Of a stretch of DNA of 64,000 nt, positions 1-64,000 are shown piece after piece (positions within the stretch are counted from its first letter, which is position 1; the number at the start of each line of letters is the position of its first letter). The notes under the pieces are model-generated. The model saw nothing but the letters and a program-made list of their open reading frames with translations. It was not told where the DNA came from and ran no database searches. The stretch is from assembly GCA_964187785.1 (NCBI GenBank), contig OZ076409.1:30692001-30756000 (forward strand), in the 5' to 3' direction. Both the position numbers and the translations under genes were made by a program. Source of the stretch: Amphiscolops sp. MND2022. Its lineage: Eukaryota.

Positions 1-2
1 AC

Positions 3-2468
3 TTAATATTAGCCGATTATGGTGATGATCAATTTACACTTCGTATTCAAGATAAAGGCAATGTTGTTAAATATACTCCTCTTGACTCCTTTTCATTTCA
101 ATCTGTTTCCTCATTCTTAAACAAATACAAAAAACCAGTCAAAAACAAAGTTAAAACTCTCCTTCAACAAAACCCTCTTTTAAACGAAACTGATTTATAT
201 GACACAGACGATCCTGTTCTTAAACGAATTCCTCAGCAATCTTCACAAACATCTCATGAACTTCACACTCTTTTTACAGAAGTACAACATCACAATTTCA
301 ACGATATTACCTTGTCACACGATATTTTAACCAACTTTATAAACTCCCCTCCTATTATTAACCATACTTTACACAGTAACGCTATAACACCAACTTCCCC
401 AAAAACCATCAATACTCAATCTTTGCCATTTTTTGACCCTTCCTTCTTTGCCCACCGTAAGGCATTTGATAATTTTTTCCTTCCTTCTGACACCTTATTA
501 ACATTACCCATTTTACTTCAAGCTCAAAAGGATGATCCTGTTCTTTCTACAGTATATACATGGTTAAAACAAAAACAGAAACCTCACTCCTTGACCCCAA
601 TTATTAAAGCAAATTCCTTTTTATATACATATTATAAACAATTCCAACACCTATATATAGACCCAACCTCTCACCTCATTCAATATTATACTCCCAATTC
701 TCGAATTTTTGAAGAAATTTTTATTAAAACCCAACCCTCTATTAACCAGACACGTATATGTTTACCATTTAAACTTTTCTACGCCGCATTCAGTAAAACA
801 CATTCTCATGGCCACTCCGGTGAAAAACTTTCTATTAAAACTTTTAACCAATTCTATTTTATTCCCCATCTACCTTTATGGTTTTCAATCTTTATCCATG
901 ACTGTATTGACTGCCAGACAAATAAGCATTTTCCAATTAAACCACAAAATATTTCTCCTCCCCTTCCTTTTTATGAAAACGCTACTCACTTCAATTACCG
1001 GATTTCTATGGACACCAAAGGTCCTATTTCCCCATCTTCTCAAAACAACTCCTATATTTTTGTTATTATTGATGCATTTAGTCACTTCGTTGTTACTAAC
1101 CCAGCTCCTAACATTAATTCAAAATACGCAATTCAAACTCTTCTCCATCACTGGATCACAAAATTTGGCCCCCCTCAATATCTTGTCACAGATCGAGGTA
1201 CCGAATATATCAATCAAGACATGGCTCATTTTTGTTCTCTCTTTCACATTAACCATTCACCTCGAACTCCCTATTCACCATGGACCAATGGTTTGGTCGA
1301 AGTCCAAAATAGAAATCTTGGAACTCACCTCCGAATATTTTTACAAAATCCTCCTACTAACTGGTCATTTCAAACCCAAATGTATGCATATGCTCATAAT
1401 ACAACACCTCTCTCTCAACTTAAACTTTCTCCATATCAAATCGTTTTTCACACCCATCCTCGCATACCTCTTACCTTTTCCCTTAATTTACCTCGAGAGG
1501 CTCAAAAACAATGTATTGCAACTTATTGTGAATCTCTTCCTCCTCATTCACATTATAGTACCCAAAACCTTAACCCATTTTTTCATTCCCTTCTTGACAA
1601 ACCCATCTCATCGTGGCTTTTAGCAGCTGAAACCGCAATGTTAGAAATATATTCAACTGTTCATCGTCATATAAATCACAAACTCAATTCTCAAAGTTCT
1701 ACATTTGAAACTACCCATTTGAAACAACTACCTCTTAATACCTTCGTTATACATACAAACTTTAAACCAGTTACGTTTTCAAACAAACTTAAACCTCTTC
1801 GAATTGGCCCATATAAAATCCTTAAACATCTTTCTGAAGTAACATATGAGCTTCTTTCACAAGATGGCTCTACATTTCAAACTCATCGAAATCATATTTT
1901 GCCATACTACCCTAAAGAACCCATAATTTTCCCATACATTAAACATTATCATTCCACCCCTTCTCTTATCAACAATCCTGATACTGATCCTTACCAAGAC
2001 ACCCTTTCTCAATTCTCTTCTTTAGATTTACAAAATAACTCTGACTCTTCTCAAACCCCTCCTCCTTCTGTATCCACAAATCTTAACAGCTCCCCCCCTT
2101 CCATTCCTAACTACCAAAACCTTTCACATTCCTCTTCTTTACAAGATCATTTCGACCATATTCCTTCCTCTACTACTATACCTTTACAATCTACTTCTTC
2201 TTCAGATAATCTCGATAATACAATAGACTCTCACGATTCAGATTTTGAAATGCTTCCAAATCCTCTTTATTATTCACACCCCTCACCTAACTCTTTCCCT
2301 CAGTTCTTTCCTCGTATTGCCGATTCTCCCAACACTTCTTCATCTACTTTACCTGAACCCCCCAACGAACCCATTTACCAACGAGCCCCCCATTCCCCAT
2401 ACAATTTACGTTCACTCCCTCCTCGCCATTATAATTCTTCTAAACCGACCATTAGCTTCCCTCCATGA
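3..2468 (+). CDS. pol: Pol polyprotein C-terminus: Gypsy-type integrase with Ser/Pro-rich tail (5'-partial)
   Basis: Frame is open from base 3 (LILADYGDDQFTLRIQDKGNVVKYTPLDSF...). HHCC zinc motif (HSHGHSG...CIDCQ), DDE core (ISMDTKGP / LVTDRGTEY / NGLVEVQNR) and GPY/F module (KLKPLRIGPYKILKHLSEVTYEL). Confidence 0.95.
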   Translation, partial: LILADYGDDQFTLRIQDKGNVVKYTPLDSFSFQSVSSFLNKYKKPVKNKVKTLLQQNPLLNETDLYDTDDPVLKRIPQQSSQTSHELHTLFTEVQHHNFNDITLSHDILTNFINSPPIINHTLHSNAITPTSPKTINTQSLPFFDPSFFAHRKAFDNFFLPSDTLLTLPILLQAQKDDPVLSTVYTWLKQKQKPHSLTPIIKANSFLYTYYKQFQHLYIDPTSHLIQYYTPNSRIFEEIFIKTQPSINQTRICLPFKLFYAAFSKTHSHGHSGEKLSIKTFNQFYFIPHLPLWFSIFIHDCIDCQTNKHFPIKPQNISPPLPFYENATHFNYRISMDTKGPISPSSQNNSYIFVIIDAFSHFVVTNPAPNINSKYAIQTLLHHWITKFGPPQYLVTDRGTEYINQDMAHFCSLFHINHSPRTPYSPWTNGLVEVQNRNLGTHLRIFLQNPPTNWSFQTQMYAYAHNTTPLSQLKLSPYQIVFHTHPRIPLTFSLNLPREAQKQCIATYCESLPPHSHYSTQNLNPFFHSLLDKPISSWLLAAETAMLEIYSTVHRHINHKLNSQSSTFETTHLKQLPLNTFVIHTNFKPVTFSNKLKPLRIGPYKILKHLSEVTYELLSQDGSTFQTHRNHILPYYPKEPIIFPYIKHYHSTPSLINNPDTDPYQDTLSQFSSLDLQNNSDSSQTPPPSVSTNLNSSPPSIPNYQNLSHSSSLQDHFDHIPSSTTIPLQSTSSSDNLDNTIDSHDSDFEMLPNPLYYSHPSPNSFPQFFPRIADSPNTSSSTLPEPPNEPIYQRAPHSPYNLRSLPPRHYNSSKPTISFPP

Positions 2469-2789
2469 TTAATATTCATTTTTTAATTGGATTTTCTCTC
2501 TCCCATTGTTCTCTGTCTAGACCTTTTCAAGCAGACATGTGACAATTTATTTAACCGCTTCCTTCAGTTCCATCTTCTCATTATGTCTCTAAGACACAAA
2601 CTGAACGGTTGCTTTCATCGAGACTGTTGTTCTCATCAAGACTTGTTGTCATATCGAAAACATTAACACTGAAACCATTAACATACCAAACTAAATTTTC
2701 AATACCTTTTCCTTCAACCCATTCTTCATTTTATTTAATTCTCACCCTAATATCTTCTAACCCCTTCCTTCTCCTTAATAATATACTAA

Positions 2790-4151
2790 CTCTTTCCTCT
2801 TGTTTCCATCCTGGATCTCACTGTTTTTTTATCTGACTCCTCCTCTAAAACTTCTTCTACCGTTTCAACTGATATTATACCTTCTTCACAAACTTCTGGA
2901 TCAACTCAGCAACCTCCTTTAAATCCTATCCCAATAACCCCTTCTCTAGATACCACCCCTGTTAATACTCCATCCCATACTCCTCTCCCTACCTCTGTTC
3001 CTCAACAAACTCAAACTTCTTTAACTCTTCCACTTTCTGATACAGAATTCCCTTTCGACATAACCCCTAATCAATCTCCACCTTCCTCTTCCTTTCATAT
3101 TCCTGACCCGAGTGACATTAACCCTACTCTTCTTCGAAATATTAATAACCCTACTCTTCCTCGATTAAAACTTATTCCTACTTCTATAAAAACTTTTCGC
3201 CGTCGCTCCCAATTAGATACCACTCTTTCTATCCCTCCACCTTGTTCTCACACCTCTACTAAGTCTTCTATACCTCCTTCTAAACCTCTTAAAATCCCCG
3301 TACTAGAATCTCTTGACTCACTTAAGAAAAAATCAGACTTAAGTGAAATTGACTCTACCACTTCTTCTCTTCTTTACCCACGTCTTCCCCCTTCTAATTC
3401 TGCTTCCAAATATACAACTTCTTCCTTGGATAATCTTCTTGACACCTCATCTGAGTCTACTATTAGCCATCCTCTCCGCCGTAGATACAATCTCCGTAAT
3501 AACCGTCGTCCTTCTCCTTCCCTTGCAAGCACAAACTCTTCTCTTTTACGTCACCACGCTCAATCCCTTTCTTCAGACTCCCTTTCAAACGCAGAAAACG
3601 CTCCTACTTCTGGCATTGACACTGCCTTTTCTCAACGTTCCTCTATTTCTTCTTATAATCATACTGGTCATCTTTTCTCTCGCCCAACTTCTCAAAATTC
3701 CACTCTTCTTTCATCTGACTCTCATTTACTTAACATTGATCTTACCTCTGATCAATATTCTACTCCTCCTACACCTAATCGTGTCGATTATCCTCTAATT
3801 GTAAATAATACACTTGTTAACAGTCCTCGCCAAGATCCTCGTTTTCTTTATCTTGCCACTCACAAACTTAATTCAAATCGTCATATTTCAGACACCCGTC
3901 GTCGTAAAGAATTTCTTCGTCTAGAAGAACCCAATCTCGAACTTAAATTTGAAATCAACGTCAAATTCCATAACTTAAGTCCCCATCCCATTCCGTCTCA
4001 TACAACAGTAAATTTTAAATCTCTTCCCCATCCATTTATTGCCACCAATCTTAGTCTTTTTGTTAGTGATAGCCCTCCATTTCGTCTTTTACACGGTTCC
4101 ATAACCTTCCTTAATACCCTCACCTTTTTAAAATACACTGCCCAATTTTAA
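2790..4151 (+). CDS. Accessory ORF2: 453-codon stop-free frame with no ATG; Ser/Pro/Thr-rich N-part and more globular C-terminal part
   Basis: Manual translation upstream of the track ORF 3426..4151 shows no stop back to TAA at 2787-2789 and no in-frame ATG. Confidence 0.6.
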   Translation, partial: LFPLVSILDLTVFLSDSSSKTSSTVSTDIIPSSQTSGSTQQPPLNPIPITPSLDTTPVNTPSHTPLPTSVPQQTQTSLTLPLSDTEFPFDITPNQSPPSSSFHIPDPSDINPTLLRNINNPTLPRLKLIPTSIKTFRRRSQLDTTLSIPPPCSHTSTKSSIPPSKPLKIPVLESLDSLKKKSDLSEIDSTTSSLLYPRLPPSNSASKYTTSSLDNLLDTSSESTISHPLRRRYNLRNNRRPSPSLASTNSSLLRHHAQSLSSDSLSNAENAPTSGIDTAFSQRSSISSYNHTGHLFSRPTSQNSTLLSSDSHLLNIDLTSDQYSTPPTPNRVDYPLIVNNTLVNSPRQDPRFLYLATHKLNSNRHISDTRRRKEFLRLEEPNLELKFEINVKFHNLSPHPIPSHTTVNFKSLPHPFIATNLSLFVSDSPPFRLLHGSITFLNTLTFLKYTAQF

Positions 4152-4239
4152 ACCTTAATACCCTCACCTTTTTAAAATACACTGCCCAATTTTAAACCTT
4201 AATACCCTCACCTTTTTAAACTACACTGCCCAATTTTAA
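4109..4239 (+). repeat. Three near-perfect tandem copies of a 44-bp unit spanning the ORF2 stop and ending just before the env ATG
   Basis: Unit CCTTAATACCCTCACCTTTTTAAAATACACTGCCCAATTTTAAA starts at 4109, 4153 and 4197. Confidence 0.97.
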
Positions 4240-4247
4240 TACAAAAC

Positions 4248-7019
4248 ATGTCTTTCCTTTTTTTTATCTCACTCTTCTATTTTCTTCCTTCTCTCTTCTT
4301 GGTATTTTCTCAAAATTTTCCATCTTCCGATCATATTGATCCTAATGATCCCCATATTTCAGATCTCTTAGTCTCTCACTATGATTGTTCTAAACAACAT
4401 AATTTAAGACAATTTAGTCTTACTCGCGTCCAACCATGCATTCAAGCCCCCTCTGCTTTTGAAACAACCCGTGCAATTGTCAATGTTTTTGTCCGTGCTA
4501 AGGCTAAGCGTCTTCGCGCTTGGACCTGTGAAGCATACGTCAAACGAGAAAAGTTTGTCTGTGCCCAATCTGATTACAAATATCGTCGCCATGACCGTAC
4601 AGATTATCATCAAAACACCATGGAACGTCCTCGTACTCTTGACCCAACCGAATGCAAACACGCTATTCGTCATTTAAACGGAACTCATAATCCTCAACTC
4701 GATGCTTTTAATTATTCAAATTCCTTTACCTTTTTCGATGATATTCAAAAACAACGCCTTTTAGAAACAAAACAACCTCCTTTTCGTATTAATAAACTCA
4801 ATACTTACCATTATGGTGCTTTTGCTTGGATCACCAATTCCCAATTAGTATTAAACTCAACTCTGAAAGAAAAAGCTGTTTGTTGGGACCGCTATGAGTA
4901 TATTATTGAAAAAGATAGTTGGTCTCTCATTGTAAAAGAAATTGAAATTACTTATGATGACAAAGAAAATAAATTGATATACCATGGTCATACTTTACCT
5001 TGCCTCCACGATGATGGTTTTTGTAAACCAACAATATTAACACCTTTCACCATTGTTTGGTTTCCTGAAGATCTCTGTTTAATTTTCTCTATTCATTCCT
5101 TTATTGGCCGCATGTCTAAACTCAATAACCGCTATTGGCTTGAAACTGAACATTTTTTTAACAATAATTCCTCTCCTGATTCAACTAATTCTCCTTACCA
5201 TGATACTAAATCTCAAACACGTCTTTCTCGTTTTGAAATTTTTCCTGAAAACAAAATGTTTTGTAATAAACCTACTCCTTTACATCTTACACAATATCCC
5301 GACTTGTTTGTAACCTACACCGAAGGTTTTAATATGCAAACTGGTAAACATAATCCACTCCAACTTCCACAAGATGAACAATACAACCAACTAACCACCA
5401 GGTTAATATCTGGAAAATTAATTCACACTAAAGATAAACTTCTTTTCCCTGCTCTCAATTCTTCAAATAATTTCGCTACCATTGATTATGAAGCCCATAT
5501 TAACACTAAACTTGACTACTCAATAAATCATGTTTTTAAAAGCATGTCCGTTGCTGAACTTAACACCCTCCACACCATCTGTGAAGTCGAACGTACTCAA
5601 CTTTTAACCATACTCGCTATGTCTGTTAAAAATCCACAACTTGCTGGTTTTCTCTTAACCCAAAACCGTAGCAATTTTTTATATGTTGAAGGCTCCACTG
5701 CCTGGTTATATGACTGTCCTCATCATCTTTCACCTCTCTATATTGCTGAACAATGTTATGACAAAATTCCTGTTAATTATCTTGACACTGTCATGTATGT
5801 TGATCCTATTACACGTCAAACTTTTGAATATGCAAACCAAATACCTTGTGAAAACAATCCTCAAAATGTTATTTCTCTTGACCCAGACACCGACCAATAT
5901 TACGTTCTCACTCCTCAACCTATTAAAAAAGACCCTCCTCTTCTTTTTGAACCAACTCAAATTCAAACCGCTATTAGCCCGAATACCTTTACTGCTCAAG
6001 ATGCTGGTATATATTCACAAAAAGAATTAAAACACTTTTGGGATCGCGTTTTATTTACTAAACATTCTGATAATACTCTCCAACTTCTTGGAAAAGCTAT
6101 CAGTTATGAATTTATGAATCAACAGTCTGACAATTCCTTTCCTAATAATCCTTATCGATCACTCCGCATTGGTCTTCATGACTACATGTTAAACCTAACT
6201 CCATTTTTCTCTCCTGATTGGTTTACAAATGCTTTTATCAAACTCTTTGGCTATCCATGTTATATTTTAACCCAATGTGGGATATATTTTTCTACTGCTC
6301 TCTTTCTACAATTCGCTTTCAATGCACTCTTTAGTATTTACCGCTCGTTCACTGTTCGAAATCTTCTTAAAAAACAAATTTCTGTAATTACTGCCTTAGG
6401 CTTTGGTTTCTTTGGTACTATTACCAAAACTATGATGACTGCTATGATCAAATCCACTCATTCATCATCAGATTCCGACGATTCTGATTCTCCTCATTCC
6501 CCTCTACAAAAAAATAATATTACATCTTCCACTTCTAAACCTCGTCCCCCTAAATATCATAAAAATATTAAAACAAAACTTCTTAGTTTAAAATATAAAA
6601 CTCCCATGAATAGAACCTCACCAAACTCTTCACCTATTAAACCCCCCTCTTCCTCGGTATTTCATGCTCCTTCCATTAATCCTACAAACCCTCCTAACAT
6701 CGAAAATTGTTCACCCCCACCTCCAAATTATAATTCTCATCTTTCATCCCATAATAACCTTTCTTCCCCCCACTCCCAATTACCTTCATTATCTTCACCT
6801 CCACATTTCCATAATTCGTCTCTTCCTGATGACACTAATTGTGACAATTCTTCCACTGATTCCCCCATTTATAATCCCTGGCAATCTACAAAATTATATC
6901 CTCCTACTCCACCACCAATTAAAACTAATGACATTCCGTTAACTTCTGTCAATAATATTTTTGACCCGCCTGACAGCCCTGTCAAAGTATATTCTTCTTG
7001 TCGCTTCCCTCCAGAATAA
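4248..7019 (+). CDS. env: Env-like membrane glycoprotein, probable class III viral fusogen (chuvirus-G / herpes gB-like)
   Basis: N-terminal signal peptide (MSFLFFISLFYFLPSLFLVFS); Cys-rich ectodomain with HYDC..FSL..VQPC, CEVERTQLL..NPQLAGFLL..EGSTAWLYDC, CYDKIPVNY..YVDPITR..QIPC and AGIYSQKEL motifs; N-glycosylation sequons; C-proximal hydrophobic segments; Pro/Ser-rich tail. Confidence 0.82.
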   Translation: MSFLFFISLFYFLPSLFLVFSQNFPSSDHIDPNDPHISDLLVSHYDCSKQHNLRQFSLTRVQPCIQAPSAFETTRAIVNVFVRAKAKRLRAWTCEAYVKREKFVCAQSDYKYRRHDRTDYHQNTMERPRTLDPTECKHAIRHLNGTHNPQLDAFNYSNSFTFFDDIQKQRLLETKQPPFRINKLNTYHYGAFAWITNSQLVLNSTLKEKAVCWDRYEYIIEKDSWSLIVKEIEITYDDKENKLIYHGHTLPCLHDDGFCKPTILTPFTIVWFPEDLCLIFSIHSFIGRMSKLNNRYWLETEHFFNNNSSPDSTNSPYHDTKSQTRLSRFEIFPENKMFCNKPTPLHLTQYPDLFVTYTEGFNMQTGKHNPLQLPQDEQYNQLTTRLISGKLIHTKDKLLFPALNSSNNFATIDYEAHINTKLDYSINHVFKSMSVAELNTLHTICEVERTQLLTILAMSVKNPQLAGFLLTQNRSNFLYVEGSTAWLYDCPHHLSPLYIAEQCYDKIPVNYLDTVMYVDPITRQTFEYANQIPCENNPQNVISLDPDTDQYYVLTPQPIKKDPPLLFEPTQIQTAISPNTFTAQDAGIYSQKELKHFWDRVLFTKHSDNTLQLLGKAISYEFMNQQSDNSFPNNPYRSLRIGLHDYMLNLTPFFSPDWFTNAFIKLFGYPCYILTQCGIYFSTALFLQFAFNALFSIYRSFTVRNLLKKQISVITALGFGFFGTITKTMMTAMIKSTHSSSDSDDSDSPHSPLQKNNITSSTSKPRPPKYHKNIKTKLLSLKYKTPMNRTSPNSSPIKPPSSSVFHAPSINPTNPPNIENCSPPPPNYNSHLSSHNNLSSPHSQLPSLSSPPHFHNSSLPDDTNCDNSSTDSPIYNPWQSTKLYPPTPPPIKTNDIPLTSVNNIFDPPDSPVKVYSSCRFPPE

Positions 7020-7397
7020 TAATATCTTTACTTTTGACTTTATTAATCCTCCTTCTGAATTTTAAACACCCAAACCCAATTTAATATCTTCACCTTTAAT
7101 TTTATTAATTCACATTCTGAATTTTAAACACCTTAATCCAATTCAATTTTCATACTAATATTATACCTCTTATACATAATAATTATAGTCCTTTTAAAAC
7201 TTTCACCTTTCCATTTCTCATAATTCTTGCTTTCAATCTGGTCATCTCTTCTCATCTCTCCAACATATTTCTCAAATTTTCTGTAACACCTAATCTTCAT
7301 CTAACAATCATATAATCTTTCCTACAAAAACGCACATTTGTATAACTTTCTCTAAACGCACATCTGTATAAACTATTCTAAACTTTTTTCTACAAAA

Positions 7398-8885
7398 ATG
7401 GCCACTATCAATCCCGAAGAAGAACTCCTTTCCAGCATTGCATCTTTGTCACCCCCTCTTTCTCTTAAATCTGGTACTCTTGATCTTCCTCTCACCAATG
7501 ATCCTCTTCCTCCTAATTCTACCAATACTCCAGAACCTACTATAAATACTAACCCCACCACTTCTCAATCCACTAAATCTTCTTCCAATGTTCTTAAATC
7601 TCGTCATTCCCCCACTCCGCCCCCAAATAATATCCATATTACTATTGACAATCATCACATCCCTACAAAAAAGAAATATAATATTCTTGAAGACCCTGTC
7701 TTCATTGATTCCGGTATTTTGCCCCCAACTCTTCATCCTTTAAAAAATCCTTCTCAATCTAATACAATGACAGACGAATTCCTCCGTAACCACCCAAATT
7801 TTAAAGCCAACCTTCCTTCCTTGTATATGACACCCACTACCTATAAATTTCGCTTTCCTCAAGACCGTAGTTTTGACCATTATGTTGCTTATGCTTCCAA
7901 AAATTTACCTCAACTCGCCTATTGGCAAACCAATCGTGTCCGCTTCTTTCAATTCCAATTCAACCTTCTTAAACCCACTCAACATGATTTAAACACCAAT
8001 CCCAATGATATCACCACAACTCCTTCTGTTAAAAAACTTCATCATCAAACCTATCAACTTTTTCTTGAACATAAACATCCTCAAAATTTTATTTTCCAAA
8101 ACCATAAATTTACTTCTCCATTTTCATTTCATTCTCATTATTCACTCAATCACCTCTTCACTATTGGAACAATTCGTAACTATGACCCTGTGAAACAATA
8201 CTTTGTCCTTTCTTCTTATCATGATCCCACCAGACCATTATTTGTACCTCAAGAAGCACTCAATGTAAACGATGATTTCCTCCTTCCTACACATATTCCA
8301 AACGCTGTTCAAAACTTTTTCCCCAAAATGACAAAACTCGTAGAAACACCTCTTGACGATCATTCTCGTTCACTTTATACTGCCCTAGTTCATAAACACT
8401 ATTCTCTTGCACAACTCAATTTTGTTATTGCGAAACTTTCTTCCTTCATTCTTAAAAAACAATACAAATATTTTTCATTAAACATCTCAGATGAAATCCT
8501 TCAAACTCTTCCTAAACACACTTCCCCTAATACTACATCTGAACCGCCTCACATTTCAACAATTCCTCCTCAATCTAATTCATACGTTCTTCAAACTGCT
8601 AATCCAAATGTTTGCATCAACTCTTTCTCTTGTCCCACCGACAAATTTGTCTCAGAAATACTTTCTCTTCTTCGCCCACATGTTGAAATTGCCCCAAACA
8701 CAGATCCTTTCATTATTTTAAATCACATTTTTGACACCTATCGTACTCTTCAATCTCTCCTTCAACTACACTCCACTGATATTCAAAATTTAACGATTTC
8801 TACAATCCATGTTAATGATTTTCTTAAAAAACTTGTTCTATTGGAAACTCCTCCTCAATTCACTTCCTCTTCAACCTCTCTCTAA
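7398..8885 (+). CDS. Accessory ORF4, 495 aa, unknown function
   Basis: Intact ORF with AAAATGG start context and the element's composition. Degenerate homologous copies occur on the minus strand at ~15880-16330 and ~18600-19950 (e.g. QDRSFDH vs QDRNYDH; HKHYSLAQLNF vs KHHSITQLHF). Confidence 0.8.
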   Translation: MATINPEEELLSSIASLSPPLSLKSGTLDLPLTNDPLPPNSTNTPEPTINTNPTTSQSTKSSSNVLKSRHSPTPPPNNIHITIDNHHIPTKKKYNILEDPVFIDSGILPPTLHPLKNPSQSNTMTDEFLRNHPNFKANLPSLYMTPTTYKFRFPQDRSFDHYVAYASKNLPQLAYWQTNRVRFFQFQFNLLKPTQHDLNTNPNDITTTPSVKKLHHQTYQLFLEHKHPQNFIFQNHKFTSPFSFHSHYSLNHLFTIGTIRNYDPVKQYFVLSSYHDPTRPLFVPQEALNVNDDFLLPTHIPNAVQNFFPKMTKLVETPLDDHSRSLYTALVHKHYSLAQLNFVIAKLSSFILKKQYKYFSLNISDEILQTLPKHTSPNTTSEPPHISTIPPQSNSYVLQTANPNVCINSFSCPTDKFVSEILSLLRPHVEIAPNTDPFIILNHIFDTYRTLQSLLQLHSTDIQNLTISTIHVNDFLKKLVLLETPPQFTSSSTSL

Positions 8886-9534
8886 TTGGTAAACACTTTC
8901 TTTCTTTTAATTCCTTTTAACAATACATTTTTTCTCAGAACAATGAATATCGATAACAAATTTCCATGGATCACATATTATCTTCTATGACCTCTTATTC
9001 GATTAACATACATATTACATCTTTCACTCTTTATTAGCATATATCATCTTTCCCCTCATTTTTGACACTCCTCTCTATTGTCTTTTCTATTTCTTAATCA
9101 ATTGCTTTGACACTTCCACTTGTTCTTCTGATAAATGTTGACATTACATCTCATGTCTTCTAATATTATTAACTCTTAAAGATCTTTTTCAAATTGCTCT
9201 CTCACTTGCTTTTCAAACTTTTTGCAGACCACTCCTATTTTAAATATCACACTCAAAACTCTTTAACTGACTATTTCCATTTTCATCTTTGCCAAATTTA
9301 TACTATCAGGTATAAAATATTTCAATTAACTTTCTCACTTTTCAAACATACTCTAACTTTTAACCACAAATTCTACAAATATTTTGCATCTTTCTTTTTG
9401 CATTTCACACTCTATCATATCTTTCTCTTTTCGATCCAATAAATTCACCACAACACTTTCTCTCTATTAAATTACTTCACATAATATAAAAAATATCATC
9501 ATAATTCAACATTTTCATTTATTTTGTTTTAGTA

Positions 9535-10431
9535 ATGACATCTTCTTCTTCTGTGCCAACGGCATACCCTCTTCTAAATCAACTCCTTGATTCTGCATTG
9601 CCATTTCCTGTCTCCTCCACATCTTCTACATTCATTCTTCCAACAGTCGCCACTACTTCTTCATCATCTACATCTTCCACTGCTGTTTCTGTCATACCCT
9701 CTGTTGCATCTGTAACATCTGCTCTTTCATCTTCACCCATCTCTTCTTCCGCCAATACTTCTGGTGTAAATACTACAGCCTCCACTACATCTGTCCCACC
9801 TCCAATTCCAGTGCTTTCTTCTACTTCGTCTCCAACTCCATCAATCAAACTTCCTTTCTTCATTCATCCTCAAGATGCTGTCGCCACTTCCCCACATTTT
9901 CAACAACATTCGGCCGTCCGCCAATTGACTCGTGATCTCCAGCAGAAGAAGCCAAAACATCCAAAACGTCTCCACTTGCCATCAGAAATAATTCAACAAC
10001 CTGTCCGCCGTCTGGTCCACAGTGTGGTCTATAAACAGAAATTGAACAAGTATATAACTGCTCTCCAAGTATATGAAAAACATCTTGATGAACTTATTGC
10101 ACAAACTACATTCGAATTAGATAAACTTAATAATACACCCCCTCTTTCCAAATTACGAAAATTTAAAACAACTCAACCTATGCAATTATCCCCTCTTTCT
10201 ATTCAAATACCTCCAAATAATTGCTGTAATTACTATAATTGTTTCCCTTCTAATCCCCTCCATTGTTCCCATGTTCCCCTCGCATATACTATGCATTCCC
10301 ATTTTCCTCCCCCCCCACCTTCCCCAGCATTAATTCCAATTCGTGTTGAACCAATAACCCCCACTTTTCAACCTCCCTCCCCTTTGAATGATTTAGACCC
10401 GCTAGTAACGTCACTGAACGATGTTGATTAA
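9535..10431 (+). CDS. Accessory ORF5, 298 aa, unknown: Ser/Thr-rich N-terminus, central coiled-coil-like helix, Cys/His cluster, Pro-rich C-terminus
   Basis: Intact ORF; KQKLNKYITALQVYEKHLDELIAQTTFELDKL helix; NNCCNYYNCFPSNPLHCSH cluster; preceded by a pyrimidine tract and AG at 9531-9532. Confidence 0.7.
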   Translation: MTSSSSVPTAYPLLNQLLDSALPFPVSSTSSTFILPTVATTSSSSTSSTAVSVIPSVASVTSALSSSPISSSANTSGVNTTASTTSVPPPIPVLSSTSSPTPSIKLPFFIHPQDAVATSPHFQQHSAVRQLTRDLQQKKPKHPKRLHLPSEIIQQPVRRLVHSVVYKQKLNKYITALQVYEKHLDELIAQTTFELDKLNNTPPLSKLRKFKTTQPMQLSPLSIQIPPNNCCNYYNCFPSNPLHCSHVPLAYTMHSHFPPPPPSPALIPIRVEPITPTFQPPSPLNDLDPLVTSLNDVD

Positions 10432-11754
10432 TATTGTTTGTTCAAACATTTTTGGAAATTTATATCACATTTTTGATCATATTTACTTTGTTTGGTTTTG
10501 AACATTTCTTTTAACCCCCCCCCACATTTTCTTGACCCTCCTCACGCCTATTATTGTGCTATGCTTTTCATTTTTCCTCAACTTTTAAAAATTTCCACCC
10601 TCAAATTCCCACTTTTTATTTCAAACATTTGCTTATAACTTCGGTTCTAAAAACTCAATTCCCCAAAATTCTATCTTAGCATGTTGTTTTGATCTCCCCT
10701 CCTCTCCAATACTGGAGCTATCCCTTATTTTCACTTTTCTTCACTATGAAACAAACTTTTTAATCATAATTTACAACCATTTTTCTCTTCCTTCCCGACA
10801 AATTTTGAATTCACTCCTCTTTTATTTCAATTCTACCCAATTTCTTCTTTTCATCCTACTCCTACTAGATCATATATTAAAACCAACTTACCTCAATATC
10901 TCACTTTTCTTCGCTTTCTTTTAGACACAAAAATTCGCGTGATCAAACCATTTCTTTCTTTTTTTTTAATTGACAACATACCTGCCACGTGATATAATTT
11001 TGATCAACTCTTGACTCATATGGCTTTGTTTTCGCTCAAATTTGCTTCTGCCACCGCCTTTTGCTTTGAAGATTCTAACGTCTCATTTTAGTTGATTAAA
11101 AAGGCCATAAGATCAACGCTTAGTTATCAAACAACTAAGAATCTTCGGCTTCTTGATAGAATTTTCTTGTCAATTAGGCTGTCAAAATCTTGCCATATCT
11201 CAATTTTTTCTCTCACCCTCCTTGTCAATCAAACTTTTACCGCCTCGGAAGATACTAAAATCCTGAAAATACTAACTCATTCGTCCTGTACAAAAATTTC
11301 ATGAAACCTGAAATCATTTTACTGAATTCGTACCCAATATAAAAAAGTCGCATTTCAAATAATGAATTGAAAATAACTAAAAGTTAAAACTTTATTCTCT
11401 GTTCTTCCATGTATTTAGAACCTCGGAACTAAGGTTAATAACCTACTCTCTTGAAGACACGTTTCTTTATACTAAAAAACTTAAAATTCCCCGCCCGTAA
11501 CTCACGAAAGGAAAGATATGAAGACAACTCAAACATGAAAAATTTTCACAAATATATGAAGACAACGTTTAAAACAAAAACTCTTAATGCAAGATTATTA
11601 AAATTCCTCCTTTTTCTCTTTCTCTAAACATATTAAACCAAACTTCAACCTTTTAATAAAACTCCAAATTTCAAGATATCTTTTAACAAAAACTCCAAAA
11701 TTTTTCTTCCTTTCCTTTTTTTTCAAAACCCGGTCGGATGATATACCAGATATA

Positions 11755-12061
11755 TGTTGTGTAGTGCTGTATCGTCCCCCCAACTCCCCTTATGTCTAGA
11801 CTTCTAGACTTCATAATAAATGTACTCCGTCTCATCAATGTATCTGATTAATATTCTAGATGTAAACTTAATGTACCCACTTAATATTCTGTACAATGCA
11901 CTTTGATTTAGACACAACTAAAATTCATTCTTCACCAACCAGTTGTCTTCCCTTAAGACCTAATATCTGCAGCTCTGTTAGTGTCTCTTAAAGTACTAAG
12001 ATCATTTGGACACTCTATCTCAGTAACACCGATCTATAAGAACAAAACAAGTACTTTAACA
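11755..12061 (+). repeat. Candidate 3' LTR
   Basis: TGTT...AACA inverted termini, AATAAA at 11815-11820, and a composition switch into an unrelated ORF right after 12061. No canonical polypurine tract, and the 5' LTR is not in the window. Confidence 0.5.
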
Positions 12062-14332
12062 TGCTAACAGAAATGTGCAGTGCTCGCAATATCGAATTCT
12101 ACCTATGCGCACCTAACTTACGCGTCAGAAAAGACGACTTACGTCCTGCTGCAGTCACAGTACACGCATACTTGGCAGTAATATCACGCCTATTGCAACC
12201 AGTGGAACGTGGTGGCAATGCCCAACTAACGTGGGACGATGCAATATACTTTGACCATGGAATGCGTCTAGGCACGCTAACCTTCGATGAAACAGGAAAA
12301 GAAAGCGAATTGGCTCAGAAGCAACCATTGCAGAACGCGAGAATATGCGCAGATACAACTGGCTGGTCCGCGAAGCACATCCCAACACCATCAAGGCAGA
12401 CCTTGCATCAGTCTGGGATCAACTAAATCGATGGCCACTTAACCGTGAGGTCGAAAGGACCATTCCCCAAATTCAATTTGCCGACAACACGGAAATTATC
12501 AAAATGCCACTGGGCATCAGGCACATTGTAGCCCATGAAGCCGTGACCCTTAGCAATTTGGTCCAAGCCAAAAAGGCCACTTACGTGGATTGGTATAACG
12601 ATCGCCTAGCCACAGTCACTCTAGAAATGACCGCACGACCCTATCTGTCTCTTTCCATGCCTTGCTGACAAGTTTTGGATTGGGTTGGCATATGGACGTC
12701 ATTGCAGACGAGTTCAACCTGACCGATGGACAGCTGCAAAGACTCACTGAAACACTTAAAGAAACTTCGGAAAACGAGGTGTTAGCCCTTGCGCTAGCCC
12801 TTGAGCCTACCAAGTTTGTAGCTGGACCACTAGCCATCGTTGTAGACTTGGTCACATCCGGTGGAGTGCTAGAATTCTACACCTACCTAGTCTTGGCTCA
12901 AGGAAAACTAACCAGCTTGCTTGGGTGTGGAGAACTTCTCTTCACACAAAACGGGCACAACTACACCGAGCATTTGTTCCGAATGAGAGCTTCCGTGCAA
13001 CACTGGCTCTAGTCCACACTGATCTATGCATCAGGATTATTTGTAGGAGTGGACCAAGCTCAACCCCTACACGATCCGGACGCGCAGTTGCCTCCTGAAA
13101 ACCCGGGATTTCCGATGTCGCAACAATTGGCTGACCTGACGCTAGCCGAAGTAGAACTCTTAGCTCCCGTTTTAATTCCAATCTTTGGAGCTCTTGGACT
13201 ACTACGCTATCCAACCAAGCCAGCAGTATCCCTAGCAGTGCATGTTGCAACGGTATCCATCTTCACGTACCTTCAAGGAAGCCCGCCTATGAGCTATGCA
13301 CAAATGATACGAGAAACCTACAGTGGCGAAGTACCTCGAGCGTATACCACTGCCAAGACTGAGCAACAAGTGGAGGAAAATATGATGGGTGTTATCCGTG
13401 CCCGCTCGCGCAAAGCCGCCGTCTTACCAAGGGAATACGGTCCCATCAACTGGTACAATGCTCCTGTTGACTTGAATGGACAACCATTCCGGTTTCCTTG
13501 GTCGTCAGACTTTATCAAGAAAGTGATAAATCCCTGCTTGCAGCTCAGCCCGCATGACCGTTTGGACTACAAGTTCAAATTCATCCAGGTACCCAATCGC
13601 TACTGGAAAGAGCCAGTAGGCTACCCTCGCGCACGCCCAATTGGACGCGGGAAGGTATTGCTGGATCACCAATTACGGCACTTAGACGTGGCCAATGTAC
13701 CCAAATGGGATCACGTGGCGGCACTAGTGCGTGATCGCAACCTGTCACGTAGAATATCCCCCTTACAATACGAGCCTGTCTGGCGCCCACAAGGACGCAT
13801 GACCATGTCCGGAGATATGCCGTTGTCGTTATTGGACATAGTGAACCAGGTGTTAGGCGCAGAAATGCGCGCCGAATGGGACGAGGAATGCCTCAATCTG
13901 GAAGTCAGCAAATTCGACGTATGGAAACAAGCTTGCGCACTCTGGAAGCAAGCTGGCTGGGTATCAAAACGTGTAGCCCTGGCAGCCAACCACCGTGCTG
14001 AACAAGAACGTGTTGCTCGATATGCGCCACAACAGTCACAGCCTCCTACTATGGCGATGTCATTGGAGCAACCATTGACGGTAGAAGCTTATACCAATGA
14101 AGCGGAAGTTACAGCAGATAACACAGCTATGCCTGTAACTCCTAGTCCTTCTGGAGAACATGCAGCAGAGCTGACCCCAAATGTAGAGCTGGCAGAACCC
14201 ATCGGTGATCTCACTATTGATACCGATGTCGAAACTGTTGTGCCTTCGCCAGTCCGACGAGCGTCAGTAAGCGATGCGTCACCTCCAAGAGAAATCTCTC
14301 CTCGAAGCAGGAACAAATCTGCTATTCAATGA
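12062..14332 (+). pseudogene. Decayed large unknown ORF (about 750 codons), 5'-truncated by the LTR element; probably an accessory gene of another mobile element
   Basis: Track ORFs 12061-12426, 12345-12668, 12662-13012 and 13049-14332 chain via two frameshifts and one in-frame TAG (13010-13012). Confidence 0.65.
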
Positions 14333-15879
14333 ACCGTCGACGTTTTAACGAACCTGATGCTTTATCAATCAATCAAGGGAAGCTAGGCCTTCTGTGATGA
14401 AAACTCCAAAAAAACTTTTAGTTAACTGCTGTTAGTTAGACATTTTGATTTAGATTTACGCCTCGGGTGTATGGCCATAGAGTGCGCCTGCCCCTTGTGC
14501 TAGCATTACGTTAACAAAGCTCTTGAAAAAAGACATGATCAAGCAAACAATGTTTTCTTTCAACAAACGCCTTTGGCGTTGTCAAAAAAAAGGAGAAAAC
14601 CAGGTGCGAGGGCATAGTCGCCAAAAAAAATTTTAATCAATACCCTTTAGCTGAGTCTTGTACACTCTACCGACTGTCTGTTTGTAAACGGAGCTTATAC
14701 GCTCCTGAGAAAAGATGTTTTAAACGAAAACTGCAAAAAATAGATCTCTACAAAAACTGAAACGAAGACATTTTAGCAGGCACTTGCCGCAAAAGACATT
14801 TTAGTCCTCAACAGTGCTAAAAATGGCCTAAGCCACCTTAGAAGCTCAAGCTCTCGAGCTGGTGCTACGAACGTCTTGATTTTTTTGTAAAAATATTAGG
14901 TCTAAAAAAATATTAGTAAAATTGCAATAAGATCCGAAAAGGCAATGTCTCAAAAGTAGCTGTTCTATACAACGGCACATCAACTTCAAGATGTATCCAC
15001 AGCATGGGCAATGTCCTGTCTTCAGACGAAAACCCCCGATGCTTGCCAGGGACGACAAGCCAGGAGCCCAGGGAGTGGATGTAACGGCACCCTGTGACCA
15101 ACGAAATTTTCGAAGTTTGACGATTTTCTGCAAATTTTGTTCAAAAGTGACGTGGCCCTCAAACATGTGTTCACGAAAAACCAGTCCCGCAAAAATAAAG
15201 AGAGCGTGGATCAACAAGGCCCGCGAAGCGGAAAAAAAGTGACACAACGACAAGAGAAGTGCGTACAACGTCGCGAAATCGAAAAATCGTAAGCCTATGC
15301 GCTAATTCCCACGGTATCCATCGAGAATCAGACGGAATCAGCATGTCCGAGTGATTGCAGCGCCCGGACCCAGGGTTGTGTCGATCCCAAGAACCAGTGC
15401 CATGCCACCCAGAGTGATTTTAGACTTGCCAAACTGGTTTTTCTTGCCCCTTTGATGTGTTAATCAATTGTTTGATGAATTCTTTAATTCGAGAGCTACC
15501 TCTGTTAATGTTAATGTCATTTATGATGGATTTCCATCTGGACCATTTCTTTCAGTTCTATGCAGCTTAACCCAATTTCTACAGGCTATTTACACAGTGG
15601 ATACGAGGAAAAAAGCGTATTTCATGTGACTAGTAGCAGTTACAGACCGGAACCGGTCAGAAAGCATCCTTAGAGACGGTTCTCCCTTCTCGGGACCGGC
15701 ACTCCCTAGGAGGACGAAATGAACTGGAATCATGGCGATCAGTCCCGGATCATTACCTATGGCTTCAGTTCCTCCGCCCTGCGTAGCAGATAAACGCTAA
15801 GCGCTTTTTGTTACATGAGATCTTATTGAGTAGGTTCGAGAAAGTTAACTTGAAAGAAGCGTAAACTTTTAACTTGCCA

Positions 15880-18800
15880 GAAGGAGAAATCAGAGTCGCT
15901 CAGATGTGCAGGAGCAACTTAGTGATCATAATTGCGGTCCTGTTGGAATTGAAATATTTCAGAAGTTGTGGAAGTCATGTTAAAAAAAGAGAACTTTAGC
16001 TTTATATTGCGGGTGAGTTTTAGGATACTCAAAGGACATTGTGTTAGATTGAGAAGGCGTTTCTTAATGAGTGTAAGGTTGGAGGTAAGGTACCAAAAGA
16101 TAGGATTGTTCAACATATCGTATTCTTTGAGGTAATATATTATTACGTTATTGAGAGTGACGTGAGTGTTAGTAGGAGGAGGTGTAGTTGATTGAGGAGT
16201 TCAAAATTTTTTGAGTTTTTTGTAGAAAAAAGGATTAGAGTTAGTACTAGAAACTGTAGATAGAAGGGGAGTATGGTATGACGAGCATTGTATAGTGTTA
16301 TCGGAAGTGTTAGCCATTACAGTGTTTCAGACGTATGAGGAGGTGCATTGAAGTGAGGAGTGGTTTAGTCTTGAGCCTGGTCAGAAAATTCGAAAATACC
16401 AGGTTCAGGAGAAAATTCGGGGAACAAGAATCGATGCTTGAAAGCAATTATTTTTCAAAGTTAGAGGAAGTCAATTTCACAAGAGTAATTTTTTTGTATT
16501 CTTAAAAAGTAGCGGTTGTAGCAGGAAAACAAGTGACTGAAGAAGGCAGGAGAAAAGTGATTTTAGACGAGAAGAGTAGACAAGACGAATAGACAAGGCG
16601 AGTAGTGTTTAGAGACTTTCAGGAGGTTATTCGATTTTGGCCTTATCTGATATCAAGAAATTATCATTCGGTTTAATTTGCGAGATGACGAGGATGAAAT
16701 TTAGTTTATTGCCATGAATTGTGTTCAGGCGAATCATTAGGCGAAATGTGAAACGTTGTGCCCTTTTGAGTGAGCGAGTGAACGAGTAGGATGATGGTGA
16801 CGCTATGTTGGAGAATCTTTTTTGAGGAAGAGAGGTTGATGTTAAAGATAGAGACGATCTTTGCATGGGGGTTTTGCTTTTGAATTTCGGTAACTTTTTA
16901 TCAAAGTTACTTGCATGTTTAGCTTTAGAGTTCTCTTGTGTAGGCTCACTTCGTTGAGAAGAATCTGAATAAAAATCAAAATCAGAGTCTACTGTTTGGA
17001 TCATTGTTGTGGTTTTGGTTCTGAAAAACATGAGGGAAATGTTGTGTCTTGAGGAATGCGTTTGGAATTGAAAGGCCTGTATCACTGGGGAATGTGTTCA
17101 AACAAATTTGAAAAAAGGGTGCTATGGAAAACTACATCCCACAAAATGTTAAAATATAACATTGGTAACCAAAAGTTTTGATGAAAGCATCAGCAAACCA
17201 TTCAGATGTAAAAAGAAGGACTGAAATTCAACATAAACTCATGAAAACCCATCCGAAGTGATTTGTGAGGATTATCAGAGAGATTTCCGAGGAGTTGTAA
17301 AGTGTTATCACAATTTTTAGTGGAAAGAATACGAATCCAAAAAAGCCTGAGTACCTTTTGAGAAGAGTTTCCTGCTTTTTGATGAGAAAGGTGTGAAGGT
17401 GTTTGGGCTAAAAGCTGTTTCGATTTTTTCAGTTCAAAAAAATTTGGAGGTTTTTTAAAATAGGTTCAGGAGTTAAAACACAAAAGTGGTCGATGTCTGG
17501 GTCAAGAGCGTAACGGAGCATTTTGAAAAATGTTTTCTCACAAAATTTCGTTAGCGTATTCAAATTTTTGTCGAGTAATATGATGAACAAACGTAACTAT
17601 ATCAAAGTAATATTCAGGCCTTCTTCAGCTATGTATAATGGAGAGATGTGATGAAGGTCATCATAAAACCAGGACGTAGAGCCTTCTACATAAAAAAGTT
17701 ACCACAAATATGAGTGAGGAGAAAACTAGCTAAGTGTGGATTTTTAACAAACAAGGCGAATAATGAGAAGAAATGGGTTCTTTCGACAGCGCAGACTCTT
17801 TGTGAGGTATTGAGTTCTGCGATAGTCATAGTTTTAGTCTAATGAAGTGTATGTAACAGTGTTACCTTGACCTTGAATCCCAAGTGTAAATTGGTTATCT
17901 TAATCAACAAGAATCGGATGTTAAAAATTTTTGAGTAATTAATACTTCTTTTGTAGTAGTTAATACTACTTCTTTTGTTTTACTAAATGTTAATTTGTTT
18001 TTTGGAATTGTCTGATTGTAGTTGGGTGAGTTCATATTGTGGTGGTAACATTTTAAGTTATGGTTGGCAAATTTTGTTTGTAATAGTAGAGAAGTCTCGA
18101 CTGAGCATGTCAGCAACAGCTGAATCGGTACCAACGGTATGTGTAATCCGAAAGTTGGCGAATTTGGTTCATAGCGTTTGACCTATACATTGTCCAGGAG
18201 TGTTTTTGCCTTATCGAGCGAGGAGAAAATTGGATTTTGGTCAAGGAGAAGCGTATTTGAAAGTTTTGAACCAATTATGATATATGCATTTATGGTGAGG
18301 GCATGTAATAGCGGAAAGATCTAGGTCATATGATGAAAGATTTTGTTCCTGAGTGTTTATGATTCGGTTGTTATAAGTACTTGTTTTTGTTAGTGTTAGC
18401 TTGAACAAAACGTGCACTAAAACCAAATAAGGATGCGTCTATTGTGATGTAGAAAGTGTGGGAAGTATTAGGGTAGCAAGGACAGCATCTTTTGAAAAAG
18501 AATATTCAGTTGCGTCGAAGTGTTTGTCTAGTTCAAAAGGAGTCTCGTCAGGGAGGATAATATGAACACGTTTGAGTGAGATGTGAAGTTTGTTAACAAA
18601 CCTTGAGTAGAACATCATAAGAAGATAAAGAAGATTTAACAAGCAAGAGGATTTTCTAGAAAAGTAAGCTTCTTCAGAAAGTCAGAAATATGGAGAGTAA
18701 AGAATGTGAGAGTTTAAATATCATTACTGTGGATTTGTAGTAGATCTTAATGTGTACGATAAGTTTTGAATTTGTGAGTGGGATTTCATAACAGGTCAGT

Positions 18801-19950
18801 GATAGGGGCAGTTTCAACTTAAGGACGGACGAAAGAGCTTTGGAATATCTGTAACGAATTTCTCTGTGGAGCCAGAGAAGACCTTATTGCAACCGTTTGG
18901 ATTGACAGTTTGGAGTACAACGCGGAACGAGTAGATGGGATGAGAAGGCTTGAGTTTGGAATCACAACTCAAGAGTGTTAAAATGGAATGACTTGAGGAG
19001 GATGCAGTTGAGGTGCATTATGAGTTTCTTCAGGATTGTTTGTGGTTACAAGAAACCTTCCTATTGTTTTTTGAAAACCTAAAGGAGCGTTTGACAATAA
19101 TGAAATGCAATTGGGTGATCGAGTGATGTTTAATTTCAAGAGGTAGTATCAAAGCAGTGGGCATGATCATCAAGAGGAGAAACAGCAAGTTTTTACAAAT
19201 TGGAGTAAAATTTTTCAACTTTGGAAGCGATATAAATTGGTAGGAAATCAACTTTCAGATTACGCGTTTCATGGGTAACAGAAAGAGGACAAGTTGGGTC
19301 AAGATCGGGACTTAGGATGTAATTTTGTTTAACAGGTTAATAGTTGCGCATTATGCCGATTGTATTTAGGTGAATAAAAAATAATAAGGTTAGTATGCGA
19401 AAGGTAAAGAAGTGAATTTGTGCTTCGGAAAAAAACATTTTGAGGGTATTTTTCTCAAGGAAGAAGATATGTGTTTAATGGAGTCTTTTTTCAATAGACG
19501 AAGAAGTAGGTAATCCATTCAGCTTGGTATTGAGGACATATTGATTAGGTTTGCGAAAGGTAAATTGAAATTTGGAAGAAGCGCAATTTTCCAATTTGCC
19601 AGAACGAAAGTTCAAAAAGTCGCTCAGATATGCAAGAGCAACTTAGTGACAGTAATTGCGGTCTTGTGGGAATCGAAATTTATTAGAATTGGAGTCAAGT
19701 GTGGAAAAAGATTGTCTTTTTATTGAGGGTGCGTTTCATGATGTTCAAAGGGCACTGTATTACATTTTGAAGATTTTTTCACTGGGTGTAAGGTTAGAGG
19801 TAAGATACCAGAAGATAGGAGCGTTCATTATACCATATTTTATATGAGGTATTAAATCGTTATCAATAGTGATGTGAAGGTTGGTTAGTGGAGGTCAAGA
19901 ACGTGGATTTCTTGGTCGAAGAAAGAAGTTTGGAGTTAGTACTAGAAATT
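15880..19950 (-). mobile_element. Degenerate, rearranged relative of the env-bearing element (ORF4 - pol piece - env C-half - ORF4 N-part)
   Basis: G-rich plus strand. The reverse complement gives degenerate matches to env (NPHKSLRMGFHEFMLN, WFADAFIK), to pol (NQFTLGIQGQGNTVTYTSLD) and to ORF4 twice. Confidence 0.85.
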
Positions 19951-20450
19951 GTCACTTTACTCCTAGAAACCACCTCCGATCACCAAGGCTCGAAAATTCC
20001 GTTCCGAGAATATCGATGGACAGGACCCTATATTGTGGAAAGAGTCTTACCGAATGAAAACTACATAGTTCGAAAACTCAATTCCAACAAAACACAAAGT
20101 TTACACCGCATCAGACTACGCAAATACGAACCGAACACCGTCCTACAGGACATTAGACCAGAAGGTAACTTACAACCGGACGAAGAGATCATTATTCCGC
20201 AGGACGATTTGTATGTTATTACTTGGGAAACCAATTTTGGCGAATTTACCGATTCAGCTGGAAAAGTCACAATTCCTAGACGCTTCTACTGATCTAGCGG
20301 ATGACGCCGGTACGCCAGACGAAAATTTCACCGACGTGGACCTTAGGTCTACTGAGCCACACGAAATGGACAACTCTGATTTGCCTGAACAAATACGTTC
20401 AGACCGCACGAATGAACCTATTGATGACCAACATACATCTTTTCTGGGAC
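19950..20450 (+). pseudogene. Fragment of a second Gypsy family: integrase C-terminal GPY/F region
   Basis: HQGSKIPFREYRWTGPYIVERVLPNENYIVRKLNSNKTQSLHRIRLRKY followed by a frameshifted acidic tail. Confidence 0.85.
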
Positions 20451-20570
20451 TTGACTGACTCTCGAACTAACAAAGCAATTCATCACAACGCAACAAAGTA
20501 TAATACAATAACAAAAAACAAGTTTACATAAACAGAAGTTTGAGTAAATACAATTGTACTCTATGTACAA

Positions 20571-23500
20571 TTAGGATTTACTGGTGCCAGCCTGAAGGGA
20601 CTCACTAGAGGAAGAGCGATCACGACTGGACGACTGTAATCTACCACGCTTCTTACCACGTGGGAAATAAATAGTCTTGGGAGAATCCATTGGAGCAGTC
20701 TCTCGAATTTTAATTGGGGACTGGAGGTCCTGCGAGCACGAACCGGTTGGATCCAAACTCTTGTGAATCTTGGCGCTGTCAAAGAAGTCTACACTTAACC
20801 AAGGGCAATATACATCGCTGAGGGCAGTACTTCCAAAATTTGGCTCTAATGCAAGGAACTTCGAAACAGAATCATCACTAGTCGTAACTTCGACACCACG
20901 AGCCACGTTGGCATAATAAGGTTGCAACGGGCTGAACAAGATCTATCAGCTGACTGGTAGGATCTTCAGAGTCAACATTCCAGAACTTAACTCCAGGTAA
21001 TTGAGGAAAAGGCACGTCGAGACACAGGCAACTCAACTTGAAAAGTTTTTGCAAAAGTGGACGAGTCTGAAGAGACTCCTGGCCCATCAGGAAATCAACA
21101 GTATCAGCGATTAGTAGGGAAGGCTGACTAATTCCAGGGTATTGCTGACGCAAGGAATCCATAAACGTCACATACTCGTCAAGGCATTCGGATTCTTCAG
21201 TGGCATCATAGTATCCTCGTAGTCGGAAACTGCTAAAAAGCTGACAAAGACAGTAGGTCCCAAGCTCTGGAGGATCGACTAATAGGGTGCTCAAATCAAA
21301 GGGGCCCAGACCTTTGATGATATCAGCTGTAAGGCCTTTAAGACTTTGAGTCTCTCGGAACAAGTAGACGAGATAGCTGCGAGCGGAGCGAGCAAACTCT
21401 TCTCTCACTTTTGGGACGACTTCCTTGACTGGAACCCCTTCGTGCTTCTTGTCGTGTTTCTTTCTGTCGGCTCTAACCTTGCAGGCATGATCAAACTTGG
21501 GGCCGAATTTCATCCTGGATAGAAACTCTGTAATATTGAGAGCTTTTGCGTCTGCAATTGAAACATCCAGGATCTTCGTGAAACAACTATCTGCAGGAAG
21601 ATTCTTGGGATTGACACACCGTCTTCCAAGCGCCATTAAAAATTGGCAGAGTTCCCGATAGTAGTAGAACGATCGGTCGCGGCGTCCTCCAAGGCTAATT
21701 GTGAAGCTGTTCACATCTGGAAAACAAAACTATGGTTAAATCCTCACCCCATTGACAAACGGAACCACATTGAGAAAATACTACTCACAATCACGGATGA
21801 TCTTCTGAAACAATTCCAATCGCGTAGTGAACATTTCGTCGTGAATCACAGACCATTCGAGACTTTTGGGCTGGAATCAAACCAAATTATCAGATCATGA
21901 AAGTTGGACAGAAGGTCTGTCGAGCCAAACACACAAACCTGGTTGGCAACTGCGTGCATCTCATGTGGATGGGTATGGGAAGAAAGATAGGCTGTGAAAG
22001 AAGCCCAGTGGGTTTGCATCTCAAGACACAACTTTGGTAGGGTACCAACATCCAGTTTGCACGAATTGATAGCCTATACAAAAGACCTGACTAAGAATGT
22101 TATTGAAGATTTATCGGAACGATGATAAGAACTCTACGTACCTTTATGAGCTCAGGGGCGGTTAATGTCCAGTCCTGTGAAAGGCATCCGCCAAGAGAGA
22201 TGACGAGGAATTGTGGCACCGAAAAGAAATCTATCCGGCCGAATACGCTGTAGCTGGATTTGTTCATCCTGTAGCGGACAGGATGTCGAAACGGTAGGGA
22301 CTCTGAACCCCATGCTTGAAGAATTTGCACTGGTCAAGCAGGTTGACTGTCTCTGGACTGCCGCCAAAACTTGCCACGATGTCGGGACGAGTAGAAATCG
22401 CGCCGATTACTTTTGAAATCAAACTCAGCTCTGCTGTAGGCTTCCCTTACCTCAACCCGGTGCGTTTGAGGTACACTCGTACCAGCTGTCCCTTATGCCA
22501 GAATAGAATGTAAAGGCGATGGAAGACACCTGTTGTTTGGAACTCAACTGAGTAGTAGCCTGTACTGACGACTTGGTTCCCAATGTCCTCGATTATTTGA
22601 AGGAAGAGATGATGGAACAAGACCTACAACACAATTAAACTCGATAAGCAAGGAGAATCATAAGAACCAGTGTACCTAACCAAAATAAAATAAGGGGACC
22701 AGAGGTCGTTTTAGCTATAGTGAATTACCTACCGAAAGCCGTTCTTTGCCCAAGTTGAAGTCTGTAAACAGCGCTTGATGATTGACTACTACACCAATGT
22801 CCTTCCGCAGTCTGCGTAACGCCCGGATGTCTCCAAAAGTAGGAAGGTAATGTCCGAGTATAAAAATTTGGATTCTTGCCCTATTGTCAGAAGAAGAGGC
22901 CATGTGTTGTGCACCAGCCATAAACTCATGGTAAAAGGGCAGCTTTCCTCCAATGTCAACAAGTTCGGCACCGATGAAGTGAGTTAGTTCAAGCTCTCGT
23001 TGATAAGGCGTAAGAACCTCACCGTCTTTTCCTCGGACCTGATGTTGCACAGTCTTAGTGAGTTGATCAACAGTTAATAGGTGTTCATACCTCCATCTTT
23101 GGTCTTTTCTTAAGTGCTTTTCTGTCGCATAGTGACGCAAAATCTCTCGGGCCCCTTTCCCGTAGATTGACACGTTGCCCTTACAGATTTGGCAGTAGAA
23201 CTTGTATCGATTCCACTTGGGGCCAACAGGTCCTGATACGAAAGTTCTCGTCCATGCCATTCCTTCAAAGCACTCCTCTTTCATGATTCTGCATGATCTT
23301 GTCACTCTTCTTCAGGTCGTTCGAGGCTTGCTAGGGACCTTGGACTTGCGCCCTTTGGATGGTTGGTCCTTTCGTGCCTCTTCCTTCAGAGCAGCTAAAG
23401 TTTGAGCCCCTGGGCTGTCGACCAGTTGCTGTGGCGTGGAAGACGTCGGGTCCGTTTGCATTCGCTCGCACCGCTGAGGGGGATGAGTAACGTTAACTAG

Positions 23501-24930
23501 CGACGGTGATGGCCGTTCGTAACTGTAACTAATGCTGTTGGAATCATCATCAGTCCGTAACGCACCACTGGTTAAACTCCCTGCACGGTATGTCTTCCGA
23601 TCAGAATAGGTCTCAGCGTCAGATGTGGGAGCGGAAATTCCTTCAGGTACGTCTCTCTGGTCGTGTTTAATGGGGGAAAGGTTGTTCAGATTCAACCTTC
23701 TCGCTCTTTCGATGATGTCTTCCATCATTGCATACGACGCCCGGGCACTTTCATCGGCAACGACTCGTAGAATGGACTGCACCTGCTCGGAATTGAGGGC
23801 GATGGTGGGATGTCCCCTCGGAAGCTCAACGGTACTAGCTTCTTGAAAATAATGGTTAATGATAGCCCTGCTAGTGTTGCACAATTGATGATCTCCTGAG
23901 AGTTTCTCCTTTTGCCCGAAAGCTGACTCCTCAGCCTCTGAGCCAGAAGTTATATCTGGGAAGCCACCAACAGGACCTTTGGTTAGGGACAACGCCTCGG
24001 CGAGGGTAGACATAGCAGCCCCTAAAACGTTACGTCGGAATGTTGCCCAAGCTCAACCTCGTCGATCTGGCCGCTAGAACACTCAGTTTCCAAATTGGAG
24101 AGGTCGTGTTCATTACTGAGTTCATCTTTTTCCTCAATCGCAGATTTGTGGCTGGTACCTACTTGAGTATCTGGAAGATTGGTTATTACCTCGAGTTCAA
24201 TCACGACCTTGGGTTTACAAGGAGGAATTTTGCGTTTGCGAAATCGCGGATCAGCGACATAGATGTGGTCGGACTCCGAAAGAGTATCGGGAGGTAATGA
24301 GGAGTTAGGGGGATCATCATAGGTGGTGTTATTCAGCCCAGGATGAAGCTCCAAAGACTCGGCGCAACTCTCTTTCACTCCAAGTATAGTAACCTCCCGA
24401 ACATGAAGATCATAACCCTCGCCTCCAAGTTCTTCCATTCACCTAGTGAAAAAAGCCTCACAGCTTTCCTGGAAACTACTGGACTCCTATAACACTGTCT
24501 CCTTGTTAGGCTCATTAGATTGGTGGGTCGATTGTGAAGTGGTAGGTAAGTGTTGACTAGTCCCAATTAGTTCTGTCAACAGATTTTGTTCAATCTCAGA
24601 CGGATCGCAATCACCGACAACCTCTTCTCGTTGGTACTCTGCGACCAATGCTTCAGAACTATTGGATGACTTCTGATCGGGCTCATTGGACCCTGAGGTC
24701 CTTCTTAAATCCCTTTGGGGAACACTGGCAGTCTCAGGAAAGGTCAAAGTTTGCAGTCCATTGTCGGGCTCATTGGACTCAGCGGACATTTGTGTAGTTT
24801 GTGGGGTAGCATCCTGAATGGAATTCTCCTCATCAATAATTCTTCCACTTTGGGACGGTTGGCCATTTTGCTCTTTGTCTAAACGAAAAGAGATAAATTT
24901 GCGCGGTTTTATTCCTGCAAACAAATCCAT
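20571..24930 (-). pseudogene. Decayed spliced gene encoding a BED-like zinc finger plus hAT-transposase-like fold
   Basis: FYCQICK...LRHYATEKH finger; GT-AG introns at 22732-22624, 22141-22087 and 21788-21717 (the last restores QKIIRD/YVNSF); GYYSVEFQTTG..LYILFWHKGQLVRVYL and RPLLQKLFKLSCLCL resemble the hAT core and dimerisation segments; several stops and frameshifts. Confidence 0.65.
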
Positions 24931-26117
24931 CTTGCCGCAAATTCAAAACCCTTCCAGAAGTAAGTTTGAACAATATTTTATTATGAAAACATTTCACGAT
25001 GGAGGAAGTACTTTAGCTTAATCCGAACCTTGATCAAGTTTGGCTTAAGCAATTATTTAAAAAGAACCAACCTGACGTGACTTCCATGATGGAAGAACGG
25101 AAATTTCAGTCCTGAAGGAAGAAGAAGGCCTCTTAGTCCGACTGGAACACCAAGTCCGGATTAACTAGTCAGATGGCACGCCTGATGAAGGAATGGGTAC
25201 TTTGGACTGAGCCTTAGGCGATATTACTGCCACTAAAGATGATTGACTTCAGGGTACAAACTGGCTATGCCCAACTGATAATTCAACAGATTGGCAGAAT
25301 GACAATACAAATAGGATAATATACCTGAATTGAATTGTGAATTGTGATGAACTCAAGGTTCAAAGTTGGACTATGACTGACTCAAATATTTATTATGTAT
25401 TACAACTTATTCCACAGATTATTACGCCGCTTATCACCGATCTACTAGATAGAGTTTACTTAATTCTTAAGACTCATGATTATAGTGTTTAATTGGACGT
25501 CGTGGCTAATGAAACTCTTTTTCCTCCAATTACCCAATTTTGAGTTTAAAAAGAAACGATTACGCTTGAGCTTTTATGTCTTGAACCTGCCAGTGAAATT
25601 CATGAAACCGGGCTTTGTTCTATGATTGAGTATTTCAACACATTCATGACGACATTTATGATTATTCAGTTTATTTCATCATGATAGTTGCCATTTTATT
25701 TATTCGCGCATCCAAACCACCCTTATTAGCCAATCATGCGGTGAAGCTCAGAGGACCGATGGTCCTTTGATGACTGTTATATCAAGTAGATTGCTATCGT
25801 TAGTAAACAATTACGATGGTTATTAACACCGCGATGAGAGTTAAACAAACAAACAGAGTAACTCTCAAAGGCCAATTATTTCAAAGCGTTCTTCATCAAT
25901 GAATCTGCTGAGAACAAAACTCGCTTAAAATGGAAAAGTTTATAGTGAAAATAGGAAAACCGGCGGAAAACCTCCCCTTCTTAGGATTTCCCGCGACTGG
26001 GAGGAAGATCCGAGGTCTTCTGAGCAAGAAGAATCATTCAGTCAAACCCTGAGACAATAGTTCAGTTGCTTCTACTTTCTCAAAATTGCAAAGAAACTAC
26101 TCTTAGACAGATATAAA

Positions 26118-26933
26118 ATGGAGATGAATCTACAATTCGCCTTAGACGACTTGACAGCACCAGCTATCAGTCCTAGCTACTTTTCCTCGGAAGAAGACAT
26201 GGATGTTGACGTTCTATCCGTCGATGCGACGGGATATGTATCAGACGACAGCGGCATAGAAGTCATTGCATGTTATAGACAAATCCCGATTCCAACAAAT
26301 GGAGGAGTAGCGGGTCGACAAATGACAACGGAGCTGTCAGATTACGCAGATAGTGATTTTCCTGCTTTTCCTTGGGAAGACTTTGAAAACATCATGCAGT
26401 TGACCGACAGCCAGACTGATCCACTCAATAGAGGAGCAGGCCCTAGTGGCGCCGTTCAGACTGGCAGTCCACCCATCAAACTTGTGGTGAATTAACTCCT
26501 TTCGTAGACACCCCACTATCGCCACCGCCACATTAACGTGGACCGACTTGCAGTCAAAATGTGAATGGCTTGCCCATTCAAGGCTGTCAACAACTCCCAC
26601 TAAGTTCTCATATACAAGGAATAAGCGTAAGAATGGCATCGCATTGTGGACAACCAAATACAGCGTTTTATGGAGATTGCATAGTGTGTGGACGAAGCTA
26701 CGAGCAGATAAAAAAATGCAGTTTTGGACTATCTTAAAAATACTACTAATCTGCAGGAAACTTATGGCGAACAGTTGAAAAGAAGACAGGCTTATCTAGC
26801 AGGAATAGACCAAAGTACAGTACTTTTCGTCCCTAGGCGAGTGTCGCAGGCTGCCGCCTGTGACGGAAATTACTACCAAATACTGATAGAAGCGGATAAC
26901 ACTAACCCCCCACCTGGCGTACATCCTATTTGA
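26118..26933 (+). pseudogene. Decayed unknown ORF divergently oriented to the hAT-like gene
   Basis: Track ORFs 26118-26495, 26548-26778 and 26724-26933 form a broken coding-like stretch with an acidic N-terminus. Confidence 0.45.
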
Positions 26934-27216
26934 ACTTAAAAGGACTTGCAGTCCACTGAGCCACAGCAAAATTATTAACAGTACAAACAAACTTAGTTAA
27001 TATTTTGTTTTAAAATTTCATTTTGTGCCTGTATTATCAATTATTGTTGATTGATAAATAATGTGATGAGTTGATTTGGAAATCAATGTAAATGAGAAAG
27101 CAATACTAGTGATTAGTGTAAGGAAACGAGTTCAAATGTGCATTTCCTCTCGCTCAATGTACACTCAGTCCAAAGAGTATTAACCAATCACGGTGCTTCA
27201 TTTATACTTGCATTGC

Positions 27217-28357
27217 TGTCGCCGCGTGGACTTAAAGTCCACAGCGGAAACTAATCACGTGACATACATTATGCTACAATTCAATTGCGCTGTTATAGCC
27301 TAATGGACTAAATGTCTATTCTAGCAAAATATTGATGAAGCTACCGATAATCCTCTACATGCAGTGTTGCTATTATTTACAAACATGAAAATGAAATCAG
27401 TAGTTGTAAAACATTGATGTTAGATTTTGCAGACCTATTATTTAACCCGCTTTTGATGTAACCTAGACCAGTGACGTCACCATGACGAAGGGGTCAGAGG
27501 AGCTATTTTTAGATGATTGTGTTCTATATTTAACTGCATGACAAGCGTAATTATGCCTGTCAACTGTAAATAGGAGGGACGAGAAGGCAGGGGATCGATT
27601 TTGAAGATAGTTTTGATACAAACCAGTTAAACCATTATTACACTGTGAAAGTTGATTTGCTTTGTATTACACTGTGAATTGATTGTTGATTGAACATATT
27701 CTCTAATGCCTTCAACGAGAAAGCAAAAGGCAAGAGAACGTCGATCTAGACAATTAGACCTGATGTCCGATGTTGAGAATGTAGATATTATGTTAGGGAG
27801 CTATTCAAGGGATGAGAATGGAAATGATGAAAGCGAAAATGAAGTAAAATTAGACTCTGGGTCGAGTAGACTACAACAAAATTCAAATCTAGTCGGGAAA
27901 GATTTCAGGTCTTTACTTAACACCAATAGTAGGGAGAATAGTGAAGTTGCATTTGAAACCACAAGAATGATTAGCGAAGAAATTTCAAACCAAGTGTCAA
28001 GGAATTTAAACGAAATCAAAACTAGCATGAACTACCAAATACAAGATGCAATTAACAATGCAATTACTGAAAAGGTGCTTCCTTCAATCCAAAAGTCTTC
28101 AATCCACGCTAGAAAGGCAGTGGAGAGCAGGTTTGACTATCGTGGACCGAGGGTCCAATGAGCTACATCCCAGCTTCGGGACAGTAAATTCTAACACGGA
28201 AGACCTAAAGTCTAGTGAGGGACACCGGAACCCCAAAGTTGAAATGTGTTAAGAGCTTGGGAAAAGCGTTCTAAAACGTTTCCGAACCACCTGAATTGTA
28301 AACAAAGGTCTAGAGACAGTTCAGTAGAATCATACGACGGTGAACAAAACCACGACA
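27217..28357 (+). mobile_element. LTR-like unit (~1.14 kb) containing the start of a gag-like coiled-coil ORF (27706-28161)
   Basis: TGTCG...CGACA inverted ends; GTGGACT-TAA-AGTCCAC hairpin near the 5' end; ORF MPSTRKQKARERRSRQ... with helical heptads. No TSD seen. Confidence 0.5.
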
Positions 28358-29019
28358 ACACCTGTTTTGGCACTTGATAATTATTGGGTTGAGTTAAGAG
28401 AAAACATTCAGAAATGAAATGTGTGTAACTTTTGATTATCTACAAGTTTAGTTTCTGATGTTTTTCATTAAAATTATTTCCTGTTGAGAAATTGAGTAAA
28501 TTATGTTTTCCCTTGTATTAACATTAGGTATAATTCACAAGAACTAGAACAACTTCATTCTCAACGGTTGCAAAAAAGAGCCAATAATTTGTCAGTGAGA
28601 AAAGATTTTACCAAAATTTTTGCCAGGAAAAATATTTTTGCCAAAATTTTTGCCAGGCTGGCTCGAATTCTGGCAAATTTCCTTTGATGTTTCTTTCATC
28701 TTTCTCACGTGTGAAATGTCAATTTGTCTGCACTGCACACTTCACTGCAAAAATGAATTGAATTGCACATGTTACACTTTTCATTTCCATTTTCTATACG
28801 CGAAGTGCCTTCGGTACGCGTTCGAAATGCAATCTTGCATTACACCTAATAATACTATAGAGGTTAGTGAATTTTTCTTTTTGACAAATTTTTCCACTGG
28901 AAAAATTTGTTATTTGATTTTTATTTTGTTAATTTTTTAAAAGTGAAAAAACGCTATTTTTAAAGGATTTGCCTTGAAAAAATTCCTAATTTGATAACTG
29001 GTTATATCAGGAACGGGAT

Positions 29020-31850
29020 TTCTTGTACTACTAACATGGGTAACTAAAGGTTTTGATGGTATCATCAGCAAACTGTTCAGATATTAAACAACGACCGATG
29101 TTCAAACTACAGTCATGAAGACCCATTCGGACTGATTTGTAAGGGTTATCAGGGAGCAATTCAGAAAATTTCCGAGTAGTTGTTGAGTTTTATCAAATTG
29201 TTTAGGGAAAAACCACGAATCCAAAAGACGTTGAGCTCCTTTTGAGAAAAGTTTCCTGCCTCTTGATTAGTGAAAGTGTTTGAGTTATTAGCAGTTAGGA
29301 TTGTTTCACTTCAAAAAGTTGTTGATGGAAGTTTCTCATTAGGTCCAGGAGTGAAAACACGTCGGTCAGTGTCTGGTTCAGGAACGATTACCATTTTGAA
29401 ACTTCTTTGCTCACAGAAATTAATTGGCGTATTCAAAAGTTTGTCGGGTAAAAGTATGAACATATACAACAGTGTCAAGATAATACACAGGCATTCCATC
29501 ATAACCTTGTTCAGCCACGTATAATGGAGAAGGATGAAGGCCATCAAAAAATCTGGCAGTGGTGACTTGTACATTAGAAATTATTACAATTTTGAGCGAG
29601 AAGAAAATCAGCTTATTGTTAATTTTTACCAGACAGGACGAGTTTTGTTAAGAATTCAGTTCTTTCGACAGCGCAGGTTTTCTGTATGGCATTGAGTTCA
29701 GCGAAAATCATCCTTATGGTCTAATGAAGTGTATGTAACAGTATTACCTTTATCTTGAAATCCAAGTGTCAATTGGTTGTTTTCCTAATCAACAAGAATC
29801 GGATGGTAATAAATTTTGAGTAATAAAAACTTCCTCATGTTTTACTAAATAGTTAACTTATTTTATTAGTTTTACTGAGATTTCTGTAGTTGGATGAATT
29901 TAACTTGTTGTGTTAACGTTGTATGTTAAAGTTGGCAAGGTTTGCTTGTAATAAATGAGAATATTCGACTAAGCATGTTTGCAACGGTAGAATTGGTACC
30001 AACAGTATGTGTAATCCGAAGTTTTGAGGTTTTGGTTCATAGCGTTTGACCTTTATATTGTCGAGGAGTGTTTTTGCCTTATCTAGTGAGACGAAGAAAA
30101 CTGGATTTCGGTCGGGGATTACGTTATTGGTAGTTTTGAACCAGAAATTATAAATCCATAATTGGTGAAAACAAAAGTAATACCGCAAAGTTCGAGGTCA
30201 GATTTTGAACGTTTTGGTTCCCGAGTGTTGAAAATACCGGACTTTTAAGAAGTAACTTGCTTTTTGTTGGTCGAGTTAGGTTGAAACAAATTTGCATCAA
30301 AAAAGAATAAAGAGGCGTCTATTGTGATATAGAAATGGTGGGAAGTGTAGGGGAAAGCAAGTTCAGCAGTCTTCGAAAACGAAATTTCACTTTCGCTGAA
30401 GTGTTTTTCTAGTTGAAAATCATTGAATCAAGGAATCTCTATAATTCAGTTCTTCACGTTGGTTTTTTTTATAAATTAATTCTCTCTACTACTGAGGATA
30501 TTGCTTCAATAGTGTTTTCGTCATTTTCGTTTTCTTAATTTCAACAGTGAGGAGGATGTATAATATTTTCCAGGAGCATTCTAGGGTTAAAAGTACTACT
30601 TTAGATGTTTCTAGAACTGTAGTTGTTTCAAACGGTTCGGTTTTTGAGGTTTAGTAAAAGCTGAAATGAGTTTATTGTCAAAACAGACGCATGCAAAACT
30701 TGGTCAATAAGGTTTGAAAAAGGTTCGTCACGATCTGAAAGCTTGTGAGTGTAACTTTTTCTTCAACAAAGAAGCATGCTCATACACATACTTGGCAGAT
30801 TTGAAGTTTTTGTTAGCTCTAGCTAGTTGAGAGACTAAGGTTTCTATTGGTCAGTATTGAAAAGCTTGATCATTGTTAGAATTTAAGTGTGTAGCATCAA
30901 GAACTACTCAAAGTATATCTCTTTCCGGGATAATGATTAGCGAAAATGACAATGTGGTCGCGTAGGTGCGTAGGTGGGTTTGTCTAAAAGAATGGAGCAA
31001 ACATGTCAAATAATATTGTTATTCGTGTTCATCGAGGACCATTTTAAACGTTTTGATATACTCTATATACACAATTGATGTGTGTTGTTGCCTTTGGCGT
31101 TTAGCAGTAGGTTTAGAACGGCTTCAGAACCACGGGTAGGAGGTTTGGATTCGGAGAGATTTGGATAAATTGAGTGGCCGATTGAAAGAACTGGAGTGTT
31201 AGCATTGTTAAGTTGATAGTGTGGGGTTTATTGTTTGTAGCAGGTACTTTAATATGATTGATGTAACCTTGTTGGGTTGCAGAGCGATGGGTTAAGCTTT
31301 GAAGTAAAATTGAACAACTATTGGGTTCAGGTTTGAAGGTTTGATAACCTCGAAGAAAGTTGAACCGAGCGTTTTAGGTGTGTTTTGCAATATCGAAATA
31401 GAGGTAATAGGAAGAAAACTTGGTTTCTGATTTGTGAAAAGTTAATGGTGAGCTTGAGTAGTGACGTGGACAACCTGTGATGCCATTGGCCCAAGACAGT
31501 TTTTCAGCATCTTTTATGGTTTTTTCCTAATGAGAAATAATTTATAGAGTCATAATGTTAATTTCAGGACGTTTGTTGAAGGTAAGGACATGTTTTCGAT
31601 ATAGATGAATCAACATTTTGTTCGAAAAAGGAGTTGCAAGAATAGTATTGTTCATATTTGCTAAGGCGGAGGGAATATTTAGAGTTCTAGTGTTTTTATG
31701 AATGGAAGGGTGAAATGTGAGAGTGACATGAATAAACTTGGTACTTCGGACATGTTAGCAACTGTTAACGTTTTAAAATTAGTTTTGGATGCTAGTTGAA
31801 AATTTGTGAGGAAATGATCCACTAAGATCGTTCAGGGGGTATGTTGTGGA
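29020..31850 (-). mobile_element. Second degenerate, internally deleted relative of the env-bearing element
   Basis: 29100-30420 aligns by eye with 17230-18560 (env C-half joined to a pol piece); G-rich plus strand continues to ~31.8 kb. Confidence 0.8.
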
Positions 31851-31904
31851 CTGAGTGTAGCGTACAAGCTAGTAGCGTATAACCTAGAACTGAGACAATG
31901 CCTA

Positions 31905-32160
31905 GATTTGCAGGGTGGCACATGCGAAATATGCAAACTTCCTGAATTTCCTCATCTCTCGGGCCATTGTTCGGGTTCTGCTGTAAAATGGGACGTCTGC
32001 CGAGTGGCATGACACTACGCGATGACTACGGAGATATCTCTATGGGTGGTCTCTCTCGGTCTGGGTGGGGTTGTTTTGCACTCGTTTTTTGAGTTCCTTT
32101 TCGTCTTTCAGTATCTGCTGGGTCGGCCAATTTGATTTTGTACATTTTCTGATATCGCAC
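31905..32160 (+). repeat. Dispersed ~250-bp repeat, copy 1
   Basis: GGTGGCACATGC.AAATATGCAAA...GGACGTCTGCCGAGTGG...GGGTGGGGTTGTTTTGCACTCG...GATATCGCA also occurs at 36159-36410. Confidence 0.9.
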
Positions 32161-35100
32161 ACTTTGAAATCGTGAACGAAATTCTGTAACATTGACTGGC
32201 TGACGTTGCATTCTCCCGGGGCCTCGGTTTGTCGTAATTGACAAACGAGAGTGGACGTTCACGTCTTGGTTGCGATCATCCATTGATGCTGTTTCATCAA
32301 TATAGCACTTCAGGGATCTAAATAGAAATATTGCCCAAAAAGATGAGTTTTTGCCAGTCCAGCAGGATTCCTTAAAATACACATCAACAATAGGTTGTAG
32401 CACCGGAATAGCATTAGCAACTATAGACACCTAACATCATTTTCAAAACGTTTCCAAACATTTAATTTCCCACCAAATGTTCAATCTTTTTTCGTTACGG
32501 CATCTGTTTCAAAACACTCTCCACAACATGCTTGGCACCAACCCGGAGCCCACTTGATACGTCAAGTTTAACAAAATGCATGACAGCACTTGATATGTGT
32601 ATAGTAACAGCTGTAATCTTGTTTAAATGTTATAGTTTATGGCAAACAGAAACTGCACTATGAATAGCACCAATGGGGAACCAAGTCTCAAAAAATCAAA
32701 ATTGTCACCAAAAGTGAGGACCCATTCAGTCTATTGTGTTGGCAGTGTAGGGTCAGTGTAAACTATTGCATAGGTAGTGTAAGCACCAGTATAGGTAAGA
32801 TAGGGTAATGAACAGCATCTCCAGAGAAAGCTTAAGTCAATGAAGATGACAGACTAAAACCAACAGAATTTAAACATCAGGCATTGTACTAGATCATAGA
32901 AGCATTATCTATCATTTGAAATTAGTTCCAGAGCAATCACTTGAATTGCGAAAGCACGGCCGTTGACCAAGCAGTTTTCGGAGCTTCAAAGCTCCGGGTG
33001 TTCTATCATGCTCTCTATTGATTTCTCCAGGAAGGGTACAGGTACTCCCCGGGCCAATCTATTGTCCCGTGTTTTCACAACAACATGGTCCACTCAATTG
33101 TGATGAAGTGAACTATAGGTAGACATTAGGCATGAATCGAGTGTCGGACACTGATTTTTTAAAAACCTGATTGACTACGGACGTTAGATCGTCTGAAAAG
33201 TCTTTTTGGCACTCGTGCTGCCCTGTTTCTGGAGAGCACAATAAAAACGTAAATGTGATCAGGGACTGGGGGTAGACCTTGGGGGTGAGTAGGAAAAAGG
33301 ACACTGAGGCTGGAGTGATTTTTCGACTTACGATTGTAGTTCGATCAGAAAAACTTTTTTTTCAACATTGTAGTCACTGGTGTGCTTGTTGTTCTGTTTT
33401 CAGACTCACTGCGTTCGAAGTCCTAACCTAACAAAGCGCCTATAAACATACTCCAGCACCCACAAAGCAGGTAGGGCACGAAATATGCACAATTTCAAGT
33501 AATAGTCTGCACTCAGGTGACTTTAGTAGCGGTTAAAAGGAAAAATGCGATTTTTGGGTTTTTCACTAATACGTCTTGTAGACAGTTTTTCGGCACACCA
33601 AGAATGCTAAAATGGTCCAAACACTGCGCAAAATGCTTCAGAGAAACATTCCAAATGTGTCCAGTTTCAAAATGAGGTCGTTGCGGTTGTTTGTTGGTTT
33701 CAGCCGGTGTCTATCGTGCATTTTTTTGCAAATTTGACCACAATCAACTATTTTTTCGTCAAAACGCACCTCAGAGGAAGGTGAAAATAACTTCTAGTGA
33801 TGTTAGCGACCAAAAAATTTTCAACGTTTACTATTTTAGCTGAATCGTGGGGAATCAACTGCCGGTTGCGCTAAAATTATCTCTGAGTGACTTGAGGTGG
33901 CTCAACAATGTTTTTGAGAAATCGAATATGGCGTGAAATTCACACTTTTCTATCAAACTCTCCTGCTAGGCGTTGTATTTATCTGACATTTTGTATGCGA
34001 GCGTAAAAAAAGCCATCCGAACAGAAAAACAAAATAGCGGGGTGCCCGGGACGGTATTCAGTGACCCGAAGTGACAAAACTATGATCTACACTTGATGTC
34101 ATTTTTTCTGGACTAAATTCCCAAAAAAAGTCAATTTCATCAAATTGGATGGTAGCAGTTTGTTCAAAATGAACAAATCGTCAGGATTCGGTGACTTGCG
34201 TTTGAAAATGCAAAAGTTTTGATGCTGGGATGTCCCGGGGATATCACACTATGCTCAACGAAAATTCGATTTTTGCGTCATTTTCACTTGAGTTTCAAGC
34301 AAACCTGCAGCTAAGTTTTCTCAATCACTGGTAATGCTAGCGCTACAACAACTACACCACTAACTATGGTGTAATCCGTTTTGAACTGCTCATACTAGGA
34401 GAGATGTCGACCAGTCTCATAAACGCTACTCCAGGGTCTCCAAAATGTTGCAAAAATAGGACGTTTTTCGCTATTTCTCGACAGTCGCTGGTTAAAATCG
34501 TTCGCGGTTTTCCGCCTTTGCAACTTTTGTTTCATACTAGCCGAAAATAGGCAAGCGAAACCTGTTAAGTCCCAAATATGGTCTCTCAAGAAAGTTTCAT
34601 ATTACACCTTTTTACACTCTGGGAACAGTTCCAGAATTACGTACTTTCACTAAAAAATATTCGTTTCTCTATTCTCGGATGTTCTGGTTGTTTCACCAAT
34701 AACGTAGGATGGTGTAATTTTTTTCAGGGTACTGGGGGTTGTTTCAATAATTCGTTTTGATGTTACATCTCTCAGGTGTAAGCGCCCTCTACTCAGGTCT
34801 ATGTATAGCAAAAGAAAGGTACTAATAAAGTTTCAATTTATTTTGGGGAACGCTAGAAAGCGTCTTAGCAGTAGCGGTTTGTACTATCAAGCAAGAGAAA
34901 ATGTTTTTGGACTAATCTAAGAGAACTGGAGAAAATTTCCAGTGCTTCGCCCTCACCAAATTTGATCTCCAATGCCACCTTCAGCGTTTTCTCAAGTAAA
35001 TTGCCTGAAGTTTTTGATGTTTTCACAGTTTAGCTAGGTAAAATGTTCTGTCCCTGACCTGATAGGTCTGAGAAAACGTTTTTAATGTGTTCCCACTGGC

Positions 35101-36158
35101 CGTGTCATCTTCTGAAATTTTTTGGTTTTCGAAAGTAATGAAATCGAAAGTCGAGCTACATATGGTGTTATAGCTAGCTTTCTATAATTTTTCAGCAAAC
35201 GGTCAGAATACTCGCTGGGTACTTTTCTCAGTTGATAATAGTGTTGTGTCACTGAATAAGAAAGGAACAAACTAACCAAGACGTTTTGGGGTCATATGCT
35301 CGTCAACAAGAGGGTCAAAAGGGTTGTTGCCGTGAAAGACATCACCTCCTCGTCACAGCTTGTGGAGGCCTTCATGCCGCGTCCTGGCAGTTCCTATTCA
35401 TTGCCAACAAGCTGAAATGAAGCTGCAAAATCCATAAAAAATCTAGTTAAACCGGATAGCCAATTTCAACAGGTAAGAAAAAAGTCAAAAAGGTACTTTG
35501 CTATAAAACGTCTATCGCTCGTTCCAGACGTTGGAAATACGCGGGAAACGCAAGATTTCTGCTAGAAGGAAGCCTACAAAGCTCAAGAATAACAAGGAAA
35601 ACAATCTAGGACCCTCCCGTAAGTTTTCCCAGTTCTGGACCCACAAGGGCTGGAAAGCAGGAAAAACTTCGGTTTAAAAAATCTTTTGAAAAAAACTCTA
35701 AAATATCCCTCTGTGGTCGCCATGAAAACTATACTAGACGTAACGTCAAGCTATTACCGAACATACTAGAACTGGGACAAAGTCTAGATTGGGTGAGCTG
35801 GAGAGCATTGTCTTACTACAATCCTAGACATCAGTTTTTGGTCCCAAATAGTCTCCTAGGGGACTATTCTAGTGTCGAGGAGGCTCCTGATTTTAGAGCT
35901 CCGAGGCGACGCGCCGGCACCCTCAAAGTCGAGACACGTCGCACAAGCACGTAAAAACGTTTCCTAGGGTTCCTCTGACTTCCTACATACTCCCGTGGTC
36001 CTAAACTCCCGTGGTGTGTTTGGCTAAAGTACATTGTAATATCGGAATAACACCTAAAATAAGTGAAATAGGGATCAAACATCACCAAACACCTGCAAAA
36101 ACCACAAAAACGGTACAACAGACTAAGGAAACACCAGACGTCAGTGTCAGCGGGCCTT

Positions 36159-36410
36159 GAACTTGCGAGGTGGCACATGCAAAATATGCAAATTTCTGAG
36201 TTTCCTCACGGACGTCTGCCGAGTGGGATGACACTACACGTTGACTTTGGAGATATCATTTTGGGTGGTCTCTCTCGGCCTGGGTGGGGTTGTTTTGCAC
36301 TCGTTTTTTTGTTTCTTTTCGTCTGTGTTTTGCACTCGTTTTTTGTTTCTTTTCGTCTGTCAGTATCTACTGAGTCAACTATTTTGATTTTGTACATTTT
36401 TTGATATCGC
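36159..36410 (+). repeat. Dispersed ~250-bp repeat, copy 2 (direct orientation)
   Basis: Same blocks as 31905-32160, with indels. Confidence 0.9.
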
Positions 36411-37019
36411 ATAGAGATAGACGCACCACTGTCATGCACGAAAATGTGTTCTAAGTATGAAGGTTAGGCTTCTCAGGTTCCAAAAATCTTCAGGGGGTTT
36501 GAAAATAGAACATTTATATAATATGTATAATTATATATATATAATATGTATATATATGTATATTATATACATTAACCTAAACCAATCAAATAAACAATTT
36601 GACCGAAGACGCCACTGATTGCTGGCCATGATTTACAAATTGATAATAAAAATATAAAATCGTTAGGATTACAATGTGTAAACATATGTCAAGCTGAGAC
36701 AAGAAAGTTTCTTTCGATTGGAGACCAATTTCCTTCGGGCCTCGAGCACACACCCCAACCCGGTAATGCTCAGTCCGCTCCCTCCACGAATATTGCTGGG
36801 GCCCTCGGTTGAAGAAAGAGAAATTTAATTTTGACTTTTGGTTTCAGAGGCGGACTTGTGAGTTTTCTTTTGATGTTGTTCCTCCCTCTGTGATTCTAGT
36901 AATGTCGTTTCATTGTGATATCCAAATTGAAACCCATGGAGCAAAATTTGCCATCAAAGTTTTCCAACAGTCCAAGGACGATCGCATCTTGCGACGTTTT
37001 GAAAATAGCAAGTCAATAA

Positions 37020-37560
37020 TTACCAGAAGACTGCTCGCAGACAGTGGAACGTTTGATTCACTCTCATCCTACAGTCAAGACTCAATGAAAAAAAATAGTC
37101 TACAGAAGATGAAACAACCGATTGAGGAACTTGAATCTCTCCGACAACTTCGGATTTCAGGCCACGAGAGAAGGGATTCTGCCAAAACATTTGACCAAGG
37201 CACACACAAAAAGGATGGTACAACTCTTAACCCAACACAGTGTTCTCTGCAACTTCCAGTTCCATATTGGACGATGTCTCACTCCGGTCTGCACATGCAT
37301 GTTAGAAGAAGAATCTACAGAGCACTATTTATACAGATGCCCCTTTTACTCAAAATTGCCTAGCTCAGAACCACCCAAGCCTCTGGTTGATCTAATGGAT
37401 AATTGTAGTTGGGAGAATTGGAAAATAATCCTGAATTTTGTTGAATTCTCGCGGAGACTTTAGACGTCTCACGTGGAGTTCCGTAATTGTCGCAAGCTTT
37501 TCTGATGCAAAATTAATATAACGTCACATTGTAGGGGAAATGAACGCCAGGCAATTCGTT
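37020..37560 (+). mobile_element. 3' fragment of a non-LTR retrotransposon (C-terminal CCHC knuckle)
   Basis: VQLLTQHSVLCNFQFHIG..PVCTCMLEEESTEHYLYRCPFY matches the C-x-C...ET-x-EH-x-L-xx-CP motif of LINE ORF2 C-termini. Confidence 0.75.
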
Positions 37561-37630
37561 TCAGTGCCTTTTGATACTGTCTTTCTGACGAGTGGTGGTT
37601 ATATATATTCAAAATTTAAAACTATTATTG

Positions 37631-38135
37631 GGGCACGGTAATAAGTTCGAACGCATAAGTTCGAATTTTAATTTTGAATGGACTAAGTTCGAATTTTCCA
37701 AAAACCGGAATAAGTTCGAATCACTGTGTTCGAATTTTGAACTAAGTATAAAACGTGCCTCCGATATTTCCCCATTTCATCTAGTGCCCCGCGGCCCCCT
37801 GGGGCCGCTTATGTTCGTTCCGATCTTGCTAAGCGATGTCGAACAGGAGCAAAGACATAGAGGGAACGGACATCGCGAAGCGATCGTAGTGGGAGCTGGT
37901 CTTTGCGACGGTGAGGGCGAGCGTGCATACACCGGATATGCCTCACATTTCAGTTTTTAGATTGCTTCAGATCCTAGGTGGTGGAGCTCTCAGGATCTTG
38001 TGTGAAGGATGTCCAGTTTACACCGGATATGCCCGATATGAAAATTCGAACTTGGTGTCTCGAAACTAATCCATTCGAACTTATTGCACTAGTTTAAATC
38101 CGAACTTAGTAAATCGAACTTTTTGCCTGAAGCCC
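37631..38135. mobile_element. Foldback/MULE-type MITE with AAGTTCGAA sub-repeat TIRs
   Basis: GGG...CCC ends, inverted arrays of AAGTTCGAA/TTCGAACTT, flanks TATTATTG / TATAATTG. Confidence 0.7.
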
Positions 38136-38254
38136 TATAATTGAACTGACGGAAGCTTGAATAATATTTCTCCATTTTAAAAATTCGTTCTATTTTCTAT
38201 CGGCGAACGCAATCATGTCAACGGAAGAATTTTGATAAAGGGGTAATTGACAAC

Positions 38255-39008
38255 GGGAGACAGGAATAAGATCGAAAGAATAAGATCGAATGGAATAAGA
38301 TCGAATGAAATTGACATGCTCAAAATTTTCACTTGAATAAGATCGAATCCTGACTTGAATAAGATCGAATTTTCACTTGAATAAGATCGAATCCTGACTT
38401 GAATAAGATCGAATGTTGGATTGAATAAGATCGAATTTTGACTATTTTTTTTAAGGATATCGATATGAATTTTCAAAAAATTGAAGGTTTGAGAAAGGGC
38501 TCAGTAAATTATGTCTATGAAGGCTATCTCTTTATCAAAAACAAAGCGGATAAAGAAACTACATATCTACGCTGTTATCAAAACAAACGCTTTATCAAAA
38601 CAAACAAAAAGGTAAATTCAATCCATATGGACTTTCTGAAAGCGAAAATATCAATGTGGGGCATATGCGATGTATGCACGCTCGCCCTCACCGTCGCAAA
38701 GACCAGCTCCCACTACGATCGCTTCGCGATCTCCGTTCCCGCTAGGTCTTTGCTCCTGTTCGACCTCGCTTAGCAAGATGGGAACATAAGCGGCCCCAAG
38801 GGGCCGCGGGGCACTAGACGAAATGGGGACATATCCGAGGCACGATATATGTAATATATTTTTTTTCCGTAATTTTTCGATCTTATTCCATTCGATCTTA
38901 TTCCATTCGATCTTAGGCGATTAACGATTTCATTCGATCTTATTCCGTTCGATCTTATTCCATTTTCGTATTTTCGATCTTATTCTTTCGATCTTATTCC
39001 GTTCTCCT
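38255..39008. mobile_element. Mutator (MULE)-derived MITE with AATAAGATCGAA sub-repeat TIRs and a FLYWCH-like remnant
   Basis: Perfect 9-bp TSD ATTGACAAC (38246-38254 / 39009-39017); internal MNFQKIEGLRKGSVNYVYEGYLFIKNKADKETTYLRC resembles the start of a FLYWCH domain. Confidence 0.9.
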
Positions 39009-39240
39009 ATTGACAACCATTTAGAGGAATGCCCAAGCTTAAATGACACAGATTTCTTCAAAAAACTGCGCTATATTTACGCAAGAACATTATCTATATG
39101 ACAGTTTACTTTATTTCTTTTTCAATACTGTACTTTTTCATTATTGCACGTGTTATATTTTAAATACTTTCTCACCACTTGAAGTACCCAACATTTGTAC
39201 ACTTTATCTTTCAGTTGTCTTATGAATAAGACGTGAATTT

Positions 39241-39282
39241 ATCTTATCCTATCCTATCCTATCCTATCCTATCCTATCCTAT
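39241..39282 (+). repeat. (ATCCT)n microsatellite
   Basis: Direct reading of the sequence. Confidence 0.9.
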
Positions 39283-39362
39283 GATAAAAGGGGTAATATT
39301 AGAAATTCAATTATTATTTAGTACGTTAATTCAAATCAATTCTTCTAAAAGGGATAATATTC

Positions 39363-39857
39363 GTGGGCTCAAACTACGATCTAGGGAATAAGATCGAAAC
39401 GCACTTCTGTAACTAAGATTTAAAGAACTAAGATCTAAATGTCATTTTTCGTAACTTAGATCTAGAGAATGCCAGCTCCCGAATCGTAACTAAGTCTAAA
39501 TTTTTGGATGTTATTCCGGTTTTTTAGACGTTATTTCCTGTTTTTGGAAGTTATTCCCAATTTGTAATTGATTTGAAGTATAAAACGTGCCTCGGATATG
39601 TCCCCAACTCCTCTAGCGCTCCGCGGCCCCTTGGGGCCGCTTATGTTCCCATCTTGCTAAGCGAGGTCGAATAGGAGCGTAGTGGAAGCTGGTCTTTGCG
39701 ATGGTTGGGGCGAGCATGCATACACCATTTATAACCCCACATTATTCATTAGATGTTATTCTTGTTCAATTTAGACCTTAGTTACGGTGCATGCTTTTTA
39801 GATCTTAGATACGAAATTTTTTTAGATATTATTCCTTAGACCTTAGTTACGGTCTCC
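39363..39857. mobile_element. MULE-type MITE with TAACTAAGATCTAAA-like sub-repeats
   Basis: 9-bp TSD ATAATATTC (39354-39362 / 39858-39866); inverted sub-repeat arrays. Confidence 0.8.
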
Positions 39858-40036
39858 ATAATATTCATTCTTTGTGAGGATATGAGGATATGAGATTCAT
39901 TTACCTTCATATCCTCACATGCAACACATTTATGTTTGTTGATAACTATATGGAAAAAATTAAATTTGTGTTCTATCAGTGTTAAGTTACATCATGCACC
40001 TATTTCCATTTTAGTCTCATTTCATACGTGTATGGT

Positions 40037-40848
40037 GGGGAAACGGAAATCGGACTAAAGAAATAGAACTAATGGAATTAGGACTAACATGCTCAAAATT
40101 TCTGAAACGTTCATGTGAAATAAGACTAATTTCGTATTTTCTCAAACAGGAATTAGAACTAATTTGTTACGGGAATTGGAACTAAAAACGGGAATTAGAA
40201 CTAATTTGTTACGGTAATTGGAACTAAAAAAGTGGGAATAAATAAGACCTAAAATGCTGAGTGAGACTCAAGGGGAGAACGGAATTCTATCTAAAGGAAT
40301 AATATCTAAAGTTTTTCAAAGTATAAAACGTGCCTCTGATATTTCCCCATTTCCTCTAGTGCCCCGCAGCTCCTTGGGGCCGCTTATGTTCTCATCTTGC
40401 TAAGCGATCGTAGTGGGAGCTGGTCTTTGCGACGGTGAGGGCGAGCGTGCATACACCGAATATGCCCCACATTAGAAGGGGGAAGTTGTGAAAATTTTGT
40501 GAGACATTTACGAAAGGTAAAATTTCATTCTTGAATGAAATGATTTGAGATGACTATTTTATAAAACTAATGGGAGGTAAAAATAATGATTGTATCAATT
40601 TTATGTTGAATAATTGTATTATGTTACTTTTATACTACTTTCATGTTGCACGTTTCCAATTTGCATTTTGTAATATGTTTTTATCAGCTTCAGCGTTTTT
40701 TTTGTTGTGCTACTTTCATGTTCTATGTTTACAATTGAACATGTCGTGATTTTGTCAATTTGATCTAGGTAATTGCAAATTTTGCGTGCCAAAAGTTGTT
40801 TTAGTCCTATTCCAATATATATATATATAGTCCGAATTCCTGTCTCCC
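40037..40848. mobile_element. MULE-type MITE with GAATTAGAACTAA sub-repeats
   Basis: TIR GGGGAAACGGAAATCGGACTA / TAGTCCGAATTCCTGTCTCCC; TSD GTGTATGGT / GTGTATGAT. Confidence 0.8.
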
Positions 40849-40963
40849 GTGTATGATTACTTCATTGTTCATTTATCACTCGTATGATGTTTGATACACT
40901 TATTCTCTTCCTTCAATATTCATTCATTCATTCATTTATTCATTGATAAAAGGGATAAAATTT

Positions 40964-41176
40964 GGAAGGGAGGAATAAGATCTGAAATGATAAGATCTAA
41001 AATTGTGACATGCTCAACTTCGAAAAGGCGAATTTTAGATCTTATTCTCTTCAGATCTTATTCTTTAGAGAAGGGGAATAAGATCTAAATGCATTGATTT
41101 TAGATCTCATTTCCTTTAGATCTTAGTACCTTTTTTGAATTTAGATCATATTCTGTAGATCTTATTCCCCCCTCTA
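40964..41176. mobile_element. Small MULE-type MITE with AATAAGATCT sub-repeats
   Basis: 9-bp TSD ATAAAATTT (40955-40963 / 41177-41185). Confidence 0.75.
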
Positions 41177-41209
41177 ATAAAATTTGTTTCTCTCAAAGGG
41201 TTCGTTTCT

Positions 41210-42107
41210 AGAGGAGGGAATAATATTTAAAGAATATATTTAAAGATTTACTGGAATAAGATCTAAAGATTTACCATGCTCAAAAAACAGCCAGCGCCTA
41301 AGATCTAATTGCCGGATTTCAACCAGCGCCGAAGATCTAAATCCTGAACTTCCAAAAATACATGAAATCTTTTTTACGGATTGCAATGACAAACTTCAGG
41401 ATTATCGGAGGGAAATTTAAAAAAAATAACGAAATATGTGTTCGAATGCCTTGTTTAGAAAAAAAAACAATCAAGATGCTGTCAAGATTAGGCTTCGATG
41501 CCATCGGTCGAGGTACGGGTGTAAGGGTACAGCCCATATAACTGAAGGTTTTCTGACTGTGATGCAAAAATGGGGGACCACAACTAAGGTCTGACGAATA
41601 AGATGAATACTTTTCGTAACTAAGATCTAAAGAACTAAAATCTAAAAATCATGCATCGTAACTAAGGTCTAAAATGAACAGGAATAACGTGGGGTCATAT
41701 ACGGTGTATGCACGCTCGCCGTCATCGTCGCAAAGACCAGCTCCCACTACGATCGCCTCGCGATCTCTATTCTATTCCCGCTAAGTTTTTGGTCCTGTTC
41801 GACATCGCTTTGCAAGATGGGAACATAAGCGGCCCCAAGGGGCCGCGGGGCACTAGAGGAAATGGGGACATATCCGAGGCACGTTTCATGTGTTTAATAC
41901 TGCGTTATTATTGGTCTTATTGTTTTCTTCATGAATTGATGATTTGCTGATTTCTTTTTTAAAAATTCAATATTTTTAATCTTCTTCCGTTAGATCTTAT
42001 TCCATTAGATCTTAGGCGCTACACGAATTTCTTAGATCTTAATTCATTAGATCTTATTCCATTTTGGTACTTTAGATCTTAGGCGTTAGATCTCATTCCG
42101 TCTTCCA
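41210..42107. mobile_element. MULE-type MITE with TAAGATCTAA sub-repeats, containing a nested core copy
   Basis: TSD TTCGTTTCT / TTCTTTTCT (41201-41209 / 42108-42116); inverted TAAGATCT arrays. Confidence 0.7.
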
Positions 42108-44472
42108 TTCTTTTCTCACACCCAAGACCTATAAATTACTGAATTGAACGATAATTTTATTTTTCCCGTTTCTTCGTTATCTATTTCATAAGTTTTAGAT
42201 TGTATCTGTCATAATTTTGACTTCAATCCAATTATTCATTCATAAAAGGGTTCTTTACGAGGAGACGGAAATCAGGGAAACAGAAATCGGACTAAAGAAA
42301 AGAACTAATGGAACTAGGACTAACATGCTCAAAATTTCTGAAACGTTCACGTGAAATAGAACTAAACCTGAAATAATTTGCTGTTAAAGAGAAAGATAGG
42401 TTCTATTAGCGGTTTCCAAATCGTCTGCAGGATTATTATGTCCGCATTTTTTGTATTTGTCGGTTTTGCCATTGCAGGTTGATCGCTCCGTGATGTCTTC
42501 GTTTGATATAGAAGAACCTCATCACGACTGATTTGGCACCATACATCAACCCAGATGAGCAAACAACATGGAAGGCGTTGAGGCAAAAAACTGTAAATTT
42601 CCGATTTGATTGAATGAGCAATTCCCCGGCGTATATGTTAATTAGATAACGGCGATGTGGCTTGAACAGGGAATTTATCAATATAAGATTTGTAAGACTC
42701 GCGCGCATCATTTCGGGAATTTAGACCAGGTCCTTACCCTCTCGATCGCTTGCAGCTGACAACAGACGTCTTGATAAGCGAAGTCGAGCAGGGGAAAAGA
42801 TCTCCAATCGATTGAGGTAGAGATGGTCTGTCTAACGGTGTGGGCGACCGTGCATTCAACAGCTATGCCAAAGCTTTCGCCCATGTGGGCGTTATGTCGA
42901 GCCTCATGCCTTCTGAGTTGTTTTTTGAGAATTTTTTTTTCAAACCTCGGTAGATCTTCGGTGTTAAATGTCAGGCTCTTAGATCGTCATTTTAGATCCT
43001 ACTTTTTAGATCATAGGTTTTAGCTCCTATTTACACTTGCGATAAGCAAGTGGTATGGGAAAGTATATGTGCTTTTTTTCCGCGCGACAAATTTCTCGTT
43101 CGAAGCAGTCTGTATTAGCTGCGGCTTCTGGTGAATGATACAGAATGCGTTTTATGAGAATGTTTTCATTTTAATATGCGGCCTATTTTCTCACTAGTCT
43201 TTTGATCTGAAAAGCAGCTTTGATGATAAGAAGCCATTCTTATTTCGAGATCCAAACTGTGTCGTTTCTGTGTTGTTTTTTTATTCGGCGCGTTTTGCTT
43301 TAAGGAAAAAACCAACTATTACAGTGACTAGTTTTTTTTCGTCAGACAACAGAATATATGCGTAGTGGACACTTTTTGCAGAACTGCTAAACTGGACCGG
43401 CAACCGGAAAAGGTCCCCTCTTTCATTTACTCCATTTTTAACGTAAGATACAAAACCGGACGAGAGTGTAGGGTCCCCCTCTGAATTTTTTTCGGCACTG
43501 TGCGACTTTTTTTGGCTCCCAAAGGTCCTGCCTTCCCCAACACTGTTGAGTTTTTTGAAGTTTTCGGTTTAGAAAAAGCGTTCTACGAGTCTTAAGTGTC
43601 TGTTTTTGAAGTTTTCGGCACTGTGCAACTTTTTTGAAAGAAGACATTTTTTTGAAGTTTTTTTTTCAAAATTTTGGGTTTTTCTGATGTTCCCAGTTCA
43701 GGAAAAAGCTGTTTTCGAGTCTTAAGGGTACCCCTTTGCCGACACTGTATGATAATTAAGAATTCACAATATTTTTTTCTTGAAAATTTCAAAAACTTTG
43801 CATTTTTTGAACTTTGATAGGGGCGCCGACGTGGGTCGTTCCCAGCTTGTTGATCTTATTTCGTTAGGATCTTGTTCGAGTCCCTAATTGTTTTGTCATT
43901 TATATCTTATTCCTTAGCTCTTATTCCGTAAAACAAAACAGCCAAATGCAATTGGGCTATCGGAAATAAAACATAACATAATATTGGATTAACATAATGA
44001 AATTTGGACTACAATGTTCGATTTTTCATGAATTAGAAGTAATTTCAGAGATGGAAATAAGATAAATGGTGATCCTTAAGTGAGGTGGACCCTCTCAAAC
44101 ATGTAACGACACCTCTTTAAACAAAGTGGACCCGACAAAAGCACCTCAATAAGTAATGGGTACTCCTGAAAAAAATGAATAAAAACTATTTGAGCCAAAA
44201 ATGATCTTCTGAAAGCATTTTAAGATTATTTGCGCTTTTTGAGTTTTAATCGGGGTGCCAAGTTGGACGGTTCGCAGCTTGTTTCTAATTCCGAAAGTAC
44301 AAAAATGACATATCCGTTTTTAGTATGTCCGGATACGAAGTTCACTCATTCTCGCCCAGTGGGAATTGTTGTTACAATTCTATTAGTGGACACAATCATA
44401 AAATGTATTTAACCGCTTGTTGAATATGTTTGCATTTTTTCAGTTAATTCAGTGTTAGTCTCCTTGCCAAAT

Positions 44473-47400
44473 ATGGAAAGCAGCGAAGAGCAGGAAACTG
44501 TCGATCAAGAAGAAACGTTCAATGATGAGAATGGGGACGGTGATGCTCAAGATGGGACTGGTCAAGACGGAAAAAATTCGGCTGAGTTGGTGGAGAGTAG
44601 CTCAGAAATAGGAGGCAGTGACCTCGAGGACTTGGCAGACTTTGACTCTGCGTTTGTTCATCTCAGTGAAAATACAAACGCTGCAACTCACCCATCCCAG
44701 CAAAATTTTAAGAGTTCTGATCCATTCGACGAAGATGACGTGAGTGTTTCCCTTTTTTCTCAGATTAGTTTACACTATACCCGTAGAAGAATTGTTAGCT
44801 CTCTACAAGGTTTTCAGCTAAATATTATTTACTCTTTGAAGAGTACTTACTACGTGAATTTACATTAAAAACAGACGCCCGCACAATACCATCATTTTCC
44901 GCCCTGAATAATATTAGCTATAAACATTCAAAAACTTGCTCAAAAAGTTCAAACTTTCGAAGAAAATTTATTGAGCATTTTTAAATGATTTTTTTTTCAA
45001 AACTGCTTAGATACCTTCGAAAATACATTAATTTTTGTGCCTTCGAACCAGTGTATTGACTTGCTTATTGATTATCGCTTTTCGCAGAGGATCGCTTTCG
45101 CTTAAATCGCTTTTTAAAATTTTGCCTTTTCTCTTCTAGCGCATCCGGACAGTCCGCTTGTTCCACTTTTTATGCCTTACGCTTAAGATGCCATAAACCT
45201 TCAATCAAATTCAAGAAGCTCTAATTTGTGTGCAAAGTGAATTGCTCACAAGCAATTCGCTTTTTCGTACATATTTAACAGCGTTTATGTGTAAGCGGCG
45301 TTTGTATTACATCCGCTTCCGCTTATGTCGTTTTTATTGTATTTGCTCTCGCTTTCGCTTATTTAGTGCTTTCGCTCAAGCGCGTCAATACACTGCTTCG
45401 AACATTATTTTTTGGCGTTAAATTCTGTGTTTGTAAAAACGTTGCTGAGTGATCAAGTTTCATGTCCCATATGAAACAAGAGCGGAAAATGAAAGCAAGT
45501 GTTTTATATACTATCCTGTTCACGAAAATATTGACCAGGAGTTTCTATCAGTGTTTATTTCATTTGCAGGCTGATTTGAAGACACTTCTGACGAAGCCTA
45601 CATGTTTTCTGATTGTTGGAAAACCGGGCTGTGGAAAAACAACCGCTGCCAAGAAGTTGGCCAATTATTGGAGATGCCAATTAATCACGCCTTCAGATTG
45701 CCTTGAACAGGCGATCCAGCGAAAAACGCCTCTCGGAGTCAAGGTAAAAGTTGTTGATCACTAATGACTAAACTACTCTTCAGTGGAAGTGTGATCGATA
45801 TTTATTGGTTTCAACTGAAATTGAAAATTATTTTCTATGCCATTCAAGCCACTCTTTTATTTGTTCTAGGCACAACAAGCCCTACAGAAGGGCGAAATTG
45901 TTGGGGACGAAATGATCATTCAGATGATGGAAGAGCGCCTAAAATCTCCCGAATGCCAACACTATGGTTTGTTCTCAGCATTGTACATTTGGTTCATCAA
46001 AGGTTGAAGACGCAACTTATTGATGTCGTCTGTGGTCCTCTCTGGAAATGCTACCACTTTCGTTCAACAATGCAATGTATATATTTTTCAGCATTTCAAA
46101 GAAACCTGTAACAAGACGCCCGCTGAGCAGCGGGATATTTTCTGCCACAAACTGTTCTACAACGACTTGAGTTTGAGGCTCAAGAATAGCCAACGCATTA
46201 TGAAAATGAAAAAAGTTGAAAGAAAAGAAAGTTTTGATTCATTTTAGCCCATTTTTAGAACAAACACCTAATTTATGAACACGCTAAGTACCTAATTGTT
46301 TTGTTGCTGAACTATGTGTATCAGGACCTAACATACCAAATTATCAGTGGGCGCTTTTTGTCAGGAAATAGCGACTATAGTCTTTGCTTTTTTCGATAAT
46401 ACCGGATCTACCAAAAGTTCTTCAACTTTTCAAATTACTTCTCACTGCCACTTGACCACACTGCCACAATTTTCGAATCATGTTTTTTTTTACAATTTTA
46501 GGTTTTTGAGGTTTTCTGTAAAGGAAATATGTTTCCCGAGTCTCGAGGGTGACTCTGAACTGATGAGCTCTCTGAATAATTGTGGAAAATACCTCTTTTC
46601 AGCTTTTTTGGCCTCTGTCAGACTTTCCGAAACAATCATGTGGTCGAAGGGTTCGAACCCTCACTTCCAAAGCTGATTTGGGCTTGAGAAAAAGTGTTTT
46701 GCGAGCTGAAACATTTTTCGCCACTATGGGACTTTTCCGAAAAGAAAAAATGTGGTTTTTCGTTTTTCCTGTTGGGGAAAAAGTGGTTTCCGAGTCTCAG
46801 GCGTATTTTTTGGGGTAATTTTTGGCGCTGAGAAAAAGGGTAAAAGTTTTAAACTAGTATCCCTTGCAAGTTCAAGAATTTTGAGAGGGCGCCAACTTGG
46901 TCCCGGCTTGTTATATTATTGCACATAACGTCACAAGAAGTATCAAAAATTGGAAACTTTGATATTTTCGACAACTTTGGCGTCATTTTGACTAACATTT
47001 AAACATGAAAGCACAGATATCTCTTCTTAATAGCGTAATAAAAAGTTGTTTAGTTGTTGTTGACTGTTTACTCCATTCTAACCTACGAAATAGCTCGAAA
47101 ATTTTACAAAACAAATTGCAACAAAACGTCAAAAGTTTCCTGATTTTTGGGTCATTCTCAGGTTTTCTTCCTATGCGGGGAACTGCGAAAACAATTTCGT
47201 TTGGAAGGCGTACTCCATACCTAGTGATTTTGCTTGGAGCGTTTTGATTATTAAATAATTGTCAGAAGGTCGATAAAATTTTACCTTTTCAAGTAACGTT
47301 TTACGGAAGTAGTGCTGATAAACTGGTCCGATATCTTTTCGAAACACTACCGGTAGCCACACGTTTCAATCGTGATCATATGGGCTTTCTGATTGAAGAA

Positions 47401-49253
47401 AATTTTCGGAAAGGGTTCAAAATTGGGACTATGTTGTCGAAAGTTGAGAAAATTTGGAAATTTTGGAACTTTGTTGTCAAATTCGGGGAACTTCATCCCA
47501 CTTTCTTTCTTGAATTGTGTTTTGAATGCGCTATTGTTTCAGCGTTTAGGTCAATGGATGTTCTATTCTAAAAAGATTTTTGTGGTTTGAACAAAAATTG
47601 GGATTAATGTGTCAAAAAACGTGCTTTTTGTGTTTTTTTTTTGTTATGATTTTTGGGTGTTTTTGAGGTTAATGCAAAAAAAAAGATGGATGCAGGTAAA
47701 AACGCCTACTGGATTCCAGAATCAGTCGTTGTTGAGTTTTTCGAACTTTTTAATACAAGGAAGTTGCACGACACTTATACAGAGAAGTCTATAAAATTGT
47801 TGAAAACTTGAAAATTCCGATTTTTTTTGCATATTTTGGATCATTCTGAGGAAATTTTCAGCAATGAAAAGAACAATGTTCTCTTTGAAAAGCGAGCTGC
47901 GAACCTAGTTATACCATCTGGACCTTTGGAAGCTTTTATCTCAAAAGTTTTGTAATTTCAAATAAGTCACTGAAAATATCAGAAATCAGCAACATTTTTG
48001 ACTTTTTCGATATTTTGCTGTCAATTTTGAGCTAATGTCTTTAAAAGCGCACTGGATTTTGAGGTCAATCGTTGTTGAACGTTTTTTGACATTCTGACTC
48101 CAAAACATTTCAGAAAGTACACATTAGTTGCTTAAAAACGTAAGATGTTGAAATTTCTCGACTCAACTGGAGTCATTCTGAAGTATTTTTGAAGCAAACC
48201 GCTGCATTTTTCACGTTAAAAAGGGTACTGCATAGGTTATTCTTTCAATTTCTCAACGTTTTGGAACTTCTAGCCCATGCAGTCTTTTGGAAATTGTACA
48301 GAACTTGCATTAAAAACGACGAAAACTTGAAAGGTTTCGATTCTTCGACAATTTCTGGGTCAATTTGATGCATTTTTCTATTATAAATTGATAATCATAT
48401 TATAAATTGCATTTCGTCTTTTGACGAAAGCCTTCTGAAACTATGAATTCTTCCCTTGTTTAACAGTTTTGAACGTTCTAATCCACGAAGTCTATCGAAA
48501 ATTACCAAAAAGTGAGTAAAAATTAGAAAATTTTGGAATTTTTCTCTTTTTCGGCGTCAGTCCGAGACATTATTCATTTGAAAAGCAGCATTTATCTCTT
48601 CACTAAGCCTACTGGGCAACAACCTCTTTTCCTGTTGACCCTTTTCAACATTCCAATCCACGTATTCTGTCGAAAATTGGACAAAAATTGCATAAAAACG
48701 ATGAAAATCGGGAAATTTTGGAGTTTTTGTTTTTTCCGGGGTCATTATGGGGTCATTTGGTCCTGCCCAAAAAAGTCCAAACTCTCTACAAATGCATGTC
48801 GCACGAAGCTAAATTTATGCTAGTTGAATTCTGTGGGTGACACCGTTCAATTTGAATATAATTTTGGTGCTTGGCAAGTTTTGTAAAAAAAAAAGCCGTT
48901 CGATTTAAATATTTTCCTTTCCCATACGGAATATGGGCGGAAAATAATAATTCTCACTTTTTCAATTACATACAGAAGTTTTTTTATCTCGGAGATTTTT
49001 GGCGATTTCTGATAAAGTTTTTTTATTTGTTTGTTGAGCTTCATAGCTGCTCAGTGTTACTTTAGGCTACATCTTGGATGGATTCCCGTTTCTCAGCGAA
49101 GAGTACATGGCGTATTCTGATCAAATGGATCTTCTGAAGAACCTCTCGCTCAAACCTGACGTTATCATAAACCTGCGAATACCCGATATGGACTTGGTTA
49201 ATCGCAGAAGTGGCAACAAAGTGGACCCACTCACCAACATTTCCTACCCCAAG
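44473..49253 (+). CDS. AK9: Adenylate kinase 9-like gene, first four coding exons: 44473-44739, 45570-45743, 45870-45966, 49066-49253 (gene presumably continues downstream)
   Basis: GT-AG junctions keep the frame: ...SSDPFDEDD/ADLKTLLTKPTCFLIVGKPGCGKTT (P-loop)...GVK/AQQALQKGEIVGDEMIIQMMEERLKSPECQHYG/YILDGFP...LKNLSLKPDVIINLRIPDMDLVNRRSG, matching the AK9 N-terminal kinase domain as I recall it. Confidence 0.9.
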
Positions 49254-49399
49254 GTGCATTTTCAGTTCATTTAGCACTCCCTATATTGATTGGAACTTAA
49301 GCTGGGATCATCGAGTTTGTAGTGTGGCTGATGGCCGTAACACTATTGCAAGGGAAGACTTAACCACCTCTGGTTTCAAGAAAAAAGGTTTTTTGGGCC

Positions 49400-51240
49400 T
49401 ATAATAATAATAATAATGATAATTGAATTTATCTGGTGATACAAATTTGACATACAAACAACAAGTTACAATAAAAATACACCAGAAAAGACTCCCAAAG
49501 GGCTTACGCCCGCTGGAAGGGAGCCTTAGCGAATTAAAACAACAAAGTGTATGATTAACATGATTAATCATACTGAATAACCTATAGTCAAATGAGAAAA
49601 TTCTAAGTCAACAATAAAAAAAACGAGCCCGAAGAAAAGCATACAAAAGAGAACAGAAAATTACCTTCAATACTTGACATTTGGTTCATCGGCAGTGAAC
49701 GAGCTAAGCCCTAGTATCTGAAGCGATTCAACTCTCAACCAACTAAAACGCACAGAGTTATTTCGGGAAAAGCGTCAAAAAAAGGTGAAAAAATCCGAGC
49801 GACTTAATACATCATTTTGGTGAAATTTGCCGATGCAAACCCCCTCTACTTACAGCGCAATGTGCCATGTAAACTTCAGAGAGGCTTACATAGAGGACAT
49901 GGACCGTCTAACTGAGACCATGCAGGGGGAAGCATAGGCATTTAGTGGGATACTCATGGGTTAACACATGAATATTCCCCTAATGCATTCTTTTCCAAAA
50001 ATGAGAAAACTACAATAAATATAAGGTGGAGAATGATGATAGCACGGTCAATTAAAGCATTAAAAGAGGGTAGCCTAAAAGTGAACTGAATAAATGTGAA
50101 GGGCATTAAAAAAAATCCTTTAGCTTGTAGGTAGGCAATCATATGCTCAAAAAGGTTCCAAGCTCCTGAGCACAGCAAAGAAGAGGCTTCGTTAGTGTCC
50201 ACTTTGGGGACTTCATTGCTTGGCTTTCCAGCTTCACTGTCACCGTTAGCAGGGGAATCTTCACTGAAGTTCATAAACAAACCTGACAAGCTCCGTATTC
50301 CCGATTAAATAGCTTCTGAGGAACCTTTGACACGACACTTTGAGCGCGTCTTCGAAAAAGTTTCCGAGGTCATCATTTTCCGGTAAAACAGACCAATGCT
50401 TAAGTTTGTTATAAAGTCTAGGGACACGTATTGAGAGCGACTGTCGATACATTTTTTGTGGGGACAGGTTCGATCGCGAGCTCGAGTTTCTTATTCCTCA
50501 ACTAGTAATCGCTTTGGGATACAGGTTTCAGGATGTCTTTAAGGACTTGGACAGGATGACCAGTTGATAGCGAGGCCACTAGGAACTTGAACAGTTCATA
50601 GACATGGAATTCATGAACGGTAGGAAGTTTTTTTTATCAGTAGAGAGTCAACGCTTGCAAATTTCTCACGGAAGAACATAGTTCACAAAATTTTATTTTG
50701 TAATGTATATATAGGGCTGAGAATGGAAAAAGACGTACAACTGTATATCAGAACACCATATTGGATGAGTGGATTCACATGTAGTTTATAGTAAACCAGT
50801 AACTGAGATTCGGTCAGAAGATCGCGAGAACGCCTAACAGTATGATGACAAAAGTTCAACTTCTGTTTGATTTTAGCTACATGATCTTTGAAGCAGAGAA
50901 TACCGTTGATAATAACCCCCTAAATATTTCAGATTGTGCTTCATTTCAATCGCCAGTGAGCCCAAGTGCAAATCATAGTCTGACGACTTGGTAAAGATTA
51001 TGGCTTTCGATTTGTCTAGGTTGCATTTCAGCTTCTTAGACTTCATCCAATTGTCGACTTTTGATAGGGATTCAGTCAGTGTATCTTGGTTGCCGTTTAC
51101 TTTTTTTTCAAAATTATTTGTGTCGTCGGCATATTTTCGATCCAAATTCAGATGTAACTTAACGATTTCCGTTGCGAAAAAATTGGAAGACTGCTTTACA
51201 TGTAAAACTAAATTAAAATTGTCTGGAGCTGTTTTCTATT
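49400..51240 (-). mobile_element. Degenerate LINE (CR1/L2-like) reverse transcriptase 3' region
   Basis: YADDT, DNWMKSKKLKCNLDKSKAIIF and LKYLG motifs in 50873-51145; QSLSIRVPRLYNKL C-terminal motif; (ATA)n stretch near 49400. Confidence 0.8.
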
Positions 51241-51399
51241 AAATGCCTTGGAAAATCAGAGCTTACCGGCAGTTGAGGGAATGGCCTAAAAATGGCAAAT
51301 CATGATTGTTTTGTAAATCCAAAACATTTTCAGCGGAATCCGTTTATATTGAACATGGTTACACTGAATAACCGGATAAATTTGAAGACGACACCAAAA

Positions 51400-52600
51400 A
51401 ACTACAAAACCAAAACACCCAAAATGACGTCAAAACGAGAAATGACTCGACATCATGCGTACGTTTGGCCAAGTTCTTCGTCTCCTTCAGCGTCCCTGTC
51501 CGCTCAGTACGCGCAGCACGTCGCGCCAGCATCAAACATTGGGCGGCAGACATCAACGTTGGAGTGCCAGGATGGACAGACTCCAAGCCAGCTAAACAAC
51601 AAACACAAATATGTGGCAAACTCGACTACCTAACAAACAACTCAAGATGACATCAATCGAGAGAAGGGGAACGAAATTATAGAAAAAACAAACATAATAA
51701 TACAAAACGGATTAATCAAACCTTTCTCCCACTCGTTGAAGATGACGGACGGCCCCAGCCCGACAGCCGCGCGATCGTTCTGAGTCCTCAAATGCCGTAC
51801 AGATTCCTCAACACAGCTTCATTCCTGGGCGCAGGTGTATTTATGGCCTGCTCTCACCAATGAAGACATCACTCAGCCGAATAGTGAAACCCAGGCCCAA
51901 TTTCGAGGTTGGGGACTACAATACAGCAAAAATAAAAACAATGTGAGAAGATGGATCCTACCTAAATTAAACCAAATATCTACAAATACTTTGTATATAA
52001 TAAGAAGGATGACGGAATACTTACTTTCAAGTGTTCTCGATGCAGACACTGTTGGTGGCTCATAGTCGTCGCCAGAACTGTCATATAGGGTAGGCGACCT
52101 ACGAATGGTCCCAGAGATGAGAGTGGACAATCGCACCCGCCTAGCCGATCCAACACTTCCAGCAGACAGGACTCGGCTGCCACGACGCTTCTGTTTCACC
52201 TGCGATCTTGTCCTGGAAGAAGCTATGTAGTCATCATCCAGCTCATCGTCAGTCACTGTTGAAAGTAGATGTGAAAGAAACGTGTTCAAAGAACACCTAA
52301 AAAAGGCTGACCACCTATCGATTTCTATAAGAGTTTACTTTCTGCTTTGCTAAATGGTTAATATCATGACGGTCATCGCTGGTAGCAGAATGGAACGACA
52401 CCGTCTCCACACGACTCTCAACGTCATCGTCATCCACATCGTCTTTCGAATCTTTCCCGCCAAAGCAACGAAGATTGGAAACAGTAGCCCTACTCCTACC
52501 CGCCTCTCCACTTTCCTCCTTGTCACCACGTCCACTTGTCTCTTTCCCATCACGAAGCACAGACTCAACTACACACTAAGCTTCGACTTGACTTTCTAAT
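51400..52600 (-). pseudogene. Possible decayed spliced gene of unknown function
   Basis: GC-richer exon-like blocks bounded by a GTAAGT donor (52024) and pyrimidine-AG acceptors (~52258, ~51917, ~51630), with in-frame stops. Confidence 0.3.
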
Positions 52601-54521
52601 AACCCCGCATTATGACTGACTGCGATGCAGATGGTCATTATCTTCTTCTGTAACGCACATTATTTCACCCAAACAATCTGAAAGTAACAAATACTATAAC
52701 TAAGAATATAAGACGTAAGGCCATGGTAATTTTAATATCAGAAGTTATCTACTATTTTGATATTTGTTCAGTGAACCAGCTGAACAACTCAAAAGTCAAC
52801 GAAACCGCATGAACAAATTTACGAAACGCGAAATTCAATTAGTTGCATTGCAAACCGCCAATATTCAGTTCGTTAGCGAATTAAAATTTTCCAAACTCCG
52901 AATGAACAAACCAATGACGACACCTTTATTCTTGATAGAGATCAACAAGAGCAGCAGAGACAAGATCCAATTTTCCACTGCCTAGTTACCACATAATTAG
53001 TCCGTCGAGAACAGCTACTGTTTACGAAATCACCAAAACAGCGGACCTACACATGGTGCTGGTACACGAGCAGCAACCAATTATACCAAATAACGAAGAC
53101 AACAACCAAGACACGATGAAAAGATTTACAGAAGATAATCTGGTCATAGCAGATAACGTATTTTTGAGCCCCATCAGCACCCGTAGAGTCCCTTCGTCTT
53201 CTGAAGAAAGTGTTGCCACCCACTCTTGAGTGACCGCCAGCTCTCGAGGATTTTCATGCACATGCTGGGGCGTCTTCACAGGCACTGGCGTCAAGCATGA
53301 CGAATTAAGTCACTTGAGGAAGATCTCGGATTCTGGCAATTTCACAGAATCAGTGGTTCACAGTTCATATTTGTGGCTCTTTGAAGAGAACCATGCGCCG
53401 CTTCCTTCCACTGCCATTCTCCACAACTGTGCCATAGTCGTCACAGTCCCAGTTGAGCTGTGCATTTTGCCACAAAACAAGCTCAGTCTACGGAGAAGGA
53501 AAAGGGACATAGAAAGAAAGAATGAAAAGAAGGAAACAACGAACATCTGGAATATATTACAACTAATTCAAATTATTAACTTCGAAACAACGGAGCTAAA
53601 CATTTATAATAGTACTTAATTGTGATAGCTTGTTAACGAGTGCATACTTTCACACGGATTGACAGGAACAAGCACGAAGCTATAGTGAATGTTTAAACGG
53701 CGCTATGTAATTAACAATAGTTTGAAAGCACGGCCCGAGATTTATAGCGGCAGTCCCGCGTCCTAGCAAGCGGCCTGAAAAGTAAGAATCGAGACGCCGG
53801 CGTGGCAAGCGTCGTCAAATAAAAATATGCTCTGTATTGGAATTGAATCACTTATATGTTATTATTGAAGCAAATGAATACATGTAAACTTTTTCATTGC
53901 ATTTAAACTATTGTAGAAACGATGCTCAACATGTAATTGTTCTAAATACTTGAATACCTAAATACTGCTTGTGGAAATACAACCTTGTGTGAGATTCACC
54001 AGGTAGCTCAGTAGAGGAACCAGAAACAGCTAGCTTGAGAACTGAAAGTGTCACCAGCATTTCGGATAAGGATTTTTCTGAGATCTCTGAGAAAGTCGAA
54101 AAATCAATTAACAGAAGGATAAAGGAAAGAGAGACAAATCAGAAAGAGAGAGATTCTGAAAATGATAGCGAATTTGTCTTCAAAAATCGACTGTGTGTCT
54201 GGAAAGACCGCAAATGGAATAGAACGAAAGGCTGGAATAATCGACATAGAAAACATCCCGTCGACCTCTTGGTCAAGAGAGCCTGAAAACATGGCCCAAG
54301 CTGAAGGTAATTACAATGGCTTCTCTGTCAACAGATTTTTATTATTATTGATGGACTTCAACCTGAAAGGCGACATATGTTGATGCTTTTTAAATTTTTT
54401 GTGATGTCACAGCCCAACAGCTGTGTGGGAACCGGTGAGCAGCGTTGAAAAGGTAAACAGTAGTTGGATTTATTAACGTACCGTGCTAAACACGGGGGGG
54501 TTTGAAATTTTACAAAAAGTT

Positions 54522-54593
54522 TGCCAAGTCCCGGATTCGAACCGGGGACCTCACGGATGAAAATCAGGGTATCTAACCACTAGGCTATGAGGA
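54522..54593 (-). ncRNA. tRNA-Glu(TTC)-derived pseudogene / SINE head
   Basis: Reverse complement TCCTCATAGCCTAGTGGTTAGATACCCTGATTTTCATCCGTGAGGTCCCCGGTTCGAATCCGGGACTTGGCA has A-box, B-box and a good T-arm but mismatched acceptor and anticodon stems. Confidence 0.7.
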
Positions 54594-55429
54594 GGTGAAA
54601 TAACCAACTGATAACTCGATCATATTAGATATAGAATGGAATCCATCGCTGACTAGATAAATCCACGTAGTTTGCTTAAATTACTCGTGCATGAGCAACA
54701 CATCACATCTCACATGTTGTTATCCTGTGAACACTTGTAGTGTAAGACATATAGTTACATCGTCACGCAATAAAAACATGTACAGCTTTACGTGTGTATA
54801 GTTCACGCACACATACACGCACACGGATCGCTTTCCTTCATTCAAAGATAGAATGGTCACTCAAAATAAAATTCAGAATGCTCGATTTATTTATAAATTT
54901 GCTGTTTGAGGGAATTTATCTCCATTACTTTATTTATCATCATTATATCCCTGATGTCACAAGCACCTCGCTCATTCGGAACTAAGAATTTTTGTTGCAA
55001 ACTTTTTCAATTCTCATCTACGAGGTTTTTTTCTGAAATTGCTCATCTATGAGGTATTTTTCTGGAATTCCTATTCATCTATGAAGTTCGCATTAGTTTG
55101 GGAGATTTTTTGAAAATCTTTTATTTCATTTGGAGTCTTTTTCAAGTTTCTCATTCGGTTAAGCGTTTCGCATTCAAACTGCTACGAGTTCGGAAGTTTT
55201 TTGAATACTTAAATTTTGAGAGCTTTTTCAGTTTCTCAAATATTTTATTGGATCACGCTTCTATAAAATCAATGCTAACAAGATATTCTGAAGTAGTCTT
55301 AGTCTGGTATACTAGTAGTTCGCAGAAATTCGGAGATTGAAATTCTGCTCAACGTTAGCTTTTCTTTTATTGTTTACAGCTTATTATCATGACAATCAAC
55401 ACAGTCTTCCTCTTCACTCGTCTGGACTT

Positions 55430-55641
55430 CGCAAATTATTTGCACTTTTTGCGAATAACTGCTAAATTATTTGCACTTTTTGCAAATAACTGCTAGATTA
55501 TTTGCACTTTTTGCAAATAACTGCTAAATTATTTGCACTTTTTGCAAATAACTGCTAAATTATTTACACTTTTTGCAAATAACTGCTAAATTATTTACAC
55601 TTTTTGCAAATAACTGCTAAATTATTTACACTTTTTGCAAA
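55430..55641 (+). repeat. 31-bp minisatellite, about 6.5 copies
   Basis: Unit AATTATTT(G/A)CACTTTTTGCAAATAACTGCTA. Confidence 0.95.
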
Positions 55642-55824
55642 TATCTGTCCTAACCCAGAGAAACTCATGCGACCTCAAACTTTGGAAAGGCTTGAATTTC
55701 ACACCTGAAGTAGAGAGTTTAACTATTTTCGTGAAATGTTAGAACATCAAGTTCTATTTTGTTTAACTCTAAGTGATTGATTTGACGCTCGACGACTGTC
55801 CCATCAAGGTGGTTCGTTTTCTCT

Positions 55825-56019
55825 ACTTTGAAAATGAACTTAAATGTGTCGTATTTCGAAAATTCTTCTTAAGACAAAGTTCATGGGATAACTCAAAGTA
55901 AGGATTGTGACTGATCCGTATTGGATACTGACATTGGTTATTGAGCAAACATTGACCGAATTTAATTTGAAATCATATTGTTTTCGATGAAACGACACAT
56001 TTAAGTTCATTTTCAAAGT
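55825..56019. repeat. 28-bp perfect inverted repeat pair (MITE-like)
   Basis: ACTTTGAAAATGAACTTAAATGTGTCGT at 55825-55852 and its reverse complement at 55992-56019. Confidence 0.8.
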
Positions 56020-56403
56020 TAAGAATATTTGAAGAAACGTTCCCTGACCACGAATATTTGAGACCTCACCATCATCAAGGTTAGCCTCCTTTCACAAGCA
56101 AACTTAAGTAAATCATTCTGTTTTTTTTTCAACTCTTGCATACCTTATTCATTATCCAACTAAGGTTTATTTTGCTGACTTTGTGCATTTTAAGATTTGT
56201 CAAAACCTACGAAAACCAAAACAAATGAAATTAGCAGGAAGAACAAGTGATTCCAAGGTTATGAACATTTAGAAATAAACCTGGAATAGTGTTCCAAAAG
56301 CAACTCAAACTTTTGTTTCATTGAGTATCGTAAAATTAATTTTGTCTGCTTGCTTCTTTGAGATTCTTTGTTTTATTTTAGATAACTTACCATTTTTCAA
56401 GTA

Positions 56404-56955
56404 ATGGGCCCGAAACTTAAGTGCGCTGAGTACAGTTTTATCCAAAGTCAGGTATGGGATCTGTCTGGAGAAGAAATTAAAAATATGATGACGCTACCGC
56501 CATCCAAAATTCCAGTGACTACAACCGAGCCACAACCTGAACTAAAAACTGAGCTTTTGAAATGTGTACCTTTGCAGAATTTGAAGAACATCGATGGTAA
56601 AAACCAACAAAGGTTTAGATATTTAGCATGTGTAGCTGTTGCGGATGGGAAAGGATCTGTTGGAATTGGTGAGAAGATTGCTGGAACTAGAAAGTTGGCT
56701 GAGTTAAAAGCCAGAGACGCTGCTTTGCTGAACTACAGTTTTATTGGAACAAAATTAACAAAAACAATTGATGCAAAATGCCTAGAAATCTCGCTGCAAC
56801 TCTCTCCATCTCCGATAGGATCCGGTTGTACCGGTTCACCTCTCGCAAGAAAAATTATGGAAATAATTGGTATAAACGATTGTTGTATCACGGGCGGCGA
56901 TAATAGGTTATCCACTGTGAGAGCACTTGCTAAAGCTTTGAGAAAAATAAATTAA
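56404..56955 (+). CDS. Highly divergent ribosomal protein uS5 (eukaryotic RPS2)-like protein, 183 aa, intronless ORF
   Basis: LKTELLKCVPLQ..RFRYLACVAVADGKGSVGIGEK..IDAKC..LQLSPSPIGSGCTGSPLARKIMEIIGINDC parallels RPS2 [66 protein letters not shown]. Confidence 0.8.
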   Translation: MGPKLKCAEYSFIQSQVWDLSGEEIKNMMTLPPSKIPVTTTEPQPELKTELLKCVPLQNLKNIDGKNQQRFRYLACVAVADGKGSVGIGEKIAGTRKLAELKARDAALLNYSFIGTKLTKTIDAKCLEISLQLSPSPIGSGCTGSPLARKIMEIIGINDCCITGGDNRLSTVRALAKALRKIN

Positions 56956-57269
56956 TTTTTCCTTTCCTGAATATCTTTCTGTAGGACTTTCATTTGAGAG
57001 AGAGAGCGGTTTGGGTAAAATAGCGGATGTGTGAAAGGTCATCCTTGCGGTGTTTCCGATTCTACTGTTTTACCCCGGATGGTCCAGGTCTAGGATTTTT
57101 TTAATTGAGCGGTTATGACGGACACAGATGGGTAGATATAGAAATAAAAAAAAACAAGAGTGCCTACAACAACGAAGAAAGATGGTACATATTATTTTCT
57201 TTAACCAGATAATTATTATCCTGCTTCTCATTTCTCCTACATTTGATTTTCAGTTTTTAAACCCCATTA

Positions 57270-59935
57270 TTTCTATTCTACGGTTATGGGGCCGCAATAA
57301 GGCCTGTGGGGGTGGCATTAAAGCCCAGTATTTTGCTTTTGCATCCGAGTATTTTCCCATTTTCGCTATGGGGCAGTATTTTCCAATTTTCGGCTATGGG
57401 GTCGCATTAAGGCCTGCGGGGGCGGCATAAAAGCCCAGTATTTTGCTTTTATAGCCACGCTTTTTCCATTCTACAGCTACGGGGCCGCAAGAAGGCCTGC
57501 GGGGGCGTCATTAAAGCCTGGTATTTTGCATTTGCAGCCGAGTATTTTCCAATTTTCGGCTATGGGGTCGCATTAAGGCCTGCGGGGGCGGCATTAAAGC
57601 CCAGTATTTTGCTTTTATAGCCACGCTTTTTCCATTCTACAGCTACGGGGCCGCAATAAAGCCTGCGGGGGCAGCATCAAAGCCCAGTATTTTGCGTTTT
57701 CTACCAAGCTTCTCCCATTCTACGGTTATGGGGCCGCAGTAAGGCCTGCGGGGAGGCATTAAAGCCCAGTATTTTGCTTTTATAGCCAAGCATTTTCCAT
57801 TCTACGGTTATGGGGCTGCAATAAGGCCTCCTGGGGCGGCATTAAAGCCCAGTATTTTGCTTTTATAGCCAAGCATTTACCATTCTACGGTTATGGGGCC
57901 GCAATAAGCCTCCTGGGGCGGCATAAAAGCCCAGTATTTTGCTTTTATAGCCAAGTATTTTCCATTCTACGGCTGTGAGGCCGCAGTAAGGCCTCCTGGG
58001 GCGGCATTAAAGCCCAGTATTTCGCTTTTATAGCCACGTATTTTCCATTCTACAGCTGTGGGGCCGCAGTAAGGCCTGCGGGGGTGGCAATAAAGCCTAG
58101 TATTTTGCTTTTTTACCCAAGTTTTTTCCATTCTACGGCTGTGGGGCCGCAGTAAGGCCTGCGGGGGTGGCAATAAAGCCTAATATTTTGCTTTTTTTAC
58201 CCAAGTTTTTTCCATTCTACGGCTGTGGGGCCGCAGTAAGGCCTGCGGGGGTGGCAATAAAGCCTAATATTTTGCTTTTTTACCCAAGTTTTTTCCATTT
58301 TACGGCTGCGGGGCCGCGATTAGGCCTGCGGGGACGGTAATAAAGCCTAGTATTTTGCTTTTTTACCCAGGTTTTTTTCCATTTTACGCTTATGGGGGCG
58401 CAATTAGGTCTGCGGGGTGGCAATAAAGCCTAATATTTTGCTTTTTTACCCAAGTTTTTTCCATTTTACGGCTGCGGGGCCGCAGTAAGGCCTGAGGGGG
58501 TGGCAATAAAGCCTAGTATTTTGCTTTTTTACCCAAGTTTTTTCCATTTTACGGCTGCGGGGCCGCGATTAGGCCTGCGGGGACGGCAATAAAGCCTAGT
58601 ATTTTGCTTTTTTACCCAGGTTTTTTCCATTTTACGGCTGCGGGGCCGCAGTAAGGCCTGTGGGGGTGGCAATAAAGCCTAATATTTTGCTTTTTTACCC
58701 AAGTTTTTTCCATTTTACGGCTGTGGGGCCGCAGTAAGGCCTGTGGGGGTGGCAATAAAGCCTAGTATTTTGCTTTTTTACCCAAGTTTTTTCCATTTTA
58801 CGGCTGCGGGGCCATGATTAGGCCTGCGGGGAGGTATTAAAGCCCAGTATTTTGCTTTTATAGCCAAGCATTTTCCATTCTACGGTTATTGGGCTGCAAT
58901 AAGGCCTCCTGGGGCGGCATTAAAGCCCAGTATTTTGCTTATATAGCCAAGCATTTACCATTCTACGGTTATGGGGCCGCAATAAGCCTCCTGGGGCGGC
59001 ATAAAAGCCCAGTATTTTGCTTTTATAGCCAAGTATTTTCCATTCTACGGCTGTGAGGCCGCAGTAAGGCCTCCTGGGGCGGCATTAAAGCCCAGTATTT
59101 CGCTTTTATAGCCACGTATTTTCCATTCTACAGCTGTAGGGCCGCAGTAAGGCCTGCGGGGGTGGCAATAAAGCCTAGTATTTTGCTTTTTTACCCAAGT
59201 TTTTTCCATTCTACGGCTGTGGGGCCGCAGTAAGGCCTGCGGAGGTGGCAATAAAGCCTAATATTTTGCTTTTTTACCCAAGTTTTTTCCATTCTACGGC
59301 TGTGGGGCCGCAGTAAGGCCTTCGGGGGTGGCAATAAAGCCTAATATTTTGCTTTTTTACCCAAGTTTTTTCCATTTTACGGCTGCGGGGCCGCGATTAG
59401 GCCTGCGGGGACGTTAATAAAGCCTAGTATTTTGTTTTTTTTTACCCAGGTTTTTTCCATTTTACGCTTATGGGGGCGCAATTAGGTCTGCGGGGTGGCA
59501 ATAAAGCCTAATATTTTGCTTTTTTACCCAAGTTTTTTCCATTTTACGGCTGCGGGGCCGCAGTAAGGCCTGTGGGGGTGGCAATAAAGCCTAGTATTTT
59601 GCTTTTTTACCCAAGTTTTTTCCATTTTACGGCTGCGGGGCCGCGATTAGGCCTGCGGGGACGGCAATAAAGCCTAGTATTTTGCTTTTTTACCCAGATT
59701 TTTTCCATTTTACGGCTGCGGGGCCGCAGTAAGGCCTGTGGGGGTGGCAATAAAGCCTAATATTTTGCTTTTTTACCCAAGTTTTTTCCATTTTACGGCT
59801 GTGGGGCCGCAGTAAGGCCTGTGGGGGTGGCAATAAAGCCTAGTATTTTGCTTTTTTACCCAAGTTTTTTCCATTTTACGGCTGCGGGGCCGTGATTAGG
59901 CCTGCGGGGGCTGCAATAAAGCCTAGTATTTTGTT
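57270..59935. repeat. Tandem satellite, ~83-bp unit, roughly 30 copies, with a 1078-bp higher-order duplication
   Basis: Unit TTTTCCATTTTACGGCTGCGGGGCCGCAGTAAGGCCTGCGGGGGTGGCAATAAAGCCTAGTATTTTGCTTTTTTACCCAAG; identical track ORFs at 57967-58173 and 59045-59251. Confidence 0.97.
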
Positions 59936-60181
59936 TTACAATCCATTTATGAACTTGTTGCTCAACTGGAAAAATTTATTCTACGGCTTTTGGAGAATCT
60001 CCTATGCTATTAGACAACGCGTCGGCCAATAAAATGAGAGCAAAACAACACTGAATTCATAGTTACTGAAGCACTTGTAACTTTTTGAAAGTTTACTCAA
60101 CAGGTACTTGAGAACAATACAAAGTAAAACAATAACTTTAGCACAAAGACTAGCTAGTAGCATATGAAGTAATATGAAGTC

Positions 60182-63100
60182 CTATTCGCTCTCGCTGTCG
60201 CTCACAATCTCCATCCGTCTCCGTTTCGCTCTTTTAATCCGGTTCACAAATTCATCGTCGCTGAACCAAATGTCAAAATCGATTAGGTATTCCAAGTCTT
60301 CGATGGCGTTTGCCTCATCTTCCGTTGGTGTCTCAACAATCACGCAGTCATTTGGGTCTGATTCATCCTCTTTTCCTTCGAGCTGGCCATCGGATTCTTC
60401 AGTCGCCTCGTCGTCGATGAATGGGTTTCTGGGAGGGCTCTGCTCTTCTCGAGTTTCGTCCAAGTTTGTTTCGCCTTCCAGCTCGGAATCACTGTACTCT
60501 CTTTGATGCATCCCCGGATCAGGTGGTGACCATGCTTCCATCAATTCTTGAGTGAGTGAGATTGACTCATCTTCAGGTAGTCGCAATGGTGACGGAAGAC
60601 GGGCATTCCCCGGCATCGGAGCCTCATCTGGAAAGACTTGGGAGATTGTGTTTTGGGGATCGATACCGTTTAGTTCATCCCAAGTGGGACTTGTTGGCAT
60701 TTCTTCGTCTTCATATCCCCATTCTGGTTCATCCAAAATGTCTTGCTCAACATGAACATCCCTGATCATGTAGTGACCATGGGGTAAGGTTGAGATGCCG
60801 TCTTCTAATACATAGCGCTTATCATCAAAGGAGCTCAGTGACAGCTTGTTGGTTTTGATAGTTTGCAATTGATGTCGAGTTGATCCGATCCGCGTGTTTA
60901 AGGTCTTGAAAGAATCACCCGTCTGCAGAATTGTTTTGAAAAGCTCATGTGGTAGCTTTCGTTGAGCGAATTTGGTGACGCCCTTCGCTGATAACTTTTG
61001 CTTCCCGCCTGCCAAGATGGAATACATTTTTGGCTTGAGGCCTACAAATTCTTCGATGGGTGTTCCTCCTAGCTCATCTTCGAACTTGAGTGTTACCATT
61101 TTGTTGTCGGCGTTATAGAGTTTATGATCTGTGGGGTAGTTTGACAAGTCAAAATATTGACGCAACTCTGCGTTTCTGGCAAGCTCTTCATAGAAATCTG
61201 TATGTTTCACTTCGTATAGCAATGAGTCTGTGTCCGAGTACAACACAAATCAATTGAGATGTTTCTTCATCACATTGTAATGGAAATCACACATGATGTA
61301 TTTTGCCAAGTCTAGTACAGCAGCCCCAACTATTGTAGGTTTGTTCCACGTGAAGGATTTTTTTCTTGAAGATATAGCTGCTAGATTCTCGTGGAAAATC
61401 TTGAACTCATGGAAAAAGGGGGTGTCTGTCCTCCTCAATAGAGCTTCGCTGTTGGCGATAAGGTGTACACTCACGCGGTTCCGTTTACTTTCCAGAGTTT
61501 TACCGTAGCAAGAATTGTTCATGAGTTTGAAGAAACTCTCTTCGAACTTGTTTCGAGATTCTTTTCTCTTTGCGGTATTTAGCTCCATATATGGTTTCAA
61601 CCATTTTGTTTGTTTGAACTTTAACACTCGATGTACTTTCTTCACTTCCATGCCAAAGCTAACGTAGAGCTTCAGTGTTATATAATGGACAGTATAGTTC
61701 TTTTTGTCAGACAGTGATTGAATCAGCTTTTTACCTTGACTAAAAGGTCTAGTTTCACCCATCTTTTCCAACAACTCTTGTTGACTTTCTCCCAGACTTT
61801 TGTAGTAGATTCTTTCTTTGGTTGAAGCCAGTGGAAAATCTTCATGTCCATCATGAAGCTTATCGGGGTAATGAAGGTCCACTTCTAGAATGTATCCTTC
61901 TTCAGAGTCGTTAGATGTTTCCAATATTTTGCTCAGATTAATGTTTTGAACTGTTTCAAAGCTGTTCAATGGCAGTGGCAATTTTTCCATGACACCGCCA
62001 TACAAGTTGTTTGCGTCGAGTAATACACCATAAGTGTCATATTCTCCGGTGTTGTGGTCATCTAGGTATCTGTTGTTTGCCTTGAAAAGTCTCTTGTCAA
62101 ACACTGAAGATACACCTCCTCTAATCATATTTTCAACCATTTCCAGGTGGGAGCGATCAGTTAAAAGTTCAATGTCTGCCCGACATATTTTCAAGAAAGC
62201 ATCGCCAGATAAGTGGGAGCAAGTAAAATAGTGTGCACTGTCCAAGCCATAGGTCTTATAACAGAGGCTACGAAATTCTTCAACCACGCATGCCAAGAGT
62301 AGAGTGTCAGTTAAAAGGTACAAATTGTGGTAATCACCCAAGTTTTCGCATTGGAACTGCTCGTAAACCTTTTCTGCGTGTTGCCATTGATCCTCAGTAA
62401 TCATAACTTCTCCATTGCGCAGCGAATCTTTCCATTGTTCTCTCGGTGGTAGCTTCTCTTCTTGAAACTTTTCAAAGTTGTCAAAGTAGGAGTATGGATA
62501 ATAGCCCTTTTGATGTAAGAGGTTTCGTTCTTCTTTAGAATAATCAGGAAAGACTTTGTCAAGTATTTCAAACTTATCTTCCGGCAAGTATGAAACTAAC
62601 TTTTCCAGCGAAGCACCCATGAATCGGTATGAGTCTATAAATCGCAGATACTCGAATACCGTCTTTGTCACCCCATTTTTATCTTGGTATGTTCTAACAG
62701 GCACTCCGATTGACAAAGTTATGTATTTTTCATCTGTTGACGGTATTACATCAAGTTTGCAACCTGGTTTGAACTTGTGGATATACATACAAACATGAAG
62801 CAAGTCATAGTTTGACGAGTTGTGAGCTATGACTGGAATGAAGTTTGTTGTTTTCCTGTTGATATTACATTCTGGGTGTGCGAAACCGAGAAACTTTCCC
62901 GAGTAGTGACAATGGTCGATGACTTTGTCGTCTTCTATGTCTCTATTCAACCCAAACTGACCTTCGCAGATCCAACAAAATTGTGCTTCTTGAGGTCTTT
63001 CTGGTAGTGCATCAGAAAAGTAACGATGGTTTTGCTTTCTTGTATTCATTTCGTGAGCAATTTTCTCAAGTGCTTCAATGAATTTTTCCATGCAGTTTTC

Positions 63101-64000
63101 AGAACGTTCAAGCTGCATGAAAATTGGGGTAGGGTTACCATGTTCAATACCAACAAAGCAGAAACCGCTAGGTTTGTGTAGTTCACTGATGCTTGTTGAT
63201 TCATTTTCTTTTTGGCAGCCGGCAAGTGGCTGAAGGATTGATTCGAGATCAAAGTAGATAACCACCGGGGCAAACCATCTCGCACCCAAGTTTTTAAATT
63301 TCAACCGGTTTTTTTCTGGCGGAGGCATTTTCACAACTGCGGGCTCGTGATGCAGGCAACTAACTTGGTGACGTTTGTAAACCGTTTCATCAGTGCAGAT
63401 GTGAAAACAGTTTCTGTAGAGTACTCTCTGAAACAACGATGTTGTTCCTTTGATCAAGTTGACGAGTCTCAAAAGGTCCAGTATCAGAACGTAGTGATAC
63501 TCCTGTCCATCATCCACTAACAATAAGTCAACATTGAAAGTGTTGTCTTCACGGGAAACTCTCAGTGGAACTAGTTCGTTTTCAGTATAACGGAAAATCT
63601 TAACGTTGCACTTGTTCAGTTTTTCAAATCGTAACATTTGTCCAAAGCCCATGGGCATTTCATAGTCACCCACTGCTTGATGGGCTAATTGATTTCGTGA
63701 CGAGTAGGTTTCAGGGCTCGTTCGTCTCCCAATTGAATCCCGGCTAGCCACATAGAGTAGAGGTCCATGTTTCAGGTGCCACGCAGCTGTAAAGCAGTAC
63801 AAAAAGCAATTGTGATCTTGTCGGTTGCGAATGTTGAGCAGTAAATGCGGTGCCTCCAGTTCTGGTGGAGTAGGAAGGTAGGAGGATCCCCGAATTGCAT
63901 TGAAGGTGGCAAATTTAATGTCTAGCTCAGTTATTTTATCCAGTATCCACCCACTTCCGGAAGCAGTGAACGTAAACAAAGTGTTGATCATTTTATCCAC
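60182..64000 (-). pseudogene. polB: Polinton/Maverick (adintovirus-like) protein-primed family B DNA polymerase, 5'-partial, with a single in-frame TGA at 61252-61250
   Basis: Exonuclease motifs FDLES, HNSSNYDL, FIDS; endonuclease VII-like insert CWIC..KVIDHCHYSGKFLGFAHPECN; polymerase motifs LDANNLYG, KLMNNSCYGKT, YSDTDS. The two track ORFs are in frame (HLN*FVLYSDTDS). Confidence 0.93.

Follow-up and report, generated by a model that had tools for sequence, protein, structure and literature searches.

Class III (gB/chuvirus-type) env genes on Ty3/gypsy elements have already been described across animals (PMC13524379). In the available part of that study, the "ancient errantiviruses" of Chary and Hayashi resemble the element analysed here in their Ty3/gypsy pol, the gag-pol-env order, a chuvirus/BEL-Pao-related class III env and many near-identical copies. 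They are described there as three-ORF elements, which sets them apart by description only. The same source presents env-bearing gypsy elements as ancient and widespread and leaves their exit and entry open.

Other systems share single traits. Anakin-type elements (cited in PMC13524379 and PMC12440569) carry a glycoprotein of the same family, PF24664, but belong to BEL/Pao. Burro of planarians, Ogre and the bdelloid ORF3 elements are likewise large, with extra ORFs in the pol-env gap or after env. However, Burro env lies within the polyprotein, the bdelloid ORF3 types include env, GDSL and DEDDy, and none of the elements described in the accessible portions of PMC6431247 and PMC5408684 has a gB-type env flanked by an AUG-less late-domain ORF on its 5′ side and two ORFs on its 3′ side.

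Our window, a 64,000-nt stretch of contig OZ076409.1 from Amphiscolops sp. MND2022, holds at 1-12058 the 3′ portion of a Ty3/gypsy-type LTR element of 18,911 bp with the order Gag-Pol, ORF2, env, ORF4, ORF5, 3′ LTR. Three further genes besides env are under selection, in fixed order, in four diverged families. As class III env on Ty3/gypsy elements was known, the surprise lies in this conserved accessory set and not in env. The lineage also shows that a multi-gene layout like that of complex retroviruses can persist in a retrotransposon over long evolutionary periods. On balance, we favour a Ty3/gypsy-type LTR retrotransposon, young and multicopy, whose organisation resembles that of a complex enveloped virus. 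The features are as follows.

1..2468, + strand, 3′ portion of the one-frame Gag-Pol, with RH-IN linker, integrase and S/P-rich tail
2811..4151, + strand, ORF2, 446 codons counted from the in-frame CTG, which is conserved (tccATC CTG Gat)
4109..4240, + strand, 44-nt unit in three tandem copies where ORF2 meets env
4248..7019, + strand, env, 923 aa, ATG at 4248 (Pfam PF24664, E 1.7e-27, both halves)
7398..8885, + strand, ORF4, 495 aa, ATG at 7398
9535..10431, + strand, ORF5, 298 aa, ATG at 9535
11719..11738, + strand, pre-3′-LTR sequence TTTTTCAAAACCCGGTCGGA, 20 nt, not purine-rich
11739..12058, + strand, 3′ LTR, 320 bp, ends TG...TA, same sequence as the 5′ LTR
12059..12062, no strand, target-site duplication ACAT, 4 bp, on both sides of the element

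The original prediction placed four long same-strand ORFs of one composition between a Gypsy integrase and an LTR-like unit. The open reading frame listing bears this out: 3′ of the integrase frame (3-2468; Pfam rve, E 2e-15), frames run stop to stop over 2790-4151 (453 aa), 4203-7019 (938 aa), 7356-8885 (509 aa) and 9505-10431 (308 aa). GC stays at 33-40% and GC skew at -0.33 to -0.66 throughout 1-12 kb, with a shift in composition at 12 kb. The terminal unit is indeed the true 3′ LTR, which lies after all four ORFs and not before env, but its end had been set at 12061, three bases into the target-site duplication.

Upstream, L011 yielded the 5′ LTR (648-967, a 320/320 bp match to the 3′ LTR), the primer-binding site and the full Gag-Pol frame; the LTR and primer-binding site lie about 6.5-6.9 kb before window base 1. 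The identical LTRs and the duplication on both sides bear out the recent insertion that had been proposed, and the target was a decayed, unrelated Gypsy element. The primer-binding site is of elongator tRNA-Met type (11 nt match to genomic tRNA-Met(CAT)), and its complement GTCGCACCA occurs 0 times in the 1,512-element table within the part of PMC13524379 at hand. No polypurine tract was found before the 3′ LTR; the 20 nt TTTTTCAAAACCCGGTCGGA occupy this place in 11/11 copies examined, which implies a non-canonical plus-strand primer. The three sister families, B, C and D, have a comparable A-run/CCGG motif ahead of the 3′ LTR. LTR termini are TG...TA in family A and TG...CA in families B and C.

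Across the genome, 40 scored LTR matches gave 19 pairs spaced 18.6-19.1 kb, of which, among the matches listed, 17 contain env and 18 contain ORF4; the link between these ORFs and the integrase thus holds in other copies. The LTRs are identical and 4-bp duplications present in all 11 copies tested; the element is young and multicopy and has spread recently. Families B, C and D of the same genome (env 50-55% identical) keep the order pol-ORF2-env-ORF4-small ORF-LTR. With at least dozens of copies in each, the four families form a sizeable part of this genome. Small hydrophobic leader ORFs are also present in these elements.

The pol-env gap here is 1,779 nt, with ORF2 inside, whereas the first filter given in the available text of PMC13524379 admitted at most 1,000 nt from pol to env and 10 kb in all. 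Such elements fall outside the survey's length and gap filters, and gene finders that rely on AUG annotate them wrongly; more of them may therefore be hidden. We found no description of this accessory set or of a CUG start in the literature; that same text contains no instance of "matrix", "late domain", "non-AUG" or "accessory".

Gag-Pol is one 2,637-aa frame that starts upstream of the window (L011:2055) and comprises Gag, a CCHC knuckle, protease (LLDSG), RT (YIDD), RNase H and integrase. The domain order Gag-PR-RT-RH-IN is that of Metaviridae, as are the two LTRs with target-site duplication and tRNA primer-binding site and an RT nearer to Ty3/gypsy than to retroviruses or caulimoviruses. 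In phmmer searches against PDB, the RT scored 120 bits with Ty3, 83 with the next match, 68 with foamy virus and 38-41 with MLV-type proteins, confirming the predicted Gypsy-type pol; the integrase is a near tie (Ty3 51.5, PFV 48). The element's integrase carries HHCC, DDE and a GPY/F-like RIGPY motif, which together with the RT separates the element from the Anakin type, and its S/P-rich tail ends in YNLR (2400). Within pol there are shadow frames as long as 320 aa.

In a quick RT tree of 23 rows, built with no named reference clades, families A-D and three outside proteins formed one long-branch clade (SH-aLRT 100), with the nearest named proteins 29-33% identical. Troyka retrotransposons, as described in the accessible part of PMC12440569, are likewise animal LTR elements of a deep-branching lineage, with Gag and Pol in a single frame, but their CG...CG ends, 3-bp duplication, missing env and missing GPF/Y motif all differ; termini, the 4-bp duplication and env rule out membership. 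Foamy viruses and foamy-like fish ERVs share accessory ORFs between env and the 3′ LTR (PMC12125541, PMC6431247, available parts), but the RT scores and the class III env stand against such a placement. Those sources report that nucleosome binding by the PFV Gag chromatin-binding peptide depends on its Tyr and Arg. The YNLR core matches this peptide, although the motif is found here not in Gag but in ORF2 and in the integrase tail; at both sites it may act as a nucleosome tether like that of foamy virus Gag.

As predicted, env is a class III (gB/chuvirus-type) fusogen gene. Its Pfam match is Monjiviricetes_fusion, and the top Foldseek matches are chu-/xinmo-/rhabdo-like G proteins and herpesvirus gB, for a monomer model with pLDDT 40.5 of which only residues about 37-345 align to gB. 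The protein has an N-terminal hydrophobic signal and an ectodomain with 12 Cys invariant in 7 aligned sequences; around aa 675-700 there is a membrane segment of moderate hydrophobicity, and the long tail is rich in P and S. Hydropathy shows this anchor weakly in family A but clearly, at the corresponding position, in family C and P0117. The element shares with gB-type env errantiviruses an intact gag and pol and a class III env bearing signal peptide and anchor. The tail contains PPKY (6546) and PPNY (6720), and PPxY recurs there in 4/4 families.

ORF2 has an S/P/T-rich N-part; its C-terminal domain, some 130 aa long, is conserved. LYPRL lies at 3372 and the foamy-like YNLR at 3486; [LI]YPxL is present in 4/4 families (shuffle expectation 0.01-0.04 each), and PSAP stands at residue 9-10 after the CTG in 3/4. 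Motifs of this kind are ESCRT-recruiting signals of budding viruses (PMC6874086, PMC8402826, available parts). ORF2 might thus be a stand-alone budding adaptor recruiting ESCRT by YPxL/PSAP with help from PPxY in the Env tail, a role we rate at about even chances. Gag capsids would then exit the cell in Env-bearing membrane and enter neighbouring (germ-line) cells, and the element may be an infectious endogenous virus. The lineage offers a concrete, testable mechanism for exit and entry: a separate late-domain protein that would be co-translated with env from a CUG start.

The element could instead transpose inside cells or through cell-cell fusion, with Env and accessory proteins serving fusion or host manipulation and no infectious particle budding. 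We regard this as unlikely, though less so than the other alternatives: across ORF2 and the Env tail, late-domain motifs of three kinds recur in conserved, homologous positions. On the other hand, small membrane proteins mediate Env-independent cell-to-cell transfer in Drosophila (PMC11952523, available part), these elements too have hydrophobic leader ORFs, and PMC13524379, as far as its text was available, calls the transmission mechanism of most env-bearing elements unknown.

The claim that all ORFs are intact held for the four long frames as such, but that at 2790-4151 contains no in-frame ATG and is not an ordinary intact ORF. Met is absent from ORF2 in all four family references (4.2-7.2 expected). 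In 4/4 families the homology begins at CTG GAT and position -3 is an A; CTG makes up 1.0-3.5% of their Leu codons, and this CTG is retained in 10/10 A loci and 20/20 further B/C/D copies. Out-of-frame ATGs number 0 against 6.15 in codon shuffles in family A (P 0.002) and 2 against 7.3 in family D (P 0.01); pooled, NAT before G occurs 9 times and NAC before G 23 times (p 5e-4), with the opposite trend in control ORFs. The 44-nt repeat number differs among copies, and the CTG-to-env distance is 1348-1437 nt.

The start of homology at a strong-context CUG and the AUG depletion up to env suggest CUG initiation with leaky scanning; ORF2 probably starts at this codon. It is fairly likely that one subgenomic RNA carries both genes, a minority of ribosomes beginning ORF2 at the CUG and the rest scanning through AUG-poor ORF2 to the env AUG. 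Rice tungro bacilliform virus offers a precedent: most ribosomes scan about 900 nt onward through a non-AUG upstream long ORF without internal AUGs (PMC5902531, available part). That is an AUU start on the pregenomic RNA of a plant pararetrovirus, whereas the proposed CUG-ORF2/env pair belongs to an animal LTR element.

Alternatively, a spliced upstream exon could supply the ORF2 AUG, the CTG being just a conserved leucine and env being expressed from a spliced RNA of its own. Downstream ORFs of LTR elements are usually reached by splicing, insect errantivirus env gains its AUG from an upstream exon in this way, and AG dinucleotides lie inside and upstream of ORF2 in every family. We nevertheless consider this rather improbable. 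Family A has no AG from the last in-frame stop (2787-2789) to 2909, though homology with B-D starts at 2811; comparison across the four families found no common acceptor; and splicing predicts neither avoidance of out-of-frame ATGs at synonymous sites nor retention of a rare CTG.

Joint capture of ORF2 and env as the matrix-glycoprotein (M-G) cassette of a negative-strand RNA virus seems still less probable. In mononegaviruses M precedes G, and ORF2, directly 5′ of a Monjiviricetes-type glycoprotein, resembles their matrix proteins in this position and in its late-domain motifs, which are N-terminal to a beta-rich C-terminal domain. A fold search with that domain gave no match, and no matrix fold was found. 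Such a cassette would also be the boldest form of a wider scenario that we offer tentatively: a deep animal reverse-transcribing lineage of more than one host, now a complex enveloped virus outside Retroviridae, may have shifted budding from Gag to a separate matrix-like protein, translated from a CUG on a bicistronic RNA shared with a class III fusogen, and have added two accessory genes and small membrane ORFs.

The three predicted accessory ORFs are upheld by gene order and by purifying selection on each (dN/dS 0.03-0.19 in close comparisons). Between family A and its 96% subfamily, and between families B and C, respectively, dN/dS was 0.16 and 0.18 for ORF2, 0.05 and 0.08 for env, 0.03 and 0.15 for ORF4, and 0.08 and 0.07 for integrase; the ORF5 values, 0.15 and 0.19, both come from within the A lineage. 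Synonymous sites are near saturation between families, yet protein-level conservation persists. That the accessory ORFs are passengers, long only through G-poor, stop-poor composition (8-9% G on the sense strand; the shadow frames in pol), is refuted by dN/dS far below 1 for ORF2, ORF4 and ORF5, by this cross-family conservation and by ORF4 homologues outside the genome, and its probability is negligible.

By analogy with complex retroviruses only, ORF4 and ORF5 would most readily be regulators or host-defence antagonists on separate RNAs, a leading guess that falls somewhat short of an even call. ORF5, with an S/T-rich N-part and a basic helical middle, has no detectable homology to the ~150-aa ORF in the same slot of families B and C. 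ORF4 is a soluble protein that matched no known family; it is conserved in all four families (34-43%), and its homologues outside this genome are two proteins.

The window (G000:C1:30692001-30756000, genome size 1.07 Gb) opens inside a Gypsy element, the 5′ part of which lies in the DNA directly upstream (L011). The following features were mapped along it:

L011:648-967: 5′ LTR, identical over 320 bp to the 3′ LTR at window 11739-12058
L011:1434-1580, 1590-1703 and 1819-2055: three small hydrophobic leader ORFs of 48, 37 and 78 aa
From L011:2055: Gag-Pol, 2,637 aa in a single frame (Gag, CX2CX4HX4C knuckle, protease, RT with YIDD, RNase H, integrase)
Window 3-2468, + strand: integrase (IN) frame, open at the window start (Pfam rve, E 2e-15)
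Window 2790-4151, + strand: ORF2, first long frame after the integrase
Window 4203-7019, + strand: env, second long frame
Window 7356-8885, + strand: ORF4, third long frame
Window 9505-10431, + strand: ORF5, fourth long frame

By coordinates, the element is 18,911 bp long, carries the target site duplication (TSD) ACAT and sits within a decayed, unrelated Gypsy element. Its C-rich, G-poor composition is uniform over 12 kb and stops at 12 kb; together with the coordinates, this confirms the original observation of four long + strand frames of one composition after the integrase. G makes up only 8-9% of the sense strand (L011:648-7500 plus window 1-12058), which gives rise to long shadow frames, e.g. 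window 661-1623. Downstream of the 5′ LTR, 11 nt of the primer binding site (PBS) match the 3′ end of a genomic tRNA-Met(CAT) plus CCA; as we read the tRNA sequence, the primer would be of the elongator type. No polypurine tract was found at window 11719-11738, before the 3′ LTR. Short tandem duplications occupy the intergenic gaps (44 nt x3, window 4109-4240; 62 nt x2, window 7020-7143), and repeats of ~60 nt the leader (L011 about 1045-1300).

Scoring 40 of 763 candidates in a genome-wide LTR search yielded at least 19 LTR pairs of 18.6-19.1 kb from 37 of the 40 matches (3 were unpaired); one LTR is common to two tandem copies (G000:C2:91713533-91750648). Termini were examined in 11 of the 19 pairs; in all 11 the two LTRs match without exception, end in TG...TA and are flanked by a TSD of 4 bp, as in the window, which bears out the predicted recent insertion. 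Among the matches listed, env was present in at least 17/19 pairs (40 of 4,835 candidates) and ORF4 in at least 18/19 (102 of 7,542); the remaining pair does carry ORF4, frameshifted. ORF5 was found in 5/5 downstream stretches of this lineage, frameshifted in one. Thus, in other copies the ORFs are indeed linked to the element and do not lie beyond its true 3′ LTR. We are nearly certain that this is a genuine, young element with a conserved and genuine gene set.

Homologues of env, 52-54% identical, revealed three more multicopy families in the genome (B, C and D; the family of the window's element is A). The gene order of A recurred there: pol, ORF2, env and ORF4 homologues were present in 7/7 copies inspected around env (two of B, two of C, three of D). 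In six of them a 120-160-aa ORF comes next after ORF4; the exception is a D copy with a rearrangement downstream of a shortened ORF4. D copies and one C copy contain stops or frameshifts. LTR pairs measure ~415, 420 and 270 bp in B, C and D, respectively (one copy each), and the PBS core is as in A. The LTRs end in TG...TA in A (11/11 copies) but in TG...CA in B and C, and each of the four families has an A-run/CCGG motif 5′ of its 3′ LTR. The 48-aa leader ORF of A has look-alikes in B (39 aa) and C (40 aa) and the 37-aa one in D (37 aa), while B and C share an extra 78-79-aa ORF. These leader ORFs resemble the small membrane ORFs found in Drosophila MDG1, except that they are shorter and have no MG myristoylation start.

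Pairwise dN/dS (Nei-Gojobori) between A and a 96% subfamily was 0.08 for IN, 0.16 for ORF2, 0.05 for env, 0.03 for ORF4 and 0.15 for ORF5; between B and C it was 0.07, 0.18, 0.08 and 0.15 for the first four, with ORF5 saturated (62% identical). In distant pairs, whose dS had reached or approached saturation, the ratios that could be estimated were 0.12-0.53. With values of 0.03-0.18 in close pairs, ORF2, ORF4 and ORF5 are genuine genes, which upholds the proposed accessory set. None of the three has a sequence match in Pfam or PDB. No homology was detected between ORF5 of A and the ORF of B in the same slot (E 0.38), which indicates that this slot has turned over. A splice-acceptor-like decamer, TTTGTTTTAG, occurs upstream of ORF5 in A (window 9523-9532) and in B and C (stretches L036 and L042, 87 nt before), and is absent from stretch L054 and from D.

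ORF2 has no Met in 8/8 aligned copies of the four families (4.2-7.2 expected per family). In every family its alignment starts at CTG GAT (A in position -3, G in position +4), and CTG is rare among Leu codons (1.0-3.5%). The start CTG is retained at 10/10 A loci and in 20/20 further B/C/D copies, among which the +4 G is lost in one B copy and a Met has arisen in another copy; CTT takes its place in one D copy. From the CTG to the env ATG, A is free of ATG in all frames (1,437 nt), and B, C and D contain 3, 2 and 2, respectively, which start ORFs of 1-17 codons. Against codon shuffles this scarcity had P of 0.002 (A), 0.06 (B), 0.09 (C) and 0.01 (D), the counts for B and C including the env ATG and the four families being related to each other. 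Where G follows, synonymous sites carry NAT less often than NAC (9 vs 23, p 5e-4), and control ORFs show the reverse. However, other S/P/T-rich parts are ATG-poor too (2-9 per kb). We found no splice site or promoter word common to the families for an RNA with ORF2 and env. The ORF2 pattern matches leaky scanning through an ORF that lacks AUG and is initiated at another codon: a minority of ribosomes would start ORF2 at the CUG, and the others would scan through to the env AUG. Such leaky scanning was shown for rice tungro bacilliform virus (PMC5902531).

Several ORF2 motifs point to a role in budding. [LI]YPxL stands at a homologous place in all four families, where shuffles would give 0.01-0.04 occurrences per family. 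PSAP follows the CTG by nine or ten residues in B, C and D but is absent in A. PPxY lies in the Env tail of all four families and PPHY near the Gag end in B and C; P[TS]AP was not found in Gag-Pol of A and B. Budding viruses recruit ESCRT by these three motif types (PMC6874086, PMC8402826). YNLR, present in ORF2 of all four families and in the integrase tail of A, of B and of the RT relative P0171, forms the core of the peptide with which foamy-virus Gag binds nucleosomes (PMC12125541). The C-terminal domain is predicted to fold into two helices and a beta-sheet (pLDDT 62), and a structural search with this model gave no match. On our reading, ORF2 is a putative matrix-like or late-domain adaptor that may serve in budding. 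Judged from sequence signals, the CUG/leaky-scanning and budding-adaptor mechanism is overall somewhat more likely than not.

Env of the gB type has been described on Ty3/gypsy elements across animals (PMC13524379), in a survey with a first filter of <=1,000 nt from pol to env and <=10 kb in total; the gap in A is 1,779 nt. In the available portions of that work, the table of 1,512 elements does not contain the PBS of A and the text is silent on accessory, matrix, late-domain and non-AUG features. More generally, additional ORFs are known to occur around env (PMC6431247, PMC5408684). The env type is already known; for the accessory set of A, or for an LTR element that pairs a CUG-started ORF with env, we found no description in searches of open-licence papers. 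Identity with Troyka was ruled out, as termini, TSD and env all differ.

In a quick RT-RH tree of 23 rows, A-D and the distant relatives P0165, P0171 and P0173 (RT, 39-46%) formed one long-branched group with SH-aLRT 100, separate from the SCAN-domain gypsy proteins (29-34%). The tree took in no named clades and does not bear on where within Metaviridae A-D would sit. Among solved structures, the RT is nearest to Ty3 (120 bits; foamy 68). Outside this genome, ORF4 has the homologues P0203 (best match in the assembly <=50%) and P0339, which counts 29 cluster members and whose best match is 30-33%. Env has a distant relative, P0117 (26%).

Two decayed relatives, 65-71% identical to the element in DNA, lie on the - strand at window 17.1-19.8 kb and 29.0-31.8 kb. 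Both appear to have one common internal deletion joining the RH-IN linker to mid-env, which suggests a non-autonomous form, once amplified. The relative at 17.1-19.8 kb also carries an ORF4 fragment, out of order. The rest of the window holds the following:

Window 55402-55680: 31-bp tandem repeat
Window 56386-56955, - strand: 189-aa frame that looks like a ribosomal protein S5-type domain
Window 57270-59996: 83-bp satellite in ~30 copies
Window 60182-64000, - strand: several long frames resembling a Polinton-type family B DNA polymerase

Follow-up and report, generated by a model that had tools for sequence, protein, structure and literature searches.

A large Ty3/gypsy element of a likely acoel carries a predicted class III (gB-type) envelope glycoprotein and additional conserved genes

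The env gene is part of a complete Ty3/gypsy provirus

We analysed an env gene on the plus strand of a 64,000-nucleotide stretch of DNA, which is called the window below and to which coordinates without a contig name refer. The gene sits in a complete Ty3/gypsy provirus of 18.9 kb (G000:C1:30685148-30704058), whose 5' part lies upstream of the window. The following features were annotated:

C1:30685148-30685467, upstream of the window: 5' LTR
3..2468, plus strand: 3' part of Gag-Pol with RNase H-integrase linker, integrase and C-terminal tail
2811..4151, plus strand: ORF2, 446 codons, counted from an in-frame CTG that is conserved and likely serves as a non-AUG start
4109..4240, plus strand: tandem repeat with a 44-bp unit in three copies, spanning the ORF2 stop and the env leader
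4248..7019, plus strand: env, predicted class III (gB / Monjiviricetes-G-like) type I membrane glycoprotein, 923 aa
7398..8885, plus strand: ORF4, 495 aa, conserved in all three families
9535..10431, plus strand: ORF5, 298 aa, Ser/Pro-rich
11739..12058, plus strand: 3' LTR, 320 bp, TG...TA, same sequence as the 5' LTR
12059..12062, plus strand: target site duplication (TSD), 4 bp, ACAT, also found immediately left of the 5' LTR

Gag-Pol is encoded by a single ORF of 2637 aa, whose ATG is located 5.4 kb upstream of the window (G000:C1:30686555). Its Pfam families follow each other in the order Retrotrans_gag, RVT_1, RT_RNaseH, Integrase_H2C2, rve and SH3_Tf2-1, and the integrase encoded upstream of env is of gypsy type (rve, E 2.3e-15). 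The protease has no Pfam match of its own and was assigned by a DSG motif in the sequence together with a Pfam match of the homologue at L052, a distant locus described below. In the PDB, the reverse transcriptase-RNase H region (RT-RH) matched Ty3 Gag-Pol best (E 2.9e-36), with foamy-type and other retroviral RTs ranking behind it, and no Pao-specific Pfam family was detected in Pol at E values up to 0.1. Membership in BEL/Pao (Belpaoviridae, Anakin-type) is contradicted by the gypsy-type Pfam families and the Ty3 best match. A virus of the Chuviridae/Jingchuvirales or an endogenous copy of one was also rejected, since env is flanked not by an L polymerase and an N gene but by genes of the retroelement and by ORFs that no Pfam family matches.

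The primer binding site (PBS) can base-pair across 11 nt with the 3' terminus, CCA included, of host tRNA-Met(CAT), which is encoded at four loci (ARAGORN confirmed 3/3 tested), and this match is kept in 7/7 full copies. A canonical polypurine tract is missing upstream of the 3' LTR; its expected place is taken by a conserved non-purine motif (11719-11738). The integrase ORF and env are not adjacent, being separated by a 1.8-kb interval with ORF2, and the ORF order LTR, gag-pol, ORF2, env, ORF4, short ORF, LTR is common to three families of the element. The 44-bp tandem array is variable between copies, two of four other copies aligning with a break of one unit. Carriage of env by a gypsy element, as proposed in the original prediction, is supported by the rve integrase, the Ty3-like RT-RH, the LTRs, the TSD and the tRNA-Met PBS. 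With intact gag, pol and gB-type env in multiple copies, the element is an HSV/gB-type errantivirus in the operational sense of Chary & Hayashi (eLife 2026, PMC13524379).

The region 1-12058 displays an extreme strand bias, with G accounting for 8-10% of coding-strand bases in every family and a GC skew of about -0.5. Long plus-strand alternative frames inside pol (e.g. 661-1623) were set aside as by-products of this G-poor composition.

Env is a predicted class III membrane glycoprotein

The env ORF starts with an ATG at 4248 and ends with a stop at 7017-7019. Its product consists of a signal peptide (aa 2-20), an ectodomain (aa ~35-665), a transmembrane (TM) segment (aa ~679-697) and a Pro/Ser-rich tail of ~200 aa. 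Hydropathy analysis revealed two segments above threshold, aa 2-20 and aa 679-697, which correspond to the signal peptide and the TM segment; a further hydrophobic stretch at aa ~712-724 stayed below threshold. The signal peptide had been predicted correctly; the predicted 'TM segments' amount to one clear and one possible segment, because the second stretch is below threshold. Env has 15 N-glycan sequons, and a scan of its 923 aa detected no furin site (R-x-K/R-R).

All five motifs of the predicted Cys pattern were recovered in Env, namely YDC..SL..V..C at aa 45, CE.ER..LL at aa 445, CY.KIPV at aa 503, DP.TR..C at aa 519 and GIYS..EL at aa 587. An alignment with 22 relatives, most of them only 22-30% identical to the window Env, showed that 14 ectodomain Cys residues are each kept in 19-22 of the 22 sequences. 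Pfam assigned a single family, Monjiviricetes_fusion (PF24664, E 1.7e-27), and sequence and profile searches of Env against the PDB revealed nothing credible.

The ectodomain (aa 35-665) was modelled with AlphaFold (AF2) from an alignment of 127 sequences, obtained from a set of 138 rows by removing 11 fragments that were mostly poorly aligned; an earlier model from 23 close relatives (pLDDT 35.6) was set aside. In the model, which has a mean pLDDT of 77 and a pTM of 0.63, long strands pair with one another, a helix of 45 residues occupies the centre and a further helix lies at the C-terminus. When this monomer model was compared with the PDB by Foldseek, all matches listed were herpesvirus gB, with HSV gB as the best (E 3e-11). 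Alignment with VIA-align gave Z 11.5 for the whole gB ectodomain (rmsd 13.0, 410 residues) and Z 9.2 for gB domain IV (rmsd 3.5, 156 residues). The best match among the predicted viral structures of BFVD reached E 1.4e-26, and the top matches were G proteins of xinmovirus, chu-like and tick viruses (E 1e-26 to 1e-24, 12-14% identity). Viral G proteins match Env by fold alone, their sequence identity being 9-14%. Atlas features of the family-3 Env indicated class III fusogens exclusively (scores 0.93-0.96), at a recognition value of 1494 that lies below the 2300 mark and makes the Atlas score weak alone.

Global TM-scores of the model are low (~0.3 against gB, 0.3-0.47 against the best viral G) and the whole-chain rmsd amounts to 13-17 A; the domain orientation in the monomer model is therefore unreliable. 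No hydrophobic fusion loops are identifiable in the predicted model, in which the candidate fusion-loop hairpin tip (aa ~105-121) is polar or basic and partly of low confidence (pLDDT < 50). Taken as a prediction, membership in class III has good support from the Pfam family and the AlphaFold/Foldseek match to gB, in agreement with the gB/chuvirus-G-like protein originally proposed. The predicted fold is indeed Monjiviricetes-G-like, but the label 'chuvirus' is too specific, because the top structural match, from a xinmovirus, ranks level with chu-like G.

Copy number, sister families and selection

A 250-aa env query detected 7,962 candidates in the genome, of which 150 were scored; all 150 are 92-100% identical and 136 are free of stops within the matched 250 aa. 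The env copy count is at least 150, with haplotype duplicates possibly among the copies on small contigs. The same genome harbours two sister families, with 50/50 scored matches for each (at least 50 each). Their Env sequences are 53-55% identical to the window Env, and their elements are 17.7-18.1 kb long. Four other copies are colinear with the window element at ~99%. A 4-bp TSD was found in five of seven full copies and none in the remaining two. Among the four copies of families 2 and 3 that were read, one has a gag-pol split by a stop and another a shortened gag-pol.

Ratios of dN/dS were calculated after Nei-Gojobori for two pairs of lineages and are 0.038 and 0.057 for the env ectodomain, 0.022 for RT-RH, and 0.19 and 0.38 for the env tail. 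The element is young and abundant, and its env is under purifying selection.

Host lineage and surrounding sequence

In the single COX1 of the assembly, TGA encodes Trp, AGR encodes Ser and AAA encodes Lys. The best named matches of this COX1 are two acoels (75% and 73%), other named animals reaching 65% or less. Since its nearest named relatives are acoels, the host is likely an acoel.

Two decayed, rearranged relatives of the window element lie on the minus strand at 15817-19821 and 29034-31831; they comprise pol and env fragments of 29-63% identity and, in 15817-19821, also an ORF4 fragment. On the minus strand of 60185-64000 we found a long ORF with a stop near 61250, which includes an endonuclease VII-like stretch (PHROG, E 4e-4) and B-family DNA polymerase-like motifs and presumably encodes a Polinton/Maverick-type polymerase. 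Tandem arrays occupy 57270-60000 (83-bp unit, ~30 copies), 55402-55680 (31 bp) and 38324-38443 (22 bp), and short dispersed direct and inverted repeats of ~90% identity, MITE-like in appearance, are clustered at 37744-42876. The GC-richer flank at 12040-14332, with several ORFs including one of 439 aa without a Pfam match, is possibly an older repeat that was the insertion target of the element.

ORF2 and late-domain-like motifs

ORF2 has a Pro/Ser-rich N-terminus with an LYPxL motif and a conserved C-terminal domain of ~130 aa; searches of Pfam, PHROG and PDB gave no match for it. Its dN/dS values are 0.10 and 0.18. Met is absent from ORF2 in 4/4 lineages, and one of five further family-1 copies has a single one. 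In all lineages the same place near the 5' end is occupied by a CTG flanked by A at -3 and by G at +4, and CTG accounts for only 0.6-2.7% of Leu codons. Because of the conserved CTG in this context, the rare use of CTG and the missing Met in all four lineages, ORF2 likely starts at CUG. A splice acceptor directly before ORF2 (TACTAAC) was considered and rejected: no AG follows, and the motif is absent there in the other lineages.

The LYPxL motif occurs in ORF2 of all four lineages (1.6-2% of shuffles each) and PSAP in two of them. PPxY-type motifs are the only late-domain-like motifs in the tail of the window Env. Of 16 distant Env tails, ten contain YPx[LIV], five contain P[ST]AP and none contains PPxY; 0/2,000 shuffles reach either of the former counts, for patterns that were chosen after inspecting the sequences and in related sequences that are not independent. 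The enrichment of YPx[LIV] or P[ST]AP in C-terminal tails includes P0175, P0176, P0179 and P0191. The LYPxL, YPxL and P[ST]AP motifs are of the ESCRT late-domain type; YPxL fits a YxxPhi endocytosis signal too.

Further accessory ORFs

ORF4 is conserved with dN/dS values of 0.08 and 0.15. It gave no match in Pfam, PHROGs or a PDB profile search, and its family-3 homologue none in Atlas. Homology of ORF4 to the ORFs that follow env in distant elements found no support (hhalign probability 0.9%). These post-env ORFs (L052:9651-12092, L056:2318-4060 and L059:13404-15254) have in common a conserved domain and, behind it, a region resembling a coiled coil, matched no known family, and are present as two paralogues in L052.

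ORF5, with a dN/dS of 0.34 between subfamilies, revealed no family or structure match; families 2 and 3 have a different, shorter ORF in its place. A pyrimidine-rich AG is positioned 2 nt before the ORF5 ATG in both family-1 subfamilies, and among the downstream ORFs ORF5 alone is preceded by a candidate acceptor at a conserved position. SL trans-splicing has been reported for an acoel, according to the available part of that literature, and could by analogy serve the downstream ORFs. Comparison of 1-12100 with two contig sets of low depth revealed no junctions, a result that has no bearing on expression or splicing.

Two or three small hydrophobic uORFs (48, 37 and 78 aa) precede gag just upstream of the window (L013:3934-4555), and counterparts occur in the sister families. 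The 37-aa uORF is clearly under purifying selection, its codon changes being synonymous in 19 cases and non-synonymous in 3; the corresponding numbers for the 78-aa uORF are 15 and 34.

Probable co-inheritance of env and pol

A 50%-representative search with Env detected 2,159 relatives at E values up to 0.001; for the best of the distant, full-length sequences the identity is 22-30%. Scanning of metagenomes revealed nine loci with distant env relatives. Two of them, L052 and L059, have more than 7 kb of upstream sequence, and both carry a gypsy pol and extra ORFs around env; the other seven have ~2 kb or less upstream, which is too short to show pol. Identity of RT-RH to the window element is 50% for L052 and 46% for L059. 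From the sister families through L052 to L059, identities fall in parallel within the same elements, from 73% to 50% and 46% for RT-RH and from ~54% to 29% and 23% for Env. No env relative was detected on viral contigs in the scans.

Because the distant env genes also stand beside related gypsy pol genes and the viral contigs scanned gave no relative, long co-inheritance of env with pol is likely and fits better than a fresh capture; this comparison rests on two outgroup loci and leaves the capture undated. The independent capture of env suggested by the original prediction finds no support: 2/2 long distant loci have gypsy pol, and the available text of PMC13524379 already describes gB-type env on gypsy elements. 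In a quick env tree, a phylogeny having been proposed as a check, the acoel families form a clade of their own on one long branch that lacks a resolved sister group.

The alternative that an acoel gypsy lineage acquired a chuvirus-like (Jingchuvirales) G independently and fairly recently would agree with this long-branch clade, with Monjiviricetes_fusion as the sole Pfam family and with an Env fold that is nearer to Monjiviricetes G (E 1e-26) than to herpesvirus gB (E 1e-11). Insertions of Jingchuvirales G near gypsy fragments have been described in insects (PMC10084718, available part), but the same text reports no clear capture by gypsy. The best viral G proteins are 12-14% identical to Env, compared with 23-30% for Env proteins encoded beside gypsy pol elsewhere, and a recent event is also at odds with the absence of relatives from viral contigs and with three families that already have a common layout at 53-55% Env identity. 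As an ancient origin is moreover argued for in the available text of PMC13524379, we regard recent capture as quite improbable. A still fainter prospect, and one largely refuted by copy number, shared LTR-bounded layout and selection, is that env is a passenger or a host-domesticated gene no longer used by the element: it lies inside LTR-bounded copies of three families, at 150 sites or more, and its dN/dS is near that of RT.

Proposed function of Env

Our preferred reading, which we hold to be probable, is that Env is the predicted class III fusogen of an intact multi-copy gypsy element of a likely acoel host, likely used for cell entry and likely inherited with pol over a long time. Full-length RNA would be translated into Gag-Pol, host tRNA-Met would prime reverse transcription and the integrase would generate the 4-bp duplications. 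Env would be made from a subgenomic RNA, enter the ER by its signal peptide, trimerise and be taken into particles, whose budding may be aided by the LYPxL-bearing ORF2 protein. Env would then fuse these particles with cells nearby, for instance stem or germ cells.

Selection on env shows its use, not its route, and Env might alternatively be a real, selected fusogen that acts without free particles, by direct cell-to-cell transfer or by fusion of host cells that spreads capsids. The small membrane uORFs before gag, which are 37-79 aa long, recall the sORF2 cell-to-cell route of Drosophila MDG1 elements, for which FAST-like features are described (PMC11952523, available part); late-domain-like motifs in ORF2 and in the Env tails of relatives fit budding instead. 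We consider a particle-free route unlikely, though it is the strongest competitor to entry by enveloped particles. Extending the particle-based reading, these elements might be complex enveloped gypsy viruses of acoels with Gag-Pol, a class III Env, a CUG-initiated, matrix-like ORF2 protein for ESCRT-dependent budding, and accessory and small membrane proteins; they would then represent an undescribed giant, multi-gene, gB-type clade that was missed by size-filtered surveys and reached the organisation of complex retroviruses independently. This proposal is tentative and on balance rather doubtful.

Comparison with known systems

Chary & Hayashi document gypsy elements with a gB-type env from many animals (PMC13524379, available text), and 221 of the 1,512 rows in their supplementary table 1 are ENV_HSV; according to the same text, 114 gypsy elements were found with the chuvirus-like glycoprotein of a mosquito BEL/Pao element as bait, a pre-Cambrian origin of gB-type errantiviruses is argued for, and their route of cell entry is stated to be unknown. 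The pairing of gypsy with a gB-type env is published, and the claim originally flagged is therefore not a discovery by itself. New here are the likely host phylum, which is unnamed in the survey, the element size and the extra genes under purifying selection. Neither Xenacoelomorpha nor an acoel genus name occurs in seven supplementary files of PMC13524379, its table lacks the PBS motif of the window element, and its main text, as available, has no mention of late domains or ESCRT. Outside subscription journals and Repbase, we found no paper on an envelope glycoprotein of an endogenous acoel retrotransposon. The prefilter of the survey, as described in the available text, admits at most 10 kb and a pol-env gap of up to 1 kb; the window element would fail it because of its 1.8-kb gap and ~12.5 kb from gag start to env end, and later manual extensions in that survey might have passed it.

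With this element, a likely acoel joins the hosts of a survey in which a pre-Cambrian origin is argued for and, in the parts available, no Xenacoelomorpha are named. LTR elements dominate acoel genomes, as stated in the available parts of PMC9911081 and PMC6451197, and very young, abundant copies are documented here in animals with such LTR-dominated genomes. Particle assembly and budding become approachable through the conserved accessory genes, the CUG start that is likely for ORF2, and the motifs resembling late domains.

The HSV/gB-type 'ancient errantiviruses' (PMC13524379, available text) resemble the window element in a gypsy pol followed by an intact gB-like env, LTRs, a tRNA PBS, several near-identical copies, and a signal peptide and TM segment with no requirement for a furin site. 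The window element differs in having ORF2 between pol and env, two ORFs after env and small uORFs before gag. The window element and its sister families measure 17.7-18.9 kb, whereas 16 rows with LTR coordinates, among 30 of the 221 ENV_HSV rows, span 9.3-13.0 kb; the element is unusually large and has extra conserved genes.

Anakin, a mosquito BEL/Pao element with a chuvirus-derived G (Dezordi 2020, PMC7642597, available part), is likewise an LTR element with a Monjiviricetes-type class III glycoprotein, but the window pol is gypsy-type and its Env is far from extant chuvirus G. With Monjiviricetes G (PF24664; Xinmoviridae, Chuviridae and their relatives) and with gB of herpesviruses, Env has in common the predicted class III fold, the cysteine pattern and type I topology; in contrast to them it is only 8-14% identical, has no RdRp or nucleoprotein nearby and carries a cytoplasmic tail of ~200 aa. 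Very large size combined with env and accessory ORFs is also known from the giant planarian gypsy element Burro (> 30 kb) and from foamy-like fish ERVs (up to 17 kb; PMC6431247, available part). The env of Burro is F-type-like and in frame between gag and pol, whereas the window element encodes a predicted class III Env in a separate ORF.
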